NCBI RefSeq assembly: GCF_046105845.1
Contig: NZ_CP151004.1
DNA length: 64,000 nt
Direction: 5' to 3' (one strand)
Source of the DNA: Escherichia coli
Lineage (GTDB): Bacteria > Pseudomonadota > Gammaproteobacteria > Enterobacterales > Enterobacteriaceae
Part shown: positions 1-64,000 of the stretch, in pieces
Layout of the letters: the number at the start of each line of letters is the position of its first letter
How positions within the stretch are numbered: the stretch's first letter is position 1
The notes under the pieces: generated by a model
The model's input: only the letters and a program-made list of their open reading frames with translations
Databases searched by the model: none
Told to the model about the DNA's origin: nothing
Position numbers and translations under genes: made by a program

Positions 1-205
1 TGTACACAGATGGTGCAATATGTTTGAAAAGATCGGAGTCTATGGGTTAGTTTTTATAGCAAACGTTGTTCTCAACGGCGCTAAAAAACAGACACATTAA
101 AAATGTGGGTAATTATTTTAAAAGAAAATCATATATTAAATAATAATACGAGATATGTTTTCATATTTAGTGTACTGTATACGGCCATTTATACAGGAAA
201 AGCCT

Positions 206-376
206 ATGTCAGAACGTAAAGACTCAAAATCACGCCGTAATTATCTCGTTAAATGTTCCTGCCCAAACTGCACCCAAGAGTCAGAACACAGTTTTTCAAG
301 AGTACAAAAAGGTGCCCTTTTGATCTGCCCTCATTGCAACAAAGTATTCCAGACAAATCTTAAAGCTGTAGCTTGA
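206..376 (+). CDS. Small Cys-rich prophage protein, YnfN/YmcF-like (cold-shock-associated)
   Basis: ORF 155..376; internal ATG at 206 preceded by AGGAAA; product MSERKDSKSRRNYLVKCSCPNCTQ... with CxxC...CxxC; lies beside cspB as in K-12 prophage cold-shock clusters. Confidence 0.6.
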   Translation: MSERKDSKSRRNYLVKCSCPNCTQESEHSFSRVQKGALLICPHCNKVFQTNLKAVA

Positions 377-435
377 TTGATTTTATTCGTAACAAGTATT
401 TTTTATATTTTAATAACATATTTAAAGCAGATAAT

Positions 436-459
436 AAAAAACCCGCCTGAGCGGGTTTA
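436..459. terminator. GC hairpin (cccgc-ctga-gcggg) flanked by A/T runs; bidirectional intrinsic terminator candidate
   Basis: Stem 442-446/451-455; T-run stronger on minus strand (cspB side). Confidence 0.5.
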
Positions 460-739
460 ATATTGTGGTACTTTTTGTGGGAGTCATCCACTTACGCACT
501 TTGTTTTGCTATGCCAGCAGTTAGCTTCTGCTGTAAAACTATTCATGCAGCAAACCTGCACTTCACCACAATGGTTAGCATACTTTTCCTGATTAAGTTA
601 TTGCCAAATATGCTGGCCATTGTTTCATGTATTGGACCTCCTTACTATTTATTAAAGAGATCCAATATTCACCACTCTGTCTGTATCTCCACTCAGGCAT
701 CAGCCTTCTTCGTTATCGTATACAGACAAACTATGAATT

Positions 740-955
740 TTAATCAGTAATTATGACATTTGCTGCTGCAGGACCTTTAGCACCACTCTCTACAGAGAAG
801 GTAACCTTTTGACCTTCAAATAAGGTTCGAAAATTATCATTCTGAATCGCAGAAAAATGCACAAACACATCTTTACTACCATCAACAGGAGAAATAAAGC
901 CAAAACCTTTATCAGCGTTAAACCATTTTACTAAACCAGTCATTTTATTTGACAT
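740..955 (-). CDS. cspB: Cold shock protein CspB (CspA family)
   Basis: 71 aa [38 protein letters not shown]...; canonical RNP1/RNP2 motifs of the CspA family. Confidence 0.9.
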
Positions 956-1255
956 TCTACATTCCTTAACTTGAGCCTTTCGGCATAAATGGCTTGTATA
1001 ACAGAAACGACTTCGTACTTAATTGGAGAGACTCAAAGAAGGAATAAGTGAATAACACCTGAAATGAGAACTGCTTTAGTAAACTACTTCGTATATCGTC
1101 TGTTCTTCAAACCGACGCAATCATTAACGCATAGTTGAACATATGAAGCAATGTTTATTTTAGACATCCAGCCATCTTCAACCCCATCAAAAAACTATAG
1201 CTTTCTTCAGGAACGTGTGTATAGTGCGCCCAGTTATCAGTATTAAGGAATTTTT

Positions 1256-1468
1256 TTGTCCCGTAAAATGACAGGAATTGTCAAAACCTTTGACGGCAAA
1301 AGCGGCAAGGGTCTTATCACCCCATCCGATGGTCGTATCGATGTCCAGCTTCATGTTTCAGCGCTCAATCTCCGCGATGCAGAAGAAATTACCACCGGAT
1401 TACGCGTGGAATTTTGCCGGATAAATGGTCTGCGTGGCCCTTCAGCTGCCAATGTTTACCTTTCATGA
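1256..1468 (+). CDS. cspF: CspF/CspH-like cold shock domain protein
   Basis: 70 aa [26 protein letters not shown]...; TTG start with AAGGAA RBS; divergent from cspB as the cspB-cspF pair in K-12 Qin. Confidence 0.8.
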
Positions 1469-1755
1469 GCTATATTAAAGCTTTAATTTCAGGCCCCATC
1501 GAATCAAACATGGAGAGTTTTCATGAATAACCCCGTCTGTCTTGATGACTGGTTGATTGGCTTTAAAAGCTTATGCTGTACTTTGACCGTAATAGCTCTG
1601 CTAATAATGTAATATGCAGACTCATTGTATCTAGGGACATAGTACTGGAAGAAAACATTTTAAACATCAGGCAAAGTCACCCGATAAATAATAAGTAAAC
1701 AAACATGAATCCCGGAATGAGATTCAACATCTCTATTACCCTATTTAAAGCACAA

Positions 1756-1780
1756 AAACCCGCTCATCAGCGGGTTTTCT
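1756..1780 (+). terminator. Intrinsic terminator hairpin (cccgct-catc-agcggg + ttttct)
   Basis: Perfect 6-bp GC stem followed by T-rich tract. Confidence 0.5.
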
Positions 1781-1883
1781 ACTTTTTCTTAACGTCGGGT
1801 ATATAAAGCCCATCGTTGAAAAAATTTTATCCATATTTTTTGAAAAATGCAAGCATTACGTCGCCATCTTCGGCGAAAATCAT

Positions 1884-2636
1884 TTATCTCGTCACTTTTC
1901 TTAATTGCACCTCAGCATATGCTTCTTCCTGCCAGCACTTTGTAACCAGTTTATCAATGACATCTGCATATCCTTTGTACCACTGATAATCAGTCAGGTC
2001 TGGTACCAGCTTCTGGACATGACACCGCGCCAGTGTCGTTGGTAAACGACTAAACCGGTTTCCATTGCAACGCCCACAAATCTTATAAACAGGCGCGCCA
2101 TGAAGCCGGGTCCTTTTTTCATCCAGGACAATACCTTTACCCTTACACCCTCTGCACGCTGTGCTGACTTCTCCCTTACCATGACAATGCTGACATAGTT
2201 CCTTCACCCACTCTTCCTTGATAACAGACTCCCCGCTTCTGGAGTATTTCACCACTTCGCGCAATACATTATGAAATCCAGTACCAGCACAAGGCTCACA
2301 GCGAGCCTTACTTGCCGCAGACCTGGAATAATCAGCAAAGGCAAAACTCACAAGGTAAGGGATGATCTGTAACCGGATTTCTTCACTCAATTTGTTCAAT
2401 GTCGGGTTATCCAGTGCCATCGCGTAATTGAGCAGACCTTCAATCGCAAACTGAGGATCCTGAACGCCAGCTTTTGCCAGGAATAAGGCAAACCCAAGCG
2501 GTGCTTTCGACTGCACCATCCCCTGCGCAGCCATCACATCCGTAATCGTTAAACCACCTGAGCCTGTCGCCGGTGCGGCATCACTCAATTTTGGAGATTT
2601 TGGGGAGTAATATTTTGGTAAGGCTTCAAGGTTCAT
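1884..2636 (-). CDS. Phage late-gene antiterminator Q (QuuQ-like)
   Basis: 250 aa from internal ATG (MNLEALPKYYSPKSPKLSD...); Cys-rich zinc-binding region CxxC...CxxC; position downstream of replication/nin-like genes. Confidence 0.85.
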   Translation of the reverse strand: MNLEALPKYYSPKSPKLSDAAPATGSGGLTITDVMAAQGMVQSKAPLGFALFLAKAGVQDPQFAIEGLLNYAMALDNPTLNKLSEEIRLQIIPYLVSFAFADYSRSAASKARCEPCAGTGFHNVLREVVKYSRSGESVIKEEWVKELCQHCHGKGEVSTACRGCKGKGIVLDEKRTRLHGAPVYKICGRCNGNRFSRLPTTLARCHVQKLVPDLTDYQWYKGYADVIDKLVTKCWQEEAYAEVQLRKVTR

Positions 2637-2649
2637 GCTCGTTCTCCAC

Positions 2650-3645
2650 TTACGCCAGTACGCCAATTGCCAGCGCACGATCGATAAAACGAAATATCAG
2701 CTCCAGTTGGGAGCCATACTTCTCTTCAAATGTCACGGTATCCGCATGCAGCTCGTCGTGATGCTTTCTGCACAAAGGCAACACAAAGAGATCATGCGCT
2801 TTTGTACCCATTCCACCCTGACCGTGGCCTATCAGGTGGTGGGGATCATCAGCTGGCTTTCCACAACATGCGCACGGCTGCGTCTTAACCCAGCGCGTGT
2901 ACTTTTCATTAACCCAGCGGCGACGTTTGGGGCGTAACATAAAAGACTCCGGCGACTCCGGATCCACTTTCAGCGCCAGCACCTTTTTCGCTTTATCCTG
3001 GATGATGCTGGTGGCAGGAACCGAAGGCACAAGGTCACTTTCCCGGGTGACAGATGGCACAACAGGCTTCGGTAATCTCAGTGCCTTACGGGCTGCACTT
3101 TCCGGTAAGGCATCCGCCAAATCATTACGAACCAGCCACCAGCACAGTTCCGGCATTGTCACAACGTGACTGTCATCAAAACCGAGATCCCGACGCACGA
3201 CAGACAACACCCAGCGGGCACAGTTATCCGTTGCCATTGATTCCAGCCGTTCCGTGAACTGGTCACGCAGCTGGTTATCGCAGTGCCAGCACAGACGAAT
3301 TGCTCCCGGAGCGTGCCGCATTGTGGTCATGTTCTCGCTGTGCCAGTCGGAATGAGGCCACTGACAGCCCTTTTCACGAAGTAACCAGCTTTCAAGACAT
3401 TCCACGCCACCAGCACGACGGATCACTGCCTCATTGCGGAACACGGCCCGAACGGCAGGATCATCCGCCAGCGGTTGTGATGCCGCCGGAACGGCACCAC
3501 TGGCGAAAGATGAATAACGTTCCGGCTCAGGCTCCAGCAGGACACGCCCCTGCATAAACAGGGGCATCAGCTCTGAACCTGGCCTGAACAATACAATCCC
3601 CATACGCGGGGCAATTTCAGGGGTCAGTAGTGCTCTCACGGTCAC
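2650..3645 (-). CDS. Prophage protein with HNH-like motif (YdfU/DUF968-like)
   Basis: 331 aa; C-terminal CACCGKPADDPHHLIGHGQGG...HDLFVLPLCRKHHDELH resembles HNH nuclease signature. Confidence 0.7.
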   Translation of the reverse strand: MTVRALLTPEIAPRMGIVLFRPGSELMPLFMQGRVLLEPEPERYSSFASGAVPAASQPLADDPAVRAVFRNEAVIRRAGGVECLESWLLREKGCQWPHSDWHSENMTTMRHAPGAIRLCWHCDNQLRDQFTERLESMATDNCARWVLSVVRRDLGFDDSHVVTMPELCWWLVRNDLADALPESAARKALRLPKPVVPSVTRESDLVPSVPATSIIQDKAKKVLALKVDPESPESFMLRPKRRRWVNEKYTRWVKTQPCACCGKPADDPHHLIGHGQGGMGTKAHDLFVLPLCRKHHDELHADTVTFEEKYGSQLELIFRFIDRALAIGVLA

Positions 3646-3646
3646 C

Positions 3647-4444
3647 TCAATGAACGGTATCGAGCAGCTTTAACAGCTCAGGGAATCGGGATTCGAAGAA
3701 ATGCGGCTGCGTCTCGCGCGGATTTGCAGGACTGGTGATGTTCTTGCCGAACATGCAGCCTTTCGCCGTCAGCGACCAGAATTTTTTGATGTTGTTAATC
3801 GCGGTACGGCTGTATCGTTCGCGTTGTTCAACGATCCCCAGCTTCACCATCTGGTGATATGCCTGATTAGCCGTCAGGCGGATACCATACTGCCTCAGCA
3901 GTGCACTCAGAGACAGCGTGGGGCGACTTGAGCCATCGTGTGCATCAGCAGGAGCATCAATGGCATAGCGCGGTGCCAGATTCGGTAAGCCAACAGCCTC
4001 CTGGAGTTTCTGGCAGGCACCAAGCACTGAAGAGTTAGACAGGTTTAATTCCCGGCGCATAAAGTCCAGCAGAATCACACCAGCCTGCATCTTGTCAGCA
4101 GCCTGTCCGGATAATTTTTCCGGTGCGCTGGTTACCATGTCGAAAGTACGGATCACCTTCAGATGGAATGACGGGCTGATCCACATTGCATAGGCATACA
4201 CCAGTTCTTTGCAGACATACGTCCCCTGGTTATTTCCGCCACGAATAACGTTAACTGGCTCTATATTGACCGAGTTGCAAATCTGCAACTCGCTTATTAA
4301 ACGCTCAGTTTGCTCATTGCGGAGCCAGAATGCGGGCTTATGCTTATCCAGAGAACCAGCAGCCCTGTGCAGATCGTTCAGGCTGTAACGCCCATAAGCA
4401 TCACGACGAACTTCAATACCATCAATAACCATCAGATTATTCAT
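3647..4444 (-). CDS. KilA-N domain-containing prophage protein
   Basis: 265 aa; N-terminal VIDGIEVRRDAYGRYSLNDLHRAAG typical of KilA-N/APSES-type DNA-binding domain. Confidence 0.7.
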   Translation of the reverse strand: MNNLMVIDGIEVRRDAYGRYSLNDLHRAAGSLDKHKPAFWLRNEQTERLISELQICNSVNIEPVNVIRGGNNQGTYVCKELVYAYAMWISPSFHLKVIRTFDMVTSAPEKLSGQAADKMQAGVILLDFMRRELNLSNSSVLGACQKLQEAVGLPNLAPRYAIDAPADAHDGSSRPTLSLSALLRQYGIRLTANQAYHQMVKLGIVEQRERYSRTAINNIKKFWSLTAKGCMFGKNITSPANPRETQPHFFESRFPELLKLLDTVH

Positions 4445-4463
4445 ACTTCGTTTCTCCTCTTAA

Positions 4464-4853
4464 TCAGGCGGCTGCACCCGCCGTTTTCTCGTACTTACTG
4501 ATAGTGATCTCGACCTTCCCTTCCGGGATAACCGGTCCCCACTCCACCAGCATTCTTTTCACCTGACTGTCGTCTTCCCACACACCCGCGTGGGTCAGGG
4601 CGTCAAACAGCGCCTTGTTATAGTTGTCCAGATCGCGGATCCGGTTATCCGGAGGAAACAACACGATCTCCACTGAAGCAGGTGCCGACGTTGGTTTTGG
4701 CAGACGACGTAACTGCTCAAATATTGCTGCACACGCCGCGCTCTGGAATTTGCGCCCCGCCGCGCTTATCAGGCTCTTACCAGCAAACGCCCCTTTGTTG
4801 GGGTGTCGCCAGTACGTGTTCACGCTGGGCGGGAAAGGCAGGATCAGCTTCAT
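4464..4853 (-). CDS. rusA: RusA-family Holliday junction resolvase
   Basis: 129 aa; RusA-like motifs (RDLDNYNKALFDALT...); typical lambdoid nin-region location. Confidence 0.85.
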   Translation of the reverse strand: MKLILPFPPSVNTYWRHPNKGAFAGKSLISAAGRKFQSAACAAIFEQLRRLPKPTSAPASVEIVLFPPDNRIRDLDNYNKALFDALTHAGVWEDDSQVKRMLVEWGPVIPEGKVEITISKYEKTAGAAA

Positions 4854-5209
4854 ACTTTCAGGCCCCTCTCATGTAACCAGTGGGCTGCACGCAGTCTGGC
4901 GTTTTCCTCACCGGCAAGCAGTGCGCGGATAATCCCGGCTGCCTCGCTGTCGTCGTCCTTCACTGTGGTATGAAGCGTGATACCCCGGGCCACGCCACGC
5001 TTTATCGTGATGACGCCTTTTTTCTCCAGTGCGCGAAGATGCTCCACCGCTGCATTCACCGAACGGTATCCCAGCATGGCTGCCACCTCCTGATTGGTTG
5101 GCGGGAAACCACGTTCTTTCTGATAAGAAATCAGCATATCCAGCACCTGCTGCTGGCATTGAGTTAACGTCGTCATTAAGCCCACACGTAATTCCCTGAC
5201 AGATACCAC
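4850..5209 (-). CDS. LexA N-terminal-domain-like DNA-binding protein (no peptidase domain)
   Basis: 119 aa; LTQCQQQVLDMLISYQKERGFPPTNQEVAAMLGYRSVNAAVEHLRALEKKGVITI closely resembles the LexA winged-helix DNA-binding domain. Confidence 0.6.
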   Translation of the reverse strand: MVSVRELRVGLMTTLTQCQQQVLDMLISYQKERGFPPTNQEVAAMLGYRSVNAAVEHLRALEKKGVITIKRGVARGITLHTTVKDDDSEAAGIIRALLAGEENARLRAAHWLHERGLKV

Positions 5210-5664
5210 TCATCACCCGATACAGCGCGCTTGCTGCTTTTCCGTAAGCACCGCTCACGGCGCGCCAGAAAATTGTTTCGTTCTGACTGGGAGTGGCTTT
5301 CACGGAATGCCGCCATCCACACGGTTGCAGCACGACGGTATAAGCCCCTGGACTCCAGTTCTTCAGCCTGGCGGGTCAGGCACAAAATTACCCGGGGATC
5401 GTTAGTGCCGACATAGAAATTGCGCACAGGTCTGGTTTCACGAACTGGTTGTGGTTCCGGCTCCTGCGCTCTCTCAGTCAGGCGCGGGAAATGTCTGCGT
5501 GTATTTCCTTCACAACGGTGAGCCACACGCCCACTCTGACGTAACTTGCTTGCTGACTGCAGAACGCGCTGCCGTGAGTAACCTGCAAAAGCATCTGCAA
5601 TGTCTCCGGAAGTACACCCCGGATGGGCTTCAATGAATTTCTGAACTTCATTCAAAAGACTCAT
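5176..5664 (-). CDS. PerC/Pch-family-like transcriptional regulator
   Basis: 162 aa; C-terminal LESRGLYRRAATVWMAAF matches the conserved PerC-family RRAA..W motif (from memory). Confidence 0.5.
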   Translation of the reverse strand: MSLLNEVQKFIEAHPGCTSGDIADAFAGYSRQRVLQSASKLRQSGRVAHRCEGNTRRHFPRLTERAQEPEPQPVRETRPVRNFYVGTNDPRVILCLTRQAEELESRGLYRRAATVWMAAFRESHSQSERNNFLARRERCLRKSSKRAVSGDEWYLSGNYVWA

Positions 5665-5666
5665 GA

Positions 5667-6485
5667 TTACCCCCTGAATCCTGCCGGGATCTGGCTGTAG
5701 TCCACGTTGTCGTAACTGGCTTTGAAGTACGGGTCCTCGCGTCTGGCTGCAGATACCGCAGGAACTTCCCAGGATTCTTCGAAATGACGATCCGGACCAA
5801 AGAACGTGACAGCCTGTTTCACAAATTGTGTGCCGCTGTTACCCATCGCAGATACCCAGCCCGCGTAGCGTTTCACACCTTCCAGCATGGTTTCGGGTTT
5901 TACCCCCTCATTCAAACGGGCTTTCCAGGCTTTGAAGGCTGCAGATTTTGAATTGCCACCAGCACGTTTGGGGTATGCCAGCCATGCCTGCTCAAACTCC
6001 GGAGAGTATTCCGGTCGGTTTGAACGAACTCGCACAGACTCATCAGCAGATGCACCAACAGCTATTGGTTCATTGACTGGTTCTTTGACTGGTTCAAAAG
6101 AGTGACTGGTTCTGGGTGAATCTCCTGCACCACCCCCTGGTGCAACTCCTGCACTACCTGGTGAATTTGCTGCACCAGATAGTGAATTATTTGCACTACC
6201 CCCTAGTGAATCTCCTGCACCATCAAGATGAAGGAGATAGATATTACTTGAGTTACCTTTTTCACCTTTCCGGGTGACTTTTTTTACCAGCCCGGAATCA
6301 CAAAGGGCCGCAATATGATTCATCACAGAACGTTTGCTAATCTCGCACTGGTCAGCAATATGCTGGTAGCTGGGCCAGCACTCACCCTGATCGCTGGCAT
6401 TATCAGCCAGCTTGATCAGAACCAGTTTTCGCAATGGATTACCCACTCGAATTTTCATCGCTTTAACCATCAGCTCCATACTCAT
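5667..6485 (-). CDS. Phage replication initiation protein (O-like) with DnaT-like C-terminus
   Basis: ORF 5667..6524 (TTG); likely ATG start at 6485 overlapping upstream stop; N-terminal winged-helix, Gly/Ser/Pro-rich linker encoded by iterons, C-terminal ...YSQIPAGFRG like host DnaT. Confidence 0.7.
   Translation of the reverse strand: MSMELMVKAMKIRVGNPLRKLVLIKLADNASDQGECWPSYQHIADQCEISKRSVMNHIAALCDSGLVKKVTRKGEKGNSSNIYLLHLDGAGDSLGGSANNSLSGAANSPGSAGVAPGGGAGDSPRTSHSFEPVKEPVNEPIAVGASADESVRVRSNRPEYSPEFEQAWLAYPKRAGGNSKSAAFKAWKARLNEGVKPETMLEGVKRYAGWVSAMGNSGTQFVKQAVTFFGPDRHFEESWEVPAVSAARREDPYFKASYDNVDYSQIPAGFRG
6074..6222. repeat. Iteron array (putative prophage replication origin) inside replication gene
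   Basis: Three copies of tgactggttc (6074, 6086, 6103) then five ~18-bp repeats related to ggtgaatctcctgcacca starting at 6115, 6139, 6160, 6181, 6205 (21-24 bp period). Confidence 0.6.
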
Positions 6486-6718
6486 GCTGCACCTCCGAGA
6501 TGCTTCATGTTTTTTCCGGAGCAAAAGGCTATAAGCGGCATACTGATGCGGTAATTACGGCCCAGCGGTTCACAAATCACCTTCTGACATTCACGGTCAA
6601 CCAGGCTAACACGTAGAACATGCCCTGCAGGCGTGGTGTACCACTGCCCAACTGTAGGAATTGATGTTTTTTTACGCTGAAGCAAACGGCAAATATTGAG
6701 GATCAACGGATTAAGCAT
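6482..6718 (-). CDS. Hypothetical prophage protein
   Basis: 78-aa ORF translationally coupled (ATGA overlap) to the replication gene. Confidence 0.45.
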   Translation of the reverse strand: MLNPLILNICRLLQRKKTSIPTVGQWYTTPAGHVLRVSLVDRECQKVICEPLGRNYRISMPLIAFCSGKNMKHLGGAA

Positions 6719-7547
6719 GACGATGCCCTCCGCTGATATTCAGGAGACGGTGAATATGAAAATTAGCCTTATCCGCCAGACGAATACGTTCAGCCTGCAA
6801 GTTAAGAAGGGTTTCTACCAAAACCTGATGCGCCTGCGGATCCGAAAGAGTTACCTTGCGCAGAGCACGTAGTGCAGTTGTTACATAACTGAGTTTATGT
6901 AAGTCTTCATCATTCAGACGAGTGAGGGCTGGGACAGTAGCCATGATGGCAGCCTCCGATAACAGTGAATTACCTTCACCACCGGAAACGCCAATTTCGC
7001 TGGTGGTGAACTGAACGGGGTTGGCGTAACCGGCGTTATCGGAAACCGGCGCACCTTTCGGTGCCCCCGTCCAGCCCACCATAATTTGGGTGTGCACAGA
7101 CACAGACGATAAAAAAGACGCTGGCGCGTCATATATCGCCGATAACATTTCCAGGACGCCAATCCCGTCACCCGCTTTATAAGGTGCCTGAACAGTGTAA
7201 CGTCCCGGAATGGCAGAATCAATGTGCTGGTGGTCCTTCACACTCAACAAAATCACGCCTGAATTTCCACAAAGGACTAAAGCACTCATGCGGGTAGTCT
7301 TTGCGAAGATAGATAACGCGCTGTGTTTCTGGTTCCCAACGAATAACATGGACATAAAGCCCTCTTCCGTCACGAAACCAGCGGTTAAGTTCCCGCACAA
7401 CTCGCCCCCCACAGTCAGGTAAAGTTCTCTGTGGTTACTTACAGCCAGGTGATTTGGTAATCTGCATTCATGCCGTAACAACAGGTGTTCAGCGACACTG
7501 ACCACCAGCTGTTGCGACAAACGGTTATTTGCCGTTAAACTGTTCAT
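6711..7547 (-). CDS. Hypothetical prophage early-region protein
   Basis: 278-aa ORF in the cro-side early operon; no motif recognised. Confidence 0.55.
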   Translation of the reverse strand: MNSLTANNRLSQQLVVSVAEHLLLRHECRLPNHLAVSNHRELYLTVGGELCGNLTAGFVTEEGFMSMLFVGNQKHSALSIFAKTTRMSALVLCGNSGVILLSVKDHQHIDSAIPGRYTVQAPYKAGDGIGVLEMLSAIYDAPASFLSSVSVHTQIMVGWTGAPKGAPVSDNAGYANPVQFTTSEIGVSGGEGNSLLSEAAIMATVPALTRLNDEDLHKLSYVTTALRALRKVTLSDPQAHQVLVETLLNLQAERIRLADKANFHIHRLLNISGGHRHA

Positions 7548-8107
7548 GCGTTAGTTTCTCCACAGACACAAAACGCCACGACGCCCGGAGCTGCACACTC
7601 GCGGGCGTCACTCTTTTCTGGAGCGCAAAAGATTTTGTAGACCAGTGCTGCATGCTCTTGGAGCTTCGAAATTGACAGATACAACTCATCATTAATTGCT
7701 GTCTGCTCGTGTGGCTCCACGACCCCATCTTCGATTGCCGAACGAATCTGCTTTGAGTAATTCCCGATCTGTTCGATGACTTCCAGCAGGCGCTGGTTTA
7801 TATCGGCGTTCTCTACTTCCTCAATTTCAGGAAGCGATACGAACACCCCACCAGCAGACTGTGCGACAGCATCCGCAATGTAGTGAGTGTCAGCCGCGCG
7901 CTGTAAAACCATTGCCCATCCCAGCGGGAAAATCTGATCGCCATCGGCACGAAGGCGGTTAAATAATGCGTTCTCTGTTACATCCAGCCAGTCAGCTGCT
8001 TCAGCGTAACCACCCGGCAACGCTGCGATAGTTTTTCTGACAGCTTTCACGTACCACTCAGGCTGTTTTTCTACTTTCCAGTGATACTTACCCACGGTTA
8101 GCCTCAT
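7544..8107 (-). CDS. Hypothetical prophage regulatory protein (cII position; possibly YdaT-like)
   Basis: 187-aa ORF immediately downstream of cro-like gene. Confidence 0.5.
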   Translation of the reverse strand: MRLTVGKYHWKVEKQPEWYVKAVRKTIAALPGGYAEAADWLDVTENALFNRLRADGDQIFPLGWAMVLQRAADTHYIADAVAQSAGGVFVSLPEIEEVENADINQRLLEVIEQIGNYSKQIRSAIEDGVVEPHEQTAINDELYLSISKLQEHAALVYKIFCAPEKSDARECAAPGVVAFCVCGETNA

Positions 8108-8138
8108 CGTTCTGTGGTTAAAAATTGAAGGTGTTCTG

Positions 8139-8339
8139 TTAATCTTTCGGATAGATATCCGGTCTTAAGTCAGATTTCGTAATTGCACCTGACGTGCATT
8201 GCTCAAGTTTTTTCGCCAGCACAAAACTGGCTTTTTTATAACCATTGAAAACCAGCCGTAAGTAGCCAGGTGTTGAGCCAACTTTTCCGGCCAACTCGCC
8301 CTGCTGTTCTTTGGTTAAAGAGTCCCAATACGCTTTCAT
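8139..8339 (-). CDS. Cro-like HTH regulator
   Basis: ORF 8139..8444; probable start at internal ATG 8339 (MKAYWDSLTKEQQGELAGKVGSTPGYL...); divergent from repressor gene. Confidence 0.6.
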   Translation of the reverse strand: MKAYWDSLTKEQQGELAGKVGSTPGYLRLVFNGYKKASFVLAKKLEQCTSGAITKSDLRPDIYPKD

Positions 8340-8394
8340 ACAATATGTACCTCCAGTATACATATTACATGATTGAAATGAACCTTCAAGATAC

Positions 8395-8413
8395 TTGTAC
8401 CTTATCGGTACAA
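8395..8413. promoter_or_regulatory. Putative operator palindrome in cro/cI intergenic region
   Basis: TTGTACC-ttatc-GGTACAA perfect 7-bp inverted repeat between divergent cro-like and cI-like genes. Confidence 0.35.
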
Positions 8414-8429
8414 AGGTTTTAATTTCGTT

Positions 8430-9104
8430 ATGAAAACAATCCATGACATCCGGCGGTCTAACGCCAGAAAACTGAGAGATGGTGTTGGCGGAAATTCATC
8501 CTTTGCCACCATGATTGATCGCGAGCCAACCCAAACCAGCAGGTTTATGGGGGATGGCGCTACTAAAAATATCGGTGACAGCATGGCACGGCACATCGAA
8601 AAATGTTTCGACCTGCCTGTCGGATGGCTTGATCAAGAACACCAGACAACGAACATCACAAAAAAACCTGATGTTTCAATCACTAACAAACAAATAACGT
8701 TAGTCCCTGTCATATCATGGGTACAGGCCGGAGCATGGAAAGAAGTTGGCTATTCTGAGGTTGATTTGAGCACAGCAGAAACGTATCCCTGCCCTGTACC
8801 CTGTGGCGAAATGACTTATATCTTGCGGGTGATTGGTGATTCAATGATTGATGAGTACCGCCCTGGAGACATGATTTTTGTTGATCCCGAAGTCCCTGCC
8901 TGCCACGGTGACGACGTTATTGCATTGATGCACGATACAGGCGAAACCACCTTCAAGCGATTGATAGAAGATGGAACACAGCGTTATCTCAAAGCATTAA
9001 ACCCAAACTGGCCTGAGCCTTACATTAAGATTAACGGTAATTGCTCTATAATTGGTACAGTGATTTTCTCGGGAAAACCAAGAAGATACACAATAAAGGC
9101 CTAA
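8430..9104 (+). CDS. CI-like prophage repressor (HTH + S24 LexA-type peptidase domain)
   Basis: 224 aa; C-terminal LRVIGDSMIDEYRPGDMIFVDPE ... FKRL resembles S24 Ser/Lys autoprotease. Confidence 0.85.
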   Translation: MKTIHDIRRSNARKLRDGVGGNSSFATMIDREPTQTSRFMGDGATKNIGDSMARHIEKCFDLPVGWLDQEHQTTNITKKPDVSITNKQITLVPVISWVQAGAWKEVGYSEVDLSTAETYPCPVPCGEMTYILRVIGDSMIDEYRPGDMIFVDPEVPACHGDDVIALMHDTGETTFKRLIEDGTQRYLKALNPNWPEPYIKINGNCSIIGTVIFSGKPRRYTIKA

Positions 9105-9118
9105 TCAATATTTATGAA

Positions 9119-9139
9119 CCTGCTTCGGCAGGTTTTTTT
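9119..9139 (+). terminator. Rho-independent terminator after repressor gene
   Basis: cctgc-ttcg-gcagg followed by TTTTTTT. Confidence 0.7.
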
Positions 9140-9772
9140 ATACTTGACAATGTACCTATGAGATACATAATGTATCCAAAAGAAACATGAGGCAGGCAAG
9201 ATTCAAACAAAATTTGGTTGTAACACGGCGTATGGCACATGCGTCGTTAGCGGTCTGGGGACGTTAAAGGGGACAATCCACTCCTTGCTAGGGCAAACAA
9301 ACCAGGTAGCCGGAATGTGCAAGTCAATGATGATGCTGATAAGACGCCTAACCAGCGTGGCGATCCGGTTTGACGCCTGGGAAGAGACCAGGGTGCAACG
9401 ATGAGGGCATTTATGGAGCCGCGACAAAGTGTGGTGCCGTAACTGGCTAAGTGCTCTCAGCGTTGTGGTCATCCGCGAAATGGCGCGGCGGTAAGTATGG
9501 CTGGGTTACTCTTTCCCCGTTGAGGACACCGGATTGTCAGGTTGACCATACGCCTGAGTGACAACCCCACCACAACAGCCACTGCTTTGGCGGTACCAGT
9601 TTGTACACTTGCTTCCGGCTGGTACCGCTCTTTTTACAAAACAGAGAAGAGCATCACCGGACGACGGGCTCATAACCCAATCCATCCGGGCGGCTGCCAC
9701 CGCAGGTGTTCTTCTCTGTTTTGTGGAGAAACCAACCGACCTTGCAGGGTCGATATGATGAGGAGCAGCAAA

Positions 9773-10135
9773 ATGGCTAGCGAACGCAGTACTGATGTGC
9801 AGGCATTTATCGGGGAGCTGGACGGCGGCGTATTTGAAACCAAAATCGGCGCAGTTCTCAGTGAAGTCGCTTCCGGTGTGATGAACACGAAAACCAAAGG
9901 TAAGGTCTCACTCAACCTGGAAATCGAACCATTTGATGAGAACCGTGTGAAAATCAAACACAAACTCTCATATGTTCGCCCGACTAACCGCGGGAAAATT
10001 TCCGAAGAAGACACCACCGAAACGCCGATGTATGTCAATCGCGGTGGTCGCCTGACTATTCTGCAGGAAGACCAGGGACAATTACTGACTCTTGCCGGTG
10101 AACCTGACGGAAAACTACGCGCAGCAGGTCATTAA
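9773..10135 (+). CDS. Hypothetical prophage protein (YfdP-like)
   Basis: 120 aa from ATG 9773 with GAGGAG RBS (MASERSTDVQAFIGELDGG...). Confidence 0.55.
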   Translation: MASERSTDVQAFIGELDGGVFETKIGAVLSEVASGVMNTKTKGKVSLNLEIEPFDENRVKIKHKLSYVRPTNRGKISEEDTTETPMYVNRGGRLTILQEDQGQLLTLAGEPDGKLRAAGH

Positions 10136-10200
10136 TATCGTTCTTAATTAACTGATTATTTATCTCATCACTGAATATCTTTATATAGTGAGGACTTATT

Positions 10201-11025
10201 ATGTCTCAGAACTTAGACGCAACCGCAATTAATCAAATCCATGCCCTTATTTCTGCTCAGGGTGTTAATGAAATTATCAGTAAGATTGGTGCCGATGCTG
10301 TGGTATTGCCTGAGAATTTCCGCATTCATGATCTGGAAAAATTTAATTTAAATCGCTTCCGTTTCCGTGGTGCGCTTTCCACTGCCAGCATCGATGACTT
10401 TACCCGTTATTCTAAAGATCTTGCAGATGAAGGCACCCGCTGCTTTATCGATGCTGATAATATGCGTGCCGTCAGTGTACTTAACCTGGGTACTATTGAT
10501 GAACCAGGTCACGCAGATAACACCGCCACTCTCAAACTGAAAAAGACAGCACCGTTCTCTGCCCTGTTGTCTGTTAACGGCGAGCGTAACTCCCAGAAGT
10601 CACTGGCAGAATGGATTGAAGACTGGGCCGACTACCTTGTGGGCTTTGATGCTAATGGTGACGCTATTCAGGCAACAAAAGCGGCTGCGGCAGTCCGTAA
10701 AATCACGATTGAAGCAAACCAGACCGCTGATTTTGAAGATAATGACTTCAGCGGCAAACGCTCCCTGATGGAATCTGTCGAAGCGAAGACCAAAGACATT
10801 ATGCCAGTGGCATTTGAAATTAAATGCGTTCCGTTTGAAGGTCTGAAAGAACGTCCGTTTAAATTACGCCTCAGCATTATCACTGGCGATCGTCCTGTAC
10901 TGGTTCTGCGCATTATTCAGCTGGAAGCGGTGCAGGAAGATATGGCTAACGAATTTCGTGATCTGCTTGTTGAGAAATTCAAAGACAGCAAAGTAGAAAC
11001 CTTTATTGGTACTTTCACCGCCTGA
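10201..11025 (+). CDS. yfdQ: YfdQ-like prophage protein
   Basis: 274 aa [24 protein letters not shown]...; matches my recollection of K-12 CPS-53 YfdQ. Confidence 0.75.
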
Positions 11026-11152
11026 TTTCATTACTGCAAATGCCCCTGCGGGGGCATTTATGGAAACGTAATTAACTCAATAATCACCGGATGGTGAGGG
11101 CTTCCTTTTACCCAAACTCAGCGCGGTGCAGCGCATATACGTGGAGAACAAA

Positions 11153-11689
11153 ATGTCATTTATTAAAACTTTTTCCGGGAAGCATTTTTATTATGACAAG
11201 ATAAATAAAGACGACATCGTGATTAACGATATCGCGGTTTCCCTTTCAAATATCTGCCGCTTTGCCGGTCATCTTTCTCACTTCTACAGTGTCGCCCAAC
11301 ATGCGGTGCTTTGCAGCCAGCTGGTGCCGCAGGAATTTGCTTTTGAAGCGTTAATGCATGATGCAACAGAAGCGTATTGCCAGGATATTCCCGCTCCACT
11401 GAAACGCCTTCTTCCTGACTATAAACGGATGGAAGAAAAAATTGACGCCGTAATCCGTGAGAAATACGGGTTACCCCCAGTTATGAGTACGCCCGTGAAA
11501 TATGCCGATCTTATCATGCTGGCAACCGAACGCCGCGATCTCGGGCTTGATGATGGCTCTTTCTGGCCTGTACTGGAAGGCATCCCGGCAACAGAGATGT
11601 TCAACGTGATTCCACTGGCACCTAGCCATGCCTACGGGATGTTTATGGAACGTTTTAACGAGTTATCGGAGTTACGCAAATGCGCATGA
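11153..11689 (+). CDS. yfdR: YfdR-like HD-domain phosphohydrolase
   Basis: 178 aa from internal ATG (MSFIKTFSGKHFYYD...); HD motif region ...HFYSVAQHAVLCSQL... Confidence 0.75.
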   Translation: MSFIKTFSGKHFYYDKINKDDIVINDIAVSLSNICRFAGHLSHFYSVAQHAVLCSQLVPQEFAFEALMHDATEAYCQDIPAPLKRLLPDYKRMEEKIDAVIREKYGLPPVMSTPVKYADLIMLATERRDLGLDDGSFWPVLEGIPATEMFNVIPLAPSHAYGMFMERFNELSELRKCA

Positions 11690-12042
11690 ATGTTTTCGAA
11701 ATGGAAGGGTTTCTTCGCGGTAAATGTGTACCGCGAGATCTGAAAGTGAACGAAACAAATGCTGAGTACCTGGTACGTAAATTCGACGCGCTTGAAGCTA
11801 AATGTGCGGCACTGGAAAACAAAATAATACCAGTGTCAGCTGAACTGCCACCAGCAAATGAAAGTGTTCTGTTATTTGATGCTAACGGAGAAGGCTGGCT
11901 GATTGGCTGGCGTTCTCTCTGGTACACCTGGGGACAAAAAGAAACCGGAGAATGGCAGTGGACATTTCAGGTCGGGGACCTTGAAAACTTCAATATCACT
12001 CACTGGGCAGTAATGCCAAAAGCGCCGGAGGCTGGAGCATAA
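11680..12042 (+). CDS. yfdS: YfdS-like prophage protein
   Basis: 120-aa ORF overlapping yfdR end. Confidence 0.65.
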   Translation: MRMNVFEMEGFLRGKCVPRDLKVNETNAEYLVRKFDALEAKCAALENKIIPVSAELPPANESVLLFDANGEGWLIGWRSLWYTWGQKETGEWQWTFQVGDLENFNITHWAVMPKAPEAGA

Positions 12043-12662
12043 TGACCACATTTACCAATAAAGAACTGATTAAAGAAATCAAAGAACGAATCAGCAGCCT
12101 AGAGGTTCGAGACGATATTGAGCGCCGTGCTTATGAAATTGCTCTGGCATCGCTAGAAGAGGAGCCGGTGGCATGGCTGCATTCAGAAAATGGCTTAGGT
12201 ATTCCGGCAATAACGAGGAGTAAAAACATTGCTGACAGTTGGTTATCAAAGGGCTGGTATGTTCAGCCGCTATATATAGCCAAGCCAGTGCCGGTGGTGC
12301 CAGATGCTCGTCCGTCTTTAAATAATGGCATAGTCGGCTTTGATGAAGGCTGGAACGCCTGCCGCGCCGCCATGCTTAATGGTGCCGAACCTGTAAGCCA
12401 GACTTACAAGTTGAACGAGCTGTCGGGCAACTCTCCGGTAACTCCGGATGGTTGGATAAGCTGTAGTGAGCGAATGCCGAACGATAAACAGTATGTTTGG
12501 TGTTGGGGTAAGTCTTACGGCTGGACTGAGTACGATACCTTCGAAGGGTATTACGATTGTTCGAGAAACAAATGGTGGGCAGTTACTGACAATGGGGAAG
12601 AACCGGCATCGAAAGTAACCCACTGGATGCCGCTACCGGAGCCGCCGCAGGAGGTGAAGTAA
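12042..12662 (+). CDS. YfdT-like prophage protein
   Basis: 206-aa ORF, contiguous with yfdS-like gene. Confidence 0.65.
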   Translation: MTTFTNKELIKEIKERISSLEVRDDIERRAYEIALASLEEEPVAWLHSENGLGIPAITRSKNIADSWLSKGWYVQPLYIAKPVPVVPDARPSLNNGIVGFDEGWNACRAAMLNGAEPVSQTYKLNELSGNSPVTPDGWISCSERMPNDKQYVWCWGKSYGWTEYDTFEGYYDCSRNKWWAVTDNGEEPASKVTHWMPLPEPPQEVK

Positions 12663-12856
12663 TGAACAACTTAATGACAACTAAACAAGTCGCCGATTTC
12701 TGTGGTGTTTCAGTATCGACAGTTCTTCGCTGGAACAGCGTAAACAGGAGAACTGGCCAGAAATACAGGCCTGACTTTCCAGATCCTGATATTAAATCCT
12801 GCCCAAATAAATGGGCATCACACAAGATTTACAGATTTGCGGGAGTGATTGATTAA
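12662..12856 (+). CDS. AlpA/excisionase-family small DNA-binding protein
   Basis: 64 aa; TKQVADFCGVSVSTVLRW helix-turn-helix; located next to integrase module. Confidence 0.7.
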   Translation: MNNLMTTKQVADFCGVSVSTVLRWNSVNRRTGQKYRPDFPDPDIKSCPNKWASHKIYRFAGVID

Positions 12857-13138
12857 TATGTATTAGCTTAGATGTGAGCTGACACATCTATGATTAGATG
12901 CCAAACCAAATCTGAGCGTCCACTCTTTAACAAGAGCGGACGTTACCAATGACCATATGACATGAATCGATAAGATCAAAACATTATCGCCAAGAAATGT
13001 CATACCATTGATACAAATAAAATTGATTACCCCCTTACTCTTGTTGAAAAGTTAGTCGTAGAGTACCTATCGCAATGTAATCAGCTTTAATCATCTGAAA
13101 ATTACTCCTTAAAAATTAGCTTTTATATACTGAACAAA

Positions 13139-13858
13139 TTAAATCTCTGTTTCTTTTCCTGTTCGGCTCAACCAATACTCCATTGTTTGAGTATGAATCT
13201 TTTCAGCGTATATTTTATCAATTAATTTATCTCGTTTTTCTTTAATGACTTTACGCAGTGAATCATATAACATAAAAAAACGTTCATCATCTTCCTCATT
13301 ATTACCATAATTTATTTGATTGAGTTCTGAAAAAATATGATAGCACCTTTTTTTCTTGGTCCCCGGCAATATTAAAACCAAGCCACATTGATCATATTCA
13401 AATTCACCTTTATGGGCAGCAAAGTTATGTCTAACATTCATAATAGAATCATGTAAATCTCTGTATTTTTCTGGCACATGCTTTCTCTGCAATGTGAATC
13501 GACGCCCTTTCGCCTCTGTAAAACACTTACCGTAAGTAACAACTTTTGATATAAATAAAGACTTTAATATTAGATTCTTTTCTAAATCAGGATAAATAAA
13601 GTGTTGTTCTCTATTAATGTTATTACAAATGTTTTTTATTATATTCTCCCAACCAATAACATTCCGAAGATCTTTATCCAGCAACTGTAAGGCCACATAT
13701 TGTTCTACAAAGCGGCCTTTTAAAGGTATTCGTGGTAATATTACACCTTTCTGCTTATAAACTCTTTCTATCGTATTATCTGGATATTGGATCTTCCTTA
13801 TTTCTATTCCGTCTTCTTCTGATACCCTTACTAATGGTTCATTTTTTAACTTTGACAT
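13139..13858 (-). CDS. Hypothetical AT-rich prophage cargo (moron) protein
   Basis: 239-aa ORF in low-GC segment between excisionase and integrase; no confident motif. Confidence 0.7.
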   Translation of the reverse strand: MSKLKNEPLVRVSEEDGIEIRKIQYPDNTIERVYKQKGVILPRIPLKGRFVEQYVALQLLDKDLRNVIGWENIIKNICNNINREQHFIYPDLEKNLILKSLFISKVVTYGKCFTEAKGRRFTLQRKHVPEKYRDLHDSIMNVRHNFAAHKGEFEYDQCGLVLILPGTKKKRCYHIFSELNQINYGNNEEDDERFFMLYDSLRKVIKEKRDKLIDKIYAEKIHTQTMEYWLSRTGKETEI

Positions 13859-14143
13859 GTTAACCCTCTTAAATAAAAAACTAACTTTATCCAGATAGTG
13901 TCCGTTAAGAAGTTTTCGTTACAACTAAGTTTCTAGGTAAATCATGAATCAACCTATAGTATCAAAAACATTTGGTGGTAAACATCTGCATTTATCAAAT
14001 AGCAGGAGCGATTTAGGGGCATAGGGATAGTGATGATATCTATACCCGTGCCCTCTTATGTCAACACAATGGCGTAAACTTAACGCTCACATCTCGCTCA
14101 AAGTGTGCTAGGAGATTTGGTTATGTTCAGGTGATACAAACCG

Positions 14144-15367
14144 TCAGTTTGAATCAGAGATAGTACAATTAACAATCGATTCAACCCTCTTCCACCATGC
14201 CAGGTAAGCTTTACGCTGTTCTTCTAGATAATCGCTCTTATCATAAACTTGCCATACCCCTGGCAGCTTATGACCAAGCATAATTTCTGCGATATGAGGC
14301 GCAGTAAGATCAGAAAAATTTGTTCGTGCTGTCCGTCTCAAGTCATGAAGAGACCAATGAGGGAATTGATATCCTAAACGCCGCCACGCGTACTGCATTA
14401 AATTGTAAGGCAGCGACTGTAATGATGTCCTACCGACTGGCTCCCTGCTTCCTTCCTTAGTAAAAAGCATATCGGAACCGTTGTTCATAGAGATAACGTA
14501 TTTTATAAGCTCTTCAACCGGTTCAATAATGGGCCGCTTTAGCGGTTCGCCTGTTATGTCCCCTGTCTTATGTCGTTCAGGTGGTACAGTCCATACCTTA
14601 TTTATGAAATCAAAATCACCCACCCTAGCAGTAATTAGCTCCGAACTACGGCAACCAAAATGCAGTAATAGTTTAATGAAGGCCCGGTATTTGGGAACCA
14701 TTCTAGAGCCATCGATCGCAGCATAAAGAATTTTAATTTCATCGTGTGTCAGAAACCGTTTCTTCTGACCTTTACGGATATCCATATCTTTACCCGTGAT
14801 ATCCGACAGCGGGCGAGTTTCAATAAGCTTTCTCTTATACGCCCAGACATGGGCCTGCTTTGCGTTAATTAGCAATCGGTCTGCTATTGCTGGAGTCTTA
14901 GTGCTAAGAGGCTCCAGGACTTCTAACCAATCATGCAATGTAGCTGCATCGTGAGGGATATTCCCGATTTTAGAGAACAGGTGCAGCTCAAACGAGCGGA
15001 GTATCTGTTCAGAACCCTTTTTATTTTTTACACAATATGCTTCATACCAGGCACGGATCACAGACTCTACCGTCATGGCTTCAGTAGCTTTTCGTTTTTC
15101 AGCCTGCTTGACCAATCGTGGATTACGGTTTGACTCGAGTTCACCACGGAGACGGATAACTTCTTCTCTGGCCTCTTTTAATCCAGTTGCCGGGTAAGTT
15201 CCGATATCAAGACGCTCACCTTTCCCTGCCCATTGATAACGATATTGAAACACTACGCGACCTTTCGGTGATACTCTGACAGACAGACCATCACGATCGG
15301 ATTTAACCAAAACCTTATCACGTTCCTTTCCAACGACTGAACGCAACCACGCATCAGACAGCGCCAT
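14144..15367 (-). CDS. Tyrosine-type phage integrase
   Basis: 407 aa; C-terminal catalytic region ...HDLRRTARTNFSDL...GHKLPGVWQVY... typical of tyrosine recombinases. Confidence 0.9.
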   Translation of the reverse strand: MALSDAWLRSVVGKERDKVLVKSDRDGLSVRVSPKGRVVFQYRYQWAGKGERLDIGTYPATGLKEAREEVIRLRGELESNRNPRLVKQAEKRKATEAMTVESVIRAWYEAYCVKNKKGSEQILRSFELHLFSKIGNIPHDAATLHDWLEVLEPLSTKTPAIADRLLINAKQAHVWAYKRKLIETRPLSDITGKDMDIRKGQKKRFLTHDEIKILYAAIDGSRMVPKYRAFIKLLLHFGCRSSELITARVGDFDFINKVWTVPPERHKTGDITGEPLKRPIIEPVEELIKYVISMNNGSDMLFTKEGSREPVGRTSLQSLPYNLMQYAWRRLGYQFPHWSLHDLRRTARTNFSDLTAPHIAEIMLGHKLPGVWQVYDKSDYLEEQRKAYLAWWKRVESIVNCTISDSN

Positions 15368-15587
15368 TACTCACCTTGTACAAATCGCAAAACACCTCTG
15401 CTGCTTTGTACATTATGTACAAGCATATGTACAGATTTTTGATGAAAGCAACCTGATCGATTTAAAGTTACATGAAAGAATTTTCAATTAAAGAAGCCAC
15501 ATAACTATATGTATTTAAATGAGTTATATAACCAGACCTCAATTAACTGAAAGGATTTTGAAAGAGTAAAAGAGCTTTAATTTGGGA

Positions 15588-15662
15588 TTAATTATTGGGG
15601 TGAGAAATAATGGCAAAAGTGCGGCGCTTCGCCACCTCTTGCAAATAAGGAGACAACGTCAT
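15588..15662 (-). pseudogene. prfC: prfC 5' fragment (first 22 codons) truncated at prophage junction
   Basis: Minus-strand translation [22 protein letters not shown] then NN-stop; matches RF3 N-terminus, diverges just before the GTPase P-loop. Confidence 0.75.
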
Positions 15663-15752
15663 AATTCTTTCTTCTTGAGTAAGCGGCATCGCGCCGCGCT
15701 TGTTGAAAACGAAAAATTGCGGCTATTTTACCCATCAACGGGGGGGAGGCAA

Positions 15753-16430
15753 TCAGTGTTTACACAGGAGCTGCTCCAGTTCGTGCAACGAAGAAACTGT
15801 CCAGGTGGGCGCGATGCCTTCTGGTTGCTCGCGATTGTGCGCATTCAGCCAGCAGGTCGCAAGCCCGGCGTTGATGCCACCGAGAATATCGGACTCGGCA
15901 GTGTCGCCAACCATCAGCACGCGTGAACGGTCAGGATTGCCCGCCTGTTCCAGCGCATAATCGAAAATTTTCTTATTCGGTTTGGCAACGCCAACTTCTT
16001 CGGAAATCACCAGCAAATCGAAATAATCACGCAGGCCCGTGCGTTCCAGACGCACTTGCTGCAAAGCGCTAAAGCCGTTGGTGATGATGCCAATTTTAGC
16101 ATTGCCACGAATGGCGTTAAGCAGAGAAACCGCGCCCGGCAGCGGCGTACAGATTTCCGCCATCGCATTAATAAAGGCTTCGTTGAGTTTACCCGGCTCG
16201 ACGTTCAGCCGTTCGGCCCAGCTCTCAAACCGCCCGTGCTGAAGCTGTAATGAAGTGATCGCGCCGTTTTGATAATCCACCCACAGTGGCTTGTTAACGG
16301 CCTGATAGTCCTGAAAATCTTCAGCGGTAAAGGTGACGCTGTAATCAAGAAACATCCGCTGCAGGCCGGTGAATGAGTCAAAGGTAAACAGCGTTTCATC
16401 GGCATCAAAGAAAATCCAGTCCCACTTCAT
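15753..16430 (-). CDS. yjjG: Pyrimidine 5'-nucleotidase YjjG (HAD family)
   Basis: 225 aa [18 protein letters not shown]...; HAD motif DxDxT. Confidence 0.95.
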
Positions 16431-16444
16431 TATTCCACCTTGTC

Positions 16445-16891
16445 TTACATACTGATTGGCAACGCCATGATGATGGCGTCTTCGCGACCGTCCGTGGTGG
16501 GGTAGTAATTGCGGCGAATCGTCGCCTCGTTAAAGCCTAAACTTTCGTACAGTGCAATGGCGGCAGCGTTTGAGGCACGGACTTCCAGCCATAGCGTCGC
16601 CACGCCGCGTTTTTCCAGTTCGTCGATCAGATGTTCCAGCAGCGCCCTTCCCAATCCCTGACGCTGATAGTCAGGATCGACCGCAATATTGAACAATGTA
16701 GCTTCATCCAGCACCACTTGCGTAATCGCAAACGCCGCCATTTTGCCGTTTTGCGTTAACTGAAAGTTGAGATAACGCTCGCCCTGGTTGCTGGCAAAGG
16801 TTTTTTCACTCCACGGAAAGGCGTGGGCGCGTTGTTCAATGTGGTAAGCCGCTGGTAAATCAGTCGTTTCGAGGGAAGAAATCGTGTTCAT
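16445..16891 (-). CDS. rimI: Ribosomal protein S18 alanine N-acetyltransferase
   Basis: 148 aa GNAT acetyltransferase; conserved synteny holD-rimI-yjjG. Confidence 0.95.
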
Positions 16892-17273
16892 ATGTGCAAA
16901 TTTGTTGCCATAACGCGGCGCGTGCCGTTGGGTTTGCCCGTAATTCGGTGAGCGCCGGTGATGCCACCTGAGCGCCTTCCAGTGATAGCGGTTCGTCAGT
17001 ACCCAACCGCCAGCTGTTGCAGCGACTGCCTTGCGGCAGCATCGCGATTTTTTCTGGCGTCAGTTGCAGCACTTGATCGGGGCTGACGGTTAATGCGCGC
17101 AGAACATCGCTCACTAAAGGATCAGTCAGGGCGGGAAGATCGTTTGCCACCATCACCAGACGGACGTGTGCCGGGATCGCAATGGCAATCTCCCCCTGCA
17201 ACGCGCCAGGGCGACGCAGCGACCACTGGGTAATGCCCAGTTGCTGTAACTGCCAGTCTCGTCGGGATGTCAT
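16860..17273 (-). CDS. holD: DNA polymerase III psi subunit
   Basis: 137 aa MTSRRDWQLQQLGITQW... Confidence 0.95.
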   Translation of the reverse strand: MTSRRDWQLQQLGITQWSLRRPGALQGEIAIAIPAHVRLVMVANDLPALTDPLVSDVLRALTVSPDQVLQLTPEKIAMLPQGSRCNSWRLGTDEPLSLEGAQVASPALTELRANPTARAALWQQICTYEHDFFPRND

Positions 17274-17375
17274 AGCGAATCGCTCCTGTTGTCAGGGGCG
17301 CAAATATAGCAAATTCGTCGATACCGCGCCAACATATGGCTATAATCGCCGCCAGTATCAATTGAGGAGCATTCC

Positions 17376-18407
17376 ATGTCTGCATTTACCCCGGCAAGTG
17401 AAGTCTTGCTGCGTCACAGTGATGATTTCGAACAAAGCCGTATTCTTTTTGCCGGAGACTTACAGGATGACCTGCCCGCGCGTTTAGATACCGCGGCCAG
17501 CCGTGCTCATACCCAGCAATTCCACCATTGGCAGGTGTTAAGCCGCCAGATGGGGGATAACGCCCGTTTTAGTCTGGTCGCCACGGCGAATGATGTCGCA
17601 GATTGCGATACGTTGATTTACTACTGGCCGAAGAACAAACCGGAAGCCCAGTTCCAGTTGATGAATTTACTTTCTCTGCTGCCGGTGGGCACGGATATTT
17701 TTGTCGTTGGCGAGAACCGCAGCGGCGTGCGCAGCGCCGAACAGATGCTGGCAGATTATGCGCCGTTGAATAAAGTCGACAGCGCCCGTCGCTGTGGCCT
17801 CTATTTTGGTCGTCTGGAAAAACAGCCGGTGTTTGATGCCGATAAATTCTGGGGCGAATACAGCGTCGATGGCCTGACGGTCAAAACGCTGCCGGGCGTG
17901 TTTAGCCGCGACGGTCTGGATGTCGGTAGCCAGTTGCTGCTCTCGACGTTAACTCCGCACACGAAAGGTAAAGTGCTGGATGTCGGCTGTGGCGCGGGCG
18001 TGCTTTCTGTTGCCTTTGCGCGCCATTCGCCGAAAATTCGTCTCACTCTGTGCGATGTCTCTGCGCCAGCGGTAGAAGCCAGCCGCGCAACACTTGCCGC
18101 CAACGGTGTTGAAGGTGAAGTCTTTGCCAGTAACGTCTTTTCCGAGGTGAAAGGTCGTTTTGATATGATCATCTCCAACCCGCCGTTCCACGATGGGATG
18201 CAAACCAGCCTCGATGCGGCGCAAACGCTGATTCGCGGCGCGGTGCGTCATCTTAATAGCGGCGGCGAGCTGCGAATTGTAGCGAACGCCTTCCTGCCTT
18301 ATCCGGACGTGCTGGATGAGACATTTGGCTTCCACGAAGTGATCGCGCAAACCGGGCGCTTCAAGGTGTATCGCGCCATTATGACCCGCCAGGCGAAGAA
18401 AGGTTAA
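17376..18407 (+). CDS. rsmC: 16S rRNA m2G1207 methyltransferase
   Basis: 343 aa; SAM-binding motif [11 protein letters not shown] and NPPFH catalytic motif. Confidence 0.95.
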
Positions 18408-18423
18408 GTATCTGATATCTGTC

Positions 18424-18470
18424 GCCGCATACCGTGTCGGATGCGGCGTACACGCCTTCTCTGACCGACA
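18424..18470. repeat. REP-like palindromic element downstream of rsmC
   Basis: gccgcat...atgcggc and tgtcgg...ccgaca inverted repeats. Confidence 0.4.
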
Positions 18471-18606
18471 AACGAATTATCCACAATCCGCTGATGGACA
18501 TTTTTCCAGCAATTACACCTCCGGCGATAATTAACTATTGACGAAAAGCTGAAAACCACTAGAATGCGCCTCCGTGGTAGCAATTCTTTTTAAGAATTGA
18601 TGGTAT

Positions 18607-18693
18607 GCGAAGGTGGCGGAATTGGTAGACGCGCTAGCTTCAGGTGTTAGTGTCCTTACGGACGTGGGGGTTCAAGTCCCCCCCCTCGCACCA
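18607..18693 (+). tRNA. leuQ: tRNA-Leu (CAG)
   Basis: 87 nt GCGAAGGTGGCGGAATTGGTAGAC...CTTCAGGTG...CCTCGCACCA; anticodon loop CTTCAGGT (CAG); encoded CCA. Confidence 0.95.
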
Positions 18694-18721
18694 AAAACCA
18701 CGTTGATATTGCTCGCACTGG

Positions 18722-18808
18722 GCGAAGGTGGCGGAATTGGTAGACGCGCTAGCTTCAGGTGTTAGTGTTCTTACGGACGTGGGGGTTCAAGTCCCCCCCC
18801 TCGCACCA
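18722..18808 (+). tRNA. leuP: tRNA-Leu (CAG), one variable-arm substitution vs flanking copies
   Basis: 87 nt; identical to copy 1 except C-to-T at 18769. Confidence 0.95.
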
Positions 18809-18842
18809 AACGAGGCGATATCAAAAAAAGTAAGATGACTGT

Positions 18843-18929
18843 GCGAAGGTGGCGGAATTGGTAGACGCGCTAGCTTCAGGTGTTAGTGTCCTTACGGACG
18901 TGGGGGTTCAAGTCCCCCCCCTCGCACCA
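18843..18929 (+). tRNA. leuV: tRNA-Leu (CAG)
   Basis: 87 nt; identical to copy 1. Confidence 0.95.
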
Positions 18930-18967
18930 ATTATCTTTACTTCCTTTCTTGTTGCTTCCCTGTTTTA

Positions 18968-19204
18968 TCATCCCTGCTTCAAATTCATTATCATCAGCAT
19001 GATGCCAGCAATAAGCGCCAGGCACGATGGCAGCAAAACGTAATGCCGCAACTGTTTGTGATACAGCATCACCGGCGTCAATACTAATCCCATCAGAATG
19101 ATAATCCGCCATTGATCCGGCGATAAATCCGCATACATCAGCCCTGCAATCAGCAATCCCGGCAGCAACACTCCCCAGCCACTGCCCAGCGTACGTTGCA
19201 ACAT
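18968..19204 (-). CDS. yjjZ: Small membrane protein YjjZ
   Basis: 78 aa from internal ATG (MLQRTLGSGWGVLLPGLLIAG...); Fur-box-like sequence just upstream. Confidence 0.8.
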   Translation of the reverse strand: MLQRTLGSGWGVLLPGLLIAGLMYADLSPDQWRIIILMGLVLTPVMLYHKQLRHYVLLPSCLALIAGIMLMIMNLKQG

Positions 19205-19223
19205 GGTTTCATCTCTTTCATTG

Positions 19224-19242
19224 ATAATGATAACTAATATCA
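19224..19242. promoter_or_regulatory. Fur box candidate (yjjZ side)
   Basis: GATAATGATAACTAATATC, 15/19 match to GATAATGATAATCATTATC. Confidence 0.5.
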
Positions 19243-19304
19243 TATGATAATTTTTATCATTTGCAAGCCAGAGAAATCCCTTGCTATCGGGTAAACCTAT
19301 CGCT

Positions 19305-19327
19305 AGGATTAGCAATCATTATCATTT
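19305..19327. promoter_or_regulatory. Fur box candidate (fhuF promoter)
   Basis: ...GCAATCATTATCATT... 18 bp upstream of fhuF ATG. Confidence 0.5.
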
Positions 19328-19344
19328 AGATTACTATCCCGATT

Positions 19345-20133
19345 ATGGCCTATCGTTCCGCACCGCTCTATGAAGATGTTATCTGGCGAACGCATCTCCA
19401 GCCGCAGGATGCTGGGCTTGCACAAGCCATACGGGCGACGATCGCCGAACATCGTGAACATTTGCTCGAGTTTATCCGCCTGGATGAACCCGCTCCGCTT
19501 AACGCCATGACGCTGGCGCAATGGTCATCAACGAATGCGCTAAGTTCTCTACTCGCGGTCTATTCCGATCATATCTATCGCAACCAACCAACGATGATCC
19601 GCGAGAACAAACCGCTGATCTCACTATGGGCGCAATGGTATATCGGCCTGATGGTGCCACCATTAATGCTGGCGCTACTGACGCAGGAAAAAGCATTAGA
19701 TGTGTCGCCGGAACATTTCCACGTTGAGTTTCACGAAACCGGACGCGCCGCCTGTTTCTGGGTCGATGTGTGTGAAGATAAAAACGCAACACTACATTCG
19801 CCGCAGCAGCGAATGGAAACGTTAATCAGCCAGGCGCTTGTTCCGGTTGTGCAGGCACTAGAAGCGACGGGAGAGATCAACGGCAAACTTATCTGGAGTA
19901 ATACCGGTTATTTGATCAACTGGTATCTCACTGAGATGAAGCAGCTGCTTGGCGAGGCGACGGTTGAATCGCTGCACCATGCCCTCTTTTTTGAGAAAAT
20001 GCTCACGAACGGTGAAGATAATCCACTCTGGCGTACCGTGGTACTGCGCGACGGCCTGCTGGTGCGCCGCACTTGCTGCCAGCGTTATCGCTTACCGGAT
20101 GTGCAGCAATGTGGCGATTGTACGCTGAAATGA
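19345..20133 (+). CDS. fhuF: Ferric siderophore reductase FhuF (2Fe-2S)
   Basis: 262 aa; C-terminal C-C-x10-C-x2-C cluster (...RRTCCQRYRLPDVQQCGDCTLK). Confidence 0.95.
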   Translation: MAYRSAPLYEDVIWRTHLQPQDAGLAQAIRATIAEHREHLLEFIRLDEPAPLNAMTLAQWSSTNALSSLLAVYSDHIYRNQPTMIRENKPLISLWAQWYIGLMVPPLMLALLTQEKALDVSPEHFHVEFHETGRAACFWVDVCEDKNATLHSPQQRMETLISQALVPVVQALEATGEINGKLIWSNTGYLINWYLTEMKQLLGEATVESLHHALFFEKMLTNGEDNPLWRTVVLRDGLLVRRTCCQRYRLPDVQQCGDCTLK

Positions 20134-20170
20134 AAGCACTGCCGGGGAAGTAAACCCGGCATCATGCGGA

Positions 20171-20848
20171 TTAATAGGGATGCAACACATTACTTGCTTC
20201 GCAATGCCGCATACATAACAGAATATCTGCGGCCTCCAACAACCCTGCGTCAGAACTTACGCCCAGTTTCGACATCACATTAAATTTATGTGCACGGATC
20301 GTTTTGATATTGCGTTTAAGCTGCTCGGCAATTTGTGTCATTGAGTAGCCACGCGACATAAAGCGCAATATTTCTCTCTCCGTCGGGCTTAGCGTCCGGC
20401 TTTGGTTAATGTACCACTGATTGTTCAGTCGGTCGGTCGCCTGACGTACACCATTTAATGACAAAAAGAGTTCCTGATGAAAAATCTCCAGCGTTGACGC
20501 TTTACTTAATACACCGTCCAGCGGTGATGGCGACAATGAACCAATCAGCCGAGCTTCAATATCATCATCCGCAATAACTAAACGCCGGGTACGCGGAAAC
20601 TTAATCGCCAGTTCAGTCAGGCAAGATAATCCCTCTCTGCGCTCACTTCTCATGGCAGAAAAAGAAAAAATGACCGCCGCAAACGAGATCCGCGACATGG
20701 CATCCTGAAATGACTCCTGACTGGTATAGGTATGGAGCTTATAAGGGTTACCCGCAAACTTTCTGAATAAACTCTCAATACCGATACTACTCATGACGCA
20801 TTTTTCTATGAGTGCGACATTTCTCTTCTTAATTCGGCTGTGTTCCAT
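20171..20848 (-). CDS. bglJ: LuxR-type transcriptional regulator BglJ
   Basis: 225 aa; C-terminal LuxR HTH ([25 protein letters not shown]). Confidence 0.9.
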
Positions 20849-21531
20849 TCTGCGGCATCTCCATAAACAGAAGGCAAGTTAAGTTCTCTTGCACCCTGCG
20901 CGCTATTTATCCATGCATACATTTCAGCGTTGCTGTGAATTGCCAGTCGACGCATCGCACTGTTTTTTTGGGCGCTGATAGTTTTATTACTTTTCTTAAG
21001 CAATGAAGCTATCTGGTTGATGCCCCATCCTTTACCTAATAGCCGCAGTACCTTGCGCTCTGAAAGAGTGAGAATGACGGAGCGATAGCTAAAATCATGA
21101 GTTTCAATCATTGCCGGAGAGGTCAGCATGGCGCTGATACGCTCTGAGTGCGTATTGCCGGAACGTACGGTCTTGACCAGATTCTCAATGGGTTCAACAT
21201 CAGACAATAACGTCGCCGTAGGGCACATGAGCATTTCTACTGCCTGGGAATACCAGGAACGTGACACCATGAAAACCCAGTGAATTTCCCGATATTGTGA
21301 GATTAAAGAATAATAATGTTCACAAACAGAACGTGGATCTTCACTTTCACCGGCTAAATCAGCAATGACTAATCCGGAACGACGTAATTGTAATAAGGTA
21401 AGGTCCTCCGCAGAGGCGCTGGATATTATTTCATATTCAGGGAAGTGAGTCCTCATGACCTCTTTTAACCCTGCTTGCATAACAGGTATTTTACTGATAA
21501 CAATTCCATTTTTGCAGCATCCTGGCAACAT
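20806..21531 (-). CDS. yjjQ: LuxR-type transcriptional regulator YjjQ
   Basis: 241 aa; LuxR HTH ([23 protein letters not shown]); overlaps bglJ start. Confidence 0.9.
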
Positions 21532-22150
21532 ATTTCCTCCACATCCACTGTCTATAAATCATGATGGTTTATTCAGGATATTCATCCCTTAAATATTTTC
21601 AGCAAATTAATAGATTAAGCGAATAAATTATCCTTTGCATTCACTTTTATATCAGCATACTCCTGCTGCACATTAACTCCACTGCATGTGTCAGAAGGTT
21701 AGCATCAAATGATAACCTGGTGAAATAGCCTGGAGACATTTAAAATATCTACATTAAGTTGTTAGAAATACTTAATGAAAAACAGAAATCTCATTCATTT
21801 AATTTATAATTAAATGATATCTCTTCTCGCAGAATGCGGGAATCACACAATCAATATTTATTCAATAAAATCTAATGGTTTTAACTTGTTAACATTAAAA
21901 AACGCGCCCAGCTATCTATTATCCTGACTCGTAAAGGTCAAACAATAAATTCATTATAGTGATAATATTCATTCGATAGTTTGTTTACGGCGAGAGATAA
22001 TTCGCTTTTTATCACCAAGCGTCTCCCGATAACCAGGATTAATCAGCGCAATTTTGATCTTAACCTACCGCAAAACAGCCGTGCTTCATGATACAAATGG
22101 ATTCTCATTATCTGAACAATACGCAGCACGTCTATGACAAAGGGCGAGTT

Positions 22151-22921
22151 ATGCAAACTGAGCAACAGCGAGCCGTAACACGGCTTTGTATCCAGTGTGG
22201 ATTATTTCTTTTGCAACATGGTGCGGAAAGCGCGTTGGTTGATGAGCTTTCCTCACGACTGGGTCGGGCGCTGGGAATGGACAGCGTCGAAAGTTCTATC
22301 TCTTCGAACGCCATAGTGCTGACAACTATTAAAGATGGGCAATGCCTGACATCGACACGAAAAAATCAAGATCGCGGCATTAATATGCATGTGGTGACTG
22401 AAGTCCAGCACATTGTGATTCTGGCGGAGCATCATCTGCTGGATTACAAAGGTGTAGAGAAACGATTTAGCCAAATTCAGCCATTACGTTACCCGAGATG
22501 GCTGGTAGCCTTAATGGTCGGCCTTTCTTGCGCCTGTTTCTGTAAACTCAATAAAGGTGGCTGGGATGGTGCCGTCATCACCTTCTTTGCCAGTACGGTC
22601 GCGATGTATATCCGCCAGCTACTGGCACAGCGTCATCTTCATCCACAGATCAACTTTTGCCTCACCGCTTTCGCCGCCACCACCATTTCCGGATTGCTTT
22701 TGCAACTTCCCACTTTCAGCAATACCCCCACCATCGCGATGGCCGCCAGCGTTCTGCTGCTGGTGCCGGGCTTTCCGTTGATTAATGCCGTCGCCGATAT
22801 GTTTAAAGGCCACATCAATACCGGACTGGCACGCTGGGCGATCGCCAGTCTGCTGACACTGGCTACCTGCGTCGGCGTAGTGATGGCACTGACGATTTGG
22901 GGGCTACGCGGATGGGTGTGA
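22151..22921 (+). CDS. yjjP: Inner membrane protein YjjP
   Basis: 256 aa from internal ATG ([17 protein letters not shown]...). Confidence 0.9.
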
Positions 22922-23385
22922 TCGAATTTCTGTTAGCGTTGGCGCAGGATATTATCCTCGCCGCCATTCCTGCGGTCGGCTTTGCGATGGTGTTCAACGT
23001 TCCCGTGCGGGCGTTACGCTGGTGTGCGCTGCTTGGCGCGATTGGTCATGGTTCACGAATGATCTTAATGACCAGCGGGCTGAATATTGAGTGGTCAACC
23101 TTTATGGCCTCCATGCTGGTCGGCACCATTGGTATTCAATGGTCGCGCTGGTATCTGGCGCATCCGAAAGTGTTTACCGTGGCGGCTGTTATCCCCATGT
23201 TTCCGGGCATATCGGCTTATACCGCAATGATTTCGGCGGTAAAAATCAGCCAGCTAGGTTACAGCGAACCGTTGATGATTACCCTGTTAACCAACTTTCT
23301 TACAGCTTCATCGATTGTTGGTGCGTTATCTATCGGTCTTTCCATTCCTGGATTATGGTTGTACCGCAAGCGCCCTCGCGTATAA
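22912..23385 (+). CDS. yjjB: Inner membrane protein YjjB
   Basis: 157 aa ([15 protein letters not shown]...); overlaps yjjP stop. Confidence 0.9.
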
Positions 23386-23491
23386 AATTGCCTCGCTTAA
23401 GCACACGGATGAGAGACAGCCTCCTCTCCTCCGTGTGTTACTATAAAAGTTATCTCCCTTCTCGTTCATCGTTCCATATTTGAGAAACAGT

Positions 23492-24031
23492 ATGTCTTCC
23501 AGAGTTTTAACCCCGGACGTCGTTGGTATTGACGCCCTGGTACACGATCACCAAACCGTTCTGGCAAAAGCTGAAGGCGGTGTGGTTGCCGTATTTGCTA
23601 ACAATGCCCCGGCGTTTTATGCCGTCACGCCTGCACGCCTGGCTGAACTGCTAGCGCTGGAAGAAAAGCTGGCGCGTCCGGGAAGCGATGTCGCTCTGGA
23701 CGATCAACTCTATCAGGAACCGCAAGCTGCTCCCGTTGCTGTACCCATGGGGAAATTCGTCATGTATCCGGACTGGCAACCCGATGCCGACTTTATCCGC
23801 CTGGCGGCGCTATGGGGCGTGGCACTAAGAGAGCCGGTGACCACCGAAGAACTGGCCTCATTCATTGCCTACTGGCAGGCGGAAGGTAAAGTCTTTCACC
23901 ATGTGCAGTGGCAACAAAAACTGGCGCGCAGCCTGCAAATCGGTCGTGCCAGCAACGGCGGACTGCCGAAACGAGATGTGAATACGGTCAGTGAACCTGA
24001 CAGCCAAATTCCACCAGGATTCAGAGGGTAA
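23492..24031 (+). CDS. dnaT: Primosomal protein DnaT
   Basis: 179 aa [19 protein letters not shown]... ending [13 protein letters not shown]. Confidence 0.95.
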
Positions 24032-24033
24032 CG

Positions 24034-24771
24034 ATGAAAAACGTTGGCGACCTGATGCAACGCCTGCAAAAAATGATGCCTGCCCATATCAAACCTGCTT
24101 TCAAAACGGGTGAAGAACTACTGGCCTGGCAGAAAGAACAAGGGGCGATCCGCTCCGCCGCTCTCGAACGTGAAAATCGGGCGATGAAAATGCAGCGCAC
24201 CTTTAACCGCTCCGGTATTCGTCCACTGCATCAGAACTGCTCCTTTGAGAACTATCGCGTTGAGTGTGAAGGGCAAATGAATGCGTTAAGCAAAGCGCGC
24301 CAGTATGTCGAAGAGTTTGACGGCAACATCGCCAGCTTCATCTTTTCTGGTAAGCCAGGAACCGGCAAAAACCATCTGGCGGCGGCAATCTGCAACGAGC
24401 TGCTGCTACGCGGTAAATCCGTATTGATCATCACCGTGGCCGATATTATGTCGGCGATGAAAGATACCTTCAGGAATAGCGGTACCAGCGAAGAACAACT
24501 GCTTAACGATCTGAGCAACGTTGATCTGCTGGTGATCGATGAGATCGGCGTGCAGACCGAATCGAAATACGAAAAAGTGATCATCAACCAGATCGTCGAT
24601 CGCCGCTCTTCTTCCAAACGCCCAACCGGGATGCTGACCAACAGTAATATGGAAGAGATGACCAAGTTGCTGGGCGAACGCGTGATGGACCGTATGCGCC
24701 TGGGTAATAGTTTGTGGGTGATCTTCAACTGGGATAGCTACCGTAGTCGGGTAACGGGTAAAGAGTATTAA
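24034..24771 (+). CDS. dnaC: Helicase loader DnaC
   Basis: 245 aa; Walker A GKPGTGKNHLAAAI. Confidence 0.95.
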   Translation: MKNVGDLMQRLQKMMPAHIKPAFKTGEELLAWQKEQGAIRSAALERENRAMKMQRTFNRSGIRPLHQNCSFENYRVECEGQMNALSKARQYVEEFDGNIASFIFSGKPGTGKNHLAAAICNELLLRGKSVLIITVADIMSAMKDTFRNSGTSEEQLLNDLSNVDLLVIDEIGVQTESKYEKVIINQIVDRRSSSKRPTGMLTNSNMEEMTKLLGERVMDRMRLGNSLWVIFNWDSYRSRVTGKEY

Positions 24772-24819
24772 TCTCCGTTTCTGGCGGTATACTGCGACAC
24801 AATTCCACCTTGAGTAATG

Positions 24820-25314
24820 ATGATGAAAACTGTTAAACACCTTCTGTGCTGTGCCATTGCCGCCAGCGCATTAATTTCCACCGGGGTGCATGCTGCGTCC
24901 TGGAAAGATGCGCTCTCCAGCGCCGCCAGCGAACTTGGCAACCAAAACAGCACGACACAAGAAGGCGGTTGGTCGCTCGCGTCATTAACTAACTTGCTTA
25001 GCAGCGGGAATCAGGCCTTAAGCGCAGATAACATGAACAACGCCGCAGGCATTCTGCAATACTGCGCGAAGCAAAAGCTGGCTTCGGTAACCGATGCCGA
25101 AAACATCAAGAATCAGGTACTGGAAAAACTGGGCCTGAACAGTGAAGAGCAAAAAGAAGACACCAACTATCTGGATGGCATTCAGGGTTTGCTGAAAACT
25201 AAAGATGGTCAGCAACTCAATCTGGATAATATCGGAACGACTCCGCTGGCAGAAAAGGTGAAAACCAAAGCCTGCGATCTGGTGTTAAAGCAGGGGCTGA
25301 ACTTCATTTCCTGA
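24820..25314 (+). CDS. yjjA: Periplasmic protein YjjA
   Basis: 164 aa with signal peptide (MMKTVKHLLCCAIAASALISTGVHA). Confidence 0.85.
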   Translation: MMKTVKHLLCCAIAASALISTGVHAASWKDALSSAASELGNQNSTTQEGGWSLASLTNLLSSGNQALSADNMNNAAGILQYCAKQKLASVTDAENIKNQVLEKLGLNSEEQKEDTNYLDGIQGLLKTKDGQQLNLDNIGTTPLAEKVKTKACDLVLKQGLNFIS

Positions 25315-25567
25315 ACCGCGAAACGCCGCGTTTTAGCTGTTACCCGGCTGACGCGGCTCTCTCCTGCCCTTTTCCCTGCTCCTGGACGGTTTTCCCCCTG
25401 TTACACGGGAAGCGACCGTAATCAAAAAAGTCTGTTTATAAACTAATTCCTAACAACATCGCATTTTTTTGACACTAGAATTGCAGCAATATGGCGACGC
25501 CATTACATTGTGCTTCTCAAAAAGCTTAAACGTTGGCTAAACGGCCCGGTTTAGTGAGGATCGCCCG

Positions 25568-27859
25568 TTGTCAGAACTACTCTCTTTCGCCCTTTTTCTC
25601 GCCTCTGTGCTGATTTACGCATGGAAAGCGGGACGTAACACCTGGTGGTTTGCAGCCACATTAACGGTACTGGGGCTATTTGTCGTTTTAAATATCACCC
25701 TGTTTGCCAGCGACTATTTTACTGGCGATGGTATTAACGACGCGGTTCTCTATACCTTAACCAACAGCCTGACCGGTGCTGGTGTCAGCAAATACATTCT
25801 TCCGGGTATCGGCATTGTGCTGGGGCTGACGGCGGTGTTCGGTGCGCTGGGCTGGATCCTGCGCCGTCGTCGCCATCATCCGCACCATTTTGGTTACAGC
25901 CTGCTGGCACTATTACTGGCGCTGGGTTCAGTGGATGCCAGCCCGGCATTTCGTCAGATAACGGAACTGGTGAAATCCCAGTCACGCGACGGCGACCCGG
26001 ACTTTGCGGCTTATTATAAAGAGCCGTCGAAAACTATCCCTGACCCGAAACTCAACCTGGTTTATATCTACGGCGAAAGTCTCGAGCGAACCTATTTTGA
26101 TAACGAGGCTTTCCCGGATCTCACGCCTGAACTGGGCGCGTTGAAAAATGAAGGCCTGGATTTCAGCCACACGCAGCAGCTGCCAGGAACGGATTACACG
26201 ATTGCGGGCATGGTGGCTTCTCAGTGCGGAATACCGCTGTTTGCCCCATTTGAAGGCAACGCCTCCGCTTCTGTTTCCAGCTTCTTCCCGCAGAACATCT
26301 GTCTGGGCGATATCCTGAAAAACTCGGGTTATCAGAACTATTTCGTGCAGGGCGCGAATCTGCGTTTTGCCGGTAAAGATGTGTTCCTGAAGTCGCATGG
26401 CTTCGACCACTTATATGGCTCAGAAGAGCTGAAAAGCGTGGTGGCCGACCCGCACTATCGCAACGACTGGGGATTCTACGACGATACCGTTCTCGACGAA
26501 GCGTGGAAAAAGTTTGAAGAGCTTTCCCGCTCAGGTCAGCGATTCTCACTGTTTACCCTGACAGTCGATACCCATCACCCGGATGGTTTTATCTCGCGCA
26601 CCTGTAACCGCAAAAAATATGATTTTGACGGTAAGCCTAATCAGTCATTCAGCGCGGTAAGTTGCAGCCAGGAGAACATCGCGACGTTTATCAACAAAAT
26701 CAAAGCGTCACCGTGGTTTAAAGATACCGTCATCGTCGTCTCTTCTGACCATTTAGCGATGAACAACACGGCGTGGAAATACCTCAATAAGCAGGATCGC
26801 AATAACCTGTTTTTTGTCATCCGTGGCGACAAGCCGCAGCAAGAGACGCTGGCAGTGAAGCGTAATACGATGGATAACGGCGCGACGGTGCTGGACATTC
26901 TCGGTGGCGATAACTATCTCGGACTTGGTCGTAGCAGTTTATCCGGGCAGTCAATGTCGGAAATCTTCCTCAATATCAAAGAGAAAACATTGGCGTGGAA
27001 GCCGGATATCATCCGCCTGTGGAAATTCCCTAAAGAGATGAAAGAGTTCACCATCGACCAGCAGAAAAACATGATTGCCTTCTCGGGTAGCCATTTCCGT
27101 TTGCCGCTGCTGTTGCGGGTTTCAGACAAGCGCGTAGAACCGCTGCCGGAAAGCGAATACTCAGCACCGCTGCGTTTCCAGCTGGCCGATTTCGCTCCAC
27201 GCGACAATTTCGTCTGGGTTGACCGTTGCTACAAGATGGCACAACTTTGGGCTCCGGAACTGGCACTCTCCACCGACTGGTGTGTCTCGCAAGGGCAGCT
27301 TGGCGGTCAGCAAATTGTCCAGCATGTTGATAAAACAATGTGGAAGGGCAAAACGGCATTTAAAGATACGGTCATCGACATGGCGCGTTACAAAGGCAAT
27401 GTCGATACGCTGAAGATTGTTGATAACGATATTCGCTACAAAGCCGACAGTTTCATCTTTAACGTCGCCGGTGCGCCAGAAGAGGTGAAACAGTTTAGCG
27501 GAATTTCCCGTCCGGAGTCGTGGGGCCGCTGGTCCAACGCTCAGCTGGGCGATGAAGTAAAAATCGAGTACAAGCATCCGCTGCCGAAGAAATTTGACCT
27601 GGTGATTACCGCCAAAGCATACGGCAATAACGCCAGCCGTCCTATTCCGGTACGCGTAGGCAATGAAGAACAAACCCTTGTGCTGGGCAATGAAGTGACC
27701 ACCACCACACTGCATTTCGATAACCCAACCGATGCAGGCACACTGGTAATTGTGCCGCCGGAACCTGTCTCAACCAACGAAGGGAATATCCTCGGACACT
27801 CGCCGCGTAAGCTCGGGATCGGCATGGTGGAAATTAAAGTGGTAGAACGTGAAGGGTAA
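25568..27859 (+). CDS. opgB: Phosphoglycerol transferase I OpgB (MdoB)
   Basis: 763 aa; TTG start; N-terminal TM helices + sulfatase-like domain. Confidence 0.95.
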
Positions 27860-27871
27860 TTCCTGACTGAT

Positions 27872-27900
27872 GTGTAGGTCGCATAAGGTGCGACCTACAC
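27872..27900. other. Perfect 12-bp-stem hairpin between convergent opgB and lgoD
   Basis: gtgtaggtcgca-taagg-tgcgacctacac; no T-tract, so REP/attenuator-like rather than classic terminator. Confidence 0.5.
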
Positions 27901-27997
27901 ACCTTCTCCGGCCTACAAAACATCATTGAGAAACAGAAAAAAACAGCGCCCAACACTTCCCCGGACGCTGCATGGCAACTTTAATAATCTCGCCTTA

Positions 27998-29020
27998 TCA
28001 GAAAGTAATTACACCCTTAATCAACTCACGATTGTTAATCACATCGCGCTCGTAGGTTTCTGCCAGCGTGGCGAACGGATAGCGATGGGTTAACATCATG
28101 TCGGCAGTGATTTTCCCTTCCGCCATCAGTCGACCGACTTTAGCGAAATCTTCTGGCGTGGCGTTGCGGCTGCCCATCATCGTCGTTTCTTTTTTATGGA
28201 ATTCCGGATCGGAGAACTGCAACTCACCTTTAAACAGGCCGACAAATACCACCGTGCCGCCGTGACGAATCAGATTCACGGTGTTATTCATCGCATGTTG
28301 ATTACCTGTCGCGTCGATCACTTTCTGCGCCAGAGAACCACCAAACTGCGCCCGCAGCTGCGCGTCAAAATCTTCGGCTGACGGGTCCAGTACAGGTAAT
28401 TCCAGACGCGTTGCCACATGTTCACGGCGCGCCGGACTGGTATCCGCCACCACCACCTGTGCGCCATCGGCTTTAGCGATTGCCGCCGCGCCCAGACCGA
28501 TTGGCCCCGCCCCGACCACCAGCACCTGCTCGCCGGGAGCAATGGCTGCGCGACGCACCGCATGAGCGCTAATAGCGAAAGGTTCAATTAATGCTGCCGC
28601 CTGCGGGTCAATACCGTCTGCGGGCAAAATGTTCGCCACCGGCACGCTCAAATACTCACTAAAACCGCCATCCTGATGCACGCCAATGACTGAAATTTTT
28701 TCACAGCAATTGGTACGACCGCTTTTACATGCAGGGCATTGCTGACAGGCAACATAAGGGATCACAGCAACTTGCTGACCATTTTTAAGATCAGCAATAT
28801 TTTTACCCAGCCCAACAATCTCCCCACATATTTCATGGCCTAAAACACGTGGATAACTAAAAAATGGTTGATTTCCACCCCAGGCATGAATATCGGTACC
28901 GCAAATCCCGACAGACTTAATTTTTATTAATGCTTCATTGTCACCCGGAATAGGTATCTCGCGTTGTTTCCAGACTAATTCTTTCGGCTGCTGGCAAATT
29001 AAAACATTCATCGTAGACAT
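27998..29020 (-). CDS. lgoD: L-galactonate oxidoreductase (Zn-dependent ADH family)
   Basis: 340 aa from internal ATG; GHExxGxxxxxG zinc-ADH signature and GxGxxG. Confidence 0.9.
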   Translation of the reverse strand: MSTMNVLICQQPKELVWKQREIPIPGDNEALIKIKSVGICGTDIHAWGGNQPFFSYPRVLGHEICGEIVGLGKNIADLKNGQQVAVIPYVACQQCPACKSGRTNCCEKISVIGVHQDGGFSEYLSVPVANILPADGIDPQAAALIEPFAISAHAVRRAAIAPGEQVLVVGAGPIGLGAAAIAKADGAQVVVADTSPARREHVATRLELPVLDPSAEDFDAQLRAQFGGSLAQKVIDATGNQHAMNNTVNLIRHGGTVVFVGLFKGELQFSDPEFHKKETTMMGSRNATPEDFAKVGRLMAEGKITADMMLTHRYPFATLAETYERDVINNRELIKGVITF

Positions 29021-29158
29021 GATTCGGCTCTCCATTTTTTGTTGCCTTAGATATCAATGAAAATGAAAAATGGCAGCGGAACGGAAAATCTATTTTGTGA
29101 AAACACACGCATAAAAATGTTTTAAATCGGGTTTTAATGGACTCACAAGGAGGAAAAT

Positions 29159-30073
29159 ATGAGTCGTTCACAAAATTTACGCCACAATGTGATTAACCAG
29201 GTCATTGATGATATGGCGCGGGGTCATATCCCTTCCCCACTTCCATCGCAAAGTGCGCTGGCGGAAATGTACAACATCAGCCGCACTACAGTGCGTCATA
29301 TTCTCAGCCACTTACGCGAATGCGGCGTCTTAACGCAGGTTGGAAACGACTATGTTATTGCGCGTAAACCTGACCATGATGACGGTTTCGCCTGTACTAC
29401 CGCTTCAATGAGTGAACAAAACAAAGTGTTTGAGCAGGCTTTTTTCACGATGATAAACCAGCGCCAGTTACGCCCTGGGGAAACTTTTTCTGAACTGCAA
29501 CTGGCTCGGGCCGCGGGTGTCAGCCCGGTTGTAGTAAGAGAATATCTTTTAAAATTCGGCCGTTATAATCTTATTCAAAGCGAAAAGCGCGGCCAGTGGA
29601 GCATGAAGCAATTCGATCAATCCTACGCTGAGCAGCTGTTTGAGCTACGCGAAATGCTCGAAACTCATTCACTTCAGCACTTTCTCAACCTGCCTGATCA
29701 TGATCCTCGCTGGCTGCAGGCGAAAACCATGCTCGAACGTCATCGGCTACTGCGTGACAACATCGGCAATAGCTTTCGCATGTTCTCGCAACTTGACAGA
29801 GATTTTCACTCCTTACTGCTTTCAGCTGCCGACAATATCTTTTTTGATCAATCGCTTGAGATCATCTCAGTCATCTTTCATTTTCACTATCAATGGGACG
29901 AAAGCGATCTTAAACAGCGCAATATCATTGCCGTCGATGAGCATATGACCATTCTCAGCGCTCTGATTTGCCGCAGTGACCTTGATGCCACCCTTGCGCT
30001 CCGTAACCATTTGAATTCAGCTAAACAATCAATGATTCGATCCATTAATGAGAACACGCGTTATGCTCATTAA
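29159..30073 (+). CDS. lgoR: GntR/FadR-family regulator LgoR
   Basis: 304 aa; N-terminal GntR HTH. Confidence 0.9.
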   Translation: MSRSQNLRHNVINQVIDDMARGHIPSPLPSQSALAEMYNISRTTVRHILSHLRECGVLTQVGNDYVIARKPDHDDGFACTTASMSEQNKVFEQAFFTMINQRQLRPGETFSELQLARAAGVSPVVVREYLLKFGRYNLIQSEKRGQWSMKQFDQSYAEQLFELREMLETHSLQHFLNLPDHDPRWLQAKTMLERHRLLRDNIGNSFRMFSQLDRDFHSLLLSAADNIFFDQSLEIISVIFHFHYQWDESDLKQRNIIAVDEHMTILSALICRSDLDATLALRNHLNSAKQSMIRSINENTRYAH

Positions 30074-30287
30074 GTACGGATTAAAAACAGCAAACTATTA
30101 GCGGGTGCACGGTTTTATCAAAAGATAAATACCGGGAAATTCCCGCTTACCTATGCTCACAATCAGTCGACTAAAAATGTTTTTGTGAGCGGTAGTAAAG
30201 TCCTAAAACTTTAACCTGCCGTTAATGTCAACCTTGCGTAATGCACAATTACGTAAACAATTAAAATTATAAATACAGGAGTCCGGC

Positions 30288-31649
30288 GTGGAAAAAGAAA
30301 ATATCACCCTCGATCCGCGTTCTTCATTTACTCCATCTTCGTCGGCAGATATTCCCGTGCCACCAGATGGATTAGTTCAACGCAGTACCCGAATTAAACG
30401 CATTCAAACCACCGCCATGTTGTTATTATTTTTTGCGGCGGTAATCAATTATCTCGACCGCAGTTCGCTGTCGGTAGCAAATTTAACGATTCGTGAAGAA
30501 TTGGGATTAAGTGCCACCGAAATCGGCGCTTTGCTCTCCGTGTTTTCACTCGCTTACGGGATTGCGCAACTTCCTTGCGGCCCACTATTGGATCGTAAAG
30601 GCCCACGCCTGATGCTGGGACTGGGGATGTTCTTCTGGTCACTGTTCCAGGCCATGTCTGGCATGGTGCACAGCTTTACGCAGTTCGTGTTGGTGCGTAT
30701 CGGTATGGGAATTGGTGAAGCGCCGATGAACCCATGCGGTGTAAAAGTCATTAACGACTGGTTCAACATCAAAGAGCGCGGACGCCCGATGGGCTTCTTC
30801 AACGCAGCTTCTACCATTGGCGTTGCCGTAAGCCCACCGATTCTGGCGGCGATGATGCTGGTGATGGGCTGGCGCGGGATGTTTATTACCATTGGTGTAC
30901 TGGGGATTTTTCTCGCCATCGGCTGGTATATGCTCTATCGCAACCGCGAGCACGTAGAACTGACTGCCGTTGAACAAGCTTATCTCAATGCAGGTAGCGT
31001 CAATGCCCGCCGAGATCCGCTCAGTTTTGCCGAATGGCGCAGCCTGTTCCGTAACCGCACAATGTGGGGAATGATGCTCGGATTCAGTGGCATCAACTAC
31101 ACTGCGTGGCTGTATCTGGCCTGGCTTCCTGGTTACCTGCAAACAGCCTATAACCTGGATTTAAAAAGCACAGGGTTGATGGCGGCTATCCCTTTCCTGT
31201 TTGGGGCTGCCGGGATGCTGGTCAACGGTTACGTTACTGACTGGCTGGTCAAAGGGGGAATGGCTCCGATTAAAAGCCGTAAGATCTGCATTATTGCCGG
31301 GATGTTCTGTTCTGCCGCCTTTACGCTGGTCGTACCGCAAGCGACAACATCCATGACGGCGGTTCTGCTGATTGGCATGGCACTGTTCTGTATTCACTTT
31401 GCCGGAACATCCTGCTGGGGCTTGATCCACGTCGCAGTTGCTTCTCGCATGACGGCATCGGTGGGCAGTATCCAGAACTTTGCCAGCTTCATCTGCGCCT
31501 CTTTCGCGCCGATCATTACTGGTTTTATTGTTGATACCACCCACTCATTCCGTCTGGCACTAATCATCTGCGGTTGCGTCACTGCAGCGGGGGCACTGGC
31601 GTACATCTTCCTGGTTCGTCAGCCGATCAACGACCCGCGTAAAGATTAA
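30288..31649 (+). CDS. lgoT: L-galactonate:H+ symporter (MFS)
   Basis: 453 aa, multi-TM MFS pattern. Confidence 0.9.
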   Translation: MEKENITLDPRSSFTPSSSADIPVPPDGLVQRSTRIKRIQTTAMLLLFFAAVINYLDRSSLSVANLTIREELGLSATEIGALLSVFSLAYGIAQLPCGPLLDRKGPRLMLGLGMFFWSLFQAMSGMVHSFTQFVLVRIGMGIGEAPMNPCGVKVINDWFNIKERGRPMGFFNAASTIGVAVSPPILAAMMLVMGWRGMFITIGVLGIFLAIGWYMLYRNREHVELTAVEQAYLNAGSVNARRDPLSFAEWRSLFRNRTMWGMMLGFSGINYTAWLYLAWLPGYLQTAYNLDLKSTGLMAAIPFLFGAAGMLVNGYVTDWLVKGGMAPIKSRKICIIAGMFCSAAFTLVVPQATTSMTAVLLIGMALFCIHFAGTSCWGLIHVAVASRMTASVGSIQNFASFICASFAPIITGFIVDTTHSFRLALIICGCVTAAGALAYIFLVRQPINDPRKD

Positions 31650-31658
31650 ACTCCCTAT

Positions 31659-31691
31659 GCCCGATAACATTTTGCTTATCGGGCATTTTTA
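31659..31691 (+). terminator. Intrinsic terminator after lgoT
   Basis: gcccgataa-cattttgc-ttatcgggc followed by ATTTTTA. Confidence 0.6.
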
Positions 31692-31697
31692 TGGCGA

Positions 31698-33362
31698 TTA
31701 AAACGTTTCCCAATTCTCGCCGCTATCTGCCACGGCCATTTTACGCGGCGTAGCTGGCGTCACGGTTTTTACTACAGCCGATGTTTCACGCTGCTGTTGC
31801 TGCTGTTGCTGAATCCGGAACACTGCCACAGCTTCGGTCAGGCGACTGGCCTGCTCTTCCAGCGCGGCGGCGGCGGCGGCAGATTCTTCCACCAGCGCGG
31901 CGTTCTGTTGAGTTACCCGGTCCATCTCAGCAACCGCTAAGCCAACCTGATCGATACCACGGCTCTGCTCATCAGAAGCAGAAGCAATTTCGCCCATAAT
32001 GTCCGTCACGCGGGTCACGGCGCTGACAATCTCCGCCATTGTTTCCCCGGCGCTTTCGACCAGCGTAGAGCCAACATCCACTTTCCCCACCGAGTCTTCA
32101 ATCAGGCTTTTAATTTCACGAGCCGCCTGGGCGCTGCGCTGGGCCAGATTACGCACTTCTCCCGCGACCACCGCAAAACCGCGCCCTTGCTCACCCGCAC
32201 GCGCAGCCTCAACCGCGGCGTTCAAAGCCAGAATATTGGTCTGGAAGGCAATGCCGTCAATTACGCTGATAATATCGGCGATTTTCTGCGAACTGGTGGA
32301 GATATCGCGCATGGTCTGTACTACGTTATCCACCACTTTGCCGCCGCGTTGCGCCGTTTCAGAAGCACTTAACGCCAGATGGCTGGCCTGACGCGCATTC
32401 TCGGCGTTCTGTTTCACCGTTGCGGTCAGTTGCTCCATGCTGGCTGCCGTCTCTTCCAGCGAAGCGGCCTGTTGCTCGGTGCGCGAAGAGAGATCGTTAT
32501 TGCCGGTGGCGATTTCGCTGGCACCGCTATAAATGGCATTGGCCCCGTTGCGCACATCACCGACGGTACGCATCAGCTCTCCCTGCATATGGCGCAAACT
32601 CTCTGCCAGTTGCCCCATCTCATTAGAGCCATCCACCTCAATCGGTTTCACCAGATCGCCGCCTGCAATATGACGAATGCTGTCAATCAGGCGATTCATT
32701 GGCGCTACCAACGAGGCTTTAATACCGAACCAGACGGCGAAGATGACCGCCAGTACGACGATCATCACGCCCACCAGAATCCACATCGCCTGGCTGTAGG
32801 AGGCATTATTATCGCTGACGGCGATATCATAGAGCCGATCGTTTTGCTCCATGTAAGCCACATACTGCTTCTCGAAACCGTCCTGATATCCCTGGGTCGG
32901 CTGATCAAAGAACTCGTTGATTTTGCCTGCACCTAACAGTTGGATCAGCTCCGCCAGCGCATTGTGATAAATATCGTAATTACGTTTGATCTCTGACGCT
33001 GCGGCGGTGCTCTGACGCGGGTCACGCGGCAACGCTTCGTAATCCGCCCAGTTTTTTTCCGCCTGTTTCAGCGAAATACTGGCACTCTGCATTAGCTCAG
33101 CAACGGTTGAACCGCTACCAATATTATTCTGATCCATCATGTAGCGGATACCCGCGCGGTTGAGGGTGTTACGCGTCTGCAACAACGCAACCCAGCTGCC
33201 ATTCAGCGTGGATTGCTGCTGGCGAATGGTTTGTAAAACAGTGAAATTTTCTTTGTCATTCTTTAAGGCATTAAAGAACAGACCGCCTGATGTCAGTTGT
33301 AAAAGGCCAAAAACGGCCAAAACCAGCAGTAAGCTGGTCACAATTTTGATACGTTTTAACAT
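31698..33362 (-). CDS. tsr: Serine chemoreceptor Tsr (MCP I)
   Basis: 554 aa; HAMP and highly conserved MCP signalling domain; C-terminal NWETF pentapeptide; 7-Gln run. Confidence 0.95.
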
Positions 33363-33591
33363 GGTTTCTCTTTCCTGTGGACCGATGCAAGATTTTCGGC
33401 CTGGAAAGGAAAAACTTTATAGTCAACGTCATTATCACCGTCGAACATAATTCGTTTTGTTTCATTTTTGTACAAAACTAAGAGCGTCATGAATAAAAAA
33501 ATTAATCTTGTTTATTTATTTCACGCTATTTATCGCAATTTTGCACAATGATGCATCGTATGATGCGCGTTTTAAAGAAAGGATATCTGAT

Positions 33592-34134
33592 ATGTTAAAC
33601 CGTGATTTTGATCATCTATCAACCCTGCTCCATCTTTTTTTTGAGCGTGACGATATTTGCCAAAAGCTTAATATTATTGATCAAAACGAGATCACCGGGT
33701 GGGAAGTTTGGTTCCAGGTGGAGTTTGCTAATATGCTTTGCTCAACAGACCATGAATGGTGGCGTGAACAAACACTATCCTGTGATATGCGCAAAAAGCC
33801 CGAACGCCCCACCCTACGTACAGATTTTTTATTACGCAAAAAAGGCTGGGCACAAGATAGCTATATTGCGCTTGAAATTAAACAGAACAGAGATGCGACA
33901 AGTTGTGTTAAAAATATGATCGCAGACTTAGAGAAAAGCGCCAAAATTAAACGTTCTGAGCTTGATTTGCGTAGTTTCTGGACTTTAGGTATTACCCCGA
34001 TGATCGACAGAGAAAGACTGAACTCTCTCATCGACAGTTATTTAGATGAGAAATTCTATCTTACTAAATCTCGTAAAAAACACGTTTTACTTAAAGAAAT
34101 AAAAAATACACCATATTGCTATATTGTTATTTAA
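33592..34134 (+). CDS. Hypothetical low-GC protein, possible PD-(D/E)xK nuclease fold
   Basis: ORF 33508..34134; ATG at 33592 with AGGA RBS; 180 aa; E...D(FLL)...ALEIK spacing resembles PD-(D/E)xK motifs; AT-rich unlike flanks. Confidence 0.6.
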   Translation: MLNRDFDHLSTLLHLFFERDDICQKLNIIDQNEITGWEVWFQVEFANMLCSTDHEWWREQTLSCDMRKKPERPTLRTDFLLRKKGWAQDSYIALEIKQNRDATSCVKNMIADLEKSAKIKRSELDLRSFWTLGITPMIDRERLNSLIDSYLDEKFYLTKSRKKHVLLKEIKNTPYCYIVI

Positions 34135-34426
34135 CATTTATGGCATGAATATAATTTTTAGATGAGTAACACAACTGAGGGCTAAAACTCGCCTTGGTTG
34201 TGATCATCATCACATAAATAGCCTTCATAAACCTTGCTCAATACCGCTCAACCGCAAAACTGACCGCTTACGTCCCTAAAATAACCACTCAGTTATTTAC
34301 CTTACTTTACGCGCGCGTAACTCTGGCAACATCACTGCAGGATAGCGGTCAATTTACCTCCTCAAACGCAACGCAAACCTAGAACGGCTTCGGCCAACTA
34401 TTAATCAATACATGCCAGGTTTTACT

Positions 34427-36577
34427 ATGGATACTAAAAAGATATTCAAGCACATACCCTGGGTGATTCTCGGAATCATCGGTGCATTCTGCCTCGCGGT
34501 AGTTGCATTACGTCGGGGGGAGCACGTCAGCGCCCTGTGGATCGTGGTCGCCTCTGTGTCGGTGTATCTGGTGGCGTATCGCTACTACAGTCTGTACATC
34601 GCCCAGAAGGTGATGAAACTCGACCCCACGCGCGCGACGCCTGCGGTTATTAACAACGACGGTCTGAACTATGTTCCGACTAACCGTTACGTGTTGTTTG
34701 GTCACCACTTCGCCGCTATCGCCGGTGCTGGTCCGCTGGTTGGTCCGGTTCTCGCCGCGCAGATGGGCTACCTGCCTGGCACGCTGTGGCTGCTGGCGGG
34801 GGTAGTGCTGGCCGGTGCGGTACAGGACTTTATGGTGCTGTTTATCTCCTCTCGCCGTAACGGCGCATCTCTCGGTGAGATGATCAAAGAAGAGATGGGA
34901 CCAGTACCGGGGACTATCGCGCTGTTTGGCTGTTTCTTAATCATGATCATCATCCTCGCCGTCCTGGCGCTGATTGTGGTTAAAGCCCTGGCCGAAAGTC
35001 CGTGGGGTGTCTTCACCGTTTGCTCAACCGTACCGATTGCGCTGTTTATGGGTATCTACATGCGCTTTATCCGTCCGGGGCGTGTGGGTGAAGTCTCTGT
35101 CATTGGTATCGTGCTGCTGGTTGCCTCTATCTACTTCGGTGGCGTGATTGCTCACGATCCGTACTGGGGTCCGGCACTGACCTTTAAAGACACCACCATT
35201 ACCTTCGCGCTGATTGGCTATGCGTTTGTTTCCGCACTGCTGCCGGTGTGGCTGATCCTCGCACCGCGCGACTATCTGGCAACCTTCCTGAAAATCGGCG
35301 TTATCGTCGGCCTGGCGCTGGGTATCGTGGTGCTGAACCCGGAACTGAAAATGCCTGCGATGACCCAGTACATTGACGGTACTGGCCCGCTGTGGAAAGG
35401 CGCTCTGTTCCCGTTCCTGTTCATCACCATCGCCTGTGGTGCGGTATCTGGCTTCCACGCGCTGATCTCTTCCGGTACGACGCCGAAACTGCTGGCTAAC
35501 GAAACCGACGCGCGTTTCATTGGCTACGGCGCAATGCTGATGGAGTCCTTCGTGGCGATTATGGCGCTGGTTGCTGCGTCCATCATCGAACCGGGTCTTT
35601 ACTTCGCGATGAACACCCCGCCTGCTGGCCTTGGCATCACCATGCCTAACCTGCATGAAATGGGTGGCGAGAACGCGCCGATCATCATGGCGCAGCTGAA
35701 AGACGTTACCGCACACGCGGCAGCGACCGTCAGCTCCTGGGGCTTCGTGATTTCGCCAGAGCAGATCCTGCAAACCGCGAAAGACATTGGTGAGCCTTCT
35801 GTCCTGAACCGTGCAGGTGGTGCGCCGACGCTGGCGGTAGGTATCGCTCACGTGTTCCACAAAGTGCTGCCGATGGCTGACATGGGCTTCTGGTATCACT
35901 TCGGTATTCTGTTCGAAGCCCTGTTCATCCTGACCGCGCTGGATGCGGGTACCCGTTCTGGCCGCTTTATGCTGCAAGACCTGCTGGGTAACTTCATCCC
36001 GTTCCTGAAAAAAACCGACTCTCTGGTTGCCGGTATCATCGGTACTGCGGGCTGTGTGGGTCTGTGGGGCTACCTGCTGTATCAGGGCGTGGTCGATCCG
36101 CTGGGCGGCGTTAAGAGTCTGTGGCCGCTGTTCGGTATTTCCAACCAGATGCTGGCAGCCGTAGCGCTGGTACTGGGCACCGTTGTGCTGATTAAGATGA
36201 AGCGCACCCAATACATCTGGGTAACTGTTGTTCCGGCTGTATGGCTGCTTATCTGCACCACCTGGGCGCTGGGTCTGAAACTGTTCAGCACCAACCCGCA
36301 GATGGAAGGCTTCTTCTACATGGCAAGCCAGTACAAAGAGAAGATTGCTAACGGTACTGACCTGACGGCGCAGCAGATTGCCAACATGAACCACATCGTT
36401 GTGAATAACTACACCAACGCAGGTCTGAGTATTCTGTTCCTGATCGTGGTGTACAGCATCATCTTCTACGGTTTCAAAACCTGGCTTGCGGTGCGTAACA
36501 GCGACAAACGTACTGACAAAGAAACACCGTACGTTCCAATCCCGGAAGGCGGCGTGAAGATCTCTTCGCACCACTAA
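34427..36577 (+). CDS. btsT: Pyruvate/H+ symporter BtsT (CstA family)
   Basis: 716 aa from internal ATG (MDTKKIFKHIPWVILG...). Confidence 0.95.
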   Translation: MDTKKIFKHIPWVILGIIGAFCLAVVALRRGEHVSALWIVVASVSVYLVAYRYYSLYIAQKVMKLDPTRATPAVINNDGLNYVPTNRYVLFGHHFAAIAGAGPLVGPVLAAQMGYLPGTLWLLAGVVLAGAVQDFMVLFISSRRNGASLGEMIKEEMGPVPGTIALFGCFLIMIIILAVLALIVVKALAESPWGVFTVCSTVPIALFMGIYMRFIRPGRVGEVSVIGIVLLVASIYFGGVIAHDPYWGPALTFKDTTITFALIGYAFVSALLPVWLILAPRDYLATFLKIGVIVGLALGIVVLNPELKMPAMTQYIDGTGPLWKGALFPFLFITIACGAVSGFHALISSGTTPKLLANETDARFIGYGAMLMESFVAIMALVAASIIEPGLYFAMNTPPAGLGITMPNLHEMGGENAPIIMAQLKDVTAHAAATVSSWGFVISPEQILQTAKDIGEPSVLNRAGGAPTLAVGIAHVFHKVLPMADMGFWYHFGILFEALFILTALDAGTRSGRFMLQDLLGNFIPFLKKTDSLVAGIIGTAGCVGLWGYLLYQGVVDPLGGVKSLWPLFGISNQMLAAVALVLGTVVLIKMKRTQYIWVTVVPAVWLLICTTWALGLKLFSTNPQMEGFFYMASQYKEKIANGTDLTAQQIANMNHIVVNNYTNAGLSILFLIVVYSIIFYGFKTWLAVRNSDKRTDKETPYVPIPEGGVKISSHH

Positions 36578-36585
36578 CCGTGTTT

Positions 36586-36613
36586 AGCCCCGCTTCGGCG
36601 GGGCTTTGTTCTT
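36586..36613 (+). terminator. Intrinsic terminator after btsT
   Basis: gccccgc-ttcg-gcggggc followed by T-rich tract. Confidence 0.6.
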
Positions 36614-36626
36614 ATCAGAGTGAACT

Positions 36627-36830
36627 ATGTTTGGTAACTTAGGACAGGCAAAAAAATATCTCGGCCAGGCGGCGAAGATGTTGATTGGCATTCCAGACTA
36701 CGACAACTACGTCGAGCATATGAAGACCAACCATCCCGACAAGCCGTACATGAGCTATGAAGAATTCTTCCGCGAACGCCAGAACGCGCGCTACGGCGGC
36801 GATGGTAAAGGCGGTATGCGCTGTTGTTAA
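36627..36830 (+). CDS. yjiX: Small protein YjiX (DUF466)
   Basis: 67 aa [33 protein letters not shown]... Confidence 0.9.
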
Positions 36831-36840
36831 TGGAGAGAGC

Positions 36841-37797
36841 ATGAACCCGATTGCAGTTACCCTACTCACCGGTTTTTTAGGCGCAGGAAAAACCACCCTG
36901 CTGCGCCATATTCTTAACGAACAGCACGGCTACAAGATTGCCGTAATTGAAAACGAATTTGGCGAAGTCTCTGTTGATGATCAACTGATTGGCGACCGCG
37001 CCACGCAGATCAAAACGCTGACCAACGGCTGCATCTGTTGTTCGCGCTCCAACGAGCTGGAGGACGCGCTACTCGACCTGCTGGACAATCTCGACAAGGG
37101 CAATATTCAGTTCGATCGTCTGGTTATTGAATGCACCGGCATGGCCGATCCCGGCCCGATTATTCAGACCTTTTTCTCCCATGAAGTTTTATGCCAGCGC
37201 TACCTGCTGGACGGGGTGATTGCACTGGTGGATGCGGTACATGCCGATGAGCAGATGAACCAGTTCACCATCGCCCAGTCACAGGTTGGCTACGCCGACC
37301 GCATTCTGCTGACCAAAACCGACGTCGCAGGTGAAGCAGAAAAACTGCGTGAACGCCTGGCGCGCATCAACGCCCGTGCACCGGTCTACACCGTTACCCA
37401 CGGCGATATCGACCTGGGCCTGCTATTCAACACCAACGGTTTTATGCTGGAAGAGAACGTGGTCAGCACCAAACCGCGTTTCCACTTTATCGCGGATAAA
37501 CAAAACGATATTTCGTCGATTGTGGTGGAACTGGATTACCCGGTAGATATCAGCGAAGTTTCTCGGGTGATGGAAAACCTGCTGCTGGAATCGGCAGATA
37601 AACTGCTGCGTTACAAAGGGATGCTGTGGATTGACGGCGAACCTAACCGCCTGCTGTTCCAGGGCGTTCAGCGCCTCTACAGCGCCGACTGGGACCGCCC
37701 GTGGGGCGATGAAAAACCGCATAGCACGATGGTGTTTATCGGGATTCAGCTGCCGGAGGAAGAGATTCGGGCAGCGTTTGCGGGGTTGAGGAAGTAA
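36841..37797 (+). CDS. yjiA: P-loop GTPase YjiA (COG0523 family)
   Basis: 318 aa from internal ATG; GFLGAGKTT Walker A; CxCC metal-binding motif (GCICCS). Confidence 0.9.
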   Translation: MNPIAVTLLTGFLGAGKTTLLRHILNEQHGYKIAVIENEFGEVSVDDQLIGDRATQIKTLTNGCICCSRSNELEDALLDLLDNLDKGNIQFDRLVIECTGMADPGPIIQTFFSHEVLCQRYLLDGVIALVDAVHADEQMNQFTIAQSQVGYADRILLTKTDVAGEAEKLRERLARINARAPVYTVTHGDIDLGLLFNTNGFMLEENVVSTKPRFHFIADKQNDISSIVVELDYPVDISEVSRVMENLLLESADKLLRYKGMLWIDGEPNRLLFQGVQRLYSADWDRPWGDEKPHSTMVFIGIQLPEEEIRAAFAGLRK

Positions 37798-37842
37798 GGG
37801 GTTATGGGCCGGATAAGGCGCAGCCGCATCTGGCCTGATATT

Positions 37843-38757
37843 TCACTCAAAATAGTCCATATCCAGTTTCGGCACCTTCAACAAACGTGAAGAAACCCCT
37901 ACTTCGTTTTCGATCATTAAGTGCACCAGGCGTTCCCCATCAACCAGCACCATACCCTCGACGGATTGGGCAAAGTCACGCGCCTGAGAAGTAAACCCAG
38001 AAGTGGTAATAAACACCCCACGTTTCGCTTTTTGCCCAGCCAGTGCGCCGTAAAATGCCTGTAATTCTGGCCTGCCTACAGTATTCTGCCAACGTTTTGC
38101 CTGAACATAAACTTTCTCCAGGCCAAGTTTATCAAGCGATATCACACCATCGATGCCACCATCTCCAGTACCGCCAACACGCTGCAAATCATCACGGTGG
38201 CCGCCATACCCCAGGCGATGCAAAACATCCAGAACAATGACTTCAAAGCGCGAAGGAGAAACCTGCAATAAGTTTTCCAGAACCTCATCAGCCACCGCAT
38301 CACGAAGCTCTTTTAGCGCCTGATCTAACCGATCGTCCGGGCTGCTCTTTGCAAGTTCTTCATGATCGGGAGAGTCGGCTTTCGGATCTAAATCGACGGC
38401 ATCCGGCCGTGACTTAAGTTTGACATTCACAAAAGCGAAGGCCAGATGGTTCGTCTCCTGCTCCGTCATTGGCTGGGGATGAGACGCAACCCAGTCAAAA
38501 CCCGCAGGAGTCAGGCACCATTTGCCACGCGACAAACTTTGCGACAACCCGGCACGTTTTAAACGGTCATGCGCCCAGCCTGCACGATTTTTATAAACAA
38601 GTTGTCCGCTGGTAATGACTTTCGCTCGCTGGCTGTCATCCAGTCCTAATGCATCCGCGGCAGCCTCATGAACATCACGCGCGGCTGCACCTTCCGGTTT
38701 TGTCGCCAGATAACGCAGAACAGGTTCAATAAATTTGTCATAGGTTGGAACCGTCAT
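37843..38757 (-). CDS. mrr: Type IV methyl-directed restriction endonuclease Mrr
   Basis: 304 aa MTVPTYDKFIEPVLRYLATKPEG...; PD-(D/E)xK region ...VISLDKLGLEKVYVQAKRW... Confidence 0.95.
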   Translation of the reverse strand: MTVPTYDKFIEPVLRYLATKPEGAAARDVHEAAADALGLDDSQRAKVITSGQLVYKNRAGWAHDRLKRAGLSQSLSRGKWCLTPAGFDWVASHPQPMTEQETNHLAFAFVNVKLKSRPDAVDLDPKADSPDHEELAKSSPDDRLDQALKELRDAVADEVLENLLQVSPSRFEVIVLDVLHRLGYGGHRDDLQRVGGTGDGGIDGVISLDKLGLEKVYVQAKRWQNTVGRPELQAFYGALAGQKAKRGVFITTSGFTSQARDFAQSVEGMVLVDGERLVHLMIENEVGVSSRLLKVPKLDMDYFE

Positions 38758-38944
38758 AGTACATCCTTGCAGAATCAGGTAGATGTTTTTCGGCTACTAT
38801 AACACTACAAAAATAGACGAACACGTTAGAAATGAGTCAGTTGCTGTGACTCCGGTCATTGCCCGGAAAGGTACAGAAAGCTAAGATAGGGCGTTATGGG
38901 CCTTAAATATTTGGACAGGCCCACACAGCAATGGATTAATAACA

Positions 38945-41900
38945 ATGATGAATAAATCCAACTTCGAATTCCTGAAGGGCGTCAACGACTTCACTTATGC
39001 CATCGCCTGTGCGGCGGAAAATAACTACCCGGATGATCCCAACACGACGCTGATTAAAATGCGTATGTTTGGCGAAGCCACAGCGAAACATCTTGGTATG
39101 TTACTCAACATCCCCCCTTGTGAGAATCAACACGATCTCCTGCGCGAACTCGGCAAAATCGCCTTCGTTGATGACAACATTCTCTCTGTATTCCACAAAT
39201 TACGCCGCATTGGTAACCAGGCGGTGCACGAATATCATAACGATCTCGACGATGCCCAGATGTGCCTGCGGCTAGGCTTCCGTCTGGCTGTCTGGTACTA
39301 CCGTCTGGTCACCAAAGATTATGACTTCCCGGTGCCGGTATTTGTGTTGCCGGAACGTGGCGAAAACCTCTATCACCAGGAAGTGCTGACGCTAAAACAA
39401 CAGCTTGAACAGCAGGCGCGAGAAAAAGCGCAGACTCAGGCAGAAGTCGAAGCGCAACAGCAGAAGCTGGTTGCCCTGAACGGCTATATCGCCATTCTGG
39501 AAGGCAAACAGCAGGAAACAGAAGCGCAAACCCAGGCTCGCCTTGCGGCGCTGGAAGCACAGCTTGCCGAGAAGAACGCGGAACTGGCAAAACAGACCGA
39601 ACAGGAACGTAAGGCTTACCACAAAGAAATTACCGATCAGGCCATCAAGCGCGCACTCAACCTTAGCGAAGAAGAGAGCCGCTTCCTGATTGACGCGCAA
39701 CTGCGTAAAGCAGGCTGGCAGGCCGATAGCAAAACCCTGCGCTTCTCCAAAGGCGCACGCCCGGAACCCGGCGTCAATAAAGCCATTGCCGAATGGCCGA
39801 CCGGGAAAGATGAAACGGGTAATCAGGGCTTTGCGGATTATGTGCTGTTTGTCGGCCTCAAGCCCATCGCGGTGGTAGAGGCGAAACGTAAAAATATCGA
39901 CGTTCCCGGCAAGCTCAATGAGTCGTATCGCTACAGCAAATGCTTCGATAATGGCTTCCTGCGGGAAACCTTGCTTGAGCATTACTCGCCGGATGAAGTG
40001 CATGAAGCGGTGCCGGAGTATGAAACCAGCTGGCAGGACACCAGCGGCCAACAACGGTTTAAAATCCCCTTCTGCTACTCGACCAACGGGCGCGAATACC
40101 GCGCAGCAATGAAGACTAAAAGTGGCATCTGGTATCGCGACGTGCGTGATACCCGCAATATGTCGAAAGCCTTACCCGAGTGGCATCGCCCGGAAGAGCT
40201 GCTGGAAATGCTCGGCAGCGAACCGCAAAAACAGAATCAGTGGTTTGCCGATAACCCTGGCATGAGCGAGCTGGGCCTGCGTTATTATCAGGAAGATGCT
40301 GTCCGCGCGGTGGAAAAGGCAATCGTCAAGGGTCAACAAGAGATCCTGCTGGCGATGGCGACCGGTACCGGTAAAACCCGTACCGCAATTGCCATGATGT
40401 TCCGCCTGATCCAGTCCCAGCGTTTTAAACGCATTCTCTTCCTTGTCGATCGCCGTTCTCTTGGCGAGCAGGCGCTGGGGGCGTTTGAAGATACGCGTAT
40501 TAACGGCGACACCTTCAACAGCATTTTCGACATTAAAGGTCTGACGGATAAATTCCCGGAAGACAGCACCAAAATTCACGTTGCCACCGTACAGTCGCTG
40601 GTGAAACGCACCCTGCAATCAGATGAACCGATGCCGGTGGCCCGTTACGACTGTATCGTCGTCGATGAAGCGCATCGCGGCTATATTCTCGATAAAGAGC
40701 AGACCGAAGGCGAGCTGCAATTCCGCAGCCAGCTGGATTACGTCTCTGCCTACCGTCGCATTCTCGATCACTTCGATGCGGTAAAAATCGCCCTCACCGC
40801 CACCCCGGCGCTGCATACGGTACAGATTTTCGGCGAGCCGGTTTACCGTTATACCTACCGTACCGCGGTTATCGACGGGTTTCTGATCGACCAGGATCCG
40901 CCTATTCAGATCATCACCCGCAACGCCCAGGAGGGGGTTTATCTCGCCAAAGGCGAGCAGGTTGAGCGCATCAGCCCACAGGGGGAAGTGATCAACGACA
41001 CCCTGGAAGACGATCAGGATTTTGAGGTCGCCGACTTTAACCGTGGCCTGGTGATCCCGGCGTTTAACCGCGCCGTCTGTAACGAACTCACCAACTACCT
41101 TGATCCGACCGGGTCACAAAAAACGCTGGTCTTCTGCGTCACCAATGCCCATGCCGATATGGTGGTGGAAGAGTTGCGTACCGCGTTCAAGAAAAAGTAT
41201 CCGCAACTGGAGCACGACGCGATCATCAAGATCACCGGTGATGCCGATAAAGACGCGCGCAAAGTGCAGACCATGATCACCCGCTTCAATAAAGAGCGGC
41301 TGCCCAATATCGTGGTAACCGTCGACCTGCTGACGACCGGCGTCGATATTCCGTCGATCTGTAACATCGTGTTCCTGCGTAAAGTACGCAGCCGTATTCT
41401 GTACGAGCAGATGAAAGGCCGCGCCACGCGCTTATGCCCGGACGTGAATAAAACCAGCTTTAAGATTTTCGACTGTGTCGATATCTACAGCACGCTGGAG
41501 AGCGTCGACACCATGCGTCCGGTGGTGGTGCGTCCGAAGGTGGAACTGCAAACGCTGGTCAATGAAATTACCGATTCAGAAACCTATAAAATCACCGAAG
41601 CGGACGGCCGTAGCTTTGCCGAGCACAGCCATGAACAACTGGTGGCGAAGCTCCAGCGCATCATCGGCCTGGCCACGTTTAACCGTGATCGCAGCGAAAC
41701 GATAGATAAACAGGTGCGTCGTCTGGATGAGCTATGCCAGGACGTGGCGGGGGTGAGCTTTAACGGCTTCGCCTCGCGCCTGCGGGAAAAAGGACCGCAC
41801 TGGAGCGCCGAAGTCTTTAACAAACTGCCTGGCTTTATCGCCCGCCTGGAAAAGCTGAAAACCGACATCAATAGCCTGAATGATGCGCCGATCTTCCTCG

Positions 41901-42457
41901 ATATTGACGATGAAGTGGTGAGCGTAAAATCGCTGTACGGTGATTACGACACGCCGCAGGATTTCCTCGAAGCCTTTGACTCGCTGGTGCAACGTTCCCC
42001 GAACGCGCAACCGGCATTGCAGGCGGTGATCAATCGCCCGCGCGATCTCACCCGTAAAGGGCTGGTTGAACTCCAGGAGTGGTTTGACCGCCAGCACTTT
42101 GAGGAATCTTCCCTGCGCAAAGCGTGGAAAGAGACGCGCAATGAAGATATCGCTGCCCGGCTGATTGGACATATTCGCCGCGCTGCGGTGGGCGATGCGC
42201 TGAAACCGTTTGAGGAACGTGTCGATCACGCGCTGACGCGCATTAAGGGCGAAAACGACTGGAGCAGCGAGCAATTAAGCTGGCTCGATCGTTTAGCGCA
42301 GGCGCTGAAAGAGAAAGTGGTGCTCGACGACGATGTCTTCAAAACCGGCAACTTCCACCGTCGCGGCGGGAAGGCGATGCTGCAAAGAACCTTTGACGAT
42401 AATCTCGACAACCTGCTTGATAAATTCAGCGATTATATCTGGGACGAGCTGGCCTGA
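38945..42457 (+). CDS. hsdR: Type I restriction enzyme R subunit HsdR (type IA, EcoKI-like)
   Basis: 1170 aa; SF2 motor motifs MATGTGKT and VVDEAHRG. Confidence 0.95.
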   Translation: MMNKSNFEFLKGVNDFTYAIACAAENNYPDDPNTTLIKMRMFGEATAKHLGMLLNIPPCENQHDLLRELGKIAFVDDNILSVFHKLRRIGNQAVHEYHNDLDDAQMCLRLGFRLAVWYYRLVTKDYDFPVPVFVLPERGENLYHQEVLTLKQQLEQQAREKAQTQAEVEAQQQKLVALNGYIAILEGKQQETEAQTQARLAALEAQLAEKNAELAKQTEQERKAYHKEITDQAIKRALNLSEEESRFLIDAQLRKAGWQADSKTLRFSKGARPEPGVNKAIAEWPTGKDETGNQGFADYVLFVGLKPIAVVEAKRKNIDVPGKLNESYRYSKCFDNGFLRETLLEHYSPDEVHEAVPEYETSWQDTSGQQRFKIPFCYSTNGREYRAAMKTKSGIWYRDVRDTRNMSKALPEWHRPEELLEMLGSEPQKQNQWFADNPGMSELGLRYYQEDAVRAVEKAIVKGQQEILLAMATGTGKTRTAIAMMFRLIQSQRFKRILFLVDRRSLGEQALGAFEDTRINGDTFNSIFDIKGLTDKFPEDSTKIHVATVQSLVKRTLQSDEPMPVARYDCIVVDEAHRGYILDKEQTEGELQFRSQLDYVSAYRRILDHFDAVKIALTATPALHTVQIFGEPVYRYTYRTAVIDGFLIDQDPPIQIITRNAQEGVYLAKGEQVERISPQGEVINDTLEDDQDFEVADFNRGLVIPAFNRAVCNELTNYLDPTGSQKTLVFCVTNAHADMVVEELRTAFKKKYPQLEHDAIIKITGDADKDARKVQTMITRFNKERLPNIVVTVDLLTTGVDIPSICNIVFLRKVRSRILYEQMKGRATRLCPDVNKTSFKIFDCVDIYSTLESVDTMRPVVVRPKVELQTLVNEITDSETYKITEADGRSFAEHSHEQLVAKLQRIIGLATFNRDRSETIDKQVRRLDELCQDVAGVSFNGFASRLREKGPHWSAEVFNKLPGFIARLEKLKTDINSLNDAPIFLDIDDEVVSVKSLYGDYDTPQDFLEAFDSLVQRSPNAQPALQAVINRPRDLTRKGLVELQEWFDRQHFEESSLRKAWKETRNEDIAARLIGHIRRAAVGDALKPFEERVDHALTRIKGENDWSSEQLSWLDRLAQALKEKVVLDDDVFKTGNFHRRGGKAMLQRTFDDNLDNLLDKFSDYIWDELA

Positions 42458-42658
42458 CACGTATACACTTCATCCTTCAGGCTACCTCTGCGTTGGCTGC
42501 GCTCGTTCACCCCGGTCACGTACTTCTGTACGCTCCCGGGGATTCACTCACTTGCCGCCTTGATGCAACCTGAATGATTTTGTGTATATTACCCTCGGCA
42601 ATTTCTTTTTCTGCGGCCCCAAACAATGCGGGCCGCTGCTTAATTTACGGAACTCACA

Positions 42659-44248
42659 ATGAACAATAACGATCTGGTCGCGAAGCTGTGGAAGCTGTGC
42701 GACAACCTGCGCGATGGCGGCGTTTCCTATCAAAACTACGTCAATGAACTCGCCTCGCTGCTGTTTTTGAAAATGTGTAAAGAGACCGGACAGGAAGCGG
42801 AGTACCTGCCGGTAGGCTACCGCTGGGATGATCTGAAATCCCGTATCGGTCAGGAGCAGTTGCAGTTCTACCGTAACCTGCTGGTACATCTGGGCGCCGA
42901 CAATCAAAAGCTGGTGCAGGCGGTGTTCCAGAACGTCAACACCACCATTACCCAGCCGAAACAGTTGACCGAGCTGGTCAGCAATATGGATTCACTGGAC
43001 TGGTACAACGGTGCGCACGGTAAGTCGCGCGATGACTTCGGCGATATGTACGAAGGGCTGCTGCAGAAGAACGCCAACGAAACCAAGTCTGGCGCGGGCC
43101 AGTACTTCACCCCGCGTCCGCTGATTAAAACCATTATTCATCTGCTGAAACCGCAGCCGCGTGAAGTGGTGCAGGATCCGGCAGCAGGTACGGCGGGCTT
43201 TTTGATTGAAGCCGACCGCTACGTTAAGTCGCAAACCAATGATCTGGACGACCTTGATGGCGACACGCAGGATTTCCAGATCCACCGCGCCTTTATCGGC
43301 CTCGAACTGGTGCCCGGCACCCGTCGTCTGGCGCTGATGAACTGCCTGCTACACGATATTGAAGGCAACCTCGACCACGGCGGCGCAATCCGTCTGGGCA
43401 ACACCCTGGGTAGCGACGGTGAAAATCTGCCGAAGGCGCATATTGTCGCCACTAACCCGCCGTTTGGCAGCGCCGCAGGCACCAACATTACCCGCACCTT
43501 TGTCCACCCGACCAGCAACAAACAGTTGTGCTTTATGCAGCATATTATCGAAACGCTGCATCCCGGCGGTCGTGCGGCGGTAGTGGTGCCAGATAACGTG
43601 CTGTTTGAAGGCGGCAAAGGCACCGACATCCGTCGTGACCTGATGGATAAGTGTCATCTGCATACCATCCTGCGTCTGCCGACCGGTATTTTTTACGCTC
43701 AGGGCGTGAAAACTAACGTGCTGTTCTTTACCAAAGGGACGGTGGCGAACCCGCATCAGGATAAGAACTGCACCGATGATGTGTGGGTGTACGACCTGCG
43801 TACCAATATGCCGAGCTTCGGCAAGCGCACGCCGTTTACCGACGAGCATTTGCAGCCGTTTGAGCGCGTGTATGGCGAAGATCCCCACGGTTTAAGCCCG
43901 CGCACTGAAGGTGAATGGAGTTTTAACGCCGAAGAGACGGAAGTTGCCGACAGCGAAGAGAACAAAAACACCGATCAGCATCTGGCTACCAGCCGCTGGC
44001 GCAAGTTCAGCCGCGAGTGGATCCGCACCGCGAAATCCGATTCGCTGGATATCTCCTGGCTGAAAGATAAAGACAGTATTGATGCCGACAACCTGCCGGA
44101 GCCGGATGTATTAGCGGCAGAAGCGATGGGTGAACTGGTGCAGGCGCTGGGCGAACTGGATGCGCTGATGCGTGAACTGGGGGCGAGCGATGAGGCCGAT
44201 TTGCAGCGTCAGTTGCTGGAAGAAGCATTTGGTGGGGTGAAGGAATGA
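42659..44248 (+). CDS. hsdM: Type I restriction-modification M subunit HsdM (N6-adenine methyltransferase)
   Basis: 529 aa; SAM motif DPAAGTAGF and catalytic NPPF. Confidence 0.95.
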   Translation: MNNNDLVAKLWKLCDNLRDGGVSYQNYVNELASLLFLKMCKETGQEAEYLPVGYRWDDLKSRIGQEQLQFYRNLLVHLGADNQKLVQAVFQNVNTTITQPKQLTELVSNMDSLDWYNGAHGKSRDDFGDMYEGLLQKNANETKSGAGQYFTPRPLIKTIIHLLKPQPREVVQDPAAGTAGFLIEADRYVKSQTNDLDDLDGDTQDFQIHRAFIGLELVPGTRRLALMNCLLHDIEGNLDHGGAIRLGNTLGSDGENLPKAHIVATNPPFGSAAGTNITRTFVHPTSNKQLCFMQHIIETLHPGGRAAVVVPDNVLFEGGKGTDIRRDLMDKCHLHTILRLPTGIFYAQGVKTNVLFFTKGTVANPHQDKNCTDDVWVYDLRTNMPSFGKRTPFTDEHLQPFERVYGEDPHGLSPRTEGEWSFNAEETEVADSEENKNTDQHLATSRWRKFSREWIRTAKSDSLDISWLKDKDSIDADNLPEPDVLAAEAMGELVQALGELDALMRELGASDEADLQRQLLEEAFGGVKE

Positions 44249-45615
44249 GTGCGGAGAAATTGCCGGAGGGGTGGGTTGAGTGTGAATTATCCGAACTCGG
44301 TAACATTGTTACAGGGAAAACTCCCAGTACCAAGGAGCCTTCCAATTTTGGAGGCAGCATTCCTTTCATTAAACCAGGCGATCTTGATCTCGGTGGCTAT
44401 ATCATGAATACCGCCGATACTCTGACGGAGAAAGGGTTATCTCTTGTCCCCACTCTTCCTGCCAATTCAGTCGTTGTGACGTGTATTGGAAATTTAGGAA
44501 AAGTTGGAATTACCGCTAAAAAATCAGCATCTAATCAACAAATAAATGCATTGATCCCGTCAGAAAAGCTAAATGTAAAATTTGTTTATTACCAAATTTT
44601 AACATTAAAACCATGGTTAGAGTCTCAATCAGCAGCTACTACAATTGCGATTGTGAACAAGAGCAAATTTTCTCAGGCACCATTTAAATTCCCGTCGCTT
44701 GCCGAACAAAAAATCATCACTGAAAAACTCGATACGCTGCTGGCGCAGGTAGACAGCACCAAAGCACGTCTTGAGCAAATCCCACAAATCCTGAATCGTT
44801 TTCGTCAGGCTATTCTAGCTAATGCTGTGGAAGGAAAATTGACCGACGAATGGCGAGCCGGAAAATGTTATATTACAGAAATCAAAAAAATATCTGATAT
44901 TATTCAGAATGCTCAAGTCGGATTAGTTCGTTCAGCTTCAGATCAAAGCGAAATATGCACTCAAAAAATGAGAACGCCTTATATAAAAATGAATAACATT
45001 CACAATGTTCTCGGAACAAATTTAGAAAAACTCGCTTATGTCAACTGTGATAGCTATGAACTGGAAAAATATAGATTAAAAAATGGAGATTGGCTCTTTA
45101 ATACACGAAATAGTTATGAGTTAGTTGGTAAATCCTGTGTCTGGAATGGATGTAGCAATGCTGTATATAATAATAATATATTAAGAGTTAGACTAAAAGA
45201 AAACTACAATTCTGTTTTTTTAGATTATTGGTTTCACTCGTTCTATGGAGTGAGCATGCTTAATAGTATTAAATCCGCAACAACAAATGTTGCTGCGATA
45301 TATCAGAAAGAACTCTTAAGTAAAAGTGTTCCATTCCCCCCCCTTCCCGAACAAGCCGAGATTGTTCGCCGCGTCGAACAACTCTTCGCCTACGCCGACA
45401 CCATAGAAAAACAGGTCAACAACGCCTTAGCCCGCGTTAACAACCTGACGCAATCCATCCTGGCAAAAGCGTTCCGTGGTGAACTCACCGCCCAGTGGCG
45501 GGCCGAAAACCCGGATTTAATCAGCGGAGAAAACAGCGCCGCCGCGTTGCTGGAAAAAATCAAAGCTGAACGCGCAGCCAGCGGGGGTAAAAAAGCCTCG
45601 CGTAAAAAATCCTGA
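44245..45615 (+). CDS. hsdS: Type I R-M specificity subunit HsdS, apparently non-EcoKI TRDs
   Basis: 456 aa; ATGA overlap with hsdM; conserved N-terminal, central (LAEQKIITEKLDTLLAQVDSTKAR) and C-terminal regions flank two low-GC variable TRDs. Confidence 0.9.
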   Translation: MSAEKLPEGWVECELSELGNIVTGKTPSTKEPSNFGGSIPFIKPGDLDLGGYIMNTADTLTEKGLSLVPTLPANSVVVTCIGNLGKVGITAKKSASNQQINALIPSEKLNVKFVYYQILTLKPWLESQSAATTIAIVNKSKFSQAPFKFPSLAEQKIITEKLDTLLAQVDSTKARLEQIPQILNRFRQAILANAVEGKLTDEWRAGKCYITEIKKISDIIQNAQVGLVRSASDQSEICTQKMRTPYIKMNNIHNVLGTNLEKLAYVNCDSYELEKYRLKNGDWLFNTRNSYELVGKSCVWNGCSNAVYNNNILRVRLKENYNSVFLDYWFHSFYGVSMLNSIKSATTNVAAIYQKELLSKSVPFPPLPEQAEIVRRVEQLFAYADTIEKQVNNALARVNNLTQSILAKAFRGELTAQWRAENPDLISGENSAAALLEKIKAERAASGGKKASRKKS

Positions 45616-45749
45616 TCATTATTTTCTGGCGCACCTTTCCGGTGCGCTTTTTATTATTTTACGCCAATCATAACTCACGCAAATATATTTAAATCATTCC
45701 AGAAATTGCCTATTTTATTCTATTTTTAGCTGGACTTTCCCTGTATTTA

Positions 45750-45765
45750 CTGATGATATATCCAG
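45750..45765. promoter_or_regulatory. Putative LexA (SOS) box upstream of symE
   Basis: CTGATGATATATCCAG (CTG-N10-CAG) about 80 bp upstream of symE ATG. Confidence 0.4.
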
Positions 45766-45842
45766 GTATTTAGCGCGGTGCGGATGTGCGCCAACACACC
45801 CGCACCGCTCATCACAATCACTATTCCAGGAGAATAGCAGTT

Positions 45843-46184
45843 ATGACTGACACGCATTTTATTGCACAACCGTTCGAAGCAGAAGTCTCCCCGGCAAATA
45901 ACCGTCAATTAACCGTGAGTTATGCGAGCCGCTACCCGGATTACAGCCGTATTCCCGCCATCACCCTGAAAGGTCAGTGGCTGGAAGCCGCCGGTTTTGC
46001 CACCGGCACGGCGGTAGATGTCAAAGTGATGGAAGGCTGTATTGTCCTCACCGCCCAACCCCCCGCCGCTGAAGAGAGCGAACTGATGCAGTCGCTGCGC
46101 CAGGTGTGCAAACTGTCGGCGCGTAAACAAAAGCAGGTGCAGGCGTTTATTGGAGTGATTGCCGGTAAACAGAAAGTCGCGTAA
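45843..46184 (+). CDS. symE: SOS-induced toxin-like protein SymE (AbrB/SpoVT fold)
   Basis: 113 aa [52 protein letters not shown]... Confidence 0.9.
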
Positions 46185-46345
46185 CAGCGTTTACTCCCGG
46201 TTAACCACCGGGAGCCTTCCACTGACTCAATAGAAACTTTCCCCCTCAGTAAATATTTACCTGCCTGATTGTGCAGTAAAAATCTATTGTTTCAGTACGT
46301 TGCGAAAGCGATAATAGAGGCTTAGCAATGAGGAAGGCACATCTT

Positions 46346-47725
46346 ATGGAATCAATTCAAGCCTGGATTGAAAAATTTATTGAGCAAGCACAGCAACAAA
46401 GTTCGCAATCCACTAAAGATTATCCAACGTCTTACCGTAACCTGCGAGTAAAAGTGAGTTTCGGTTATGGCAATTTTACATCTATTCCCTGGTTTGCATT
46501 TCTTGGAGAAGGTCAGGAAGTTTCTAACGGTATATATCCCGTTATTCTCTATTATAAAGATTTTGATGAGTTGGTTTTGGCTTATGGTATAAGTGACACG
46601 AATAAACCACATGCACAATGGCACTTTTCTTCTGACATACCTAAAACAATCGCAGAGTATTTCCAGGCAACTTCAGGTGTATATCCTAAAAAATACGGAC
46701 AGTCCTATTACGCCTGTTCCCAAAAAGTCTCACAGGGTCTTGATTATACCCGGCTTGCCTCCATGCTGGACAACATAATCAACGACTATAAATTAATATT
46801 TAATTCTGGCAAGAGTGTTATTCCACCTATGTCAAAAACTGAATCATACTGTCTGGAAGATGCGTTAAATGATTTGTTTATCCCTGAAACCACAATAGAG
46901 ACGATACTCAAACGATTAACCATCAAAAAAAATATTATCCTCCAGGGGCCGCCCGGCGTTGGAAAAACCTTTGTTGCACGCCGTCTGGCTTACTTGCTGA
47001 CAGGAGAAAAGGCTCCGCAACGCGTCAATATGGTTCAGTTCCATCAATCTTATAGCTATGAGGATTTTATACAGGGCTATCGTCCGAATGGTGTCGGCTT
47101 CCGACGTAAAGACGGTATATTTTACAATTTTTGTCAGCAAGCTAAAGAGCAGCCAGAGAAAAAGTATGTTTTTATTATAGATGAAATTAATCGTGCCAAT
47201 CTCAGTAAAGTATTTGGCGAAGTGATGATGTTAATGGAACATGATAAACGAGGTGAAAACTGGTCTGTTCCCTTAACCTACTCCGAAAACGATGAAGAAC
47301 GATTCTATGTCCCGGAGAATGTTTATATTATCGGTTTAATGAATACTGCCGATCGCTCTCTGGCCGTTGTTGATTATGCCCTGCGCAGACGATTTTCTTT
47401 CATAGATATTGAGCCAGGTTTTGATACACCACAGTTCCGGAATTTTTTACTGAATAAAAAAGCAGAACCTTCATTTGTTGAGTCTTTATGCCAAAAAATG
47501 AACGAGTTAAACCAGGAAATCAGCAAAGAGGCCACTATCCTTGGGAAAGGATTCCGCATTGGGCATAGTTACTTCTGCTGTGGGTTGGAAGATGGCACCT
47601 CTCCGGATACGCAATGGCTTAATGAAATTGTGATGACGGATATCGCCCCTTTACTCGAAGAATATTTCTTTGATGACCCCTATAAACAACAGAAATGGAC
47701 CAACAAATTATTAGGGGACTCATAG
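46346..47725 (+). CDS. mcrB: 5-methylcytosine-specific restriction enzyme McrB (GTPase subunit)
   Basis: 459 aa from internal ATG with AGGAAGG RBS; AAA+ Walker A GPPGVGKT. Confidence 0.95.
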   Translation: MESIQAWIEKFIEQAQQQSSQSTKDYPTSYRNLRVKVSFGYGNFTSIPWFAFLGEGQEVSNGIYPVILYYKDFDELVLAYGISDTNKPHAQWHFSSDIPKTIAEYFQATSGVYPKKYGQSYYACSQKVSQGLDYTRLASMLDNIINDYKLIFNSGKSVIPPMSKTESYCLEDALNDLFIPETTIETILKRLTIKKNIILQGPPGVGKTFVARRLAYLLTGEKAPQRVNMVQFHQSYSYEDFIQGYRPNGVGFRRKDGIFYNFCQQAKEQPEKKYVFIIDEINRANLSKVFGEVMMLMEHDKRGENWSVPLTYSENDEERFYVPENVYIIGLMNTADRSLAVVDYALRRRFSFIDIEPGFDTPQFRNFLLNKKAEPSFVESLCQKMNELNQEISKEATILGKGFRIGHSYFCCGLEDGTSPDTQWLNEIVMTDIAPLLEEYFFDDPYKQQKWTNKLLGDS

Positions 47726-48771
47726 TGGAACAGCCCGTGATACCTGTCCGTAATATCTATTACATGCTTACCTATGCATGGGGTTATTTACAGGACATTA
47801 AGCAGGCCGACCTTGAAGCCATACCCGGTAACAATCTTCTTGATATCCTGGGGTATGTATTAAATAAAGGGGTTTTACAGCTTTCACGCCGAGGGCTTGA
47901 GCTTGATTACAATCCTAATACCGAGATCATTCCTGGCATCAAAGGGCGAATAGAGTTTGCTAAAACAATACGCGGCTTCCATCTTAATCATGGGAAAACC
48001 GTCAGTACTTTTGATATGCTTAATGAAGACACGCTGGCTAACCGAATTATAAAAAGCACATTAGCCATATTAATTAAGCATGAAAAGTTAAATTCAACTA
48101 TCAGAGATGAAGCTCGTTCACTTTATAGAAAATTACCGGGCATTAGCACTCTTCATTTAACTCCGCAGCATTTCAGCTATCTGAACGGCGGAAAAAATAC
48201 GCGTTATTATAAATTCGTTATCAGTGTCTGCAAATTCATCGTCAATAATTCTATTCCAGGTCAAAACAAAGGACACTACCGTTTCTATGATTTTGAAAGA
48301 AACGAAAAAGAGATGTCATTACTTTATCAAAATTTTCTTTTTGAATTTTGCCGTCGTGAATTACCATCTGTAAATACAACTCGCCCACATTTAAAATGGG
48401 ATGCATCAAGCATATCGGATCAATCACTTAGCTTGTTACCTCGAATGGAAACTGACATCACCATTAACTCATCAGGGAAAATACTTATCGTTGATGCCAA
48501 ATACTATAAAAGCATTTTTTCACGACGAATGGGTACAGAAAAGTTTCATTCTCAAAATCTATATCAACTGATGAGTTACTTATGGTCGTTAAAGCCTGAA
48601 AATGGCGAAAAAACAGGGGGGTTATTAATATACCCACACGTAGACACCTCAGTGAAACATCGTTATAAAATTAATGGCTTCGATATTGGCTTGTGTACCG
48701 TCAATTTAGGTCAGGAATGGCCGTGTATACATCAAGAATTACTCGACATTTTCGGTGAATATCTCAAATAA
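47725..48771 (+). CDS. mcrC: McrBC endonuclease subunit McrC
   Basis: 348 aa from GTG overlapping mcrB stop by 1 nt (TAGTG); PD-(D/E)xK region ...DITINSSGKILIVDAKYYKS. Confidence 0.9.
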   Translation: MEQPVIPVRNIYYMLTYAWGYLQDIKQADLEAIPGNNLLDILGYVLNKGVLQLSRRGLELDYNPNTEIIPGIKGRIEFAKTIRGFHLNHGKTVSTFDMLNEDTLANRIIKSTLAILIKHEKLNSTIRDEARSLYRKLPGISTLHLTPQHFSYLNGGKNTRYYKFVISVCKFIVNNSIPGQNKGHYRFYDFERNEKEMSLLYQNFLFEFCRRELPSVNTTRPHLKWDASSISDQSLSLLPRMETDITINSSGKILIVDAKYYKSIFSRRMGTEKFHSQNLYQLMSYLWSLKPENGEKTGGLLIYPHVDTSVKHRYKINGFDIGLCTVNLGQEWPCIHQELLDIFGEYLK

Positions 48772-48793
48772 GCGGTAAGTTTTATAGAAAATA

Positions 48794-48820
48794 CCGCTCC
48801 CGACACCACATCGGGAGCGG
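48794..48820. terminator. Hairpin between convergent mcrC and large helicase gene
   Basis: ccgctcccga-caccaca-tcgggagcgg 10-bp perfect stem; A/T-rich on minus-strand downstream side. Confidence 0.5.
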
Positions 48821-48827
48821 CTCATCA

Positions 48828-51800
48828 TCAGGAGGCGATCACCTCCACCAGCACATCCGTTGCCCAACTCTCTTCGCTGTTGGCGACATTCCCTTCCTTG
48901 CAGGCCTGAGCCATTTTGACTAACTGGAAAGAAACGTCATCGCGGAAATCAAAGTAATGCCATTGCGATGCAAAGTTGATGCGCCAGTAGCCCATCCCCT
49001 GATCGAAGCGGATCTTCAATACCTGACCATCATCAAAAGTCACCGTCAGTTTACGATGGTGAGGGATATCGCGCGGCGAGTCGAACACCGTCAGTTCTAC
49101 CGGCCTGCCCAGCGCAGCAGCAAACCACTGATCAGCGAAATCCTGAAAATCCGCTATGCTCATCCAGTCATGGAAAGGCCGGTTACCGGGGCGATCTTTA
49201 TCTTTAAATAGCGTATCCAGCGTCACTTCAGCGCCATCGGTCAGCTTTGTTTTTAGCGGTCTCAAAATTGATCCCAACAACGCCAGCGCAACCGGGTTTT
49301 GCAGATAGCGATCGGTATAGTGAACGCCGGTAATTCGCGTGTTATTCATCAGTGACTGCGCTTCTTCATGGTCGTTAAACAGCACGTCCCAGAAGCGTTG
49401 CCCAAACTGCGACAGTGGTCCATTCAACTGTTTGTGGATCTGAATGTCTTTGACCCGCTCGACAGCGTTGGCGGCTTTAGCCGGCAGAATAAATTCGTTC
49501 AGCTCTACCGTTTTATAGCCGAGACTACGTACCACCAGTTCGTCATTCAGGTGCCACTCCGGCCCCGGAATCGTTGCCTGCTGGCTACGAGAGGCCAGCG
49601 TCATCACGCGATCGGCAAAGGTGACCTGAGCAACGATCGGTAATTTCAAATCCTGTTCAACATGGCATAGCCGCACACCCAGCGCAGTAAATTGCGATAG
49701 TTCGTGCAACAGGTCCGGGTCATCCACTCCCGCAGGAATAACAAGATCGACCTCGACGTTGTCTTTTAGCCGATAGTTCTGAACCGCCGCGCGGAACTGA
49801 CGTGCGTATAAATCCCACTCATTGGGCGCGCCGGTCATCCACAGGGTGAGCTTTTCAGCGCCTTCGTTAATCGCCCGGCGAATCGTATCGCCAATGGCGC
49901 CAGGGCAGTAGCGGGCATCCGGCAGCGAGAATGTCTCTTCATCCGGTAAACCGATGTAATACGTGAAGTCATCGCCAAGCCAGGCCAGCGCCGCTTTGCG
50001 ATCCAGCAAATCGTGATCGTGGCGAGTCTGGGAATCAAGCAGGCATTCACTACATGCAGTCTCACAATGGCGGCAGCCTAACTGTTTCACCATTCCCTGC
50101 AATATAGCTTCAATGTGTACCGGTGCGCTGGAGGCAAAACCTGCACCACCGCTGATCACATCATAAAGCTGTACGGCTAATACCGATTGCCCATCCTCCA
50201 GTCTGACCGGACGTACAGAATAGCCGAGTTCTGCGGCGGAGATACCCAGAACGCCCGCCAGCGCCTGACGCAGAGCAACCGCCAGAGTCATGGCAACAAT
50301 CCGCCCCTCCTCTGTGTTATCTGGCAGATACTCGCCGTTTTGCGGTTTGCGCAGAACCATTTCAAAGACATCGGTGCGCGCCAGTGCGCCCAGGGTGACG
50401 TTCTTCATGAGTGCCGTCGAACCGGGGCAAATCAGACGATGATTCTGGCTATCGCGGTCCGCTTTACCCGGACGCGGTGGATAGTGAGCTTCCATGCTTT
50501 TCGGCGCATCATTTTCATTCAGCATCGACTCAGCACGGCCACAGCTCAGACACAATGCATAACCGTGTCCACCTTCCCCCAAACTTTGCTGGAAAACATG
50601 CCCATCAGCCCCAGAAGCCATATAACCCATTAGCGGGTTAGGCAACGGTACGGGCTCTGCTTTAACAAAGACCCACGCGGGGACAACCGGGACGAATTTC
50701 ATGGTTTCAATATTGTTCGTTACCGGAGCGTGTGCATCGGTGACAAACCCGGCAGGCTGCAGCACCTGACGGCGATTATCCATGATTATTTTTTCGCCGC
50801 AGGCGCTATTGGAGCAAAAGAGCATCCCGGAACTGCTCATCCCCTCTTCATAGCCAATGGTCCCGCATTTGTGACAGCGCCAGGCGCAATCCAGACGCTG
50901 GGCTTCATTGGTATCAGCATTAATGTTGTGCCAGTGCAGTGAGACACCGGCAGAGCGGAAGACACGGCCATCAAGAATGATCTCTGCTCCCGGTGCATAT
51001 TCACGAATGGCAACACCGAGGTTACGGGAAGGTAATCCTTTATAACGGGAGACGTTATCTTCACGGTCCTTTTTATCACGACTTTTTTGCGATTTTTCGC
51101 GGATATAATCTTCCATTGTGAAGTTATCAAACGTCACTACATCTGTCGGGAAACCGTATCCCGGCAAGAAGGTTCTGGCAGCTAGATCGCGCAGCAGATA
51201 CTCGCCACAGTGCCGTTTCTTCTCCAGCTCTATGCGCTTACGATAAGGCGTTTGCGGCTGCGACTCACGCTCCTGTGTCACGAGATCGCGATAAACGGAG
51301 AGCCACCGCTGCTGCAGGAAGGTGATCGCGTTGATTGTTTTATCCCGCAGATATTCGGCTCTTGCACCATGCAACGCCGTACCTTTCACCAGCCGTTCCA
51401 GCGCCGTGTCGATATCAAGAACAGGGCGTTCCAGCCAGACTTTGAAGCGTTCGCATTTTGACTGCCCGTCATCTTCACCGAAAAACCAGAGGCTATCGAG
51501 GCTGGTTTTCTCTTTATCGGTTTCGCCAATAACGTTACATAAAAAGTCGGACAGTAATAATGCATTGACGTGACGTTGCACCAGTCGGGCGGAGTTCATC
51601 GCGACCATGGGTGCCGGGATCATGGTTTCAAATGGCCAGAGCGGGTTGGCAAAAACCTGCTGGTCGTGTGGGTTACCTTTACATAGGGTGTAAGAGATCG
51701 CACGTGATTCTTTACTACGCCCGGCTCGCCCGGCGCGCTGTAAATAGTTGGCCGGATGTGGCGGTACGTTGTTCATTACCACCGCAGTAATGCCCCCGAT

Positions 51801-54800
51801 ATCAACCCCCATTTCCATGGTGGTGGAACAGTTGAGAACATTTAGTTGCCCATTCTTGAACATCTTTTCATAGCTTTGCAGACGTTCTGACGACTGCTGG
51901 GCAGAGTGCTCGGCAGTGCGATAGTAGAAACCGCCTTCCACGACACGATCGTTGATGTCTGTCCAGACGTTTTCCGACCGCAATTGTGCGATCAGCGGAT
52001 CATTGCTGACCCAGTCGCGTGCTTTTGCCAGACCCTCTGCGTAGTCTTCCTGTGAACGATCCAGCTTCCAGATTTCCGGCATGGTGACTTTCTGCGCGAC
52101 AAAAGTGTCATATTGCGCCTGGGTAAGATGCTCGAACGAAATATGGGTAGGCAGATAAGGGGTTAAGCCTTTAAAAGCCGTATCCAGGATTTTATTGGTT
52201 ACCGGGCAAATCCAGGCATCCGTGATTAATGAAAAAGTCATATGCTCTTTCGGTAAATAAAAACGGTTGCCATCGGGTTTCAGTACTGCAAGCGGTCCGG
52301 TAAGTTGGGCCCATGCTTCTTTCAGCCATGTATTGATAATATCAATAGTCGCCGTATTGACGGTTTTGAATCCAGCCCCCAGCATCAGTAACTTCGCTAA
52401 ACGATGGGATACGTTGCCATTACGAATTTGAGGCCAGCGTCTGTTCTGATTATCTTCAGGATCTTTTGATTCCGGGTTACGGACGAATTTTGATGAAAAA
52501 CGGCTACCGATCCAGTTTTTCAGCTCATCATCCAGCTGTGTGAAGTTGCTCTCACGAACGTAATGATCCAGCGTAACTTTGAGAAAATCGCGCCAGTCAT
52601 CCAGCGTTAATCCTTTTTCCTGCCAGTGCAGAGGGATCTTATGTATTTTCTCCAGCCCCAGGTAACCAACCTGAACCAGCCCTTGTGTTTCCAGGCTGTT
52701 AGTCCGTTTAGGGCGACGCATGAATTCCCGGAATAACAACATTTCCGAAAGCTTTAGAGGCCCGCCGTTTTCATTAAACACTTCAGGCTTAAGATAATGG
52801 TTATATTGCAGAACCGGGCCACGGATATCGGCTCTCTCTTTAAGCTCGTTAACCATTTCTGTCCAGGTTCGGGATACCAGAGTAATTGCAGCTTTTCCAC
52901 CGATTGCAGACTGGTAAGCCTGTTCAAGCTGCTCGGCCTGCGCTTCTGATAATTTCGCTTGATCCGGCAATCCCCAGCTTCGATATTCTTCTGCCTGCTC
53001 ACGGGCTTGCTTTACCCTGGTCGCTAATTTTTCCAGATCGGCATTAGCGTTCGGCGCCGTGGGCGTTTGCGTTCGTTGATGCCAGCTCAGAATTTCGACT
53101 ACGCTTCCGCGTAAGCGACTACGTTCTGCTTCTTGCTGCATACGCACCGCCATCCGGGCTGTCCCTTGTCGACTATCCGTAAAGGTAATGAGTCGACGTC
53201 CTCGCCCTGGCAACGAATCTGGTCCGACGCCCTCTTTGCCTTCATCACTGGCAAAGTCCTGACAATACTCAAGAACGGTAGGCACGATGTTAGTAACGTA
53301 AAATGGCCCACCTAATAATGCACGCCGAAAGGGTTGTTTTCCGCTCATGCCTCGGTAGCCACAGCCGCTGGCGCTACAAACCTGTTCAATATCATTAATA
53401 ATCAGCGGAATGCTGTCATTATTAATAACGCCAATACGGCGCGTCTGACGGTCGAGGCGTTGTAGGGTATAGCCTGTCTCGCTGGTCTCTCCTGCGGCAA
53501 TAATCAACGGAGGCTGGAAACTGTTCTCTTTTTCGACTTTTTCCTCTGTAGTGTCATGTTCAACAGGTACTTCATCCTGCAAGGAGAACTCATCGCCACC
53601 TTTATTTTCCCATTGGACAAGTTTGCCCTTTTTGTCCTGCGCCAGAAGATGAGGCTCATTACAATCATTACAGAACGCCACTTCGTATACAGGGCTTCCA
53701 CAGTCACAATTTTGTCGCTGGTTCACATACACATAGCCAAAGGGCCAGCCTTTTTCGAGCGGTGTACCGTGCTTTAATCTGCAATCTTTATCAACACAAG
53801 CCCATATTCCCTGGGTATTACGCTGGAAGATATGCGCCCTGACTTTAAGAAATGCGGGATCCTTTGCATTAGGTTGAGTCCCTGAACAGACATCGATCCA
53901 ACGCAGTACTTCCTGCTGGCTGTAATGCTGTTTTGTCAGCACGTTTAACCGCTCTGTTATCTCATCCAGCTTCATCGGATTGGGCTGTTTGACCAACATC
54001 TCACGTATGTAACGCGCTTCGGGGGAATGCGTAAGCGCATAAAAGCGATCAGGACTTATACCTTTAATTTTATTATCATTTTTATCTCTTAGATCCAGAT
54101 CGGGTATTTGCTCTATTTCGTCTAACGGAAGAGAAACGTTTTTGGATGGTTCCAGTTCAGGAATCACCCGACTTCCGTCCAGAACATCGATGCGCTCCTT
54201 CGGGATACCGGATAATTCAGAGAGAAATTTTTTCAGCTGCTTTTCGACGTCGCTGCCGGCAATGGTCGCAGAGGTCGCTACAAAGCGCACATCATCTGGC
54301 GTCACGCCAAACGCTGTCATCACACGACGCAGCTGGAGCGCCAGTTCAGCGGCCTGCGACCCGACATAGGTATGCGCTTCATCCAGTACAATCCAGCGTA
54401 GTGATTTTTGTGCTTTGGATTGCTGGATAATCGGGGCGTCGACCTGGCGAACCATCATATATTCCAGCATCGTGCCGTTGGTCACCAGAATCGGGGCAGG
54501 TTCTTCACGCATTTTTTCGCGCGAGAGCACCTCATTCGGCCTTTTTGCCTGTTCGCTTTTTACCGAAGCGTGTAGGTTTTCGGTGTTACCGTTGTAAAGG
54601 CAGTAGCGGATCCCGGTACCAAAACCACGCGTCCAGGCATCCAGACGCTCGCGCTGTGAATTAATCAGGGCGTTCAATGGATAGAGAAAAAGGGCTCGGA
54701 CACCGACCAACGGATTGTTGCCATTTTCATGCAGTTCCCGGTAAAGATCTTCCAGCACCGGTACCATAAAACATTCCGTTTTACCTGAACCCGTACCACT

Positions 54801-55172
54801 GGTTACCACCACTGAATGTTTCTTTTCCAGCAAAGCTTTCCAACTGGCTAACTGGTGTGTAAAAGGCTTCCAGTCAGCACCAAATCGGTACCGGCCATTA
54901 CTCTGATCATCCAGTGAATCAACCACTGCTTTGCTCAACAATGCGTTGCCTTCCGTCAGACTGCGCATCGTGTGGTTTGACTCCTTCCAGCCAAACATTT
55001 GCTGGAATACCGGAGAAGCAAGGAATGAGCCCGGTTTCCCACAATCAGCCCCCATTTGTTGCGCGAGATGTTCACGCAGCTGCGGGTTGGTTACGCCCAT
55101 GATACTGAGCGTTGCTTCAGTTGAACGAGACAACGATTGTTCAATAAGTGACGAAAAATAGCGTGTAGTCAT
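48828..55172 (-). CDS. Large SF2 helicase with C-terminal Cys clusters (DUF1998-like); candidate DruE of a Druantia type III-like system
   Basis: 2114 aa; Walker [16 protein letters not shown] (aa ~125-135), DEAH box IVLDEAHTY (~262-269), motif III ATSAT, motif [10 protein letters not shown]; Cys pairs CHKCG...CSNSACG and CLSCG. Confidence 0.85.
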
Positions 55173-55184
55173 CCTTATTCCTTT

Positions 55185-58100
55185 TTATTTTTTAGCAACA
55201 TAACGCAACAGGCTGCACTGAAAGATGGTCTTAAACCAGCGGGAATCGAAGTCCCTGACTTGCCTCAGGAAAAATACGGCACCGGGTTTACGGTCAAATA
55301 CAGCTTCAAAAGAAGTATTTCCGCTTGCCACAGCTGCAGCGAAGACGGGTAACCAGGCCACGGAATAGCGGTGATTTGCGTCAGGATTAATACCAATCAC
55401 TGGCTTTTTTTGTGACATCATCCATTTATACAGACGCTTGCAGCCATATTCAGGCCAGCGAGCTTCACTGTGCTCACGTAAAAGCTCCTGATACCACCCG
55501 TGGACACAAGATTCAGGAATAGACGGAGGGAGATATCCGTTACTTAACCATTTCTCAATTTCATCGGCATATGTCGGGAACACGAGCCCCAGCCGTTGAA
55601 ACATATTAGTAACCAGTAATTTCTGGGTTTCCTCCGGTGCACCTTTTTGGCTCAGGAACAATTTGAAACGCTCAGATGCAGCTTTGATCTCAAAGATGGG
55701 GAAAAACTCCCATAGAATAGGGAACTCATTCTCAATACGACTCAGGTACTCTGCTGACATTTCAAATTTGAAGAGCGACATTGCCAATGCCTGCGGATGC
55801 TGCACCAGTGCACGCCATACTTCAAAGGTTGCCAGTGGTAAATACCCGAATTGATCGTACAGGCTACGCATAAATTGCCAGCCGGAATGGGCAGGATCGT
55901 TAGCCATCTGTCCGAGAACCAGTGTGATGGTATTAACTTCTGCCTGTGGATTAAAAAGCTGGGTCGCTTTCTGCAATGAGCGGATGTTGCTTTCTTCTAC
56001 CGGTAACGAAGATTCGCCACGAATGAAGCAGGGACGAAAAGCCATCTCTTCACCCGGTTTAGGGACAACCAACCACGGTCCATTTTTGTTAACGATTGAG
56101 CTCAACTCATATTCACCGACAGGCACTCCCTCGCTCATTCTAGATGCTAAGGGAATGGATTTCCTCTCGGGTTCACTTAACAGCATGATAACGGGGGAAG
56201 GAATCTGCCCAGCACGATGGTTCACTGACTGGCTGAGTAATAGTTCTTTTTCATAATCATAGCGCAGGCTGTATTTATAGCGACGAATTTGCCAGGCCAT
56301 GACCACACCTGCCCCCGTAATACGCATCTCAACAACCTGATCAATACCTGCCTCAAGTGAAATCAGGTTCTCAATATGTTCGCGAAGACTATAGAGATTC
56401 AATTCAACAGGACGATCGCTCAACGCCGTATAACACCATTCATGCCATGCCTGTAATCCACTAACGGAGCGCAAATACAACTGCAATGTATATTTTGTCG
56501 GCTCACCATTTCTGGAGAACAGAAACGCTCTGGAACCCAGCAGATCATGCAGCGTAATGTTTTTATCCAGAGGACGTCCGTTTACATCAAGAGCGAGACA
56601 GCCTTTAGCGGGAAAAGGTAACTCAATGTCGATGGGGTCAGCCGCCAAATTAGGCAGAACTTGTAATGTAATAAATGCCGGAGGTACCCCTTCCGCTTTA
56701 AGTTGTATCTCTGTTCGCCCCTCAGTACGCTTACGTGTAGCCTCCAATGTTTTATCTTTAAGTTTTGCTACACAAGGATGCTGTGTGGTGATTAAGATAG
56801 TGCCTTCATTTGCGTGCATTCCACCTTTTATCTCAATACTGAAATCAGCAGGCAAGATACCGATTTTGCGACGCAAGAGCGTTTCATTGTTACTATTACG
56901 GATAGAAAGATATTGAGCCCCCAGCATCTCTTGTATATGACATTGCTCAATTGAAATTCCGCTCAGGTAACGCGTTACATCAATGCTTTGAATATCCGGT
57001 AGTGTAGAAATGACTTTTGGTACACCAATAAATGTTTCATCTGGATGACAAACCCAGCTTGCACGCTTTCCATTTAGAGCAAACCTTCCGATGCTGATTT
57101 GTTCTCTTCCGGTGCGAATCCGATAAGTTTCATTTGCTGTAACTGTAACGTCCTGACATCCCTTCACAGGTAGTGCTTTTAGTCCTAATACGTTTACTGC
57201 GCTCGATTGGCCATCAAAACCAGCAACATTGCTATTATCCCGAGGGAGTACAATCAGAACATCGCTGCTTCGCACACTGCAAGAAGCCTGTCCCTGTAAC
57301 AGCCATTGATCTGCATCAACGATGAAGGTTAACGGCACCTCACCAATGGCAATTTCACTGTCATCAAGTTTAATGCTCCCAACAATCATCCCTCCAGCAC
57401 GAGCCACTAATGACAAACCTGCCGATGGATTTTGCCTGACAAATCTCACTTCGCTTTTACGTAATCGAACTGTTGCCTGTCTGTTTTCCAGGGAAGCATA
57501 GGCTGGCCCAAGGCCAGAGACTTCCTCACCATCTTCACAAATGGCAAGTTCAAAGCGCGTAGTTGACGGCTCGCTTGTTACAGGAAAGGAAACTTCGTCC
57601 GGAAGAGATACTATCACCCTAAGCTCATCTGGATGCTTTTCTGACCAATAGAATTGGCAACGCGTACTCTTATTTTTTTGTAGTCGAGGCTTAGCCTCTA
57701 CAGAGGCTGCGCATAGCAGTCCATTCAAAAAATGCGTTCCTGTTTCATCATCTAACGGTATTGGAAACTCGCTTCGCCAGGTAGGGTGAACCTTCTCAAG
57801 CTGTTGTACTGGTTCTTTGTGATTTATTAGGTTGTGAGTAAGTACTAAGGAATTGAGGTTATCAGCCATATGACTGATAAGTTCTACAGAGGTATCTTCG
57901 CTAAAAACAGTTGGCAGCGCTGATTTTTCTATGACAGCTCTTGCCAGCGAAAGGGCAGAAAAACCTGACTGCTTTGCTTGCTCATATTGTCCAAGGATCC
58001 TGGAGAAAACAGCCAGAAAGCGACTGTCTGATTCTTTGAGTAGCCGGAAAGGTAAACCACCTTCACTGAATAATGTTCCGAGAAAATTGCGTCGTTCAGA

Positions 58101-58475
58101 TTCATAAAATCGAATTGGGCGCAGCCAGTAATCTTCCATCCCTTTCGGTACGATAGTACCAAGCTCTGTGGCGGTGAATGAAATCCCTATTTTTTTATAT
58201 ATAGGGTCCCACGTCCATCCGCATTGCCGTTCATAATCCCTGCGGTACCACTCAGAGCAAAAAAGAACAAAACAGGCAGCAAAGTCCCTATTACATATAT
58301 TAGATTGTGATTGATCGACCGCACGGAGTAGCTGCGTTAATTGGGTATATTCATCATTGGTTGCATGATATTCATAAAGAGGACGGCCATCCGGTTGTCT
58401 CAACCCTCTAAGATTCACAAAGTTACTTAGCCAGGAAGTACATTTTACCCATGAAATGTATTCTGATTGACCCAA
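55185..58475 (-). CDS. Large protein with no recognisable motif; candidate DruH-like partner of the helicase
   Basis: ORF 55185..58523 (GTG); preferred TTG start at 58475 preceded by AAGGAG with 6-nt spacer; 12-bp gap to downstream helicase gene. Confidence 0.8.
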   Translation of the reverse strand: MGQSEYISWVKCTSWLSNFVNLRGLRQPDGRPLYEYHATNDEYTQLTQLLRAVDQSQSNICNRDFAACFVLFCSEWYRRDYERQCGWTWDPIYKKIGISFTATELGTIVPKGMEDYWLRPIRFYESERRNFLGTLFSEGGLPFRLLKESDSRFLAVFSRILGQYEQAKQSGFSALSLARAVIEKSALPTVFSEDTSVELISHMADNLNSLVLTHNLINHKEPVQQLEKVHPTWRSEFPIPLDDETGTHFLNGLLCAASVEAKPRLQKNKSTRCQFYWSEKHPDELRVIVSLPDEVSFPVTSEPSTTRFELAICEDGEEVSGLGPAYASLENRQATVRLRKSEVRFVRQNPSAGLSLVARAGGMIVGSIKLDDSEIAIGEVPLTFIVDADQWLLQGQASCSVRSSDVLIVLPRDNSNVAGFDGQSSAVNVLGLKALPVKGCQDVTVTANETYRIRTGREQISIGRFALNGKRASWVCHPDETFIGVPKVISTLPDIQSIDVTRYLSGISIEQCHIQEMLGAQYLSIRNSNNETLLRRKIGILPADFSIEIKGGMHANEGTILITTQHPCVAKLKDKTLEATRKRTEGRTEIQLKAEGVPPAFITLQVLPNLAADPIDIELPFPAKGCLALDVNGRPLDKNITLHDLLGSRAFLFSRNGEPTKYTLQLYLRSVSGLQAWHEWCYTALSDRPVELNLYSLREHIENLISLEAGIDQVVEMRITGAGVVMAWQIRRYKYSLRYDYEKELLLSQSVNHRAGQIPSPVIMLLSEPERKSIPLASRMSEGVPVGEYELSSIVNKNGPWLVVPKPGEEMAFRPCFIRGESSLPVEESNIRSLQKATQLFNPQAEVNTITLVLGQMANDPAHSGWQFMRSLYDQFGYLPLATFEVWRALVQHPQALAMSLFKFEMSAEYLSRIENEFPILWEFFPIFEIKAASERFKLFLSQKGAPEETQKLLVTNMFQRLGLVFPTYADEIEKWLSNGYLPPSIPESCVHGWYQELLREHSEARWPEYGCKRLYKWMMSQKKPVIGINPDANHRYSVAWLPVFAAAVASGNTSFEAVFDRKPGAVFFLRQVRDFDSRWFKTIFQCSLLRYVAKK

Positions 58476-58973
58476 AGCAAGCTCCTTAGAGATAAAAGAT
58501 ACAAAAACAAAACCCCACAACACTTCTAATTTGAAAGAAAACTTTTCAAAATATCGTATAATTAATCAGGCGGCAACAACTAATTTTTCAGGTCGGTACT
58601 ATAAATTAATTTTAGATAAAAATGATATCAACCATCTATTAATCACAACTCATTTATCACCTGGTTTTATAATTTCAAATGAAAATAAATCTCAAACAAT
58701 CAAAAAGTATGCAGTAGCTAACATTTAACTTTCCAGGATATAAAACAATTAGAGAAACTGCACAATAGCGAATAATGAAAGTTGTAAAGTCAGTCAAAAA
58801 ACACAAGCAATCAGTGTGCGTTTTTTGACCGTTATCGACATGAGTTTAAAGAGTTTAGTGAAGAAGATATTCCTGTACACTCCATACCTATTGATGAATT
58901 GTCTCGGGAAAATTTTTATAACTTAATTTAAAAACATAAAAACGTTTTATTATATATAAATCTATACCCCCCC

Positions 58974-59138
58974 TCACTCCACATCCTCCCTGCGTAACCC
59001 AATATCCCTCAACCGCTCATCACTCATCTGCTGTAACACCCGCCGGGCCTGCATTTGCCGCCGCCAACGCCTCACTGCCTGCCAGAGTTGCACAAGTCCA
59101 ATAAACGGTGCTTTAGCTTTGTTTTCGTGAAATTCCAT
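58974..59138 (-). CDS. yjiS: Small protein YjiS (DUF1127)
   Basis: 54 aa hand-translated: MEFHENKAKAPFIGLVQLWQAVRRWRRQMQARRVLQQMSDERLRDIGLRREDVE; below ORF-track size cut-off. Confidence 0.85.
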   Translation of the reverse strand: MEFHENKAKAPFIGLVQLWQAVRRWRRQMQARRVLQQMSDERLRDIGLRREDVE

Positions 59139-59314
59139 CTGCTGCCTCCTCATCTTTCAGAGGCTTCATCATCCGTCTTCTGGCAGTTCACAATACAGAT
59201 GCAAATATTAGTTTTATTTAACATACAGACAGGTTAAAACAGCATCTGCATCCGGTTTTTTAGCCTCATCTGTACCGGTTTTTCTCTCTGTATGGTCCAA
59301 ATAAGGAACACAGC

Positions 59315-60727
59315 ATGACGCGTTATCAACATCTGGCGACTCTACTTGCCGAGCGGATTGAGCAGGGGCTGTATCGTCACGGGGAGAAATTGCCGTCGGT
59401 GCGCAGCTTAAGTCAGGAGCACGGCGTCAGTATCAGCACCGTGCAGCAAGCGTACCAGACGCTGGAGACGATGAAGCTCATCACTCCGCAGCCGCGTTCG
59501 GGTTATTTTGTCGCACAACGTAAAGCCCAGCCGCCAGTGCCGCCGATGACGCGTCCGGTGCAGCGCCCGGTGGAAATAACCCAGTGGGATCAGGTGCTGG
59601 ACATGCTGGAGGCGCATAGCGACAGTTCCATTGTTCCGTTAAGCAAAAGCACGCCGGATGTCGAAACGCCCAGCCTGAAACCGCTCTGGCGGGAGCTAAG
59701 CCGGGTGGTGCAGCATAATCTGCAAACCGTTCTCGGTTATGACTTGTTAGCCGGTCAGCGGGTATTGCGCGAGCAGATTGCCCGCCTGATGCTCGACAGC
59801 GGCTCGGTAGTCACCGCCGATGACATCATCATTACCAGCGGCTGCCATAATTCGATGTCGATGGCGTTAATGGCGGTGTGTAAACCGGGCGATATTGTCG
59901 CGGTCGAATCCCCCTGTTATTACGGTTCGATGCAGATGCTGCGCGGCATGGGCGTGAAAGTGATTGAAATCCCAACCGATCCAGAAACTGGCATCAGCGT
60001 TGAAGCGCTGGAATTGGCGCTGGAACAGTGGCCGATTAAAGGCATCATTCTGGTGCCAAACTGTAATAATCCGCTGGGATTTATTATGCCGGACGCGCGC
60101 AAACGGGCCGTTCTCTCGCTCGCTCAGCGTCATGATATTGTGATTTTTGAAGATGATGTCTACGGCGAACTGGCGACGGAGTATCCGCGCCCGCGGACCA
60201 TTCATTCCTGGGATATCGACGGGCGAGTGCTACTGTGCAGCTCGTTCAGTAAAAGTATTGCACCTGGCCTGCGCGTGGGTTGGGTCGCACCGGGGCGTTA
60301 TCACGATAAACTGATGCATATGAAATACGCCATCAGCAGCTTTAATGTGCCGTCCACGCAAATGGCGGCGGCAACGTTTGTGCTGGAAGGTCACTATCAT
60401 CGCCATATCCGGCGGATGCGGCAGATCTATCAGCGCAATCTGGCACTTTATACCTGCTGGATACGGGAATATTTTCCCTGCGAAATCTGTATTACGCGCC
60501 CGAAAGGCGGATTTTTACTGTGGATAGAATTGCCTGAACAGGTCGATATGGTCTGCGTCGCGCGGCAGCTGTGCCGCATGAAAATCCAGGTGGCGGCAGG
60601 CTCGATTTTCTCGGCTTCCGGCAAATACCGTAATTGTCTGCGCATCAACTGCGCTTTGCCGCTCAGCGAAACCTATCGCGAAGCACTAAAACAAATTGGC
60701 GAGGCCGTGTATCGGGCAATGAAATGA
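59315..60727 (+). CDS. yjiR: MocR/GntR-family regulator with aminotransferase-like domain
   Basis: 470 aa; N-terminal GntR HTH + class I aminotransferase-like fold. Confidence 0.9.
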   Translation: MTRYQHLATLLAERIEQGLYRHGEKLPSVRSLSQEHGVSISTVQQAYQTLETMKLITPQPRSGYFVAQRKAQPPVPPMTRPVQRPVEITQWDQVLDMLEAHSDSSIVPLSKSTPDVETPSLKPLWRELSRVVQHNLQTVLGYDLLAGQRVLREQIARLMLDSGSVVTADDIIITSGCHNSMSMALMAVCKPGDIVAVESPCYYGSMQMLRGMGVKVIEIPTDPETGISVEALELALEQWPIKGIILVPNCNNPLGFIMPDARKRAVLSLAQRHDIVIFEDDVYGELATEYPRPRTIHSWDIDGRVLLCSSFSKSIAPGLRVGWVAPGRYHDKLMHMKYAISSFNVPSTQMAAATFVLEGHYHRHIRRMRQIYQRNLALYTCWIREYFPCEICITRPKGGFLLWIELPEQVDMVCVARQLCRMKIQVAAGSIFSASGKYRNCLRINCALPLSETYREALKQIGEAVYRAMK

Positions 60728-60970
60728 ATTCGAAATAGTGGCGAGCCCCCTGATTTCCTCTCACGAATAGCGTGTGACTCGTTTTAACTTTGCAGGGTCA
60801 TCTCCACGTTCCAGCATGGCTTAGGCAAAATGCGCTTCGTTCATGCCGGATGCCATGTGAACGCCTTACCAGGGCTACAAAAATCTTTAAAATTCAATAT
60901 ATTGAATTAGTTATGTAGACCTGATAAGCGTAGCACATCAGGCAGCTTTGCGTTTGTCATCAGTCTCTGA

Positions 60971-61928
60971 TTAGTACTCGATCCAAGGATCGCGCTTGCT
61001 TTCAGGCAAGGGCTGCTCTAATGCCTGCATTTGCTCTGCCGAGAGTCCGGTATATCGTTGTATCCATTCAGGATCTGCCCCATTCTGCAACAACAATCGG
61101 AGGAGGCTCCGTTCCCCTTCTACTTTCCCTTCTTTCCTCCCCCTCTCCCTTCCCAACAGCCATCCATCATTATGAATTCGCTCTGCAATCGTCATTATTC
61201 GCTCCCTTTGTTGTGGCATTCGACTGGTTAGTTCGCTGATAAACTCTTTAAAACGCGCTTCATCGCCAGTCAGTAAAATGTAATTTAACAGCGCAGTTAT
61301 CTGGCTGTCATTAGTACACTCTGTAACCAGTAATACTACCAGTTGGTCGATAAGTCCCATCAGATCGCGCTGGCGAATATGCTTTTGGATCAACTCCAAC
61401 AGGGCGACTCTGCGATGCTGCACAATCTCGTCGTCTGGCACGACAGTGACATCCACCAGCGGGAACGCGGCGTTATAAACTTTCCGTGCGGTAGCCGGGT
61501 CGGCAAATTCGTCCAGCCAGCACAGGGACCAGGGATAAGGACTACGGCTACCGTGATAAAACAGCATCGGGATGACCAGCGGTAGCGGCCGGCGTTTATC
61601 ATGCTCGATATGGCGCTGCATCACCGCCATGGAATAGCGCATAAGGCGAAACGCCATATGAATATCCTCGCGGCTCTGATGTTCAATCACTACGTAAATA
61701 TAACCATCACCTTCACGGGTCTTTACCGACCACAGAAATATCGGAATGTAGCGCCCGCAATTTTTCATCGACAAAGCTGGCGGATTCCAGTTTTAAGCTG
61801 TCGAGATCGCACAGTTCACGTAAATCTTTGGGTAAGTGGATCTCCATAAAATCCCGCGCGGTGTCAGGGTGCGTGAGAAAGGATTTAAATAATGCGTCAT
61901 GCGGCGTGCTGGTTGTGAAGTTTGTCAT
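60971..61928 (-). pseudogene. rpnD: Rpn (YhgA-like) recombination-promoting nuclease gene, frameshifted
   Basis: N-terminal 71-aa ORF (61713..61928, [18 protein letters not shown]...) and C-terminal 267-aa ORF (60971..61774, ...[13 protein letters not shown]...) overlap in different frames. Confidence 0.75.
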
Positions 61929-62405
61929 GGCGATCCGTCACCTGTAGATAAGATGGCCCGACTGTAGCGACTAACAAAACCATTCTCACCCGGCAATTTC
62001 TCGTTCCCCGAGGCGCTTTCCAGGCTATTTTTATTCTTCTGCAAACGATACATTTTTCCGGAAACAGGCTCGCATTTTACATTTCCTGTACCCGGCAGAT
62101 ATTCCCCTTTCCACCGCGCTCTTTTGATTAACCGCAAATTTTAATTACACTTAAGGTGTATATTTTCTATGCAACCCATCAATTCAAGAGGTGTAATGTG
62201 CTGATGACTATTTGTAATCGTTATACATTCTGACCTGGAGTCAGAAGGTATTTCTCTGTCTGTGTGTTCACAGGCAGTGTGGTTGATTACATGAAATTCA
62301 GTACATTTGCAGTCTCGTTGCCCTTCTCGCCTGCCTTTCGTCATTACCGACGGTATTGAATTTCGTTTTCCCCGTTGGGGTTCTCCGGACAAGGAGTTGT
62401 TTGTT

Positions 62406-63638
62406 ATGCCACGTTTTTTTGCTCGCCATGCCGCCACGTTGTTTTTCCCGATGGCGTTGATTTTGTATGACTTTGCTGCGTATCTGTCGACGGACCTGAT
62501 CCAGCCTGGGATCATTAATGTGGTCCGTGATTTTAATGCCGATGTCAGTCTGGCCCCTGCTGCCGTCAGTCTCTATCTGGCTGGAGGCATGGCGTTACAG
62601 TGGCTGCTGGGGCCGCTTTCCGACAGAATTGGCCGCAGGCCGGTGCTGATTACCGGGGCGCTAATTTTTACCCTTGCCTGCGCTGCGACAATGCTCACAA
62701 CGTCTATGACACAGTTTCTTATCGCACGTGCAATTCAGGGCACCAGTATCTGTTTTATTGCCACCGTTGGTTATGTCACGGTGCAGGAGGCGTTCGGACA
62801 GACAAAAGGGATCAAGTTGATGGCGATTATCACCTCCATCGTACTGATTGCGCCGATTATTGGCCCGCTTTCCGGCGCAGCTCTGATGCACTTTGTGCAT
62901 TGGAAAGTCCTTTTTGCCATCATTGCGGTTATGGGTTTTATCTCATTTGTTGGCTTACTGCTGGCGATGCCAGAGACGGTGAAGCGCGGCGCGGTTCCGT
63001 TTAGCGCCAAAAGCGTCTTGCGCGATTTTCGTAATGTCTTTTGCACTCGGCTGTTCCTCTTTGGCGCAGCAACCATCTCTTTAAGCTATATCCCAATGAT
63101 GAGCTGGGTGGCTGTCTCGCCGGTGATCCTGATCGACGCAGGCGGCTTAACAACTTCGCAGTTCGCCTGGACACAGGTTCCGGTGTTCGGCGCGGTGATT
63201 GTCGCGAATGCCATCGTGGCGCGTTTCGTTAAAGATCCGACCGAACCGCGGTTTATCTGGCGTGCCGTCCCCATTCAACTGGTCGGCCTCGCGCTGTTGA
63301 TTATCGGCAATCTGCTGTCGCCGCACGTCTGGCTGTGGTCGGTGCTGGGCACCAGTCTGTATGCTTTCGGGATTGGTTTGATTTTCCCGACCTTATTCCG
63401 CTTTACGCTGTTTTCCAATAACTTACCGAAAGGGACCGTCTCCGCATCGCTAAATATGGTGATCCTGATGGTGATGTCGGTCTCGGTCGAAATCGGCCGC
63501 TGGCTGTGGTTTAACGGCGGTCGCTTGCCGTTTCATCTATTAGCCGTTGTGGCGGGCGTTATCGTCGTTTTCACCCTGGCGGGATTGCTCAATCGCGTGC
63601 GCCAACATCAGGCTGCCGAGCTGGCGGAGGAGCGGTGA
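62406..63638 (+). CDS. mdtM: Multidrug efflux MFS transporter MdtM
   Basis: 410 aa from internal ATG ([22 protein letters not shown]...). Confidence 0.9.
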
Positions 63639-63678
63639 TTTTTGCGCGATCCTACCGTCAGGCTCTATTCTTAACGTT

Positions 63679-64000
63679 ATGAATAAACTCATTGAACTCA
63701 GACGCGCCAAAATGTTGGCGCTCTCTTTACTGCTTATCGCCGCTGCTACCTTTGTCGTTACGCTGTTTTTGCCACCCAATTTTTGGGTGAGCGGCGTGAA
63801 GGCGATTGCTGAAGCGGCGATGGTCGGCGCACTGGCGGACTGGTTTGCGGTGGTGGCGCTGTTTCGCCGCGTGCCGATTCCGATCATTTCTCGTCATACG
63901 GCGATTATTCCGCGTAATAAAGACCGGATTGGCGAAAATCTCGGCCAGTTCGTGCAGGAAAAATTTCTCGATACCCAGTCTCTGGTGGCATTGATTCGAC
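63679..64000 (+). CDS. yjiN: Inner membrane protein YjiN (DUF445), 5' partial at window end
   Basis: ATG at 63679; [27 protein letters not shown]... runs off the window end. Confidence 0.85.

Follow-up and report, generated by a model that had tools for sequence, protein, structure and literature searches.

In type I restriction-modification systems, one HsdS and two HsdM subunits form the methyltransferase, and the addition of two HsdR subunits makes the restriction enzyme (PMC3874165; PMC12707154). Each target-recognition domain (TRD) of HsdS reads one half-site, while antiparallel conserved helices set the distance between the methylated adenines (PMC3874165; PMC12707154). The interval between the methylated bases tracks these helices (PMC12707154), and all type IA enzymes characterised have one of 8 bp (PMC3874165, Table 1). 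A type I family is defined by genetic complementation, in which its members can interchange subunits (PMC12707154). Within type IA, new specificities arise by recombination within the central conserved region and have the same 8-bp adenine interval, and the review that describes this also compares the specificities of StySKI's N-terminal TRD and EcoR124I's C-terminal TRD (PMC3874165). The immigration control region, where these genes lie, is a hot spot of recombination and polymorphism (PMC12707154). The reference for the present study is EcoKI of Escherichia coli K-12, whose HsdS (b4348; PDB 2Y7C and 2Y7H) specifies the target AAC(N6)GTGC.

Here we analyse the hsdS gene in a stretch of 64,000 nucleotides of E. 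coli DNA, referred to below as the window. The gene is intact, it places two TRDs unlike those of EcoKI in a nearly unchanged EcoKI framework, and it has been exchanged as a cassette between E. coli lineages. Judging from its sequence, what it encodes is very probably a functional allelic form of the specificity subunit of type IA, the EcoKI family. The features on which this reading is based are collected in Table 1.

Table 1. Features of the hsd locus, numbered from the first nucleotide of the window.
Feature	Position	Strand	Remarks
mrr	37843-38757	-	neighbour of hsdR
hsdR, type IA restriction/translocase subunit, 1170 aa	38945-42457	+	NCBIfam NF008521, 1743 bits
hsdM, type IA m6A methyltransferase subunit, 529 aa	42659-44248	+	NPPF at 266
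Minimal 100%-identical block (hsdM 3' end, hsdS, intergenic)	43527-45809		flanks of the same loci 1.2-2.4% diverged from the window
hsdS, type I specificity subunit, 456 aa, intact	44245-45615	+	open reading frame; two Pfam Methylase_S matches; PADLOC; fold model
N-terminal conserved region, aa 1-11	44245-44277	+	10/11 residues as in EcoKI
TRD1, aa 12-150, predicted reader of the 5' half-site	44278-44694	+	GC 0.396; 139 aa
Central conserved region, aa 151-204, with helix 152-195 of the coiled-coil spacer	44695-44856	+	44/54 residues as in EcoKI, equal length
TRD2, aa 205-365, predicted reader of the 3' half-site	44857-45339	+	GC 0.315
A7 homopolymer, start of TRD2	44884-44890	+	A6 variant gives a truncated 226-aa HsdS in some public assemblies
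C8 homopolymer, junction of TRD2 and C-terminal region	45336-45343	+	frameshift variants in public assemblies
C-terminal conserved region, aa 366-456, plus stop; helix 367-410	45340-45615	+	89/91 residues as in EcoKI
Terminator-like hairpin after hsdS (GCGCACC-tttcc-GGTGCGC, then T run)	45629-45659	+	read from sequence
symE	from about 45844		neighbour downstream of hsdS
mcrB and mcrC	46328-48771		neighbours beyond symE

The order of the locus, mrr-hsdR-hsdM-hsdS-symE-mcrBC, is that of the K-12 immigration control region, and the stop codon of hsdM and the start codon of hsdS overlap in an ATGA. The hsdS reading frame runs without interruption through 456 codons, with zero internal stops, and its product matches Pfam Methylase_S (PF01420; E 8e-39) in two stretches and the PADLOC Specificity_I profile with 505 bits. 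Both partner subunits are those of EcoKI with few changes: HsdR differs at 17 of its 1170 residues (1153/1170 the same, 98.5%) and HsdM at 14 of 529 (515/529, 97.4%). No stop codon interrupts either gene, and the diagnostic motifs are intact (GTGKT, the Walker A motif, at residue 474 and DEAH at 574 of HsdR; NPPF in HsdM). A preliminary description of this DNA had proposed an EcoKI-like HsdR/HsdM scaffold, and had given EcoKI HsdS 464 residues against the 456 found here; both statements agree with our results, as the K-12 gene indeed encodes 464. It had likewise recognized the N-terminal, central and C-terminal regions of a type IA HsdS, and residue counts against the K-12 protein confirm that all three are present.

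The boundaries of these regions are sharp at the DNA level. By blastn, identity to K-12 is about 97% in the flanks, breaks exactly at 44277 and resumes at 45349; between these two points the central region is the sole match, at 85.5%. The central region has a GC content of 0.469 and the C-terminal region one of 0.557, while hsdR and hsdM lie at 0.54-0.56. Besides the three type IA regions, the locus has IA-type HsdR and HsdM partners between mrr and symE/mcrBC, and HsdS has two tandem Methylase_S TRDs, each with a long helix. By all features testable in silico, the sequence assigns this HsdS to type IA, the EcoKI family. Interchange with EcoKI or EcoBI subunits is also expected, and likely to hold, because the interface regions are near-identical.

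The protein was modelled with AlphaFold2 on a 56-sequence alignment (mean pLDDT 94.6, pTM 0.83). The model has two globular domains and two 44-residue helices, at 152-195 and 367-410, and all its Foldseek matches are type I S subunits; among solved structures, the best matches are the S subunits of EcoKI, Methanocaldococcus jannaschii (1YF2), PacII and T. tengcongensis. As modelled, this is a complete S subunit, with TRDs and helices, two of each, in the canonical arrangement.

The TRDs themselves tell a different story from the framework. Neither has a significant BLASTP match to EcoKI HsdS (E 0.53 and 0.11). For TRD2, phmmer picks up no more than a remote relation to the C-terminal TRD of EcoKI (about 107 residues, E 2.9e-5); between TRD1 and the N-terminal TRD of EcoKI, no similarity is detectable. 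The NCBIfam equivalog model for EcoKI HsdS, NF007278, scores 469 bits on the window protein, below its cut-off of 662, so that both marks of an EcoKI-isospecific HsdS, homologous TRDs and a pass on this model, are missing. The alignment thus upholds the view of the preliminary description that two TRDs differing from those of EcoKI occupy these stretches. The same description had also singled out their AT-richness. The low GC values stand; as a mark of this allele they do not, because the TRDs of EcoKI are equally AT-rich (0.353 and 0.340): AT-richness is a general trait of type IA TRDs and is uninformative on the window allele.

Relatives of the two domains are distant. In a word-indexed protein search, the best relatives of TRD1 are 60-66% identical and unnamed. 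The best non-self relative of TRD2 among 1.8 billion representatives is 56% identical and belongs to a type IA-like partial HsdS from a Pseudomonadales metagenome-assembled genome (MAG); an exhaustive HMMER search with TRD2 returned no close characterised relative. Against the PDB there are remote matches alone: for TRD1 the TRDs of 1YF2 and the C-terminal TRD of EcoR124I, and for TRD2 the C-terminal TRD of EcoKI and S.BsaXI. No enzyme of characterised specificity sharing TRD1 or TRD2 was found in the word-indexed searches with both TRDs, the exhaustive HMMER search with TRD2, or the PDB. Prediction of the recognition sequence by homology was given up, because relatives are remote or lack characterisation, the nearest relative of TRD2, at 56%, being itself uncharacterised. 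One apparent close match to TRD2, protein P0179, was discarded, because its 265 bits add up from two TRD2-like domains, each about 47% identical. A plasmid source for TRD2 was also rejected, as the best tblastn identity in plasmids is just 36%.

The allele is rare among complete genomes. By blastn, of 5426 complete E. coli genomes, 5 contain TRD1 DNA and 3 contain TRD2 DNA, even in a sensitive search. The exact 456-aa protein is nevertheless already public (for example, EED0144326.1), where it is correctly named as a specificity subunit; it is found on 97 contigs in a cluster look-up and in 217 blocks of an assembly index, an occurrence that argues for conservation of the intact HsdS over decay. 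Our estimate of rarity is based on blastn in the 5426 genomes, the exact-sequence look-up and the exhaustive search. The word-indexed protein searches returned nearly exclusively short or partial proteins, and their rarity signal was distrusted because they missed known full-length carriers, such as WP_085458454.1.

Comparison of the carriers makes TRD reassortment directly visible. Strains Res13-Lact-PER13-34 and HKUOPY1 have TRD1 DNA that is 100% and 96.9% identical, respectively, to that of the window, but the HsdS proteins of these strains carry TRD2s unrelated to that of the window, so across E. coli genomes TRD1 is paired with three different TRD2s. Similarity to both carriers ends at 44808 or 44856, within the central conserved region or where it ends, and restarts at 45321 or 45349, in or beside a conserved region. 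The preliminary description had suspected TRD shuffling from the protein alone; because TRD1 recurs in two hsdS alleles with other TRD2s, recombination in the conserved regions is now seen directly.

A second level of exchange concerns the gene as a whole. Ten loci compared with the window have an identical or almost identical hsdS, whereas their flanks are 0.3-2.4% diverged from it. The identical block spans from 43527 to a point between 45809 and 46404 (2.3-2.9 kb) and has zero mismatches where flank divergence would predict 27-70. It resides on at least four hsdR-hsdM haplotypes, up to 2% apart. A mismatch-free block amid diverged flanks on several haplotypes means that the allele has moved: the hsdS cassette has been exchanged between E. 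coli lineages by homologous recombination, which fits the known hot-spot character of the region.

From these data we propose how the protein would work and how it arose. The N-terminal, central and C-terminal regions would form the coiled-coil frame and the HsdM contacts, nearly unchanged from EcoKI, and the two globular TRDs would each read half of a bipartite, asymmetric target. Since both TRDs are unrelated to those of EcoKI, this target is predicted to be other than AAC(N6)GTGC; the change of specificity put forward in the preliminary description is thereby supported as far as sequence comparison can support it. The methylated adenines would keep the family-typical 8-bp spacing, because helix length is unchanged from EcoKI, and the enzyme, with its partners, would presumably be active. 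As to origin, homologous recombination in the conserved regions probably reassorted the TRDs, followed by exchange of the cassette between E. coli lineages. Whether the full-length specificity is new to REBASE we consider evenly balanced.

Two homopolymers within the gene are sites of frameshift in public assemblies. At the A7 run, an A6 variant yields the 226-aa protein P0166, which comprises TRD1 and the central helix; 14 contigs were seen to carry it, the complete ETEC1738 genome among them. A6 copies were fetched at four places: three share one flank haplotype over hsdR-hsdM, and the fourth is a short contig. Because the comparable copies share one hsdRM haplotype, A6 seems to reflect a clonal mutation with loss of function, or an error of sequencing, more than phase variation. 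At the C8 run, ETEC1738 has C7, P0165 is frameshifted at the same point, and frameshifted hsdS occurs in 2 contigs; PGAP marks the ETEC1738 gene as frameshifted. In the cluster look-up, the 97 contigs with the intact protein compare with 9 and 2 for the frameshifted forms. The C8 run is the only run of eight or more C in protein-coding sequence of the window. Three further C8 runs, at 18678, 18793 and 18914 (115-121 bp apart), lie in a non-coding tRNA-Leu stretch, where strain Ec1119 has three tandem tRNA-Leu genes between rsmC and yjjZ; they are probably conserved tRNA-Leu sequence.

Phase variation was considered for this locus and rejected: it has neither invertons nor long repeats, and its homopolymer frameshifts seem to be clonal. 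A search of 44000-46300 gave no significant inverted or tandem repeats, and neither a second hsdS nor a recombinase was found at the locus; of the features of phase-variable type I systems (an hsdS inverton or a repeat-controlled hsdS), just the A7 and C8 runs come into question. It is conceivable that the 226-aa half-HsdS dimerises and confers a palindromic, TRD1-only specificity, which would amount to homopolymer-driven switching in an E. coli type IA system. Precedents for such palindromic specificity of half-subunits are EcoR124I HsdS(delta50), truncated EcoDXXI and NgoAV. The type IA half-subunit produced by A6 is without the C-terminal conserved region, and half-subunits of this type are not known to have activity; we regard the idea as highly improbable.

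In NZ_CM149870.1, a byte-identical hsdS (positions 9001-10371 of locus L001, corresponding to window 44245-45615) was annotated by PGAP as two overlapping 'incomplete' pseudogene features. Because both pieces are in the same frame and overlap, and their evidence comes from two different best-hit proteins, the split appears to be an artefact that arises when a mosaic protein is annotated from evidence, with no lesion in the gene. It exposes a weakness of the pipeline, which cuts a mosaic but intact hsdS into two "partial pseudogenes" and so hides it from RefSeq protein sets.

Some of these observations could nonetheless be taken to mean that hsdS is a decaying pseudogene, or an inactive mosaic whose incompatible halves do not assemble with HsdM. 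The 'incomplete' features in NZ_CM149870.1, the frameshift flag in ETEC1738 and the frameshifted copies (14 contigs at A7, 2 at C8) would suit this explanation; they also speak against a functional allele in so far as the intact gene has not been kept in every lineage. We nevertheless find decay unlikely: the reading frame of the window is continuous, the PGAP pieces are merely overlapping parts of that frame, the fold model is complete and confident, the regions of contact with partner subunits are near-identical to those of EcoKI, the intact protein is far commoner than its frameshifted forms, and the A6 copies that could be compared sit on one flank haplotype, pointing to a clonal mutation.

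If the protein is functional, it might still have kept the specificity of EcoKI, its TRDs reading AAC and GCAC as before. Dissimilar TRDs occasionally do read the same or similar half-sites, and StySKI's N-terminal TRD and EcoR124I's C-terminal TRD have related ones; the remote phmmer relation of TRD2 to its EcoKI counterpart points the same way. That match, however, is weak and unseen by BLASTP, the EcoKI equivalog falls well short of its cut-off, TRD1 resembles nothing in the N-terminal TRD of EcoKI, and both TRDs would have had to converge at once, which makes an EcoKI isoschizomer extremely unlikely. It is also very unlikely that the TRDs were recently imported from a low-GC foreign donor instead of being reassorted from the enterobacterial type IA pool. 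The gap between the GC of the TRDs (0.32-0.40) and that of hsdR and hsdM invites this idea, as do the closest TRD2 relatives outside E. coli, which are in other taxa such as the Pseudomonadales MAG. Yet low GC is a family-wide trait, as EcoKI illustrates; multi-billion-protein searches yielded no donor above 56% for TRD2 or 66% for TRD1; the conserved regions of the 56% relative are themselves type IA-like; and the TRD1 of HKUOPY1 has already diverged by 3% inside E. coli, implying long residence. A functional type IA allele with reassorted TRDs is the reading that we retain.

The surroundings of the locus were recorded as well. Core genes by the locus (lgoT, tsr, btsT and yjiA; window 30000-44244) are at most 97.1% identical to any of the 5426 complete RefSeq E. 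coli genomes, and hsdR-hsdM at most 97.9%; the closest flank found, at 99.7%, is on a scaffold (L006) assembled from a metagenome in ENA. The low identity of the core genes had suggested a source other than E. coli; this was discarded because several E. coli chromosomes match window 1-9000 at 100% and draft relatives come closer, at 99.7%. Window 30000-44244 is a haplotype that diverges locally, around the immigration control region. From position 1 to about 15400, the window contains part of a lambdoid prophage integrated by yjjG, with a Q-like antiterminator, DUF968, KilA-N, RusA, a LexA-family repressor, yfdPQR-like genes and an integrase (14144-15367, minus strand); over 9 kb, its identity to prophages of E. 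coli Ec1119 and others is 100%.

Downstream of hsdS, the longest reading frame of mcrB (46328-47725) has 465 codons for amino acids, against a 459-aa annotation in K-12 and most loci, a matter of start-codon choice. In one carrier of a frameshifted hsdS (L015, GCA_021649405.1), mcrC is also split, into pieces of 222 aa and 108 aa (region 13480-14525). Directly downstream of mcrBC, the minus strand encodes full-length matches to PADLOC DruE3 (48828-55172, 2114 aa, 2697 bits) and DruH3 (55185-58523, 1112 aa, 1829 bits), which make up an intact pair of Druantia type III. In K-12 their counterparts are yjiV, a pseudogene, and yjiT (Pfam YjiV_N and YjiT_N), of which the window has the intact forms. 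The defence island of the window hence comprises Mrr, the type IA restriction-modification system, SymE, McrBC and Druantia III.

In practical terms, a strain carrying this locus is predicted to restrict DNA made in K-12 or B hosts and to methylate another motif, which matters for transformation efficiency, phage host range and the reading of methylomes. The locus is also a clean illustration from nature of how type I specificity evolves when TRDs are reassorted and hsdS cassettes pass between lineages. That hsdS alleles at the immigration control region are diverse has stood in textbooks since the 1980s-1990s, so current understanding is unchanged: the allele is rare and intact, represents ordinary textbook-type variation, and may be novel at most in its recognition sequence.

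Among the closest known systems is EcoKI, with which the window HsdS shares locus, operon layout, conserved regions and helix lengths, and whose HsdR and HsdM are 97-98% identical to its partners; the window protein differs in its TRDs, unrelated at the BLASTP level, in the length of TRD1 (139 aa, against about 150 aa in EcoKI) and in total length. Closest in TRD2 are two uncharacterised proteins with IA-like central and C-terminal regions, the partial HsdS of the Pseudomonadales MAG (P0002) and P0179 (457 aa), which has a TRD2-type domain in both positions; both are too divergent for a transfer of specificity. With EcoBI, EcoDI, StyLTIII, StySPI and the recombinants StySQ and StySJ, the likeness is one of principle, namely a constant IA frame with exchangeable TRDs (PMC3874165). 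Also close are the HsdS proteins of Res13-Lact-PER13-34 (WP_085458454.1, 496 aa) and HKUOPY1 (WP_089623856.1, 451 aa), which have the same TRD1, the same IA frame and the same locus; because their TRD2s are unrelated to that of the window, they are predicted to share just one half-site with it.

Follow-up and report, generated by a model that had tools for sequence, protein, structure and literature searches.

The DNA around symE in this Escherichia coli contig (NZ_CP151004.1) is almost certainly the E. coli symE/symR module, in which symE is preceded by an SOS operator and is controlled by the antisense RNA SymR. We analysed one stretch of 64,000 nucleotides, which we call the window, and all positions below refer to it unless K-12 coordinates are stated. 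The module and its SOS operator have already been described, and what we found is ordinary save for a few allelic differences from K-12. Because the feature is already known, it is of low interest, and it matters little beyond correct annotation: it is a textbook chromosomal cis-antisense RNA that guards an SOS-induced growth inhibitor.

Nevertheless, the analysis had some by-products. First, we can give exact coordinates for SymR in this DNA, while the RNA is unannotated in the RefSeq record of identical DNA. Second, K-12 has the less common form both of the LexA box and of the 3' stem of SymR, where it has an A·C mismatch. Third, an asymmetry in G·U pairs and covariation provide evidence, from sequence only, that it is the antisense strand which carries the conserved structure in 12 named enterobacterial genera.

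The symE locus and the SymE protein

The gene order in the window is hsdM-hsdS-symE-mcrB-mcrC, which is an "immigration control" locus of E. coli. From 45616 to 46330, the identity is 100% with strain HCP5S3_I2 and 96% with K-12-type strains. The locus was matched in 2872 of 5426 complete E. coli genomes, and symE is annotated in 2872. The neighbouring hsdS (44245-45615) is an intact open reading frame of 456 amino acids that is just 43% identical to K-12 HsdS, so the type I specificity differs. The RefSeq record NZ_CM149870.1 has the same hsdS DNA but splits it into two partial pseudogene fragments, apparently an artefact of annotation. If we compare that record with the window, then the flanking hsdM, mcrB, and mcrC differ at 119 positions, but there is no difference in hsdS or symE, so that the locus appears to be a mosaic. 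Also, NZ_CM149870.1 (100% identical over 45616-46330) has no symR feature, whereas the K-12 annotation does.

Other RNAs were identified elsewhere in the window. On the minus strand, Rfam matches a C4 antisense RNA (6999-7086, 82.8 bits) beside isrK (7111-7187, 55.4 bits), a pairing that P4-like or cryptic prophage regions typically show. There is also a full-length match to the cspA thermoregulator (677-1116, minus strand, 156.5 bits), which presumably covers the leader and the coding sequence of a cold-shock gene of the cspA family. Finally, three tRNA-Leu(CAG) genes lie in tandem at 18607-18929 on the plus strand.

The symE coding sequence runs from 45843 to 46184 on the plus strand and encodes 113 amino acids plus a stop codon. 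These boundaries come from the listing of open reading frames and agree with the RefSeq annotation of identical DNA. The initial annotation, which was made from the sequence without database searches, had named this gene symE, and it was correct to do so: residues 20-71 match Pfam PF08845 (SymE_toxin) with 76.8 bits (the cut-off is 29), and the protein is identical to K-12 SymE at 109 of 113 residues (96%). The four differences from K-12 are S6F, H22Q, V23L, and G26S. By inspection, symE has a Shine-Dalgarno sequence, AGGAG, at 45828-45832 on the plus strand, and a purine-rich GGAG, AGGA, or GGGA is kept 10 nt 5' of the ATG in the orthologues. We accept the ATG at 45843 as the start codon because it has this Shine-Dalgarno sequence, because it agrees with both K-12 and RefSeq, and because all of the tblastn matches to homologues begin there. 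A start at GTG 45786, which would give an open reading frame of 132 amino acids, was rejected as a mechanical in-frame upstream extension.

The original function of SymE as an "endoribonuclease toxin" is disputed. Overexpressed SymE is reported to inhibit growth in K-12, and the dispute is over whether it does so by cleaving RNA or by condensing the nucleoid. In K-12, Kawano 2007 found that SymE caused RNA degradation and growth arrest and that it co-purified with ribosomes, and also that Lon degrades SymE (PMC1891008). The names toxin or endoribonuclease are still used in Pfam, in Rfam, and in most RefSeq records. On the other side, that same paper assigns SymE the MazE/AbrB DNA-binding fold (PMC1891008). 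According to a more recent review, Thompson et al. 2022 reported that SymE is without endoribonuclease activity, that it binds DNA non-specifically, and that its overexpression leads to compaction of the nucleoid (PMC11894785). The current K-12 record now gives the product as "nucleoid-associated protein SymE," while other RefSeq genomes keep "endoribonuclease SymE." So we give roughly equal credence to the view that the module is not a toxin-antitoxin system of the RNase type at all, and that SymE is an SOS-induced, nucleoid-associated, DNA-binding protein for which SymR acts as a translational brake. The sequence does not decide between the two activities. The anatomy of the module would be unchanged, as the question concerns the protein and not the box or the RNA.

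Position, candidate promoter, and 3' end of SymR

SymR is a small RNA of 77 nt on the minus strand, with its 5' end at 45848 and its 3' end at 45772. When we scanned the whole window, the Rfam family RF01809 (symR) matched here with 93.5 bits (the cut-off is 61) over positions 1-77 of 77 (E = 5.5e-17). K-12 symR (b4625) is annotated at 4579835-4579911 of the K-12 genome and overlaps the first six bases of symE. The initial annotation had predicted from established knowledge that SymR would be antisense to the ribosome binding site and start codon of symE, at about 45790-45870 of the minus strand, and had proposed an alignment to K-12 symR as a check. That alignment delimits the RNA: it is collinear with K-12 symR and has the same ends, with three substitutions. 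The predicted strand and the overlap with the ribosome binding site and start were right, but the predicted coordinates were not, since the RNA is in fact about 20 nt to the left. SymR spans both the Shine-Dalgarno sequence and the ATG (45843-45845) of symE, which is also the arrangement in the K-12 annotation.

The three substitutions relative to K-12 have different consequences for the predicted structure. The one at SymR nucleotide 21 (45828) is in an apical loop, and the one at nucleotide 39 (45810) breaks the A-U pair at the end of the first stem. The one at nucleotide 44 (45805) replaces an A·C mismatch of K-12 with a G-C pair, so that the 3' stem has 15 uninterrupted pairs. In K-12, SymR has been cloned and was detected by Northern blot; it acts mainly by repressing translation, is in about 10:1 excess, is very stable, and acts without need of RNase III or Hfq (PMC1891008). 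By orthology, SymR should be expressed in this strain and should repress SymE here as well.

SymR is likely to have a promoter of its own inside the symE reading frame, and we have a candidate for it that consists of a predicted -10 element and a weak -35 element. The -10 hexamer is TAAAAT (45856-45861, minus strand), within codons 5-7 of symE, and it ends 7 nt before the 5' end of SymR. In K-12, the hexamer is TAGAAT. This is the site that was mutated by Kawano 2007: changing CATTCT to CACTCC in symE, which destroyed the minus-strand TAGAAT, abolished K-12 SymR (PMC1891008). The window reads CATTTT at this site. A single base, 45859 (T here and C in K-12), accounts both for the change from TAGAAT to TAAAAT and for the substitution S6F in codon 6 of symE. 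TAAAAT keeps the critical positions of a -10 element, which are the first, the second, and the sixth. The allele is rare, as no more than 15 of 2861 E. coli genomes contain an exact copy of the 35-mer at 45843-45877, and all of the other sequences in our comparison across species have TAGAAT or TACAAT as the symR -10.

The candidate -35 element of symR is TTCTGC (45879-45884, minus strand). We chose it by its spacing, which is 17 nt from the -10 element, and it is a weak match to TTGACA. The CAGAAG that lies under it on the other strand is nearly invariant across the orthologues, though it is also coding sequence. For symE itself, our candidate -35 element is TGGACT (45731-45736, plus strand). 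It lies inside a conserved block, GCTGGACTT, that is kept in most of the 31 enterobacterial loci that are described below. A scan of 45600-46330 for the sigma-70 consensus called no promoter for symE or for symR at its thresholds, so these promoter parts rest on K-12 genetics and on spacing.

After the 3' hairpin of SymR comes AAAUACCUG, with no U tract, both in this sequence and in all 31 orthologues. A terminator scan of 45600-46330 found none for SymR on the minus strand; the only hit was a terminator-like hairpin of hsdS at 45628-45648. Furthermore, the 3' end of SymR is just 4 nt from the LexA box. Given the missing U tract and this short distance, transcription of symR would run head-on into the operator and promoter of symE. 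This geometry, if real, would add a layer of control of symE in cis that goes beyond base pairing, either because LexA acts as a roadblock or because the convergent polymerases interfere with each other, and the 3' end of SymR would be formed by trimming instead of by intrinsic termination. We consider this scenario unlikely. Trimming back to a protective hairpin has been described for Rho-dependent transcripts (PMC6061677), and by analogy, it is a plausible origin for the 3' end of SymR. A search of the literature on the termination of SymR turned up nothing specific.

The LexA box upstream of symE

Our preferred reading is the established one, in which LexA controls the transcription of symE and SymR pairs with its mRNA. 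The LexA (SOS) box is TACTGATGATATATCCAGGT, at 45748-45767. Its CTG-N10-CAG core, CTGATGATATATCCAG, lies at 45750-45765, which is 78 nt 5' of the ATG of symE, and 8 of the 10 spacer bases are A or T. A LexA-box-like sequence of this form upstream of symE was the first claim of the initial annotation, and it is indeed there.

Taken alone, motif statistics are only suggestive. The bare CTG-N10-CAG pattern occurs 31 times in the 64-kb window, as compared to 12.3 expected. TACTGATGATATATCCAGGT agrees with the consensus TACTG(TA)5CAGTA (as quoted in PMC6590174) at 14 of 20 positions, which is the best score in the window, but a score of 14/20 was also reached in 25 of 300 simulated random 64-kb sequences (8%). 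When we searched the window for the consensus 20-mer with three mismatches or fewer, we found no matches, as the symE box has six. The best score is shared with a second LexA-like site, TACTGAATAAAAAAGCAGAA, at 47448-47467 inside the coding sequence of mcrB. This second site, which also scores 14/20 and has the identical sequence in K-12, is probably due to chance.

It is orthology that convinces us that the symE box is genuine. The box is identical to the yjiW/symE box of K-12 at 19 of 20 bases and is at the same orthologous position, and CTG-N10-CAG is kept at the orthologous place in 29 of 31 enterobacterial symE loci, even as the spacer varies. Kawano 2007 reports the K-12 box as a site of LexA binding at a damage-inducible promoter (PMC1891008). 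The expression of symE depends on LexA, and the K-12 box has a heterology index (HI) of 7.9 (PMC11228462). We would expect, by orthology, that LexA controls symE in this strain too.

The one difference from the K-12 box is the C at 45762, where K-12 has A (ATATACAG in K-12 and ATATCCAG here). Might the box have decayed, so that it is no longer functional and symE is outside of SOS control? This single substitution in the 20-mer lowers the match to the consensus from 15/20 to 14/20, a score that chance reached in 8% of the random 64-kb sequences above, and the K-12 box is itself of intermediate strength. However, decay seems very improbable to us. Most E. coli have the C allele: of the 2860 E. 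coli genomes that carry the locus, 1947 contain an exact copy of the 35-mer at 45744-45778 with this base, O157:H7 among them. It follows that K-12 holds the minority form and that there is no defect that is specific to this strain. E. albertii and E. whittamii have the C allele as well. Across the orthologues, CTG and CAG do not vary at all, whereas the base just before CAG can be A, C, or T. Several proven LexA boxes (those of uvrB, uvrD, ruvAB, and dinI) also have C at the same position.

The fold of SymR, its strand, and comparison with known systems

SymR is predicted to fold into two hairpins with a minimum free energy of -43.7 kcal/mol (z = -6.86; none of 200 shuffled sequences was as stable). 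For K-12 SymR, the corresponding energy is -37.8 kcal/mol. The 5' hairpin comprises nucleotides 1-39 (45810-45848, minus strand). Its apical loop (45827-45831) is the complement of the Shine-Dalgarno sequence of symE, and its 5' arm covers the AUG. With the Shine-Dalgarno sequence opposite the loop and the start codon opposite the arm, the pairing of SymR to the mRNA would occlude ribosome binding, which agrees with the experiments in K-12. The 3' hairpin comprises nucleotides 41-74 (45775-45808, minus strand).

We looked for orthologues in one genome per species (from the GTDB set) by using a degenerate pattern that was based on conserved bases of the 3' hairpin. The pattern fixed 19 bases of this hairpin, so these are invariant by construction, while the covarying positions and the entire 5' hairpin were left unconstrained. 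There were 119 matching loci, of which about 31 adjoin a SymE homologue (37-97% identity). Another 85 or so, which lie in GC-rich genomes and have no SymE in their vicinity, were discarded as matches by chance. The 31 loci come from 12 named genera: Escherichia, Salmonella, Citrobacter, Pseudocitrobacter, Kosakonia, Klebsiella, Raoultella, Kluyvera, Enterobacter, Entomohabitans, Pantoea, and Erwinia. In all 16 of the loci from other species or genera that were tested against RF01809, there was a full-length match (77-94 bits) that was antisense to the start of the SymE homologue.

Some other results of this search may be worth recording. In several genomes of Dyella (our loci L040-L042, L083-L084, L097-L102, L105, and L118) and in related ones (Luteibacter, L026 and L029), the pattern matched on two or three separate contigs each, and there was no SymE homologue nearby. 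These may be an unrelated GC-rich repeated element. At the symE/symR locus of Enterobacter sp. 10-1 (L061), Rfam also matches STAXI and EFASI RNAs about 6-7 kb away, at positions 6723-6907 and 7395-7523 of L061 itself.

Across the 31 SymR sequences, standard pairs account for 93.0% of the two-hairpin cells (89% for the 5' hairpin and 97% for the 3' hairpin), as compared to 23-51% after a shift of the 3' partners by 1-3 columns. Eight pairs are changed on both sides, a level that was reached by 2 of 500 shuffles. Five pairs in the 5' hairpin are changed on both sides, and in the 3' hairpin, pairs 44-71, 45-70, and 51-64 covary. For example, pair 44-71 is G-C in 14 of the 31 sequences, A-U in 9, and G-U in 6, and K-12 is one of the two A·C exceptions. 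The Rfam model leaves this pair unpaired, even though it covaries across species.

The strand of the structure can be read from the same alignment. In the orientation of SymR, the helices have 193 G·U cells versus 35 A·C cells. Read as the antisense strand, they are 93.0% paired, and read as the sense strand, 77.1%. The antisense strand is the more stable one in 31 of 31 sequences, with a mean of -40.5 kcal/mol as compared to -27.4 kcal/mol for the sense strand. The excess of G·U and the better folding of the antisense strand imply that the structure under selection is the antisense RNA and not a hairpin of the mRNA leader. We put almost no weight on the opposite idea, that the hairpins are a translational or stability element in the leader of the symE mRNA and that there is no separate antisense RNA: although a DNA hairpin may form on either strand, the sense strand does fold, and symR is missing from the RefSeq annotation of identical DNA, these strand asymmetries all favor the antisense RNA, there is a -10 hexamer 7 nt upstream of its 5' end and at the very site whose mutation abolished SymR in K-12 (PMC1891008), and the RNA itself has been cloned and detected in K-12. 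We do not make a strong claim that the leader is more conserved than the coding sequence, as the averages are similar: across the orthologues, the average identity is 78% for each, and the leader is at about 76% where the coding sequence drops to 60%.

Given SymR as an antisense RNA, the module most likely works as follows, where we infer LexA binding, SymR expression, and repression in this strain from the experiments in K-12. In an undamaged cell, a LexA dimer at 45748-45767 would sit on the symE promoter, past the -35-like TGGACT but before the leader begins, and block transcription. Meanwhile, the promoter in the first codons of symE (with its -10 at 45856-45861) would drive the synthesis of the 77-nt SymR whether or not there is damage. 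Since SymR is perfectly complementary to the symE leader, with its Shine-Dalgarno sequence and AUG, it would pair with any symE mRNA made in spite of LexA, keep this mRNA off the ribosome, and destabilise it somewhat. Upon DNA damage, LexA would be cleaved and the level of symE mRNA would rise, but SymE would be made only once the mRNA outruns SymR (and Lon).

The closest comparison is of course K-12 itself, where symE (yjiW, b4347) and symR (ryjC, b4625) are at the same locus between hsdS and mcrB. The RNA has the same placement (77 nt, with its 5' end at nucleotide 6 of symE) and the same two hairpins, and the box and the -10 element are at the same positions. K-12 differs by the A in its box at the equivalent of 45762, where the C of the window is commoner, as well as by three bases of SymR, by the TAGAAT of the symR -10, and by four residues of SymE.

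Beyond symE/symR, the module resembles tisB/IstR-1 in that a toxic gene under the control of LexA is combined with a constitutive small RNA that represses its translation, so that there are two locks (PMC1891008). The tisB box has an HI of 1.8 (PMC11228462). But IstR adjoins tisB and pairs with a limited region of its leader, whereas SymR is a cis-antisense RNA and the complement of the full leader. Also, TisB is a membrane peptide of 29 amino acids, while SymE is a soluble protein of 113 amino acids with an AbrB fold. The module resembles hok/Sok as well: in both, a short and structured antisense RNA, with its promoter in or near the 5' region of its target, represses the translation of a growth inhibitor. 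However, the antisense RNA of hok/Sok is unstable and its duplex is cut by RNase III, whereas the SymR of K-12 has high stability, is present in about 10-fold excess, and is independent of RNase III and Hfq (PMC1891008). And the classic hok/Sok systems are without the SOS operator that symE has.

Follow-up and report, generated by a model that had tools for sequence, protein, structure and literature searches.

A druH–druE locus of the Druantia type III-A family in the immigration control region of Escherichia coli

Known Druantia Type III Systems

Cryo-EM structures and biochemistry of Druantia type III have been reported in five 2026 papers (among them Himpich et al. 10.64898/2026.05.13.724758; Wu et al. 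PMC13192584; Loeff et al. 10.64898/2026.05.13.724313; Hu et al. 10.64898/2026.05.12.722862). In these papers, DruE is a dimeric 3′–5′ helicase that carries PLD nuclease domains, partnered by DruH, an ssDNA-binding or exonuclease protein. Subtype III-A is characterised by two C-terminal PLD-like domains in DruE, which are absent from III-B (Himpich et al.). Both genes are needed for phage protection, which is lost in Walker A, DEAH or MZB-cysteine mutants, as established in the OI-172 and P. aeruginosa systems only. The published accounts disagree on several points. DruH has been variously described as a 3′–5′ exonuclease, a nickase/sensor, an ATP-competed ssDNA binder, a scaffold or, possibly, a sensor for late phage proteins. 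The preferred substrate of DruE carries a 3′ overhang or a 5′ overhang, depending on the paper, and one study found the PLD domains dispensable against Bas26, another essential against T2. The earlier note on the DNA analysed here considered the mechanism of Druantia unresolved, a statement that these structures and assays have put out of date.

All of the E. coli work found in a literature search concerns the OI-172/SPIDER lineage of type III-A (EDL933 Z5897–Z5898, ATCC 8739, NCTC12923; PDB 9tu7 for DruE and 9tud for DruH), and the search found no published experiments on the chromosomal YjiT/YjiV clade. The E. coli Druantia III of Wang et al. was considered as a member of the latter clade and rejected, since it is 32.65% identical to the Kosakonia system according to their Table S2, a value that places it in the OI-172 lineage. 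The ‘Druad1’ paper (10.1101/2024.04.14.589459) deals with Druantia type I only and was set aside as not relevant.

The locus described here lies in a 64,000-nucleotide stretch of E. coli DNA (the window) and shares its clade with the Druantia III system of Kosakonia (Enterobacter) radicincitans DSM 16656, with 61% identity in DruH. The Kosakonia system is presumably the predicted archetype of Doron et al. 2018. Its DruH and DruE are 1098 and 2103 aa long, compared with 1096 and 2114 aa in the window, and both loci adjoin symE–hsdS–hsdM. However, the slot between druE and symE is occupied by a Mrr_cat gene in Kosakonia and by mcrBC in the window, and the flanking chromosomal genes differ. Kosakonia radicincitans DSM 16656 also provides the reference Druantia III system in Wang et al.

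The system of P. aeruginosa BL12 (ERY33374.1/ERY33375.1; Loeff, Chanez and Jinek 2026) is likewise of type III-A, with helicase residue E266 where the window protein has E265. The PLD pocket of its DruE (PaDruE) follows the pattern D...H...DRY...R...HxR...S, and a matching pattern is invariant in the family of the window protein. Another P. aeruginosa DruE, P0156 (59% identical to that of the window), was tried as a stand-in for PaDruE and rejected, as it has E264 rather than E266 and DRY at 1951 rather than 1917. This mismatch indicates that the characterised PaDruE comes from another clade; because the P0156 numbering was unusable, the PLD pocket was defined by family-wide invariance.

Finally, B. 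subtilis MrfA/YprA (PDB 6znp) and DISARM DrmA + DrmB have in common with DruE an SF2 DEAH core and an MZB/DUF1998 zinc module, but neither has a DruH partner, a large insert separating RecA1 from RecA2, or fused PLD-like domains. MrfA, 751 aa long, is a repair helicase.

Organisation of the Locus

The locus consists of two co-directional minus-strand genes (Table 1), as the earlier note had described: the ORF coordinates agree, druH lies upstream, and 12 nt separate its stop codon from the ATG of druE. At its longest, the upstream ORF (55185–58523, minus strand) encodes 1112 aa from a GTG codon. The alternative start put forward in the earlier note, TTG 58475 with its AAGGAG, is preferable to this GTG. 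It is in frame, has the Shine–Dalgarno sequence 6 nt upstream, and coincides with the RefSeq start of druH in a 99.4%-identical genome and in K-12 b4342. Furthermore, druH homologues have lengths of 1094–1100 aa, and the profile alignments begin at residue 19 or 31 of the 1112-aa ORF. On these comparisons, the 5′ extension (58476–58523) is probably untranslated.

A simple scan of the 500-bp region upstream of druH detected no sigma-70 consensus promoter. Between druE and mcrC, which converge, a terminator-like hairpin begins 7 nt past the druE stop. The anatomy of the druHE operon is intact, comprising the Shine–Dalgarno sequence and TTG, the 12-nt spacer and the terminator.

Table 1. Features of the druHE locus, in window coordinates.
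Feature	Coordinates	Strand	Basis
druH (yjiT), Druantia III accessory protein, 1096 aa from TTG 58475	55185..58475	-	DruH3 and YjiT_fam profiles, RefSeq/K-12 start
druE, YprA/MrfA-like SF2 helicase with C-terminal PLD-like domains, 2114 aa	48828..55172	-	DruE3 profile, PDB 9tu7
5′ extension of longest ORF (GTG 58523)	58476..58523	-	Profile alignments, homologue lengths, RefSeq start
Shine–Dalgarno AAGGAG, 6 nt upstream of druH TTG	58482..58487	-	Sequence reading
druH–druE spacer AAAGGAATAAGG, 12 nt, contains druE ribosome-binding site	55173..55184	-	Sequence reading
AT-rich yjiS–druH intergenic region, ~36–40% GC, presumed promoter/regulatory	58488..58973	-	Composition profile, sequence
Intrinsic-terminator-like hairpin, 13-bp stem, 8 G–C pairs	48793..48821	-	Sequence
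DruH N-terminal helical domain, aa 1–270	57666..58475	-	phmmer to 9tud
DruE RecA1/DEAD, aa 106–310, motifs I (GSGKT 128), II (DEAH 264), III (SAT 301)	54243..54857	-	Pfam DEAD E = 6.7e-23
DruE RecA2/Helicase_C, aa 1085–1153, motif VI (QRAGRAGR 1145)	51714..51920	-	Pfam Helicase_C E = 9.8e-12
DruE MZB (PF09369, formerly DUF1998) zinc-binding, aa 1631–1711, Cys 1700/1703/1707/1710	50040..50282	-	Pfam E = 4.2e-9
DruE PLD-like nuclease region, aa 1712–2114, defines III-A	48831..50039	-	Family-wide invariance
K-12 deletion 1, 3017 bp: DruH aa ~504–1096 and DruE aa 1–~407	53950..56966		blastn of K-12 MG1655 vs window
K-12 deletion 2, 2181 bp: DruE aa ~1127–1852 (motif VI, OB/Zn, MZB, first PLD-like domain)	49616..51796		blastn of K-12 MG1655 vs window

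Assignment to Druantia Type III-A

The identification of the pair as Druantia type III (DruH + DruE), first made from the architecture, is borne out by full-length profile matches. The PADLOC profile DruE3 (PDLC00037) scores 2696.7 bits, aligning protein residues 1–2110 with profile positions 1–2053 of 2055, while the other DruE profiles score lower and match partially (DruE1 540, DruE2 385 and DruE4 355 bits). The upstream protein matches DruH3 (PDLC00049) with 1829 bits, residues 19–1112 of the long ORF aligning with positions 3–1099 of 1100, and NCBIfam YjiT_fam with 1261 bits (cut-off 150). No Dru models for druA–D, druF, druG or druM were detected among the neighbours by PADLOC and NCBIfam scans, the flanking genes being mcrC and yjiS.

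Pfam and PADLOC, which the earlier note had named as the check on both proteins, assign DEAD, Helicase_C, MZB and DruE3 to DruE and DruH3 to DruH. The full SF2 helicase motif set claimed for the 2114-aa protein is present, with motifs I, II, III and VI located in the two Pfam helicase domains, and the C-terminal cysteine clusters thought to resemble DUF1998 fall in the MZB domain. Cysteine pairs occur at 459/464, 489/491, 501/504, 1429/1433, 1453/1458, 1541/1544, 1700/1703 and 1707/1710. The SF2 core followed by a four-cysteine MZB/DUF1998 zinc module places DruE in the YprA/MrfA-like family, and newer Pfam annotation adds YjiV_N (PF27116). Beyond MZB, the protein continues for 403 aa that align to the PLD region of OI-172 DruE, the two C-terminal PLD-like domains that distinguish III-A. 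In this region, W1786–D1787, D1954–R1955–Y1956, H2038-x-R2040 and D2057/G2059/Y2062–W2063 are invariant in 19 DruE3 sequences, OI-172 included, a pattern in agreement with the D...DRY...HxR pocket at which PaDruE was mutated.

Taken as a whole, the locus is very probably an intact and functional Druantia type III-A anti-phage system. Its druH–druE operon represents the chromosomal YjiT/YjiV clade and sits in the immigration control region of E. coli. What the analysis establishes directly is that the genes are intact and belong to the family, that the tested catalytic residues are conserved and that selection is purifying.

Comparison with the OI-172/SPIDER Lineage

Like the OI-172/SPIDER system, the window locus is a two-gene druH–druE arrangement of the DruE3 and DruH3 families. 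The DruE proteins have the same domain order (RecA1, inserted Zn/duplex-binding/dimerisation domains, RecA2, OB/Zn, MZB and two PLD-like domains), and 9tu7 aligns to window DruE over residues 5–2089 with 1026 bits. Conservation extends to the residues of the helicase, MZB and PLD pocket, to those contacting ssDNA, and to the functional surface of the DruH N-terminus. However, identity is 33% in DruE and about 20–22% in DruH, the DNA match is limited to ~130 nt at 78%, and the best DruH sub-model is PDLC00049 for the window and PDLC00041 for OI-172. The surroundings also differ: the window pair is chromosomal, between mcrC and yjiS with hsd, symE and mcrBC as neighbours, whereas OI-172 is flanked by Zorya II and ARMADA II. 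With its low identity and no Zorya II/ARMADA II neighbours, the window pair falls outside Druantia III cluster 11 (OI-172/SPIDER).

Of the experimentally tested residues that could be mapped, most are conserved in the window, the catalytic ones among them. The positions of OI-172 DruE whose mutation abolishes defence are conserved in the window: G128, G130, K131, R176, D264, E265, R1149, R1152, R1383 and C1700/1703/1707/1710, the cysteines aligning to OI-172 C1681/1683/1687/1690. Several residues of OI-172 DruE involved in assembly, interfaces or DNA-duplex contacts are not conserved (R628, K900, R914, H1415, K1546, H1572, H1574 and R2075). Two published labels were left unused: window DruE has a non-acidic residue where ‘E525A in RecA1’ aligns, and the position of ‘R1258 in the PLD pocket’ falls outside the C-terminal PLD region.

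In DruH, the N-terminal domain is the sole part similar to the solved structure by plain sequence search (phmmer to 9tud_A, 80 bits over residues 14–266), and hhalign extends the relationship to OI-172 DruH over 869 columns with 99.65% probability. Among the 18 N-terminal surface residues mutated in OI-172 by Wu et al., 12 are identical in window DruH (F69, E75, R78, R79, W89, Y116, W117, L132, T134, L135, G139 and G140); among the loss-of-function positions of that surface, the count is 12 of 15. R1036 and R1079, whose OI-172 equivalents lost ~90% of defence when mutated, are also conserved, together with K1082, a contact residue not itself mutated in the OI-172 work. The PaDruH residues R22, K28, E64 and E220 are absent at those positions in the 7 Pseudomonas-clade and related DruH homologues that were compared, so the catalytic site of PaDruH could not be mapped onto window DruH. 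A Pfam-A scan of DruH gave no match even at E ≤ 10; this reflects the library release and not the absence of a family, as newer Pfam contains YjiT_N (PF27201) and YjiT_2nd (PF27205).

Genomic Neighbourhood and the K-12 Remnant

The locus sits between mcrBC and yjiS in the mrr–hsdRMS–symE–mcrBC island, which agrees with the immigration-control context proposed for it. One side carries mrr, hsdR, hsdM, hsdS, symE/symR, mcrB and mcrC, and the other yjiS and yjiR; the neighbouring genes match R-M, McrBC and SymE models in PADLOC and NCBIfam.

The earlier note placed yjiT/yjiV remnants at this position in K-12, and blastn resolves two clean deletions there (Table 1). K-12 yjiT (b4342) and yjiV (b4486, a pseudogene) occupy the same chromosomal locus, with the same yjiT start codon, and the retained segments are 95.6–97.6% identical to the window at the nucleotide level. 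K-12 has lost the C-terminal 593 aa of DruH and, in DruE, RecA1 (motifs I–III), motif VI, MZB and the first PLD-like domain, all of which the window retains. As a consequence of the two deletions, K-12 is a natural null for druHE.

Distribution, Decay and Selection

The locus or its remnants are found in 674 of 5426 complete E. coli genomes (12%); hundreds of K-12 laboratory derivatives inflate this census. A full-length, uninterrupted copy is present in about a third of the 674 (~200), RefSeq annotates the locus, and YjiT/YjiV families exist in Pfam and NCBIfam; the claim that an intact copy is notable was thus overstated.

This pattern raises the question of whether the genes, though intact, form a cryptic system, silent (for example, through H-NS acting via the AT-rich upstream region) or otherwise non-contributing, and en route to decay of the K-12/B type. 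Deleted or IS-interrupted versions make up about two thirds of the matching E. coli genomes: besides K-12, B/BL21 has lost everything but the 3′ 3354 bp of druE, and IS insertions break the locus in several natural isolates. Moreover, druE of S. Typhi is split into ORFs of 845 and 1281 aa, and the upstream region of 36–40% GC has no promoter-like site. On the other hand, the inflation of the census bears on these proportions, the invariant family residues are all present, and the related OI-172 operon is active in native-promoter clones. Comparison with three intact alleles gives dN/dS values of 0.055–0.117 for druE and 0.065–0.111 for druH, with dS up to 0.12, which shows long-term purifying selection on both genes. 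A cryptic state is, on balance, improbable, and a functional defence system remains the preferred reading.

Proposed Function

All biochemical steps and the defence phenotype are carried over from relatives at 20–33% identity and are worded here as predictions. By homology, DruE would be a dimeric ATP-dependent 3′-to-5′ DNA helicase of the YprA/MrfA family, loading where exposed ssDNA meets duplex, for example at forks, 3′ tails or recombination intermediates formed as phage DNA replicates. DruH would bind or trim ssDNA at these junctions, thereby licensing DruE, which would unwind the phage DNA and degrade it via the C-terminal PLD-like pocket. The phage would be cleared without killing of the cell and without methylation-based self-marking.

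A main role other than anti-phage defence, as an MrfA/YprA-like mitomycin-repair or housekeeping helicase module or as a ‘motility-regulating DEAH-box RNA helicase’, is suggested by the resemblance of the DruE core to B. subtilis MrfA/YprA (6znp, 64 bits), by the name given to the OI-172 homologue in some RefSeq records and by the cytotoxicity of Druantia III-A under mitomycin C, a reaction to host DNA damage (Himpich et al.), but it is hardly credible given the DruHE defence phenotypes of four independent studies, a druE deletion with no effect on motility or fliC (Himpich et al.), the pure defence-island context, the patchy distribution in E. coli and top profile matches that are defence helicases.

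As to how the proposed defence system might work with its neighbours, it is conceivable, though rather unlikely, that chromosomal Druantia III of the YjiT/YjiV clade is functionally coupled to the accompanying restriction systems, DNA ends made by type I R-M and McrBC and processed by RecBCD supplying ssDNA-tailed substrates to DruH and DruE. In 9 of the 12 genera sampled, druHE has a type I R-M operon no more than 10 kb away, a count that has no control distribution, and the arrangements and HsdR families differ; in one genus that departs from this proximity, recC–recB–recD is directly upstream of druHE. On the same speculative reading, the clade, with a DruH only ~20% identical to the one tested, could also respond to another trigger and differ in the phages it acts on. 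The adjacency of hsd and druHE was considered as a new observation and rejected as such, since type I and IV R-M have been reported as enriched around several Druantia III clusters (Wu et al.).

Biological Significance

Druantia type III is already catalogued, and a PADLOC or DefenseFinder run would detect this locus, which makes it a correct but ordinary identification and not a discovery. E. coli has two deeply diverged Druantia III lineages, and the window provides a clean, intact member of the one for which no mechanistic work was found. If coupling to restriction holds, it would parallel the way in which the OI-172 clade synergises with Zorya II and ARMADA II. The K-12 null means that the allele could be restored in its native context, beside EcoKI-type R-M and McrBC, to ask whether the systems of the immigration control region cooperate. 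Finally, the comparison at 20–33% identity separates core residues (helicase, MZB, PLD pocket and DruH N-terminal surface) from lineage-specific ones (DruE assembly interfaces and the Ig-like middle of DruH), a division that bears on the disagreement among the published mechanisms.

Identification of the gene pair

The druH-druE pair encodes a Druantia type III system, as the earlier note had proposed from its architecture. DruE matches the PADLOC DruE3 model (PDLC00037) end to end (2696.7 bits; residues 1-2110 against 1-2053 of 2055), the models of the other types being matched only in part (DruE1, 540 bits; DruE2, 385; DruE4, 355). DruH matches a DruH3 sub-model (PDLC00049) end to end (1829.3 bits; long-ORF residues 19-1112 against 3-1099 of 1100), and scores 1261 bits against NCBIfam YjiT_fam ('STY4851/ECs_5259 family'; cut-off 150). 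No other Dru genes were found among the neighbours.

The SF2 helicase motif set read from the sequence in DruE was located at GSGKT (starting at residue 128), DEAH (264), SAT (301) and QRAGRAGR (1145), and Pfam places DEAD (106-310), ResIII and Helicase_C (1085-1153) on the protein. DruE holds nine CxnC pairs, and the C-terminal cysteine clusters likened to DUF1998 are recognized as MZB (PF09369, the former DUF1998) at 1631-1711, with C1700/C1703/C1707/C1710. The Pfam-A release used gave zero matches for DruH; a newer release, consulted through precomputed annotations, names the domains YjiT_N, YjiT_2nd and YjiV_N, so the family has already been tied by curators to the K-12 gene names.

Beyond the MZB domain, around 400 residues of DruE align to the PLD-like region of the characterized protein, with W1786-D1787, D1954-R1955-Y1956, H2038-x-R2040 and D2057/G2059/Y2062-W2063 invariant in 19 sequences. 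Since DruE of subtype III-B is devoid of PLD domains (Himpich et al. 10.64898/2026.05.13.724758), the system belongs to subtype III-A. Such a system is already picked up by standard tools and by RefSeq.

Gene structure and genomic context

The ORF list and the sequence confirm two minus-strand genes, with a 12-nt gap (AAAGGAATAAGG) between the druH stop and the druE ATG. Both are full length and free of frameshifts when compared with profiles and RefSeq orthologues. The proposal that druH starts at TTG 58475 and not at the GTG of the longest ORF is well backed: this codon is in frame, is preceded 6 nt before by AAGGAG (58487-58482), and is the RefSeq start of b4342 in K-12 as well as of the orthologue in the closest genome. 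Moreover, homologue lengths (1094-1100 aa) and profile alignments beginning at long-ORF residue 19 or 31 agree with it. A simple scan of the region 5' of druH found no consensus sigma-70 site.

Features of the druHE locus and its surroundings (window coordinates)
Feature	Position	Strand	Remarks
mrr	37843-38757	-	
hsdR	38945-42457		
hsdM	42659-44248		
hsdS	44245-45615	+	
symR antisense RNA	45772-45848	-	Rfam RF01809, 93.5 bits
symE	45786-46184	+	NCBIfam SymE, 226 bits
mcrB + mcrC	46328-48771	+	
Terminator-like hairpin	48821-48793		13-bp stem; 7 nt past druE end
druE	48828-55172	-	2114 aa, ATG start; six-frame ORF list
druH, longest ORF	55185-58523	-	1112 aa, GTG start; six-frame ORF list
Intergenic region 5' of druH	58488-58973		486 bp; 36-40% GC
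yjiS	58974-59138	-	DUF1127, 54 aa; just upstream of druH, same strand

The gene order across the window places the locus inside the mrr-hsd-mcr immigration-control island, as described before, with druE-druH convergent with mcrBC, and yjiS and yjiR lying beyond druH. SymR overlaps the 5' end of symE, forming an intact type I toxin-antitoxin pair flanked by hsdS and mcrB. Both mcrB and mcrC are intact here (McrB, 1100 bits, full profile), and the closest complete genome (O169:H41, 99.4% identity over druHE; L001, 13126-13898) has its mcrB annotated with a frameshift. The hsdS gene is mostly unalignable to its K-12 counterpart by blastn, apart from short conserved blocks, and scores 469 bits, under the curated EcoKI-type cut-off of 662; from this divergence, the type I enzyme of the window probably has a different specificity. 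GC content falls to 38-44% over ~44.2-48.8 kb. An Rpn-family (RpnA-like) ORF of 267 aa (60971-61774, minus strand) aligns to the models only from position ~60, and its top equivalog models score under their curated cut-offs; as the orthologue in the closest genome has 306 aa, the ORF may be truncated at the N-terminus or use an alternative start.

Two diverged lineages of Druantia III

The window system is deeply diverged from the characterized E. coli Druantia III-A, the OI-172/SPIDER lineage, which lies between Zorya II and ARMADA II. That lineage accounts for a second set of ~500 genomes (O157:H7, O145:H28 and others), in which a sensitive blastn with a RecA2-MZB query finds only ~130 nt at 78% match. 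DruE proteins of the two lineages share 33% identity (731/2184 columns), and DruH proteins 20-22%. By phmmer, the window DruH resembles the solved OI-172 structure (9tud) in residues 14-266 only (80 bits), and profile comparison with OI-172 DruH indicates homology over 869 columns (99.65% probability). Both lineages share the DruE3 model and differ in the DruH3 sub-model, PDLC00049 in the window and PDLC00041 in OI-172.

The window's clade includes Kosakonia radicincitans (DruH 61% identical), the source of the reference Druantia III of Wang et al., S. Typhi STY4851 (63%), other Enterobacterales (60-77%), and Pseudomonas and other Gammaproteobacteria (DruH 41-48%, DruE 50-60%). All of the E. 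coli Druantia III experiments found in the literature searched are on the OI-172 lineage: the ATCC 8739 and EDL933 systems (Himpich et al. 10.64898/2026.05.13.724758), the NCTC12923 system (1119 and 2104 aa), 'cluster 11' (Wu et al. PMC13192584) and the EPEC42 system of Wang et al., whose identity to the Kosakonia one is 32.65%. No published test of the window's clade was found in the literature searched.

Mechanism and residue conservation

The earlier statement that the mechanism is unresolved is out of date, as five studies of the family report on it. The DruE dimer is reported to bind exposed ssDNA and to unwind in the 3'-to-5' direction; in that study defence requires the helicase and MZB domains, with the PLD domains dispensable against Bas26, and is non-abortive and independent of host methylation (Himpich et al. 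10.64898/2026.05.13.724758). DruE has also been described as a helicase-nuclease that uses 3' tails for loading and long ssDNA for assembly, and DruH as a protein of Ig-like and baseplate-J-like domains, with a nicking activity that depends on dimerization and a probable role as sensor; the same study defined 15 clades and reported Druantia III to be sensitive to RecD loss (Wu et al. PMC13192584). In P. aeruginosa, DruH is reported to be a 3'-5' exonuclease making 5' overhangs; in this account forked DNA leads to a 1:1 DruE-DruH complex that releases an autoinhibited dimer of DruE, and defence is lost when the PLD pocket is mutated (Loeff et al. 10.64898/2026.05.13.724313). A DruH pocket is reported to bind ssDNA, with ATP competing (Hu et al. 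10.64898/2026.05.12.722862), and the fifth study concerns M. smegmatis. The published accounts agree that the targets are phage ssDNA-duplex junction intermediates and that phage is cleared directly, but differ on DruH activity, nuclease requirement and overhang polarity. Going by this consensus, the window DruHE would act on such junction intermediates, and phage would be cleared directly.

Most of the residues whose loss abolishes defence in the OI-172 lineage are conserved in the window pair. In DruE these are G128, G130, K131, R176, D264, E265, R1149, R1152, R1383 and the four MZB cysteines, together with the ssDNA contacts N167, R218, N232, Y238, R242, R668 and R673. The protomer-assembly interface residues R628, H1415, K1546, H1572, H1574 and R2075 are not conserved. 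On the DruH N-terminal surface, 12 of the 18 residues mutated by Wu et al. (PMC13192584) are conserved. The ssDNA/ATP-site residues R1036, R1079 and K1082 of DruH are retained too, in a low-identity region where mapping is less certain. Nei-Gojobori dN/dS against three intact alleles (dS up to 0.12) is low in both genes (druE, 0.055-0.117; druH, 0.065-0.111), which indicates purifying selection.

Frequency and decay among genomes

A 9.8-kb query is matched at ≥95% identity by 674 of 5426 complete E. coli genomes, invariably on the chromosome, with at least 80% of it covered in one place in 231. In an even 60-row sample along the match ranking, the locus was full length in a single piece in 18 and with an IS interruption in 1; 29 carried the K-12-type double deletion, nearly all being laboratory derivatives, 4 were of the B/BL21 type (3' 3354 bp of druE), and 8 were otherwise partial or IS-disrupted. 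Sample and coverage count together yield intact copies in roughly 200 genomes (~4%). The 90%-identity protein clusters contain 1866 DruH and 3969 DruE members. The system is widespread, and the view that an intact copy is notable is overstated; intactness is the normal state in non-K-12 E. coli.

The statement in the earlier note that K-12 has only yjiT/yjiV remnants at this position proved correct. When MG1655 4570000-4592000 is compared with the window by blastn, three colinear blocks appear, separated by two deletions. The first (53950-56966, 3017 bp) removes DruH ~504-1096 and DruE 1-~407 (RecA1, motifs I-III), and the second (49616-51796, 2181 bp) DruE ~1127-1852, comprising motif VI, the OB/Zn and MZB domains and the first PLD-like domain. 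The leftovers appear in the annotation as yjiT (505 aa) and as a pseudogene, yjiV. Compared with the window, they still show a low dN/dS (0.075-0.23), which is consistent with recent deletions, although some fragments hold very few substitutions.

The lesion of E. coli B/BL21(DE3) differs from the K-12 double deletion, with the 3'-terminal 3354 bp of druE alone retained and labelled 'helicase-related' or 'MrfA Zn-binding domain-containing protein'. The experimentally studied OI-172 lineage also decays in nature: in O157:H7 strain 17B6-2 (L003, 17417-20776), druH is interrupted by an internal stop (codon 533) and carries a pseudogene annotation. In S. Typhi, whose STY4851 gives the family its name, druE is broken into ORFs of 845 aa and 1281 aa in one assembly and is uncalled in another (L005, 13313-19637; L004), which points to a pseudogene. 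Directly upstream of druH in this organism is a ScoMcrA-like HNH gene.

Gene neighbourhoods in the sampled genera

In Klebsiella, Kosakonia, Serratia, Cronobacter and Pantoea, druHE of the window's clade is convergent with symE-hsdS-hsdM(-hsdR), the Cronobacter junction being without symE. The slot between the two blocks is empty or holds Mrr_cat or, in E. coli, mcrBC. In Pseudomonas schmalbachii, Methylotuvimicrobium and Larsenimonas, druHE sits just downstream of a type I R-M operon with the same orientation, and no such operon was found within 10 kb of druHE in S. Typhi, Aeromonas and Salinisphaera; overall, type I R-M is near druHE in 9 of the 12 genera sampled. This adjacency may reflect functional coupling. 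Several Druantia III clusters are already described as having type I and IV R-M enriched in their surroundings (Wu et al. PMC13192584), so the present result is a confirmation and no discovery.

In Salinisphaera sp. T31B1 (L018, 1-9342), recC-recB-recD lies immediately 5' of druH-druE on the same strand, which is notable given the reported RecD/RecBCD dependence of Druantia III. The druHE-symE-hsdSM block stands beside P4-like satellite genes (Psu, Ogr/Delta, AlpA, D5-type primase) in a Klebsiella metagenome contig (L006, 2467-8290) and beside an AlpA/CbtA-CbeA/RadC island in a second Klebsiella genome (L007); the block may travel as integrative-element cargo.

The remaining value of the locus lies in a deeply diverged lineage, one for which no published test turned up in the literature searched, and in the convenient natural null that K-12 provides.

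Follow-up and report, generated by a model that had tools for sequence, protein, structure and literature searches.

The window, that is, the whole stretch of 64,000 nucleotides of Escherichia coli DNA analysed here, is the E. coli Immigration Control Region (the hsd-mcr-mrr hypervariable locus). The following genes, and the spacer that is our subject, lie in its right-hand part; hsdRMS, mcrBC and yjiR are placed by gene order in the window.

38945-45615, plus strand: hsdRMS
46328-48771, plus strand: mcrBC
48828-55172, minus strand: druE (yjiV), helicase of 2114 aa, intact; full-length match to PADLOC DruE3 (E=0, 2697 bits)
55185-58475, minus strand: druH (yjiT), 1096 aa, intact; full-length match to PADLOC DruH3 (E=0, 1830 bits)
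58476-58973, minus strand: whole non-coding spacer from the yjiS stop to the druH start, 498 bp, 29.1% GC; limits from the RefSeq annotation of near-identical genomes
58974-59138, minus strand: yjiS (DUF1127, 54 aa); the fixed genes end here and the variable Immigration Control Region follows
59315-60727, plus strand: yjiR

The genes druH and druE are adjacent and co-oriented, druE starting 12 nt after the druH stop, and the pair is a Druantia type III operon with both genes intact. An earlier reading of this DNA, made from the sequence only, had called the gene downstream of the spacer "DruH-like", and the label is right, as the full-length DruH3 match is followed by a full-length DruE3 match. 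K-12 MG1655 has this layout too, with a yjiV pseudogene and a yjiT cut down to 505 aa. An IS3 lies inside yjiT of strain TC24, the closest genome (99.7% identity), and an IS100 inside yjiT of strain 2012C-4221. Together with the K-12 truncation, these insertions indicate that the Druantia III operon is often inactivated in E. coli.

The sequence-only reading had described 58524-58973 as a strongly AT-rich leader of 450 bp. The AT-richness is borne out: the GC content of this segment is 28.2%, versus 48.8% for the full window, a value as low is found in just 0.04% of 450-bp windows, and this is the lowest 450-bp region of the 64 kb, with the minimum, 27.3%, beginning at 58517. The left edge has to be moved. 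Position 58524 derives from the longest ORF, which begins at GTG 58523, whereas RefSeq genomes annotate the yjiT/druH start at TTG 58475, with AAGGAG 6 nt upstream. In other genera, a frame-breaking indel of 7 nt lies between the GTG and the TTG. Therefore, the spacer extends over 58476-58973, and the AT-rich leader described earlier is part of a 498-bp interval. Other AT-rich patches occur in the window, at 12820-14050 and 21417-22080, whose minima over 450 bp (28.7% and 29.8% GC) are comparable to that of the druH leader; the hsdS region (44769-45350) is another low-GC patch, at 30% GC.

Does the spacer encode a product of its own, either an RNA (cis-regulatory or small) or a small protein? 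A length of 498 bp is long for an E. coli intergenic region, there is cross-genus conservation (below), and small ORFs of 36-65 codons do exist within the spacer. However, none of these ORFs has a Shine–Dalgarno sequence and none is common to E. coli and E. whittamii, in agreement with the earlier statement that the leader holds no credible ORF. Nor do searches for RNA speak for a product: an Rfam scan of 58000-59500 gave nothing below E=0.1, the best matches (E=0.13) being to eukaryotic or archaeal snoRNAs and attributable to chance; the folding energy of the spacer RNA is no better than that of shuffled sequence (z=+0.45, single-sequence folding); and the alignment fold of the putative 5′ UTR reaches -2.3 kcal/mol, with 0 compensatory pairs and no covariation. 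We therefore give almost no credence to a product encoded by the leader itself.

Conservation of the druH leader

The spacer is made up of two segments with different histories.

58476-58830, minus strand: leader travelling with the druHE cassette, about 355 bp, with homologues upstream of druH in Serratia, Pseudenterobacter, Citrobacter amalonaticus and Enterobacter
58831-58973, minus strand: distal junction segment, found in Escherichia only and abutting the yjiS stop codon; not conserved beyond E. coli and E. whittamii

Ten loci, at 41-95% identity, were found when genomes were scanned with DruH. In the nine Enterobacterales homologues (the 41% MAG being excluded), the 300-500 bp upstream of druH are AT-rich, at 22-38% GC per 100 bp. 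A profile was made of the leaders of Serratia, Pseudenterobacter, C. amalonaticus and Enterobacter only, with the Shine–Dalgarno sequence and the coding sequence left out; in an nhmmer search, it matches 58830-58563 with E=6.7e-19, and this is its sole match in the 64 kb. The Shine–Dalgarno block, 58476-58500, is also conserved across genera, and blocks between 58640 and 58800 are moderately conserved, with 0.5-0.66 identity per 20 nt. The genes on the far side of the leader differ by locus: there is an integrase in Serratia, yjiS and yjiR are found in Escherichia only, and the remaining loci have various other genes. The new point is that a leader of about 355 bp is conserved together with druH across genera and in unrelated flanking contexts.

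The homology has limits. It was not detected upstream of DruH homologues at 62-66% identity, whose leaders are AT-rich, nor upstream of druH of the O157 Sakai/ATCC 8739 type (nhmmer E>=1). A pattern scan of metagenomes returned 7 loci, all near the Enterobacter or Citrobacter types and thus of little added diversity, and in the plasmid and phage collections the leader was present in no true plasmid or phage.

Within E. coli, the 921 bp around the spacer match 3739 of 5426 complete genomes, where the annotated genes are yjiT, yjiS and yjiR, and the leader is present together with the druH 5′ end in 626 of the 5426. In the approximately 3100 genomes that have yjiS and lack druH, the homology ends at window position ~58969-58974, which is the yjiS stop codon. 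In S88 and in one O104:H4 strain, other cargo follows directly after yjiS (symE with a type I restriction–modification system, and GmrSD/DUF262). The spacer thus belongs to the variable island and not to the core. Four further E. coli genomes (95-98.5% identity) have the same leader ahead of a druH and a druE that are both intact. No terminator-like site was found in 58831-58973; just downstream of the yjiS stop (58936-58973), an intrinsic terminator was likewise not detected, and there is just a weak AAAACGTTTT palindrome.

The leader is less uniform within E. coli, where it differs by 3-5%, than the 300 nt that open druH. The latter (58176-58475) are nearly invariant among E. coli alleles and show ~6 differences from E. 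whittamii; in the same comparison, the leader is ~16% different and druH overall is 86% identical at 4-fold sites. The near-invariant druH 5′ end could be a recombination boundary, or it could reflect an extra 5′ coding constraint.

These observations bear on a rival account of the spacer, namely that it is functionless AT-rich junction DNA left by insertion of the island and that its conservation reflects recent transfer only. The confinement of the distal segment to Escherichia would fit such an origin, as would a leader that varies more within E. coli than the beginning of druH does. The proximal 355 bp do not fit. The druH genes of Serratia, Pseudenterobacter, C. amalonaticus and Enterobacter have an identity to druH of the window of merely 0.37-0.50 at 4-fold sites, which is near saturation, so the transfer is not recent; and since the leader is still recognisably homologous although these sites are just 37-50% identical, it is under constraint. 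In addition, the invariant positions of the leader form a promoter-like pattern, and transcription of yjiT in K-12 is far above that of yjiS, as described below. Junction DNA is thus a very improbable explanation of the spacer as a whole.

Candidate promoters and the start codon

The elements recognised in the druH-proximal part of the spacer, in order of increasing distance from the gene, are the following.

58473-58475, minus strand: TTG start codon of druH (RefSeq annotation, homologue comparison)
58482-58487, minus strand: Shine–Dalgarno sequence AAGGAG, 6 nt from the start codon (sequence and family alignment)
58548-58553, minus strand: candidate P1, -10 hexamer TATTTT (TATTCT in K-12); TA...T invariant in eight lineages
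58571-58576, minus strand: candidate P1, -35 hexamer TTGCCG; TTG (58576-58574) invariant in 8 of 8 lineages
58580-58588, minus strand: AAAAATTAG, A-rich block adjoining the P1 -35 on its upstream side, almost without variation (family alignment)
58622-58630, minus strand: TGATATCAT, candidate P2, extended -10; TAT..T kept in 5 of 6 lineages
58666-58695, minus strand: TTGAGA-18-TATAAA, the best-match prediction of Shimada et al. 2014 for the K-12 spacer (PMC3946193)

AT-rich DNA is full of weak promoter matches, and P1 and P2 were chosen by positional conservation only. A strict consensus scan for promoters and terminators over 58300-59400 gave 0 promoter-like sites versus 3.2 expected, from which it follows that P1 and P2, as promoters, would be weak ones. 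A looser scan with a position weight matrix gave many weak sites, and in most lineages one of these is the P1 candidate, at an unchanged place in the alignment. In the family alignment, the 17-bp spacing between the -35 and the -10 of P1 is invariant in eight lineages, and the sequence in between varies freely. P1, as TTGCCG-17-TATTTT, has its hexamers within the 17 +/- 1 bp of a sigma-70 promoter and its key positions are conserved; an invariant TTG-17-TA...T around a free spacer is the signature expected of a working sigma-70 promoter. From P1, transcription is predicted to start at ~58541, giving a U-rich 5′ UTR of ~66 nt. The block AAAAATTAG resembles the proximal subsite of an UP element and may act as one. 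The -35 of TTGAGA-18-TATAAA, on the other hand, is not conserved outside E. coli. Consensus matching by eye for Fur, IHF, CRP and PhoP found nothing consistent across lineages.

The start codon of druH is TTG in all the Enterobacteriaceae and Serratia homologues examined, and GTG in Proteus. A TTG also starts druH of the O157 type (position 14011 of the Sakai SpLE6 locus), where the leader is non-homologous. The conservation of this rare codon suggests selection for inefficient initiation of DruH translation.

Expression and H-NS at the K-12 orthologous spacer

All of the regulatory and expression evidence comes from K-12, whose yjiS-yjiT spacer (U00096.3 4571916-4572413) serves as a proxy upstream of a truncated yjiT and a pseudogene yjiV; it aligns to the window without gaps at ~96% identity, with about 22 substitutions. 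In the RNA-seq data of PMC8894471, the mean logCPM is 7.34 for yjiT and 0.88 for the upstream yjiS. This difference argues that yjiT has a promoter of its own and is not transcribed by read-through from yjiS. A rough estimate from logCPM and logFC puts the wild-type level of yjiT at ~40 CPM. Tiling arrays also show yjiT transcripts, which are lower after UV (PMC3009722), and RNA polymerase occupancy at yjiT is altered in an rpoZ mutant (PMC5811629). In W3110, an acid shift induces yjiT 2.5-3-fold alongside gad, hde, dps and osm genes (PMC2270276). ChIP-exo binding of YiaU at yjiT, together with differential expression, has been reported; the supplements of the YiaU paper hold no yjiT entry.

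The sequence-only reading suggested that the leader may be an H-NS-silenced promoter, and part of this claim stands. In its strong form, an H-NS filament would coat the leader and keep druHE silent under laboratory conditions, in the manner of the classical xenogeneic promoters. The A+T content of the spacer, 71%, is well above average and is what such a promoter should have. Genomic SELEX places H-NS binding sites and an RpoD-holoenzyme site in the K-12 yjiS>yjiT spacer (PMC3946193), so that binding in vitro is established, for the K-12 orthologue only. In RNA-seq of an hns deletion versus wild type, K-12 yjiT is up by a log2FC of +2.81 (p=1.3e-4; Forrest et al. 2022, PMC8894471 Suppl. Data 2), a derepression of ~7-fold. 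Furthermore, the adjoining genes mcrC, mcrB and hsdS are listed as H-NS-bound in vivo in K-12 (PMC8894471).

The spacer itself is not among the called regions. Between 4556900 and 4576905, the thresholded list of regions bound by H-NS in ChIP-seq is empty (PMC8894471 Suppl. Data 3), and its coordinates are those of U00096.3, as confirmed by entries that fall on mcrC/mcrB; yjiT is also missing from the "H-NS bound" gene list of the same study. ChIP data had been named as one check on the silencing claim, and in this thresholded K-12 list they go against occupancy of both the spacer and yjiT. As a separate observation, the K-12 orthologues of mcrC, mcrB and hsdS (window 42659-48771) are ChIP-bound and the druH leader, which is more AT-rich, is not. 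The high-affinity H-NS motif TCGATAAATT has no match with <=1 mismatch in the spacer, and at 2 mismatches there are only two matches, which is not an enrichment; a near-consensus site is thus absent. Near-zero expression in wild-type cells is not what is seen: K-12 transcribes yjiT at an appreciable level (logCPM 7.3, tiling arrays) and in a regulated manner (acid induction). In addition, protection from a native promoter is seen for another Druantia III, whose upstream region is just as AT-rich but non-homologous. Accordingly, the earlier claim is borne out as regards dependence on H-NS and not as regards silence, and we regard silencing by an H-NS filament as unlikely.

Alternatively, the effect of hns could be indirect: the leader would carry a stress-responsive promoter, and loss of hns would raise an activator (RpoS, LeuO or the GAD/acid regulators), which would then raise yjiT. 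The lack of a ChIP-seq call at the spacer is consistent with this, as is the induction of yjiT by acid shift in the company of gad, hde, dps and osm genes. The RNA-seq comparison that shows the rise of yjiT in the hns deletion also shows strong derepression of leuO and the gad regulators, and the yjiT p-value there (1e-4) is much weaker than those of classical targets of similar fold change. The -10 is TAnnCT in most lineages. Against an indirect route, the spacer is bound by H-NS in vitro, and hallmarks of sigma-S, such as a C at -13, are absent from the promoter. SELEX with the RpoS holoenzyme gave a peak that, after conversion of its coordinates to U00096.3, falls ~200 bp inside yjiT; this speaks for a site of RpoS at the locus, but outside the spacer, and the peak was rejected as a leader feature. 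An indirect effect is thus possible, and we hold it as a tentative alternative. For K-12, the data are best read as showing that expression depends on H-NS, directly or indirectly, and that the promoter is damped rather than silent.

The proposed leader and known systems

We propose, with a probability of roughly 0.7, that the spacer serves the druH-druE (yjiT-yjiV) operon, of Druantia type III, as its promoter and regulatory leader. In this proposal, 58476-58830 would be part of the druHE cassette and would move with druHE between Enterobacterales genera and insertion sites. The leader would carry a weak sigma-70-type core promoter, P1, consisting of AAAAATTAG, TTGCCG, 17 bp and TATTTT, with a predicted start at ~58541; a second promoter, with the extended -10 TGATATCAT (58630-58622), is probable, and the further conserved upstream blocks most likely bind host proteins. 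An unstructured, U-rich 5′ UTR, the AAGGAG ribosome-binding site and the conserved, inefficient TTG would complete the leader. The weak promoter, an H-NS-dependent damping of ~7-fold and the TTG would together hold two very large defence proteins at a low level, not at zero. Within this scheme, we infer the exact start sites, the roles of the upstream blocks and the transfer from K-12 to the present strain, and H-NS may act on the leader directly or indirectly.

It is tempting to go further and to see in the leader a dedicated module by which druHE expression goes up once control by nucleoid proteins is disturbed, that is, a sensor of infection or stress rather than a case of passive silencing. 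The triggers could be phage-encoded H-NS inhibitors, acid or DNA stress, and the conserved upstream blocks in 58600-58800 would then be operator sites. We consider such a sensor distinctly improbable. Seen as a genomic feature, the leader is of an ordinary kind, an AT-rich promoter region in front of a horizontally acquired operon.

Work on the mechanism of Druantia III is now under way, for the most part with inducible promoters or with another native upstream region that is non-homologous to the present one. The leader that we propose is therefore relevant to constructs for native-level expression and to the question of when E. coli deploys Druantia III. Three points should be useful here: druHE of the Immigration Control Region type has its own conserved leader of ~355 bp, this leader would combine a weak promoter with a conserved TTG, and in K-12 there is ~7-fold H-NS-dependent damping without silence.

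Compared with the classical H-NS-silenced promoters (bgl, proU, hde/gad, LEE and SPI), the druH leader is alike in being AT-rich, in having a horizontally acquired gene downstream, in being bound by H-NS in vitro and in being derepressed when hns is deleted. Unlike them, it has no called ChIP-seq region and no high-affinity motif, and its wild-type expression in K-12 is substantial.

The Druantia III-A of O157 Sakai and ATCC 8739 (ECs_5259-5260) offers a second comparison. Its upstream region is also AT-rich (31.8% GC) and its druH also starts with TTG; however, this region is only 211 bp long, lies divergent with Zorya and is non-homologous to our leader, and its DruH belongs to subtype PDLC00050 whereas that of the window is PDLC00049. 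In Sakai, the Zorya operon and Druantia III have this AT-rich divergent control region of 211 bp in common; Druantia III sits there in SpLE6 (locus 10326-40155), a phage-like element, with Zorya II-like genes on one side and four large helicase genes (ARMADA II) on the other. The Druantia III-A of ATCC 8739/EDL933 works under its own putative promoter and, in LB, in the host from which it comes. Given that the upstream region is non-homologous, this activity shows only that AT-rich upstream DNA need not mean silence.

The closest known relative is the K-12 yjiS-yjiT spacer itself, classified by SELEX as a "constitutive promoter with H-NS site" (PMC3946193). It is orthologous, lies between the same genes and likewise precedes a TTG start. 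The difference is that the K-12 operon is decayed whereas both genes are intact in the window, and that about 8 of the ~22 substitutions between the two spacers lie around P1. More broadly, the window has the K-12-like form of the Immigration Control Region, with hsdRMS, mcrBC and yjiT/yjiV beside yjiS/yjiR, an arrangement in which the leader and druH are the part carried by only 626 of 5426 genomes.

Follow-up and report, generated by a model that had tools for sequence, protein, structure and literature searches.

In Escherichia coli, the gene rpnD encodes recombination-promoting nuclease D, which belongs to the PD-(D/E)xK toxins of the Rpn/YhgA-like family. In the stretch of E. coli DNA analyzed here (64,000 nucleotides, referred to as the window), this gene has been inactivated by the insertion of a single base, and very probably we are dealing with ordinary gene decay, that is, with a recent pseudogene confined to one lineage, rather than with a recoding signal. 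Judging from the alignment with intact alleles, the extra T is the sole disabling change in rpnD. The gene and its family are already known.

The gene is flanked by yjiR (59315 to 60727, plus strand) and mdtM (62406 to 63638, plus strand), at the edge of the hsd-mcr immigration control region, and an Rpn family recombination-promoting nuclease is annotated at the same place in other E. coli genomes. Since the position between yjiR and mdtM matches that in the annotated genomes, we assigned the gene as the orthologue of rpnD (yjiP/yjiQ), the name that an earlier reading of the sequence alone (the sequence-only reading) had correctly proposed and with which the PF04754 and TIGR01784 matches agree. 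The same reading had described two ORFs in different frames with a 62-bp overlap, and the ORF list confirms this arrangement, with the frame of ORF2 at +1 relative to that of ORF1. In particular, ORF1 covers positions 1 to 57 of the PF04754 profile (Transposase_31, Rpn/YhgA-like; E = 2.7e-22) and ORF2 covers positions 58 to 202 (E = 1.9e-57), while in an intact homologue positions 1 to 202 are matched in one stretch. Because the profile divides at 57/58, the two ORFs are adjoining parts of one domain, and their juxtaposition is not due to chance. NCBIfam concurs, through the RpnA equivalog and through the Rpn family model TIGR01784, which ORF2 matches with 110.9 bits (cutoff, 52.1). ORF1 consists of the native RpnD residues 1 to 64, followed by an out-of-frame tail of seven residues (SVVGKDP) and a TGA stop codon (61713 to 61715), and ORF2 corresponds to RpnD residues 65 to 318, including E82, Q84, R94, and the PDDE motif. 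The 62 bp of overlap simply separate the earliest codon usable as a start in the ORF2 frame from the stop of ORF1.

Table 1. Features of the rpnD locus, with positions in the window
Feature	Position	Strand	Description	Basis
rpnD	60971..61928	-	yjiP/yjiQ orthologue, frameshifted pseudogene, 958 nt	Locus position; PF04754 and TIGR01784 matches; removal of one T gives a 318-aa ORF
ORF1	61713..61928	-	N-terminal fragment, 71 aa	ORF list; identical to ELE46177.1 of E. coli KTE66
ORF2	60971..61774	-	267 codons from TTG start at 61774; first ATG at 61768 gives 265 aa	ORF list
ORF1/ORF2 overlap	61713..61774	-	62 bp, the interval of the sequence-only reading	ORF list
Lesion	61736-61738	-	+1 insertion, TTT for TT, after codon 64; gene nt 191-193	Alignment to intact alleles
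D11 codon	61896-61898	-	In ORF1	
D63 codon	61740-61742	-	In ORF1	
E82 codon	61682-61684	-	In ORF2	
Q84 codon	61676-61678	-	In ORF2	
Candidate internal promoter, weak	61282..61311	-	ATGACA, 18-nt spacer, TG-TAAATT; about 87 nt upstream of rpnD_S start	Consensus match only
Shine-Dalgarno of rpnD_S	61202..61208	-	AAGGGAG, 6 nt upstream of the ATG (61193-61195)	Sequence inspection
rpnD_S	60971..61195	-	Internal small ORF, 74 aa, ends WIEY, intact	In frame with ORF2; start is Met245 of the full-length protein
Variable four-amino-acid repeat region	61106..61153	-	Four units, RpnD_S residues 15-30	Allele comparison

With regard to the surroundings of the gene, the immigration control region beside rpnD (38945 to 58523) comprises hsdR (38945 to 42457), hsdM (42659 to 44248), and hsdS (44245 to 45615), symE with the SymR antisense RNA (45772 to 45848, minus strand), mcrB and mcrC (46328 to 48771), and the genes for a DEAD/DEAH-box helicase of 2,114 aa (48828 to 55172, minus strand) and for YjiT, of 1,112 aa (55185 to 58523, minus strand). 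The helicase-yjiT pair is full length in the window, and yjiT is annotated as truncated in K-12. At the other end of the window, a prophage-like segment (1 to 18929) carries a cspA-type thermoregulator (677 to 1116, minus strand), a C4 antisense RNA (6999 to 7086, minus strand), isrK (7111 to 7187, minus strand), an integrase, and DUF968/YfdQ genes; downstream of it are three tandem tRNA-Leu(CAG) genes (18607 to 18929) resembling leuVPQ. As for mdtM, the mechanically called ORF starts at TTG 62307 and has 443 aa, versus an annotated MdtM of 410 aa starting at ATG 62406 (MPRFFARH...), and the upstream extension (62307 to 62405) is probably noncoding. In strains 23AR1217 and 98224 (L020:1-373 and L021:1-373), yjiN adjoins rpnD with no mdtM annotated between them, so that some lineages may have lost mdtM by deletion.

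Alignment with intact rpnD alleles placed the indel at a single T (61736 to 61738). The comparison took in the window, the intact allele of strain HS-01, K-12 MG1655, and O157:H7; within the 5' portion of rpnD, the length differs at one point only, with GATATTTCTGTGG in the window and GATATTCTGTGG in the HS-01 and O157:H7 alleles. At this point, the intact codons GAT ATT CTG become GAT ATT TCT. A run of two T residues is found in K-12 too, together with two substitutions just downstream. Deletion of one T yields an uninterrupted ORF of 957 nt and 318 codons with no other stop, and the repaired 318-aa product shows seven amino acid differences from the intact RpnD of HS-01. Since the extra T is the only lesion in the gene, the inactivation is evolutionarily recent. 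Of the two options that the sequence-only reading had left side by side, a frameshift pseudogene and a programmed frameshift, the former is therefore supported, in that one extra T lying within the reported interval explains the split.

The numbering of the N-terminal region is common to RpnD and RpnA, and the repaired translation keeps D11, D63, E82, Q84, R94, and the PDDE motif with D165 at the RpnA positions. The frameshift falls one codon past the catalytic Asp63, and the catalytic residues are divided, with D11 and D63 in the 71-aa ORF1 and E82 and Q84 in the 267-aa ORF2. The earlier statement that the remainder downstream of the N terminus holds the PD-(D/E)xK motif was thus inaccurate, the active site being split between the two ORFs. 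In RpnA, each of the replacements D11A, D63A, E82A, and Q84K abolishes recombination, toxicity, and SOS induction (PMC5350276). Because D11A, D63A, and E82A each inactivate RpnA, the endonuclease activity, toxicity, and SOS induction of the window gene are predicted, by analogy, to be lost, and neither the ORF1 nor the ORF2 product should be a nuclease. As the additional T brings a stop after 71 codons, in place of a single uninterrupted ORF for the full-length RpnL protein, the rpnD of the window is to be regarded as a pseudogene of an Rpn family member and not as a functional member. A sequence search of solved structures with intact RpnD returned no match, and neither intact RpnD nor ORF2 matched any of the PADLOC defense models.

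To what extent the extra T is real and heritable can be judged from its distribution. Of the 4,189 complete E. coli genomes that matched a 101-bp query centered on the site and so carry the segment, not one had it; the best three matches (NRZ14408, isolate 362, and LT599825) were the same over the 101 bp in every base but the extra T. The sequences of NRZ14408 and isolate 362 were retrieved, and both encode an intact RpnD of 314 aa (WP_001577654.1), with an uninterrupted gene whose 5' 280-nt haplotype is identical to that of the window except for the extra T. The RpnD of HS-01 (WP_203030697.1, 318 aa) shares with the window its length and its C terminus with four repeats, and is likewise uninterrupted; all catalytic residues are conserved in the proteins of these three strains. 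Furthermore, rpnD was intact, with 306 to 318 aa, in 13 genomes out of a sample of 15, taken at even intervals from the ranked list of the 4,245 genomes that matched, the two non-intact copies being those of K-12 and O157:H7. It follows from these two counts (13/15 intact, 0/4,189 with the extra T) that the frameshift is not a conserved feature of rpnD.

The absence of the extra T from complete RefSeq E. coli genomes would also be expected if it were an artifact of sequencing or assembly and the real gene were intact, and the one Logan assembly showing 100% identity with the window across 5 kb (SRR10499460) may derive from the same strain or data. However, we consider such an artifact very improbable. 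E. coli KTE66 has an entry for the identical 71-aa protein, ELE46177.1 (its downstream product of 265 aa, a gene caller prediction, is ELE46178.1), and the same 71-aa product was called on 18 contigs drawn from NCBI, Logan, and ENA. The frameshift allele occurs on four locus haplotypes, namely, that of the window and SRR10499460, that of KTE66, separated from the window by 21 single nucleotide polymorphisms (SNPs) across 5 kb, and two further ones diverging by 3 to 4% downstream. Since the run consists of three T residues only, an atypical site for a homopolymer error, and the allele recurs in independent assemblies of different strains, an error of this kind is unlikely.

The 5' haplotype of 280 nt is common to all four frameshift haplotypes and to the intact alleles L008 and L009. 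In one of the frameshift haplotypes (L007), a recombination breakpoint maps to nt 277 to 286, beyond which the backbone is near that of the intact allele of strain A31, with eight differing positions in total. Because the four frameshift haplotypes have one 5' haplotype in common, the sequences point to one inherited mutation that recombination later redistributed. We also considered recurrent mutation at a hotspot, and rejected it for the presence of the same 5' haplotype in all four. From the available sequences, the frameshift allele appears to be inherited in a rare E. coli lineage, that of the KTE66-like strains.

The rarity of the allele bears on the second option of the sequence-only reading, a programmed frameshift, as well. 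We considered a +1 frameshift of the prfB type and transcriptional slippage, either of which would provide full-length toxic RpnD at a low, regulated level. A +1 shift anywhere from codon 64 to the TGA codon would restore the frame; if it took place, for example, at AAA-G, only residues 65 to 68 would be altered, and it is conceivable in principle that a toxin would be expressed at a low level. However, the feature is not conserved: not one of the 4,189 complete genomes with the segment has it, and rpnD is in most cases a plain, unbroken ORF. In the stretch inspected for a shift (...ATT TCT GTG GTC GGT AAA GAC CCG TGA), the last sense codon before the stop, CCG, cannot re-pair at +1 (CCG-U), and we found neither an upstream stimulator resembling a Shine-Dalgarno sequence nor a slippery codon followed by a rare codon or a stop. 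For transcriptional slippage, which we took to need an A or T homopolymer of about seven or more, a run of three T residues is far too short, and the RNA beyond the shift site shows no folding advantage over shuffled sequences (z = -0.37). The programmed alternative was thus left without support from the distribution of the allele, from +1 signals, or from RNA structure, and we regard it as extremely unlikely.

Downstream of the lesion, and untouched by it, lies the internal gene rpnD_S. In the Rpn family, the small C-terminal protein RpnS, made from an internal start, blocks the toxic long Rpn protein (PMC10400941). The same work detected, in MG1655, internal starts and RpnS proteins for all five rpn genes; its main text does not name rpnD explicitly, covering it under "all five." The long proteins detected in MG1655 were only RpnB, RpnC, and RpnE, and RpnD_L was not detected. 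As read from the sequence, the window gene conforms to this RpnL/RpnS organization, with a putative in-frame internal start, a ribosome-binding site, and a small C-terminal product. Of the 11 alleles compared, 10 have the core AGGGAG of the Shine-Dalgarno sequence, with a variable base two positions ahead of it, and O157:H7 has AGAGAG. According to PMC10400941, the number of four-residue repeats in RpnS varies between strains, the repeats starting 8 to 20 residues after the Met; in RpnD_S, the repeat number varies among alleles too, and the repeats begin at residue 15. Accordingly sized variants of 74, 70, or 62 aa were found for RpnD_S, and of 318, 314, 310, or 306 aa for the full-length proteins, and all three sizes of RpnD_S occur on the same frameshift background. 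The degenerate 12-nt repeats were not detected by Tandem Repeats Finder, being visible at the protein level and as length differences between alleles. A Pfam search with RpnD_S alone gave nothing significant, and ORF2 has a weak precomputed match to PF27070 (HTH_Rpn_C). The promoter scan returned 3 sites versus 2.5 expected by chance, so that the candidate internal promoter is not significant on its own.

It is possible to imagine that the two fragments together constitute a functional split gene, in which ORF2 would be translated alone as an N-terminally truncated, catalytically dead RpnD, acting, for instance, as a long antitoxin or a DNA-binding protein, possibly together with the 71-aa fragment. 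ORF2 is open to its normal stop in all four frameshift haplotypes, and gene callers predict its 265-aa product. On the other hand, inspection of the sequence ahead of the two possible starts of ORF2, TTG 61774 and ATG 61768, found no Shine-Dalgarno sequence within range of either; the allele is rare, the diversity downstream of the lesion is explained by recombination with intact alleles, and no split Rpn is described in PMC5350276 or PMC10400941. We therefore hold a functional split gene to be very unlikely.

Ordinary decay of rpnD very probably proceeded as follows. The T inserted after codon 64 shifts the reading by +1, and translation from the native start ends at 71 residues, with a product keeping D11 and D63 and lacking E82 and Q84; the downstream frame of 267 codons contains E82 and Q84, without D11, D63, or a ribosome-binding site. 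The active full-length nuclease, RpnD_L, should then not be made, and nuclease activity would be lost. The mutation arose once, on a particular 5' haplotype, and was inherited in the KTE66-like lineage, after which recombination put it onto different downstream haplotypes. In contrast to the long frame, rpnD_S, with a Shine-Dalgarno sequence and a start of its own, is unaffected and, by analogy with K-12, is probably still expressed, as an orphan antitoxin. The persistence of an open ORF2 in all four frameshift haplotypes is a point against simple decay, in that it could hint at selection; however, a recent origin and recombination with intact alleles would account for it equally well. Low-level recoding or reinitiation at the frameshifted rpnD, although unlikely, would also speak against simple decay.

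The lesion of the window is not the only one known in this gene (Table 2). On the evidence of the sequences compared, rpnD has been inactivated independently several times, most genomes having it intact.

Table 2. Disabling lesions of rpnD alleles and their predicted products
Allele	Lesion	Long product	RpnD_S
Window (KTE66-like)	+1 T after codon 64	71 aa	Intact, 74 aa
K-12	CAG to TAG at codon 104	103 aa	Intact, 62 aa
64-aa allele (348 index blocks)	10-bp deletion, nt 167-176	64 aa	Intact, 70 aa
122-aa allele	11-bp deletion, nt 336-346	122 aa	Intact, 70 aa
O157:H7	25-bp tandem duplication near RpnD_S start	260 aa	Truncated, 16 aa

The rpnD of K-12 (yjiP/yjiQ, annotated as [quoted passage not shown]) is an orthologue at the same mdtM/yjiR locus, with 94.9% identity over 76% of the query. 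Like the gene of the window, it is broken in the N-terminal nuclease domain and has an intact internal rpnD_S ORF. However, the sequence-only reading had described K-12 as annotated similarly, and this is not the same split: an in-frame nonsense codon ("internal stop" in the PGAP annotation) interrupts K-12 rpnD at another position, codon 104, where MG1655 (L002:3074-3994) has TAG versus CAG (Gln) in intact alleles. The C-terminal variant of K-12 is also shorter, with 306 codons in total and an RpnD_S of 62 aa versus 74 aa in the window. At least 1,000 contigs contain the 103-aa YjiP fragment, which bears the UniProt name "putative pseudogene." Kingston et al. (2017) cloned rpnD, with a length of 921 nt, from MG1655 DNA and, upon overexpression, ranked its toxicity with the strongest of the paralogues, in a text that does not mention the stop at codon 104; the wild-type K-12 RpnD would be regained if the host strains had an amber suppressor inserting Gln.

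In O157:H7, the rpnD pseudogene lies at the same locus, is annotated as "frameshifted," and has the same total length of 958 nt, but, different from the window, it carries the tandem duplication where the rpnD_S region begins, by which RpnD_S is truncated as well (L003:3073-4030). In L026, a haplotype of the 10-bp-deletion allele, there is also an IS66 element inside the gene, and the metagenomic alleles with the 11-bp deletion show the yjiN-rpnD arrangement mentioned above for strains 23AR1217 and 98224. The characterized exemplar of the family, RpnA (YhgA), has the same PF04754 domain, the identical D11/D63/E82/Q84 numbering, a small C-terminal protein with an internal start of its own, and four-residue repeats that vary (PMC5350276, PMC10400941). 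Different from the window gene, it is an intact paralogue at another locus, whose activity and antitoxin have been tested experimentally, whereas the window allele is known from its sequence.

The recurrence of these lesions raises the question of selection. In four cases (the extra T, the K-12 amber codon, the 10-bp deletion, and the 11-bp deletion), the long frame is inactivated and rpnD_S is intact, and one may hypothesize that the retained orphan RpnD_S, still varying, could be under selection rather than being a passive remnant, a reading that we consider improbable. A bias of the lesions toward the 5' part of the gene, sparing RpnD_S, was examined as a sign of selection and rejected: because the region upstream of rpnD_S makes up about 77% of the gene, the presence of four out of five lesions in it matches the chance expectation.

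For annotation purposes, the two ORFs should be merged into one frameshifted rpnD pseudogene, with the small ORF rpnD_S listed separately, and the view of yjiP/yjiQ as split by a frameshift should be corrected to a nonsense codon. For the biology of the family, the window adds one more independent lesion in a gene lost by several E. coli lineages, a pattern only sketched here, which fits a toxic nuclease that is costly. If the selection reading were true, the orphan RpnD_S might serve to neutralize incoming or paralogous Rpn toxins.
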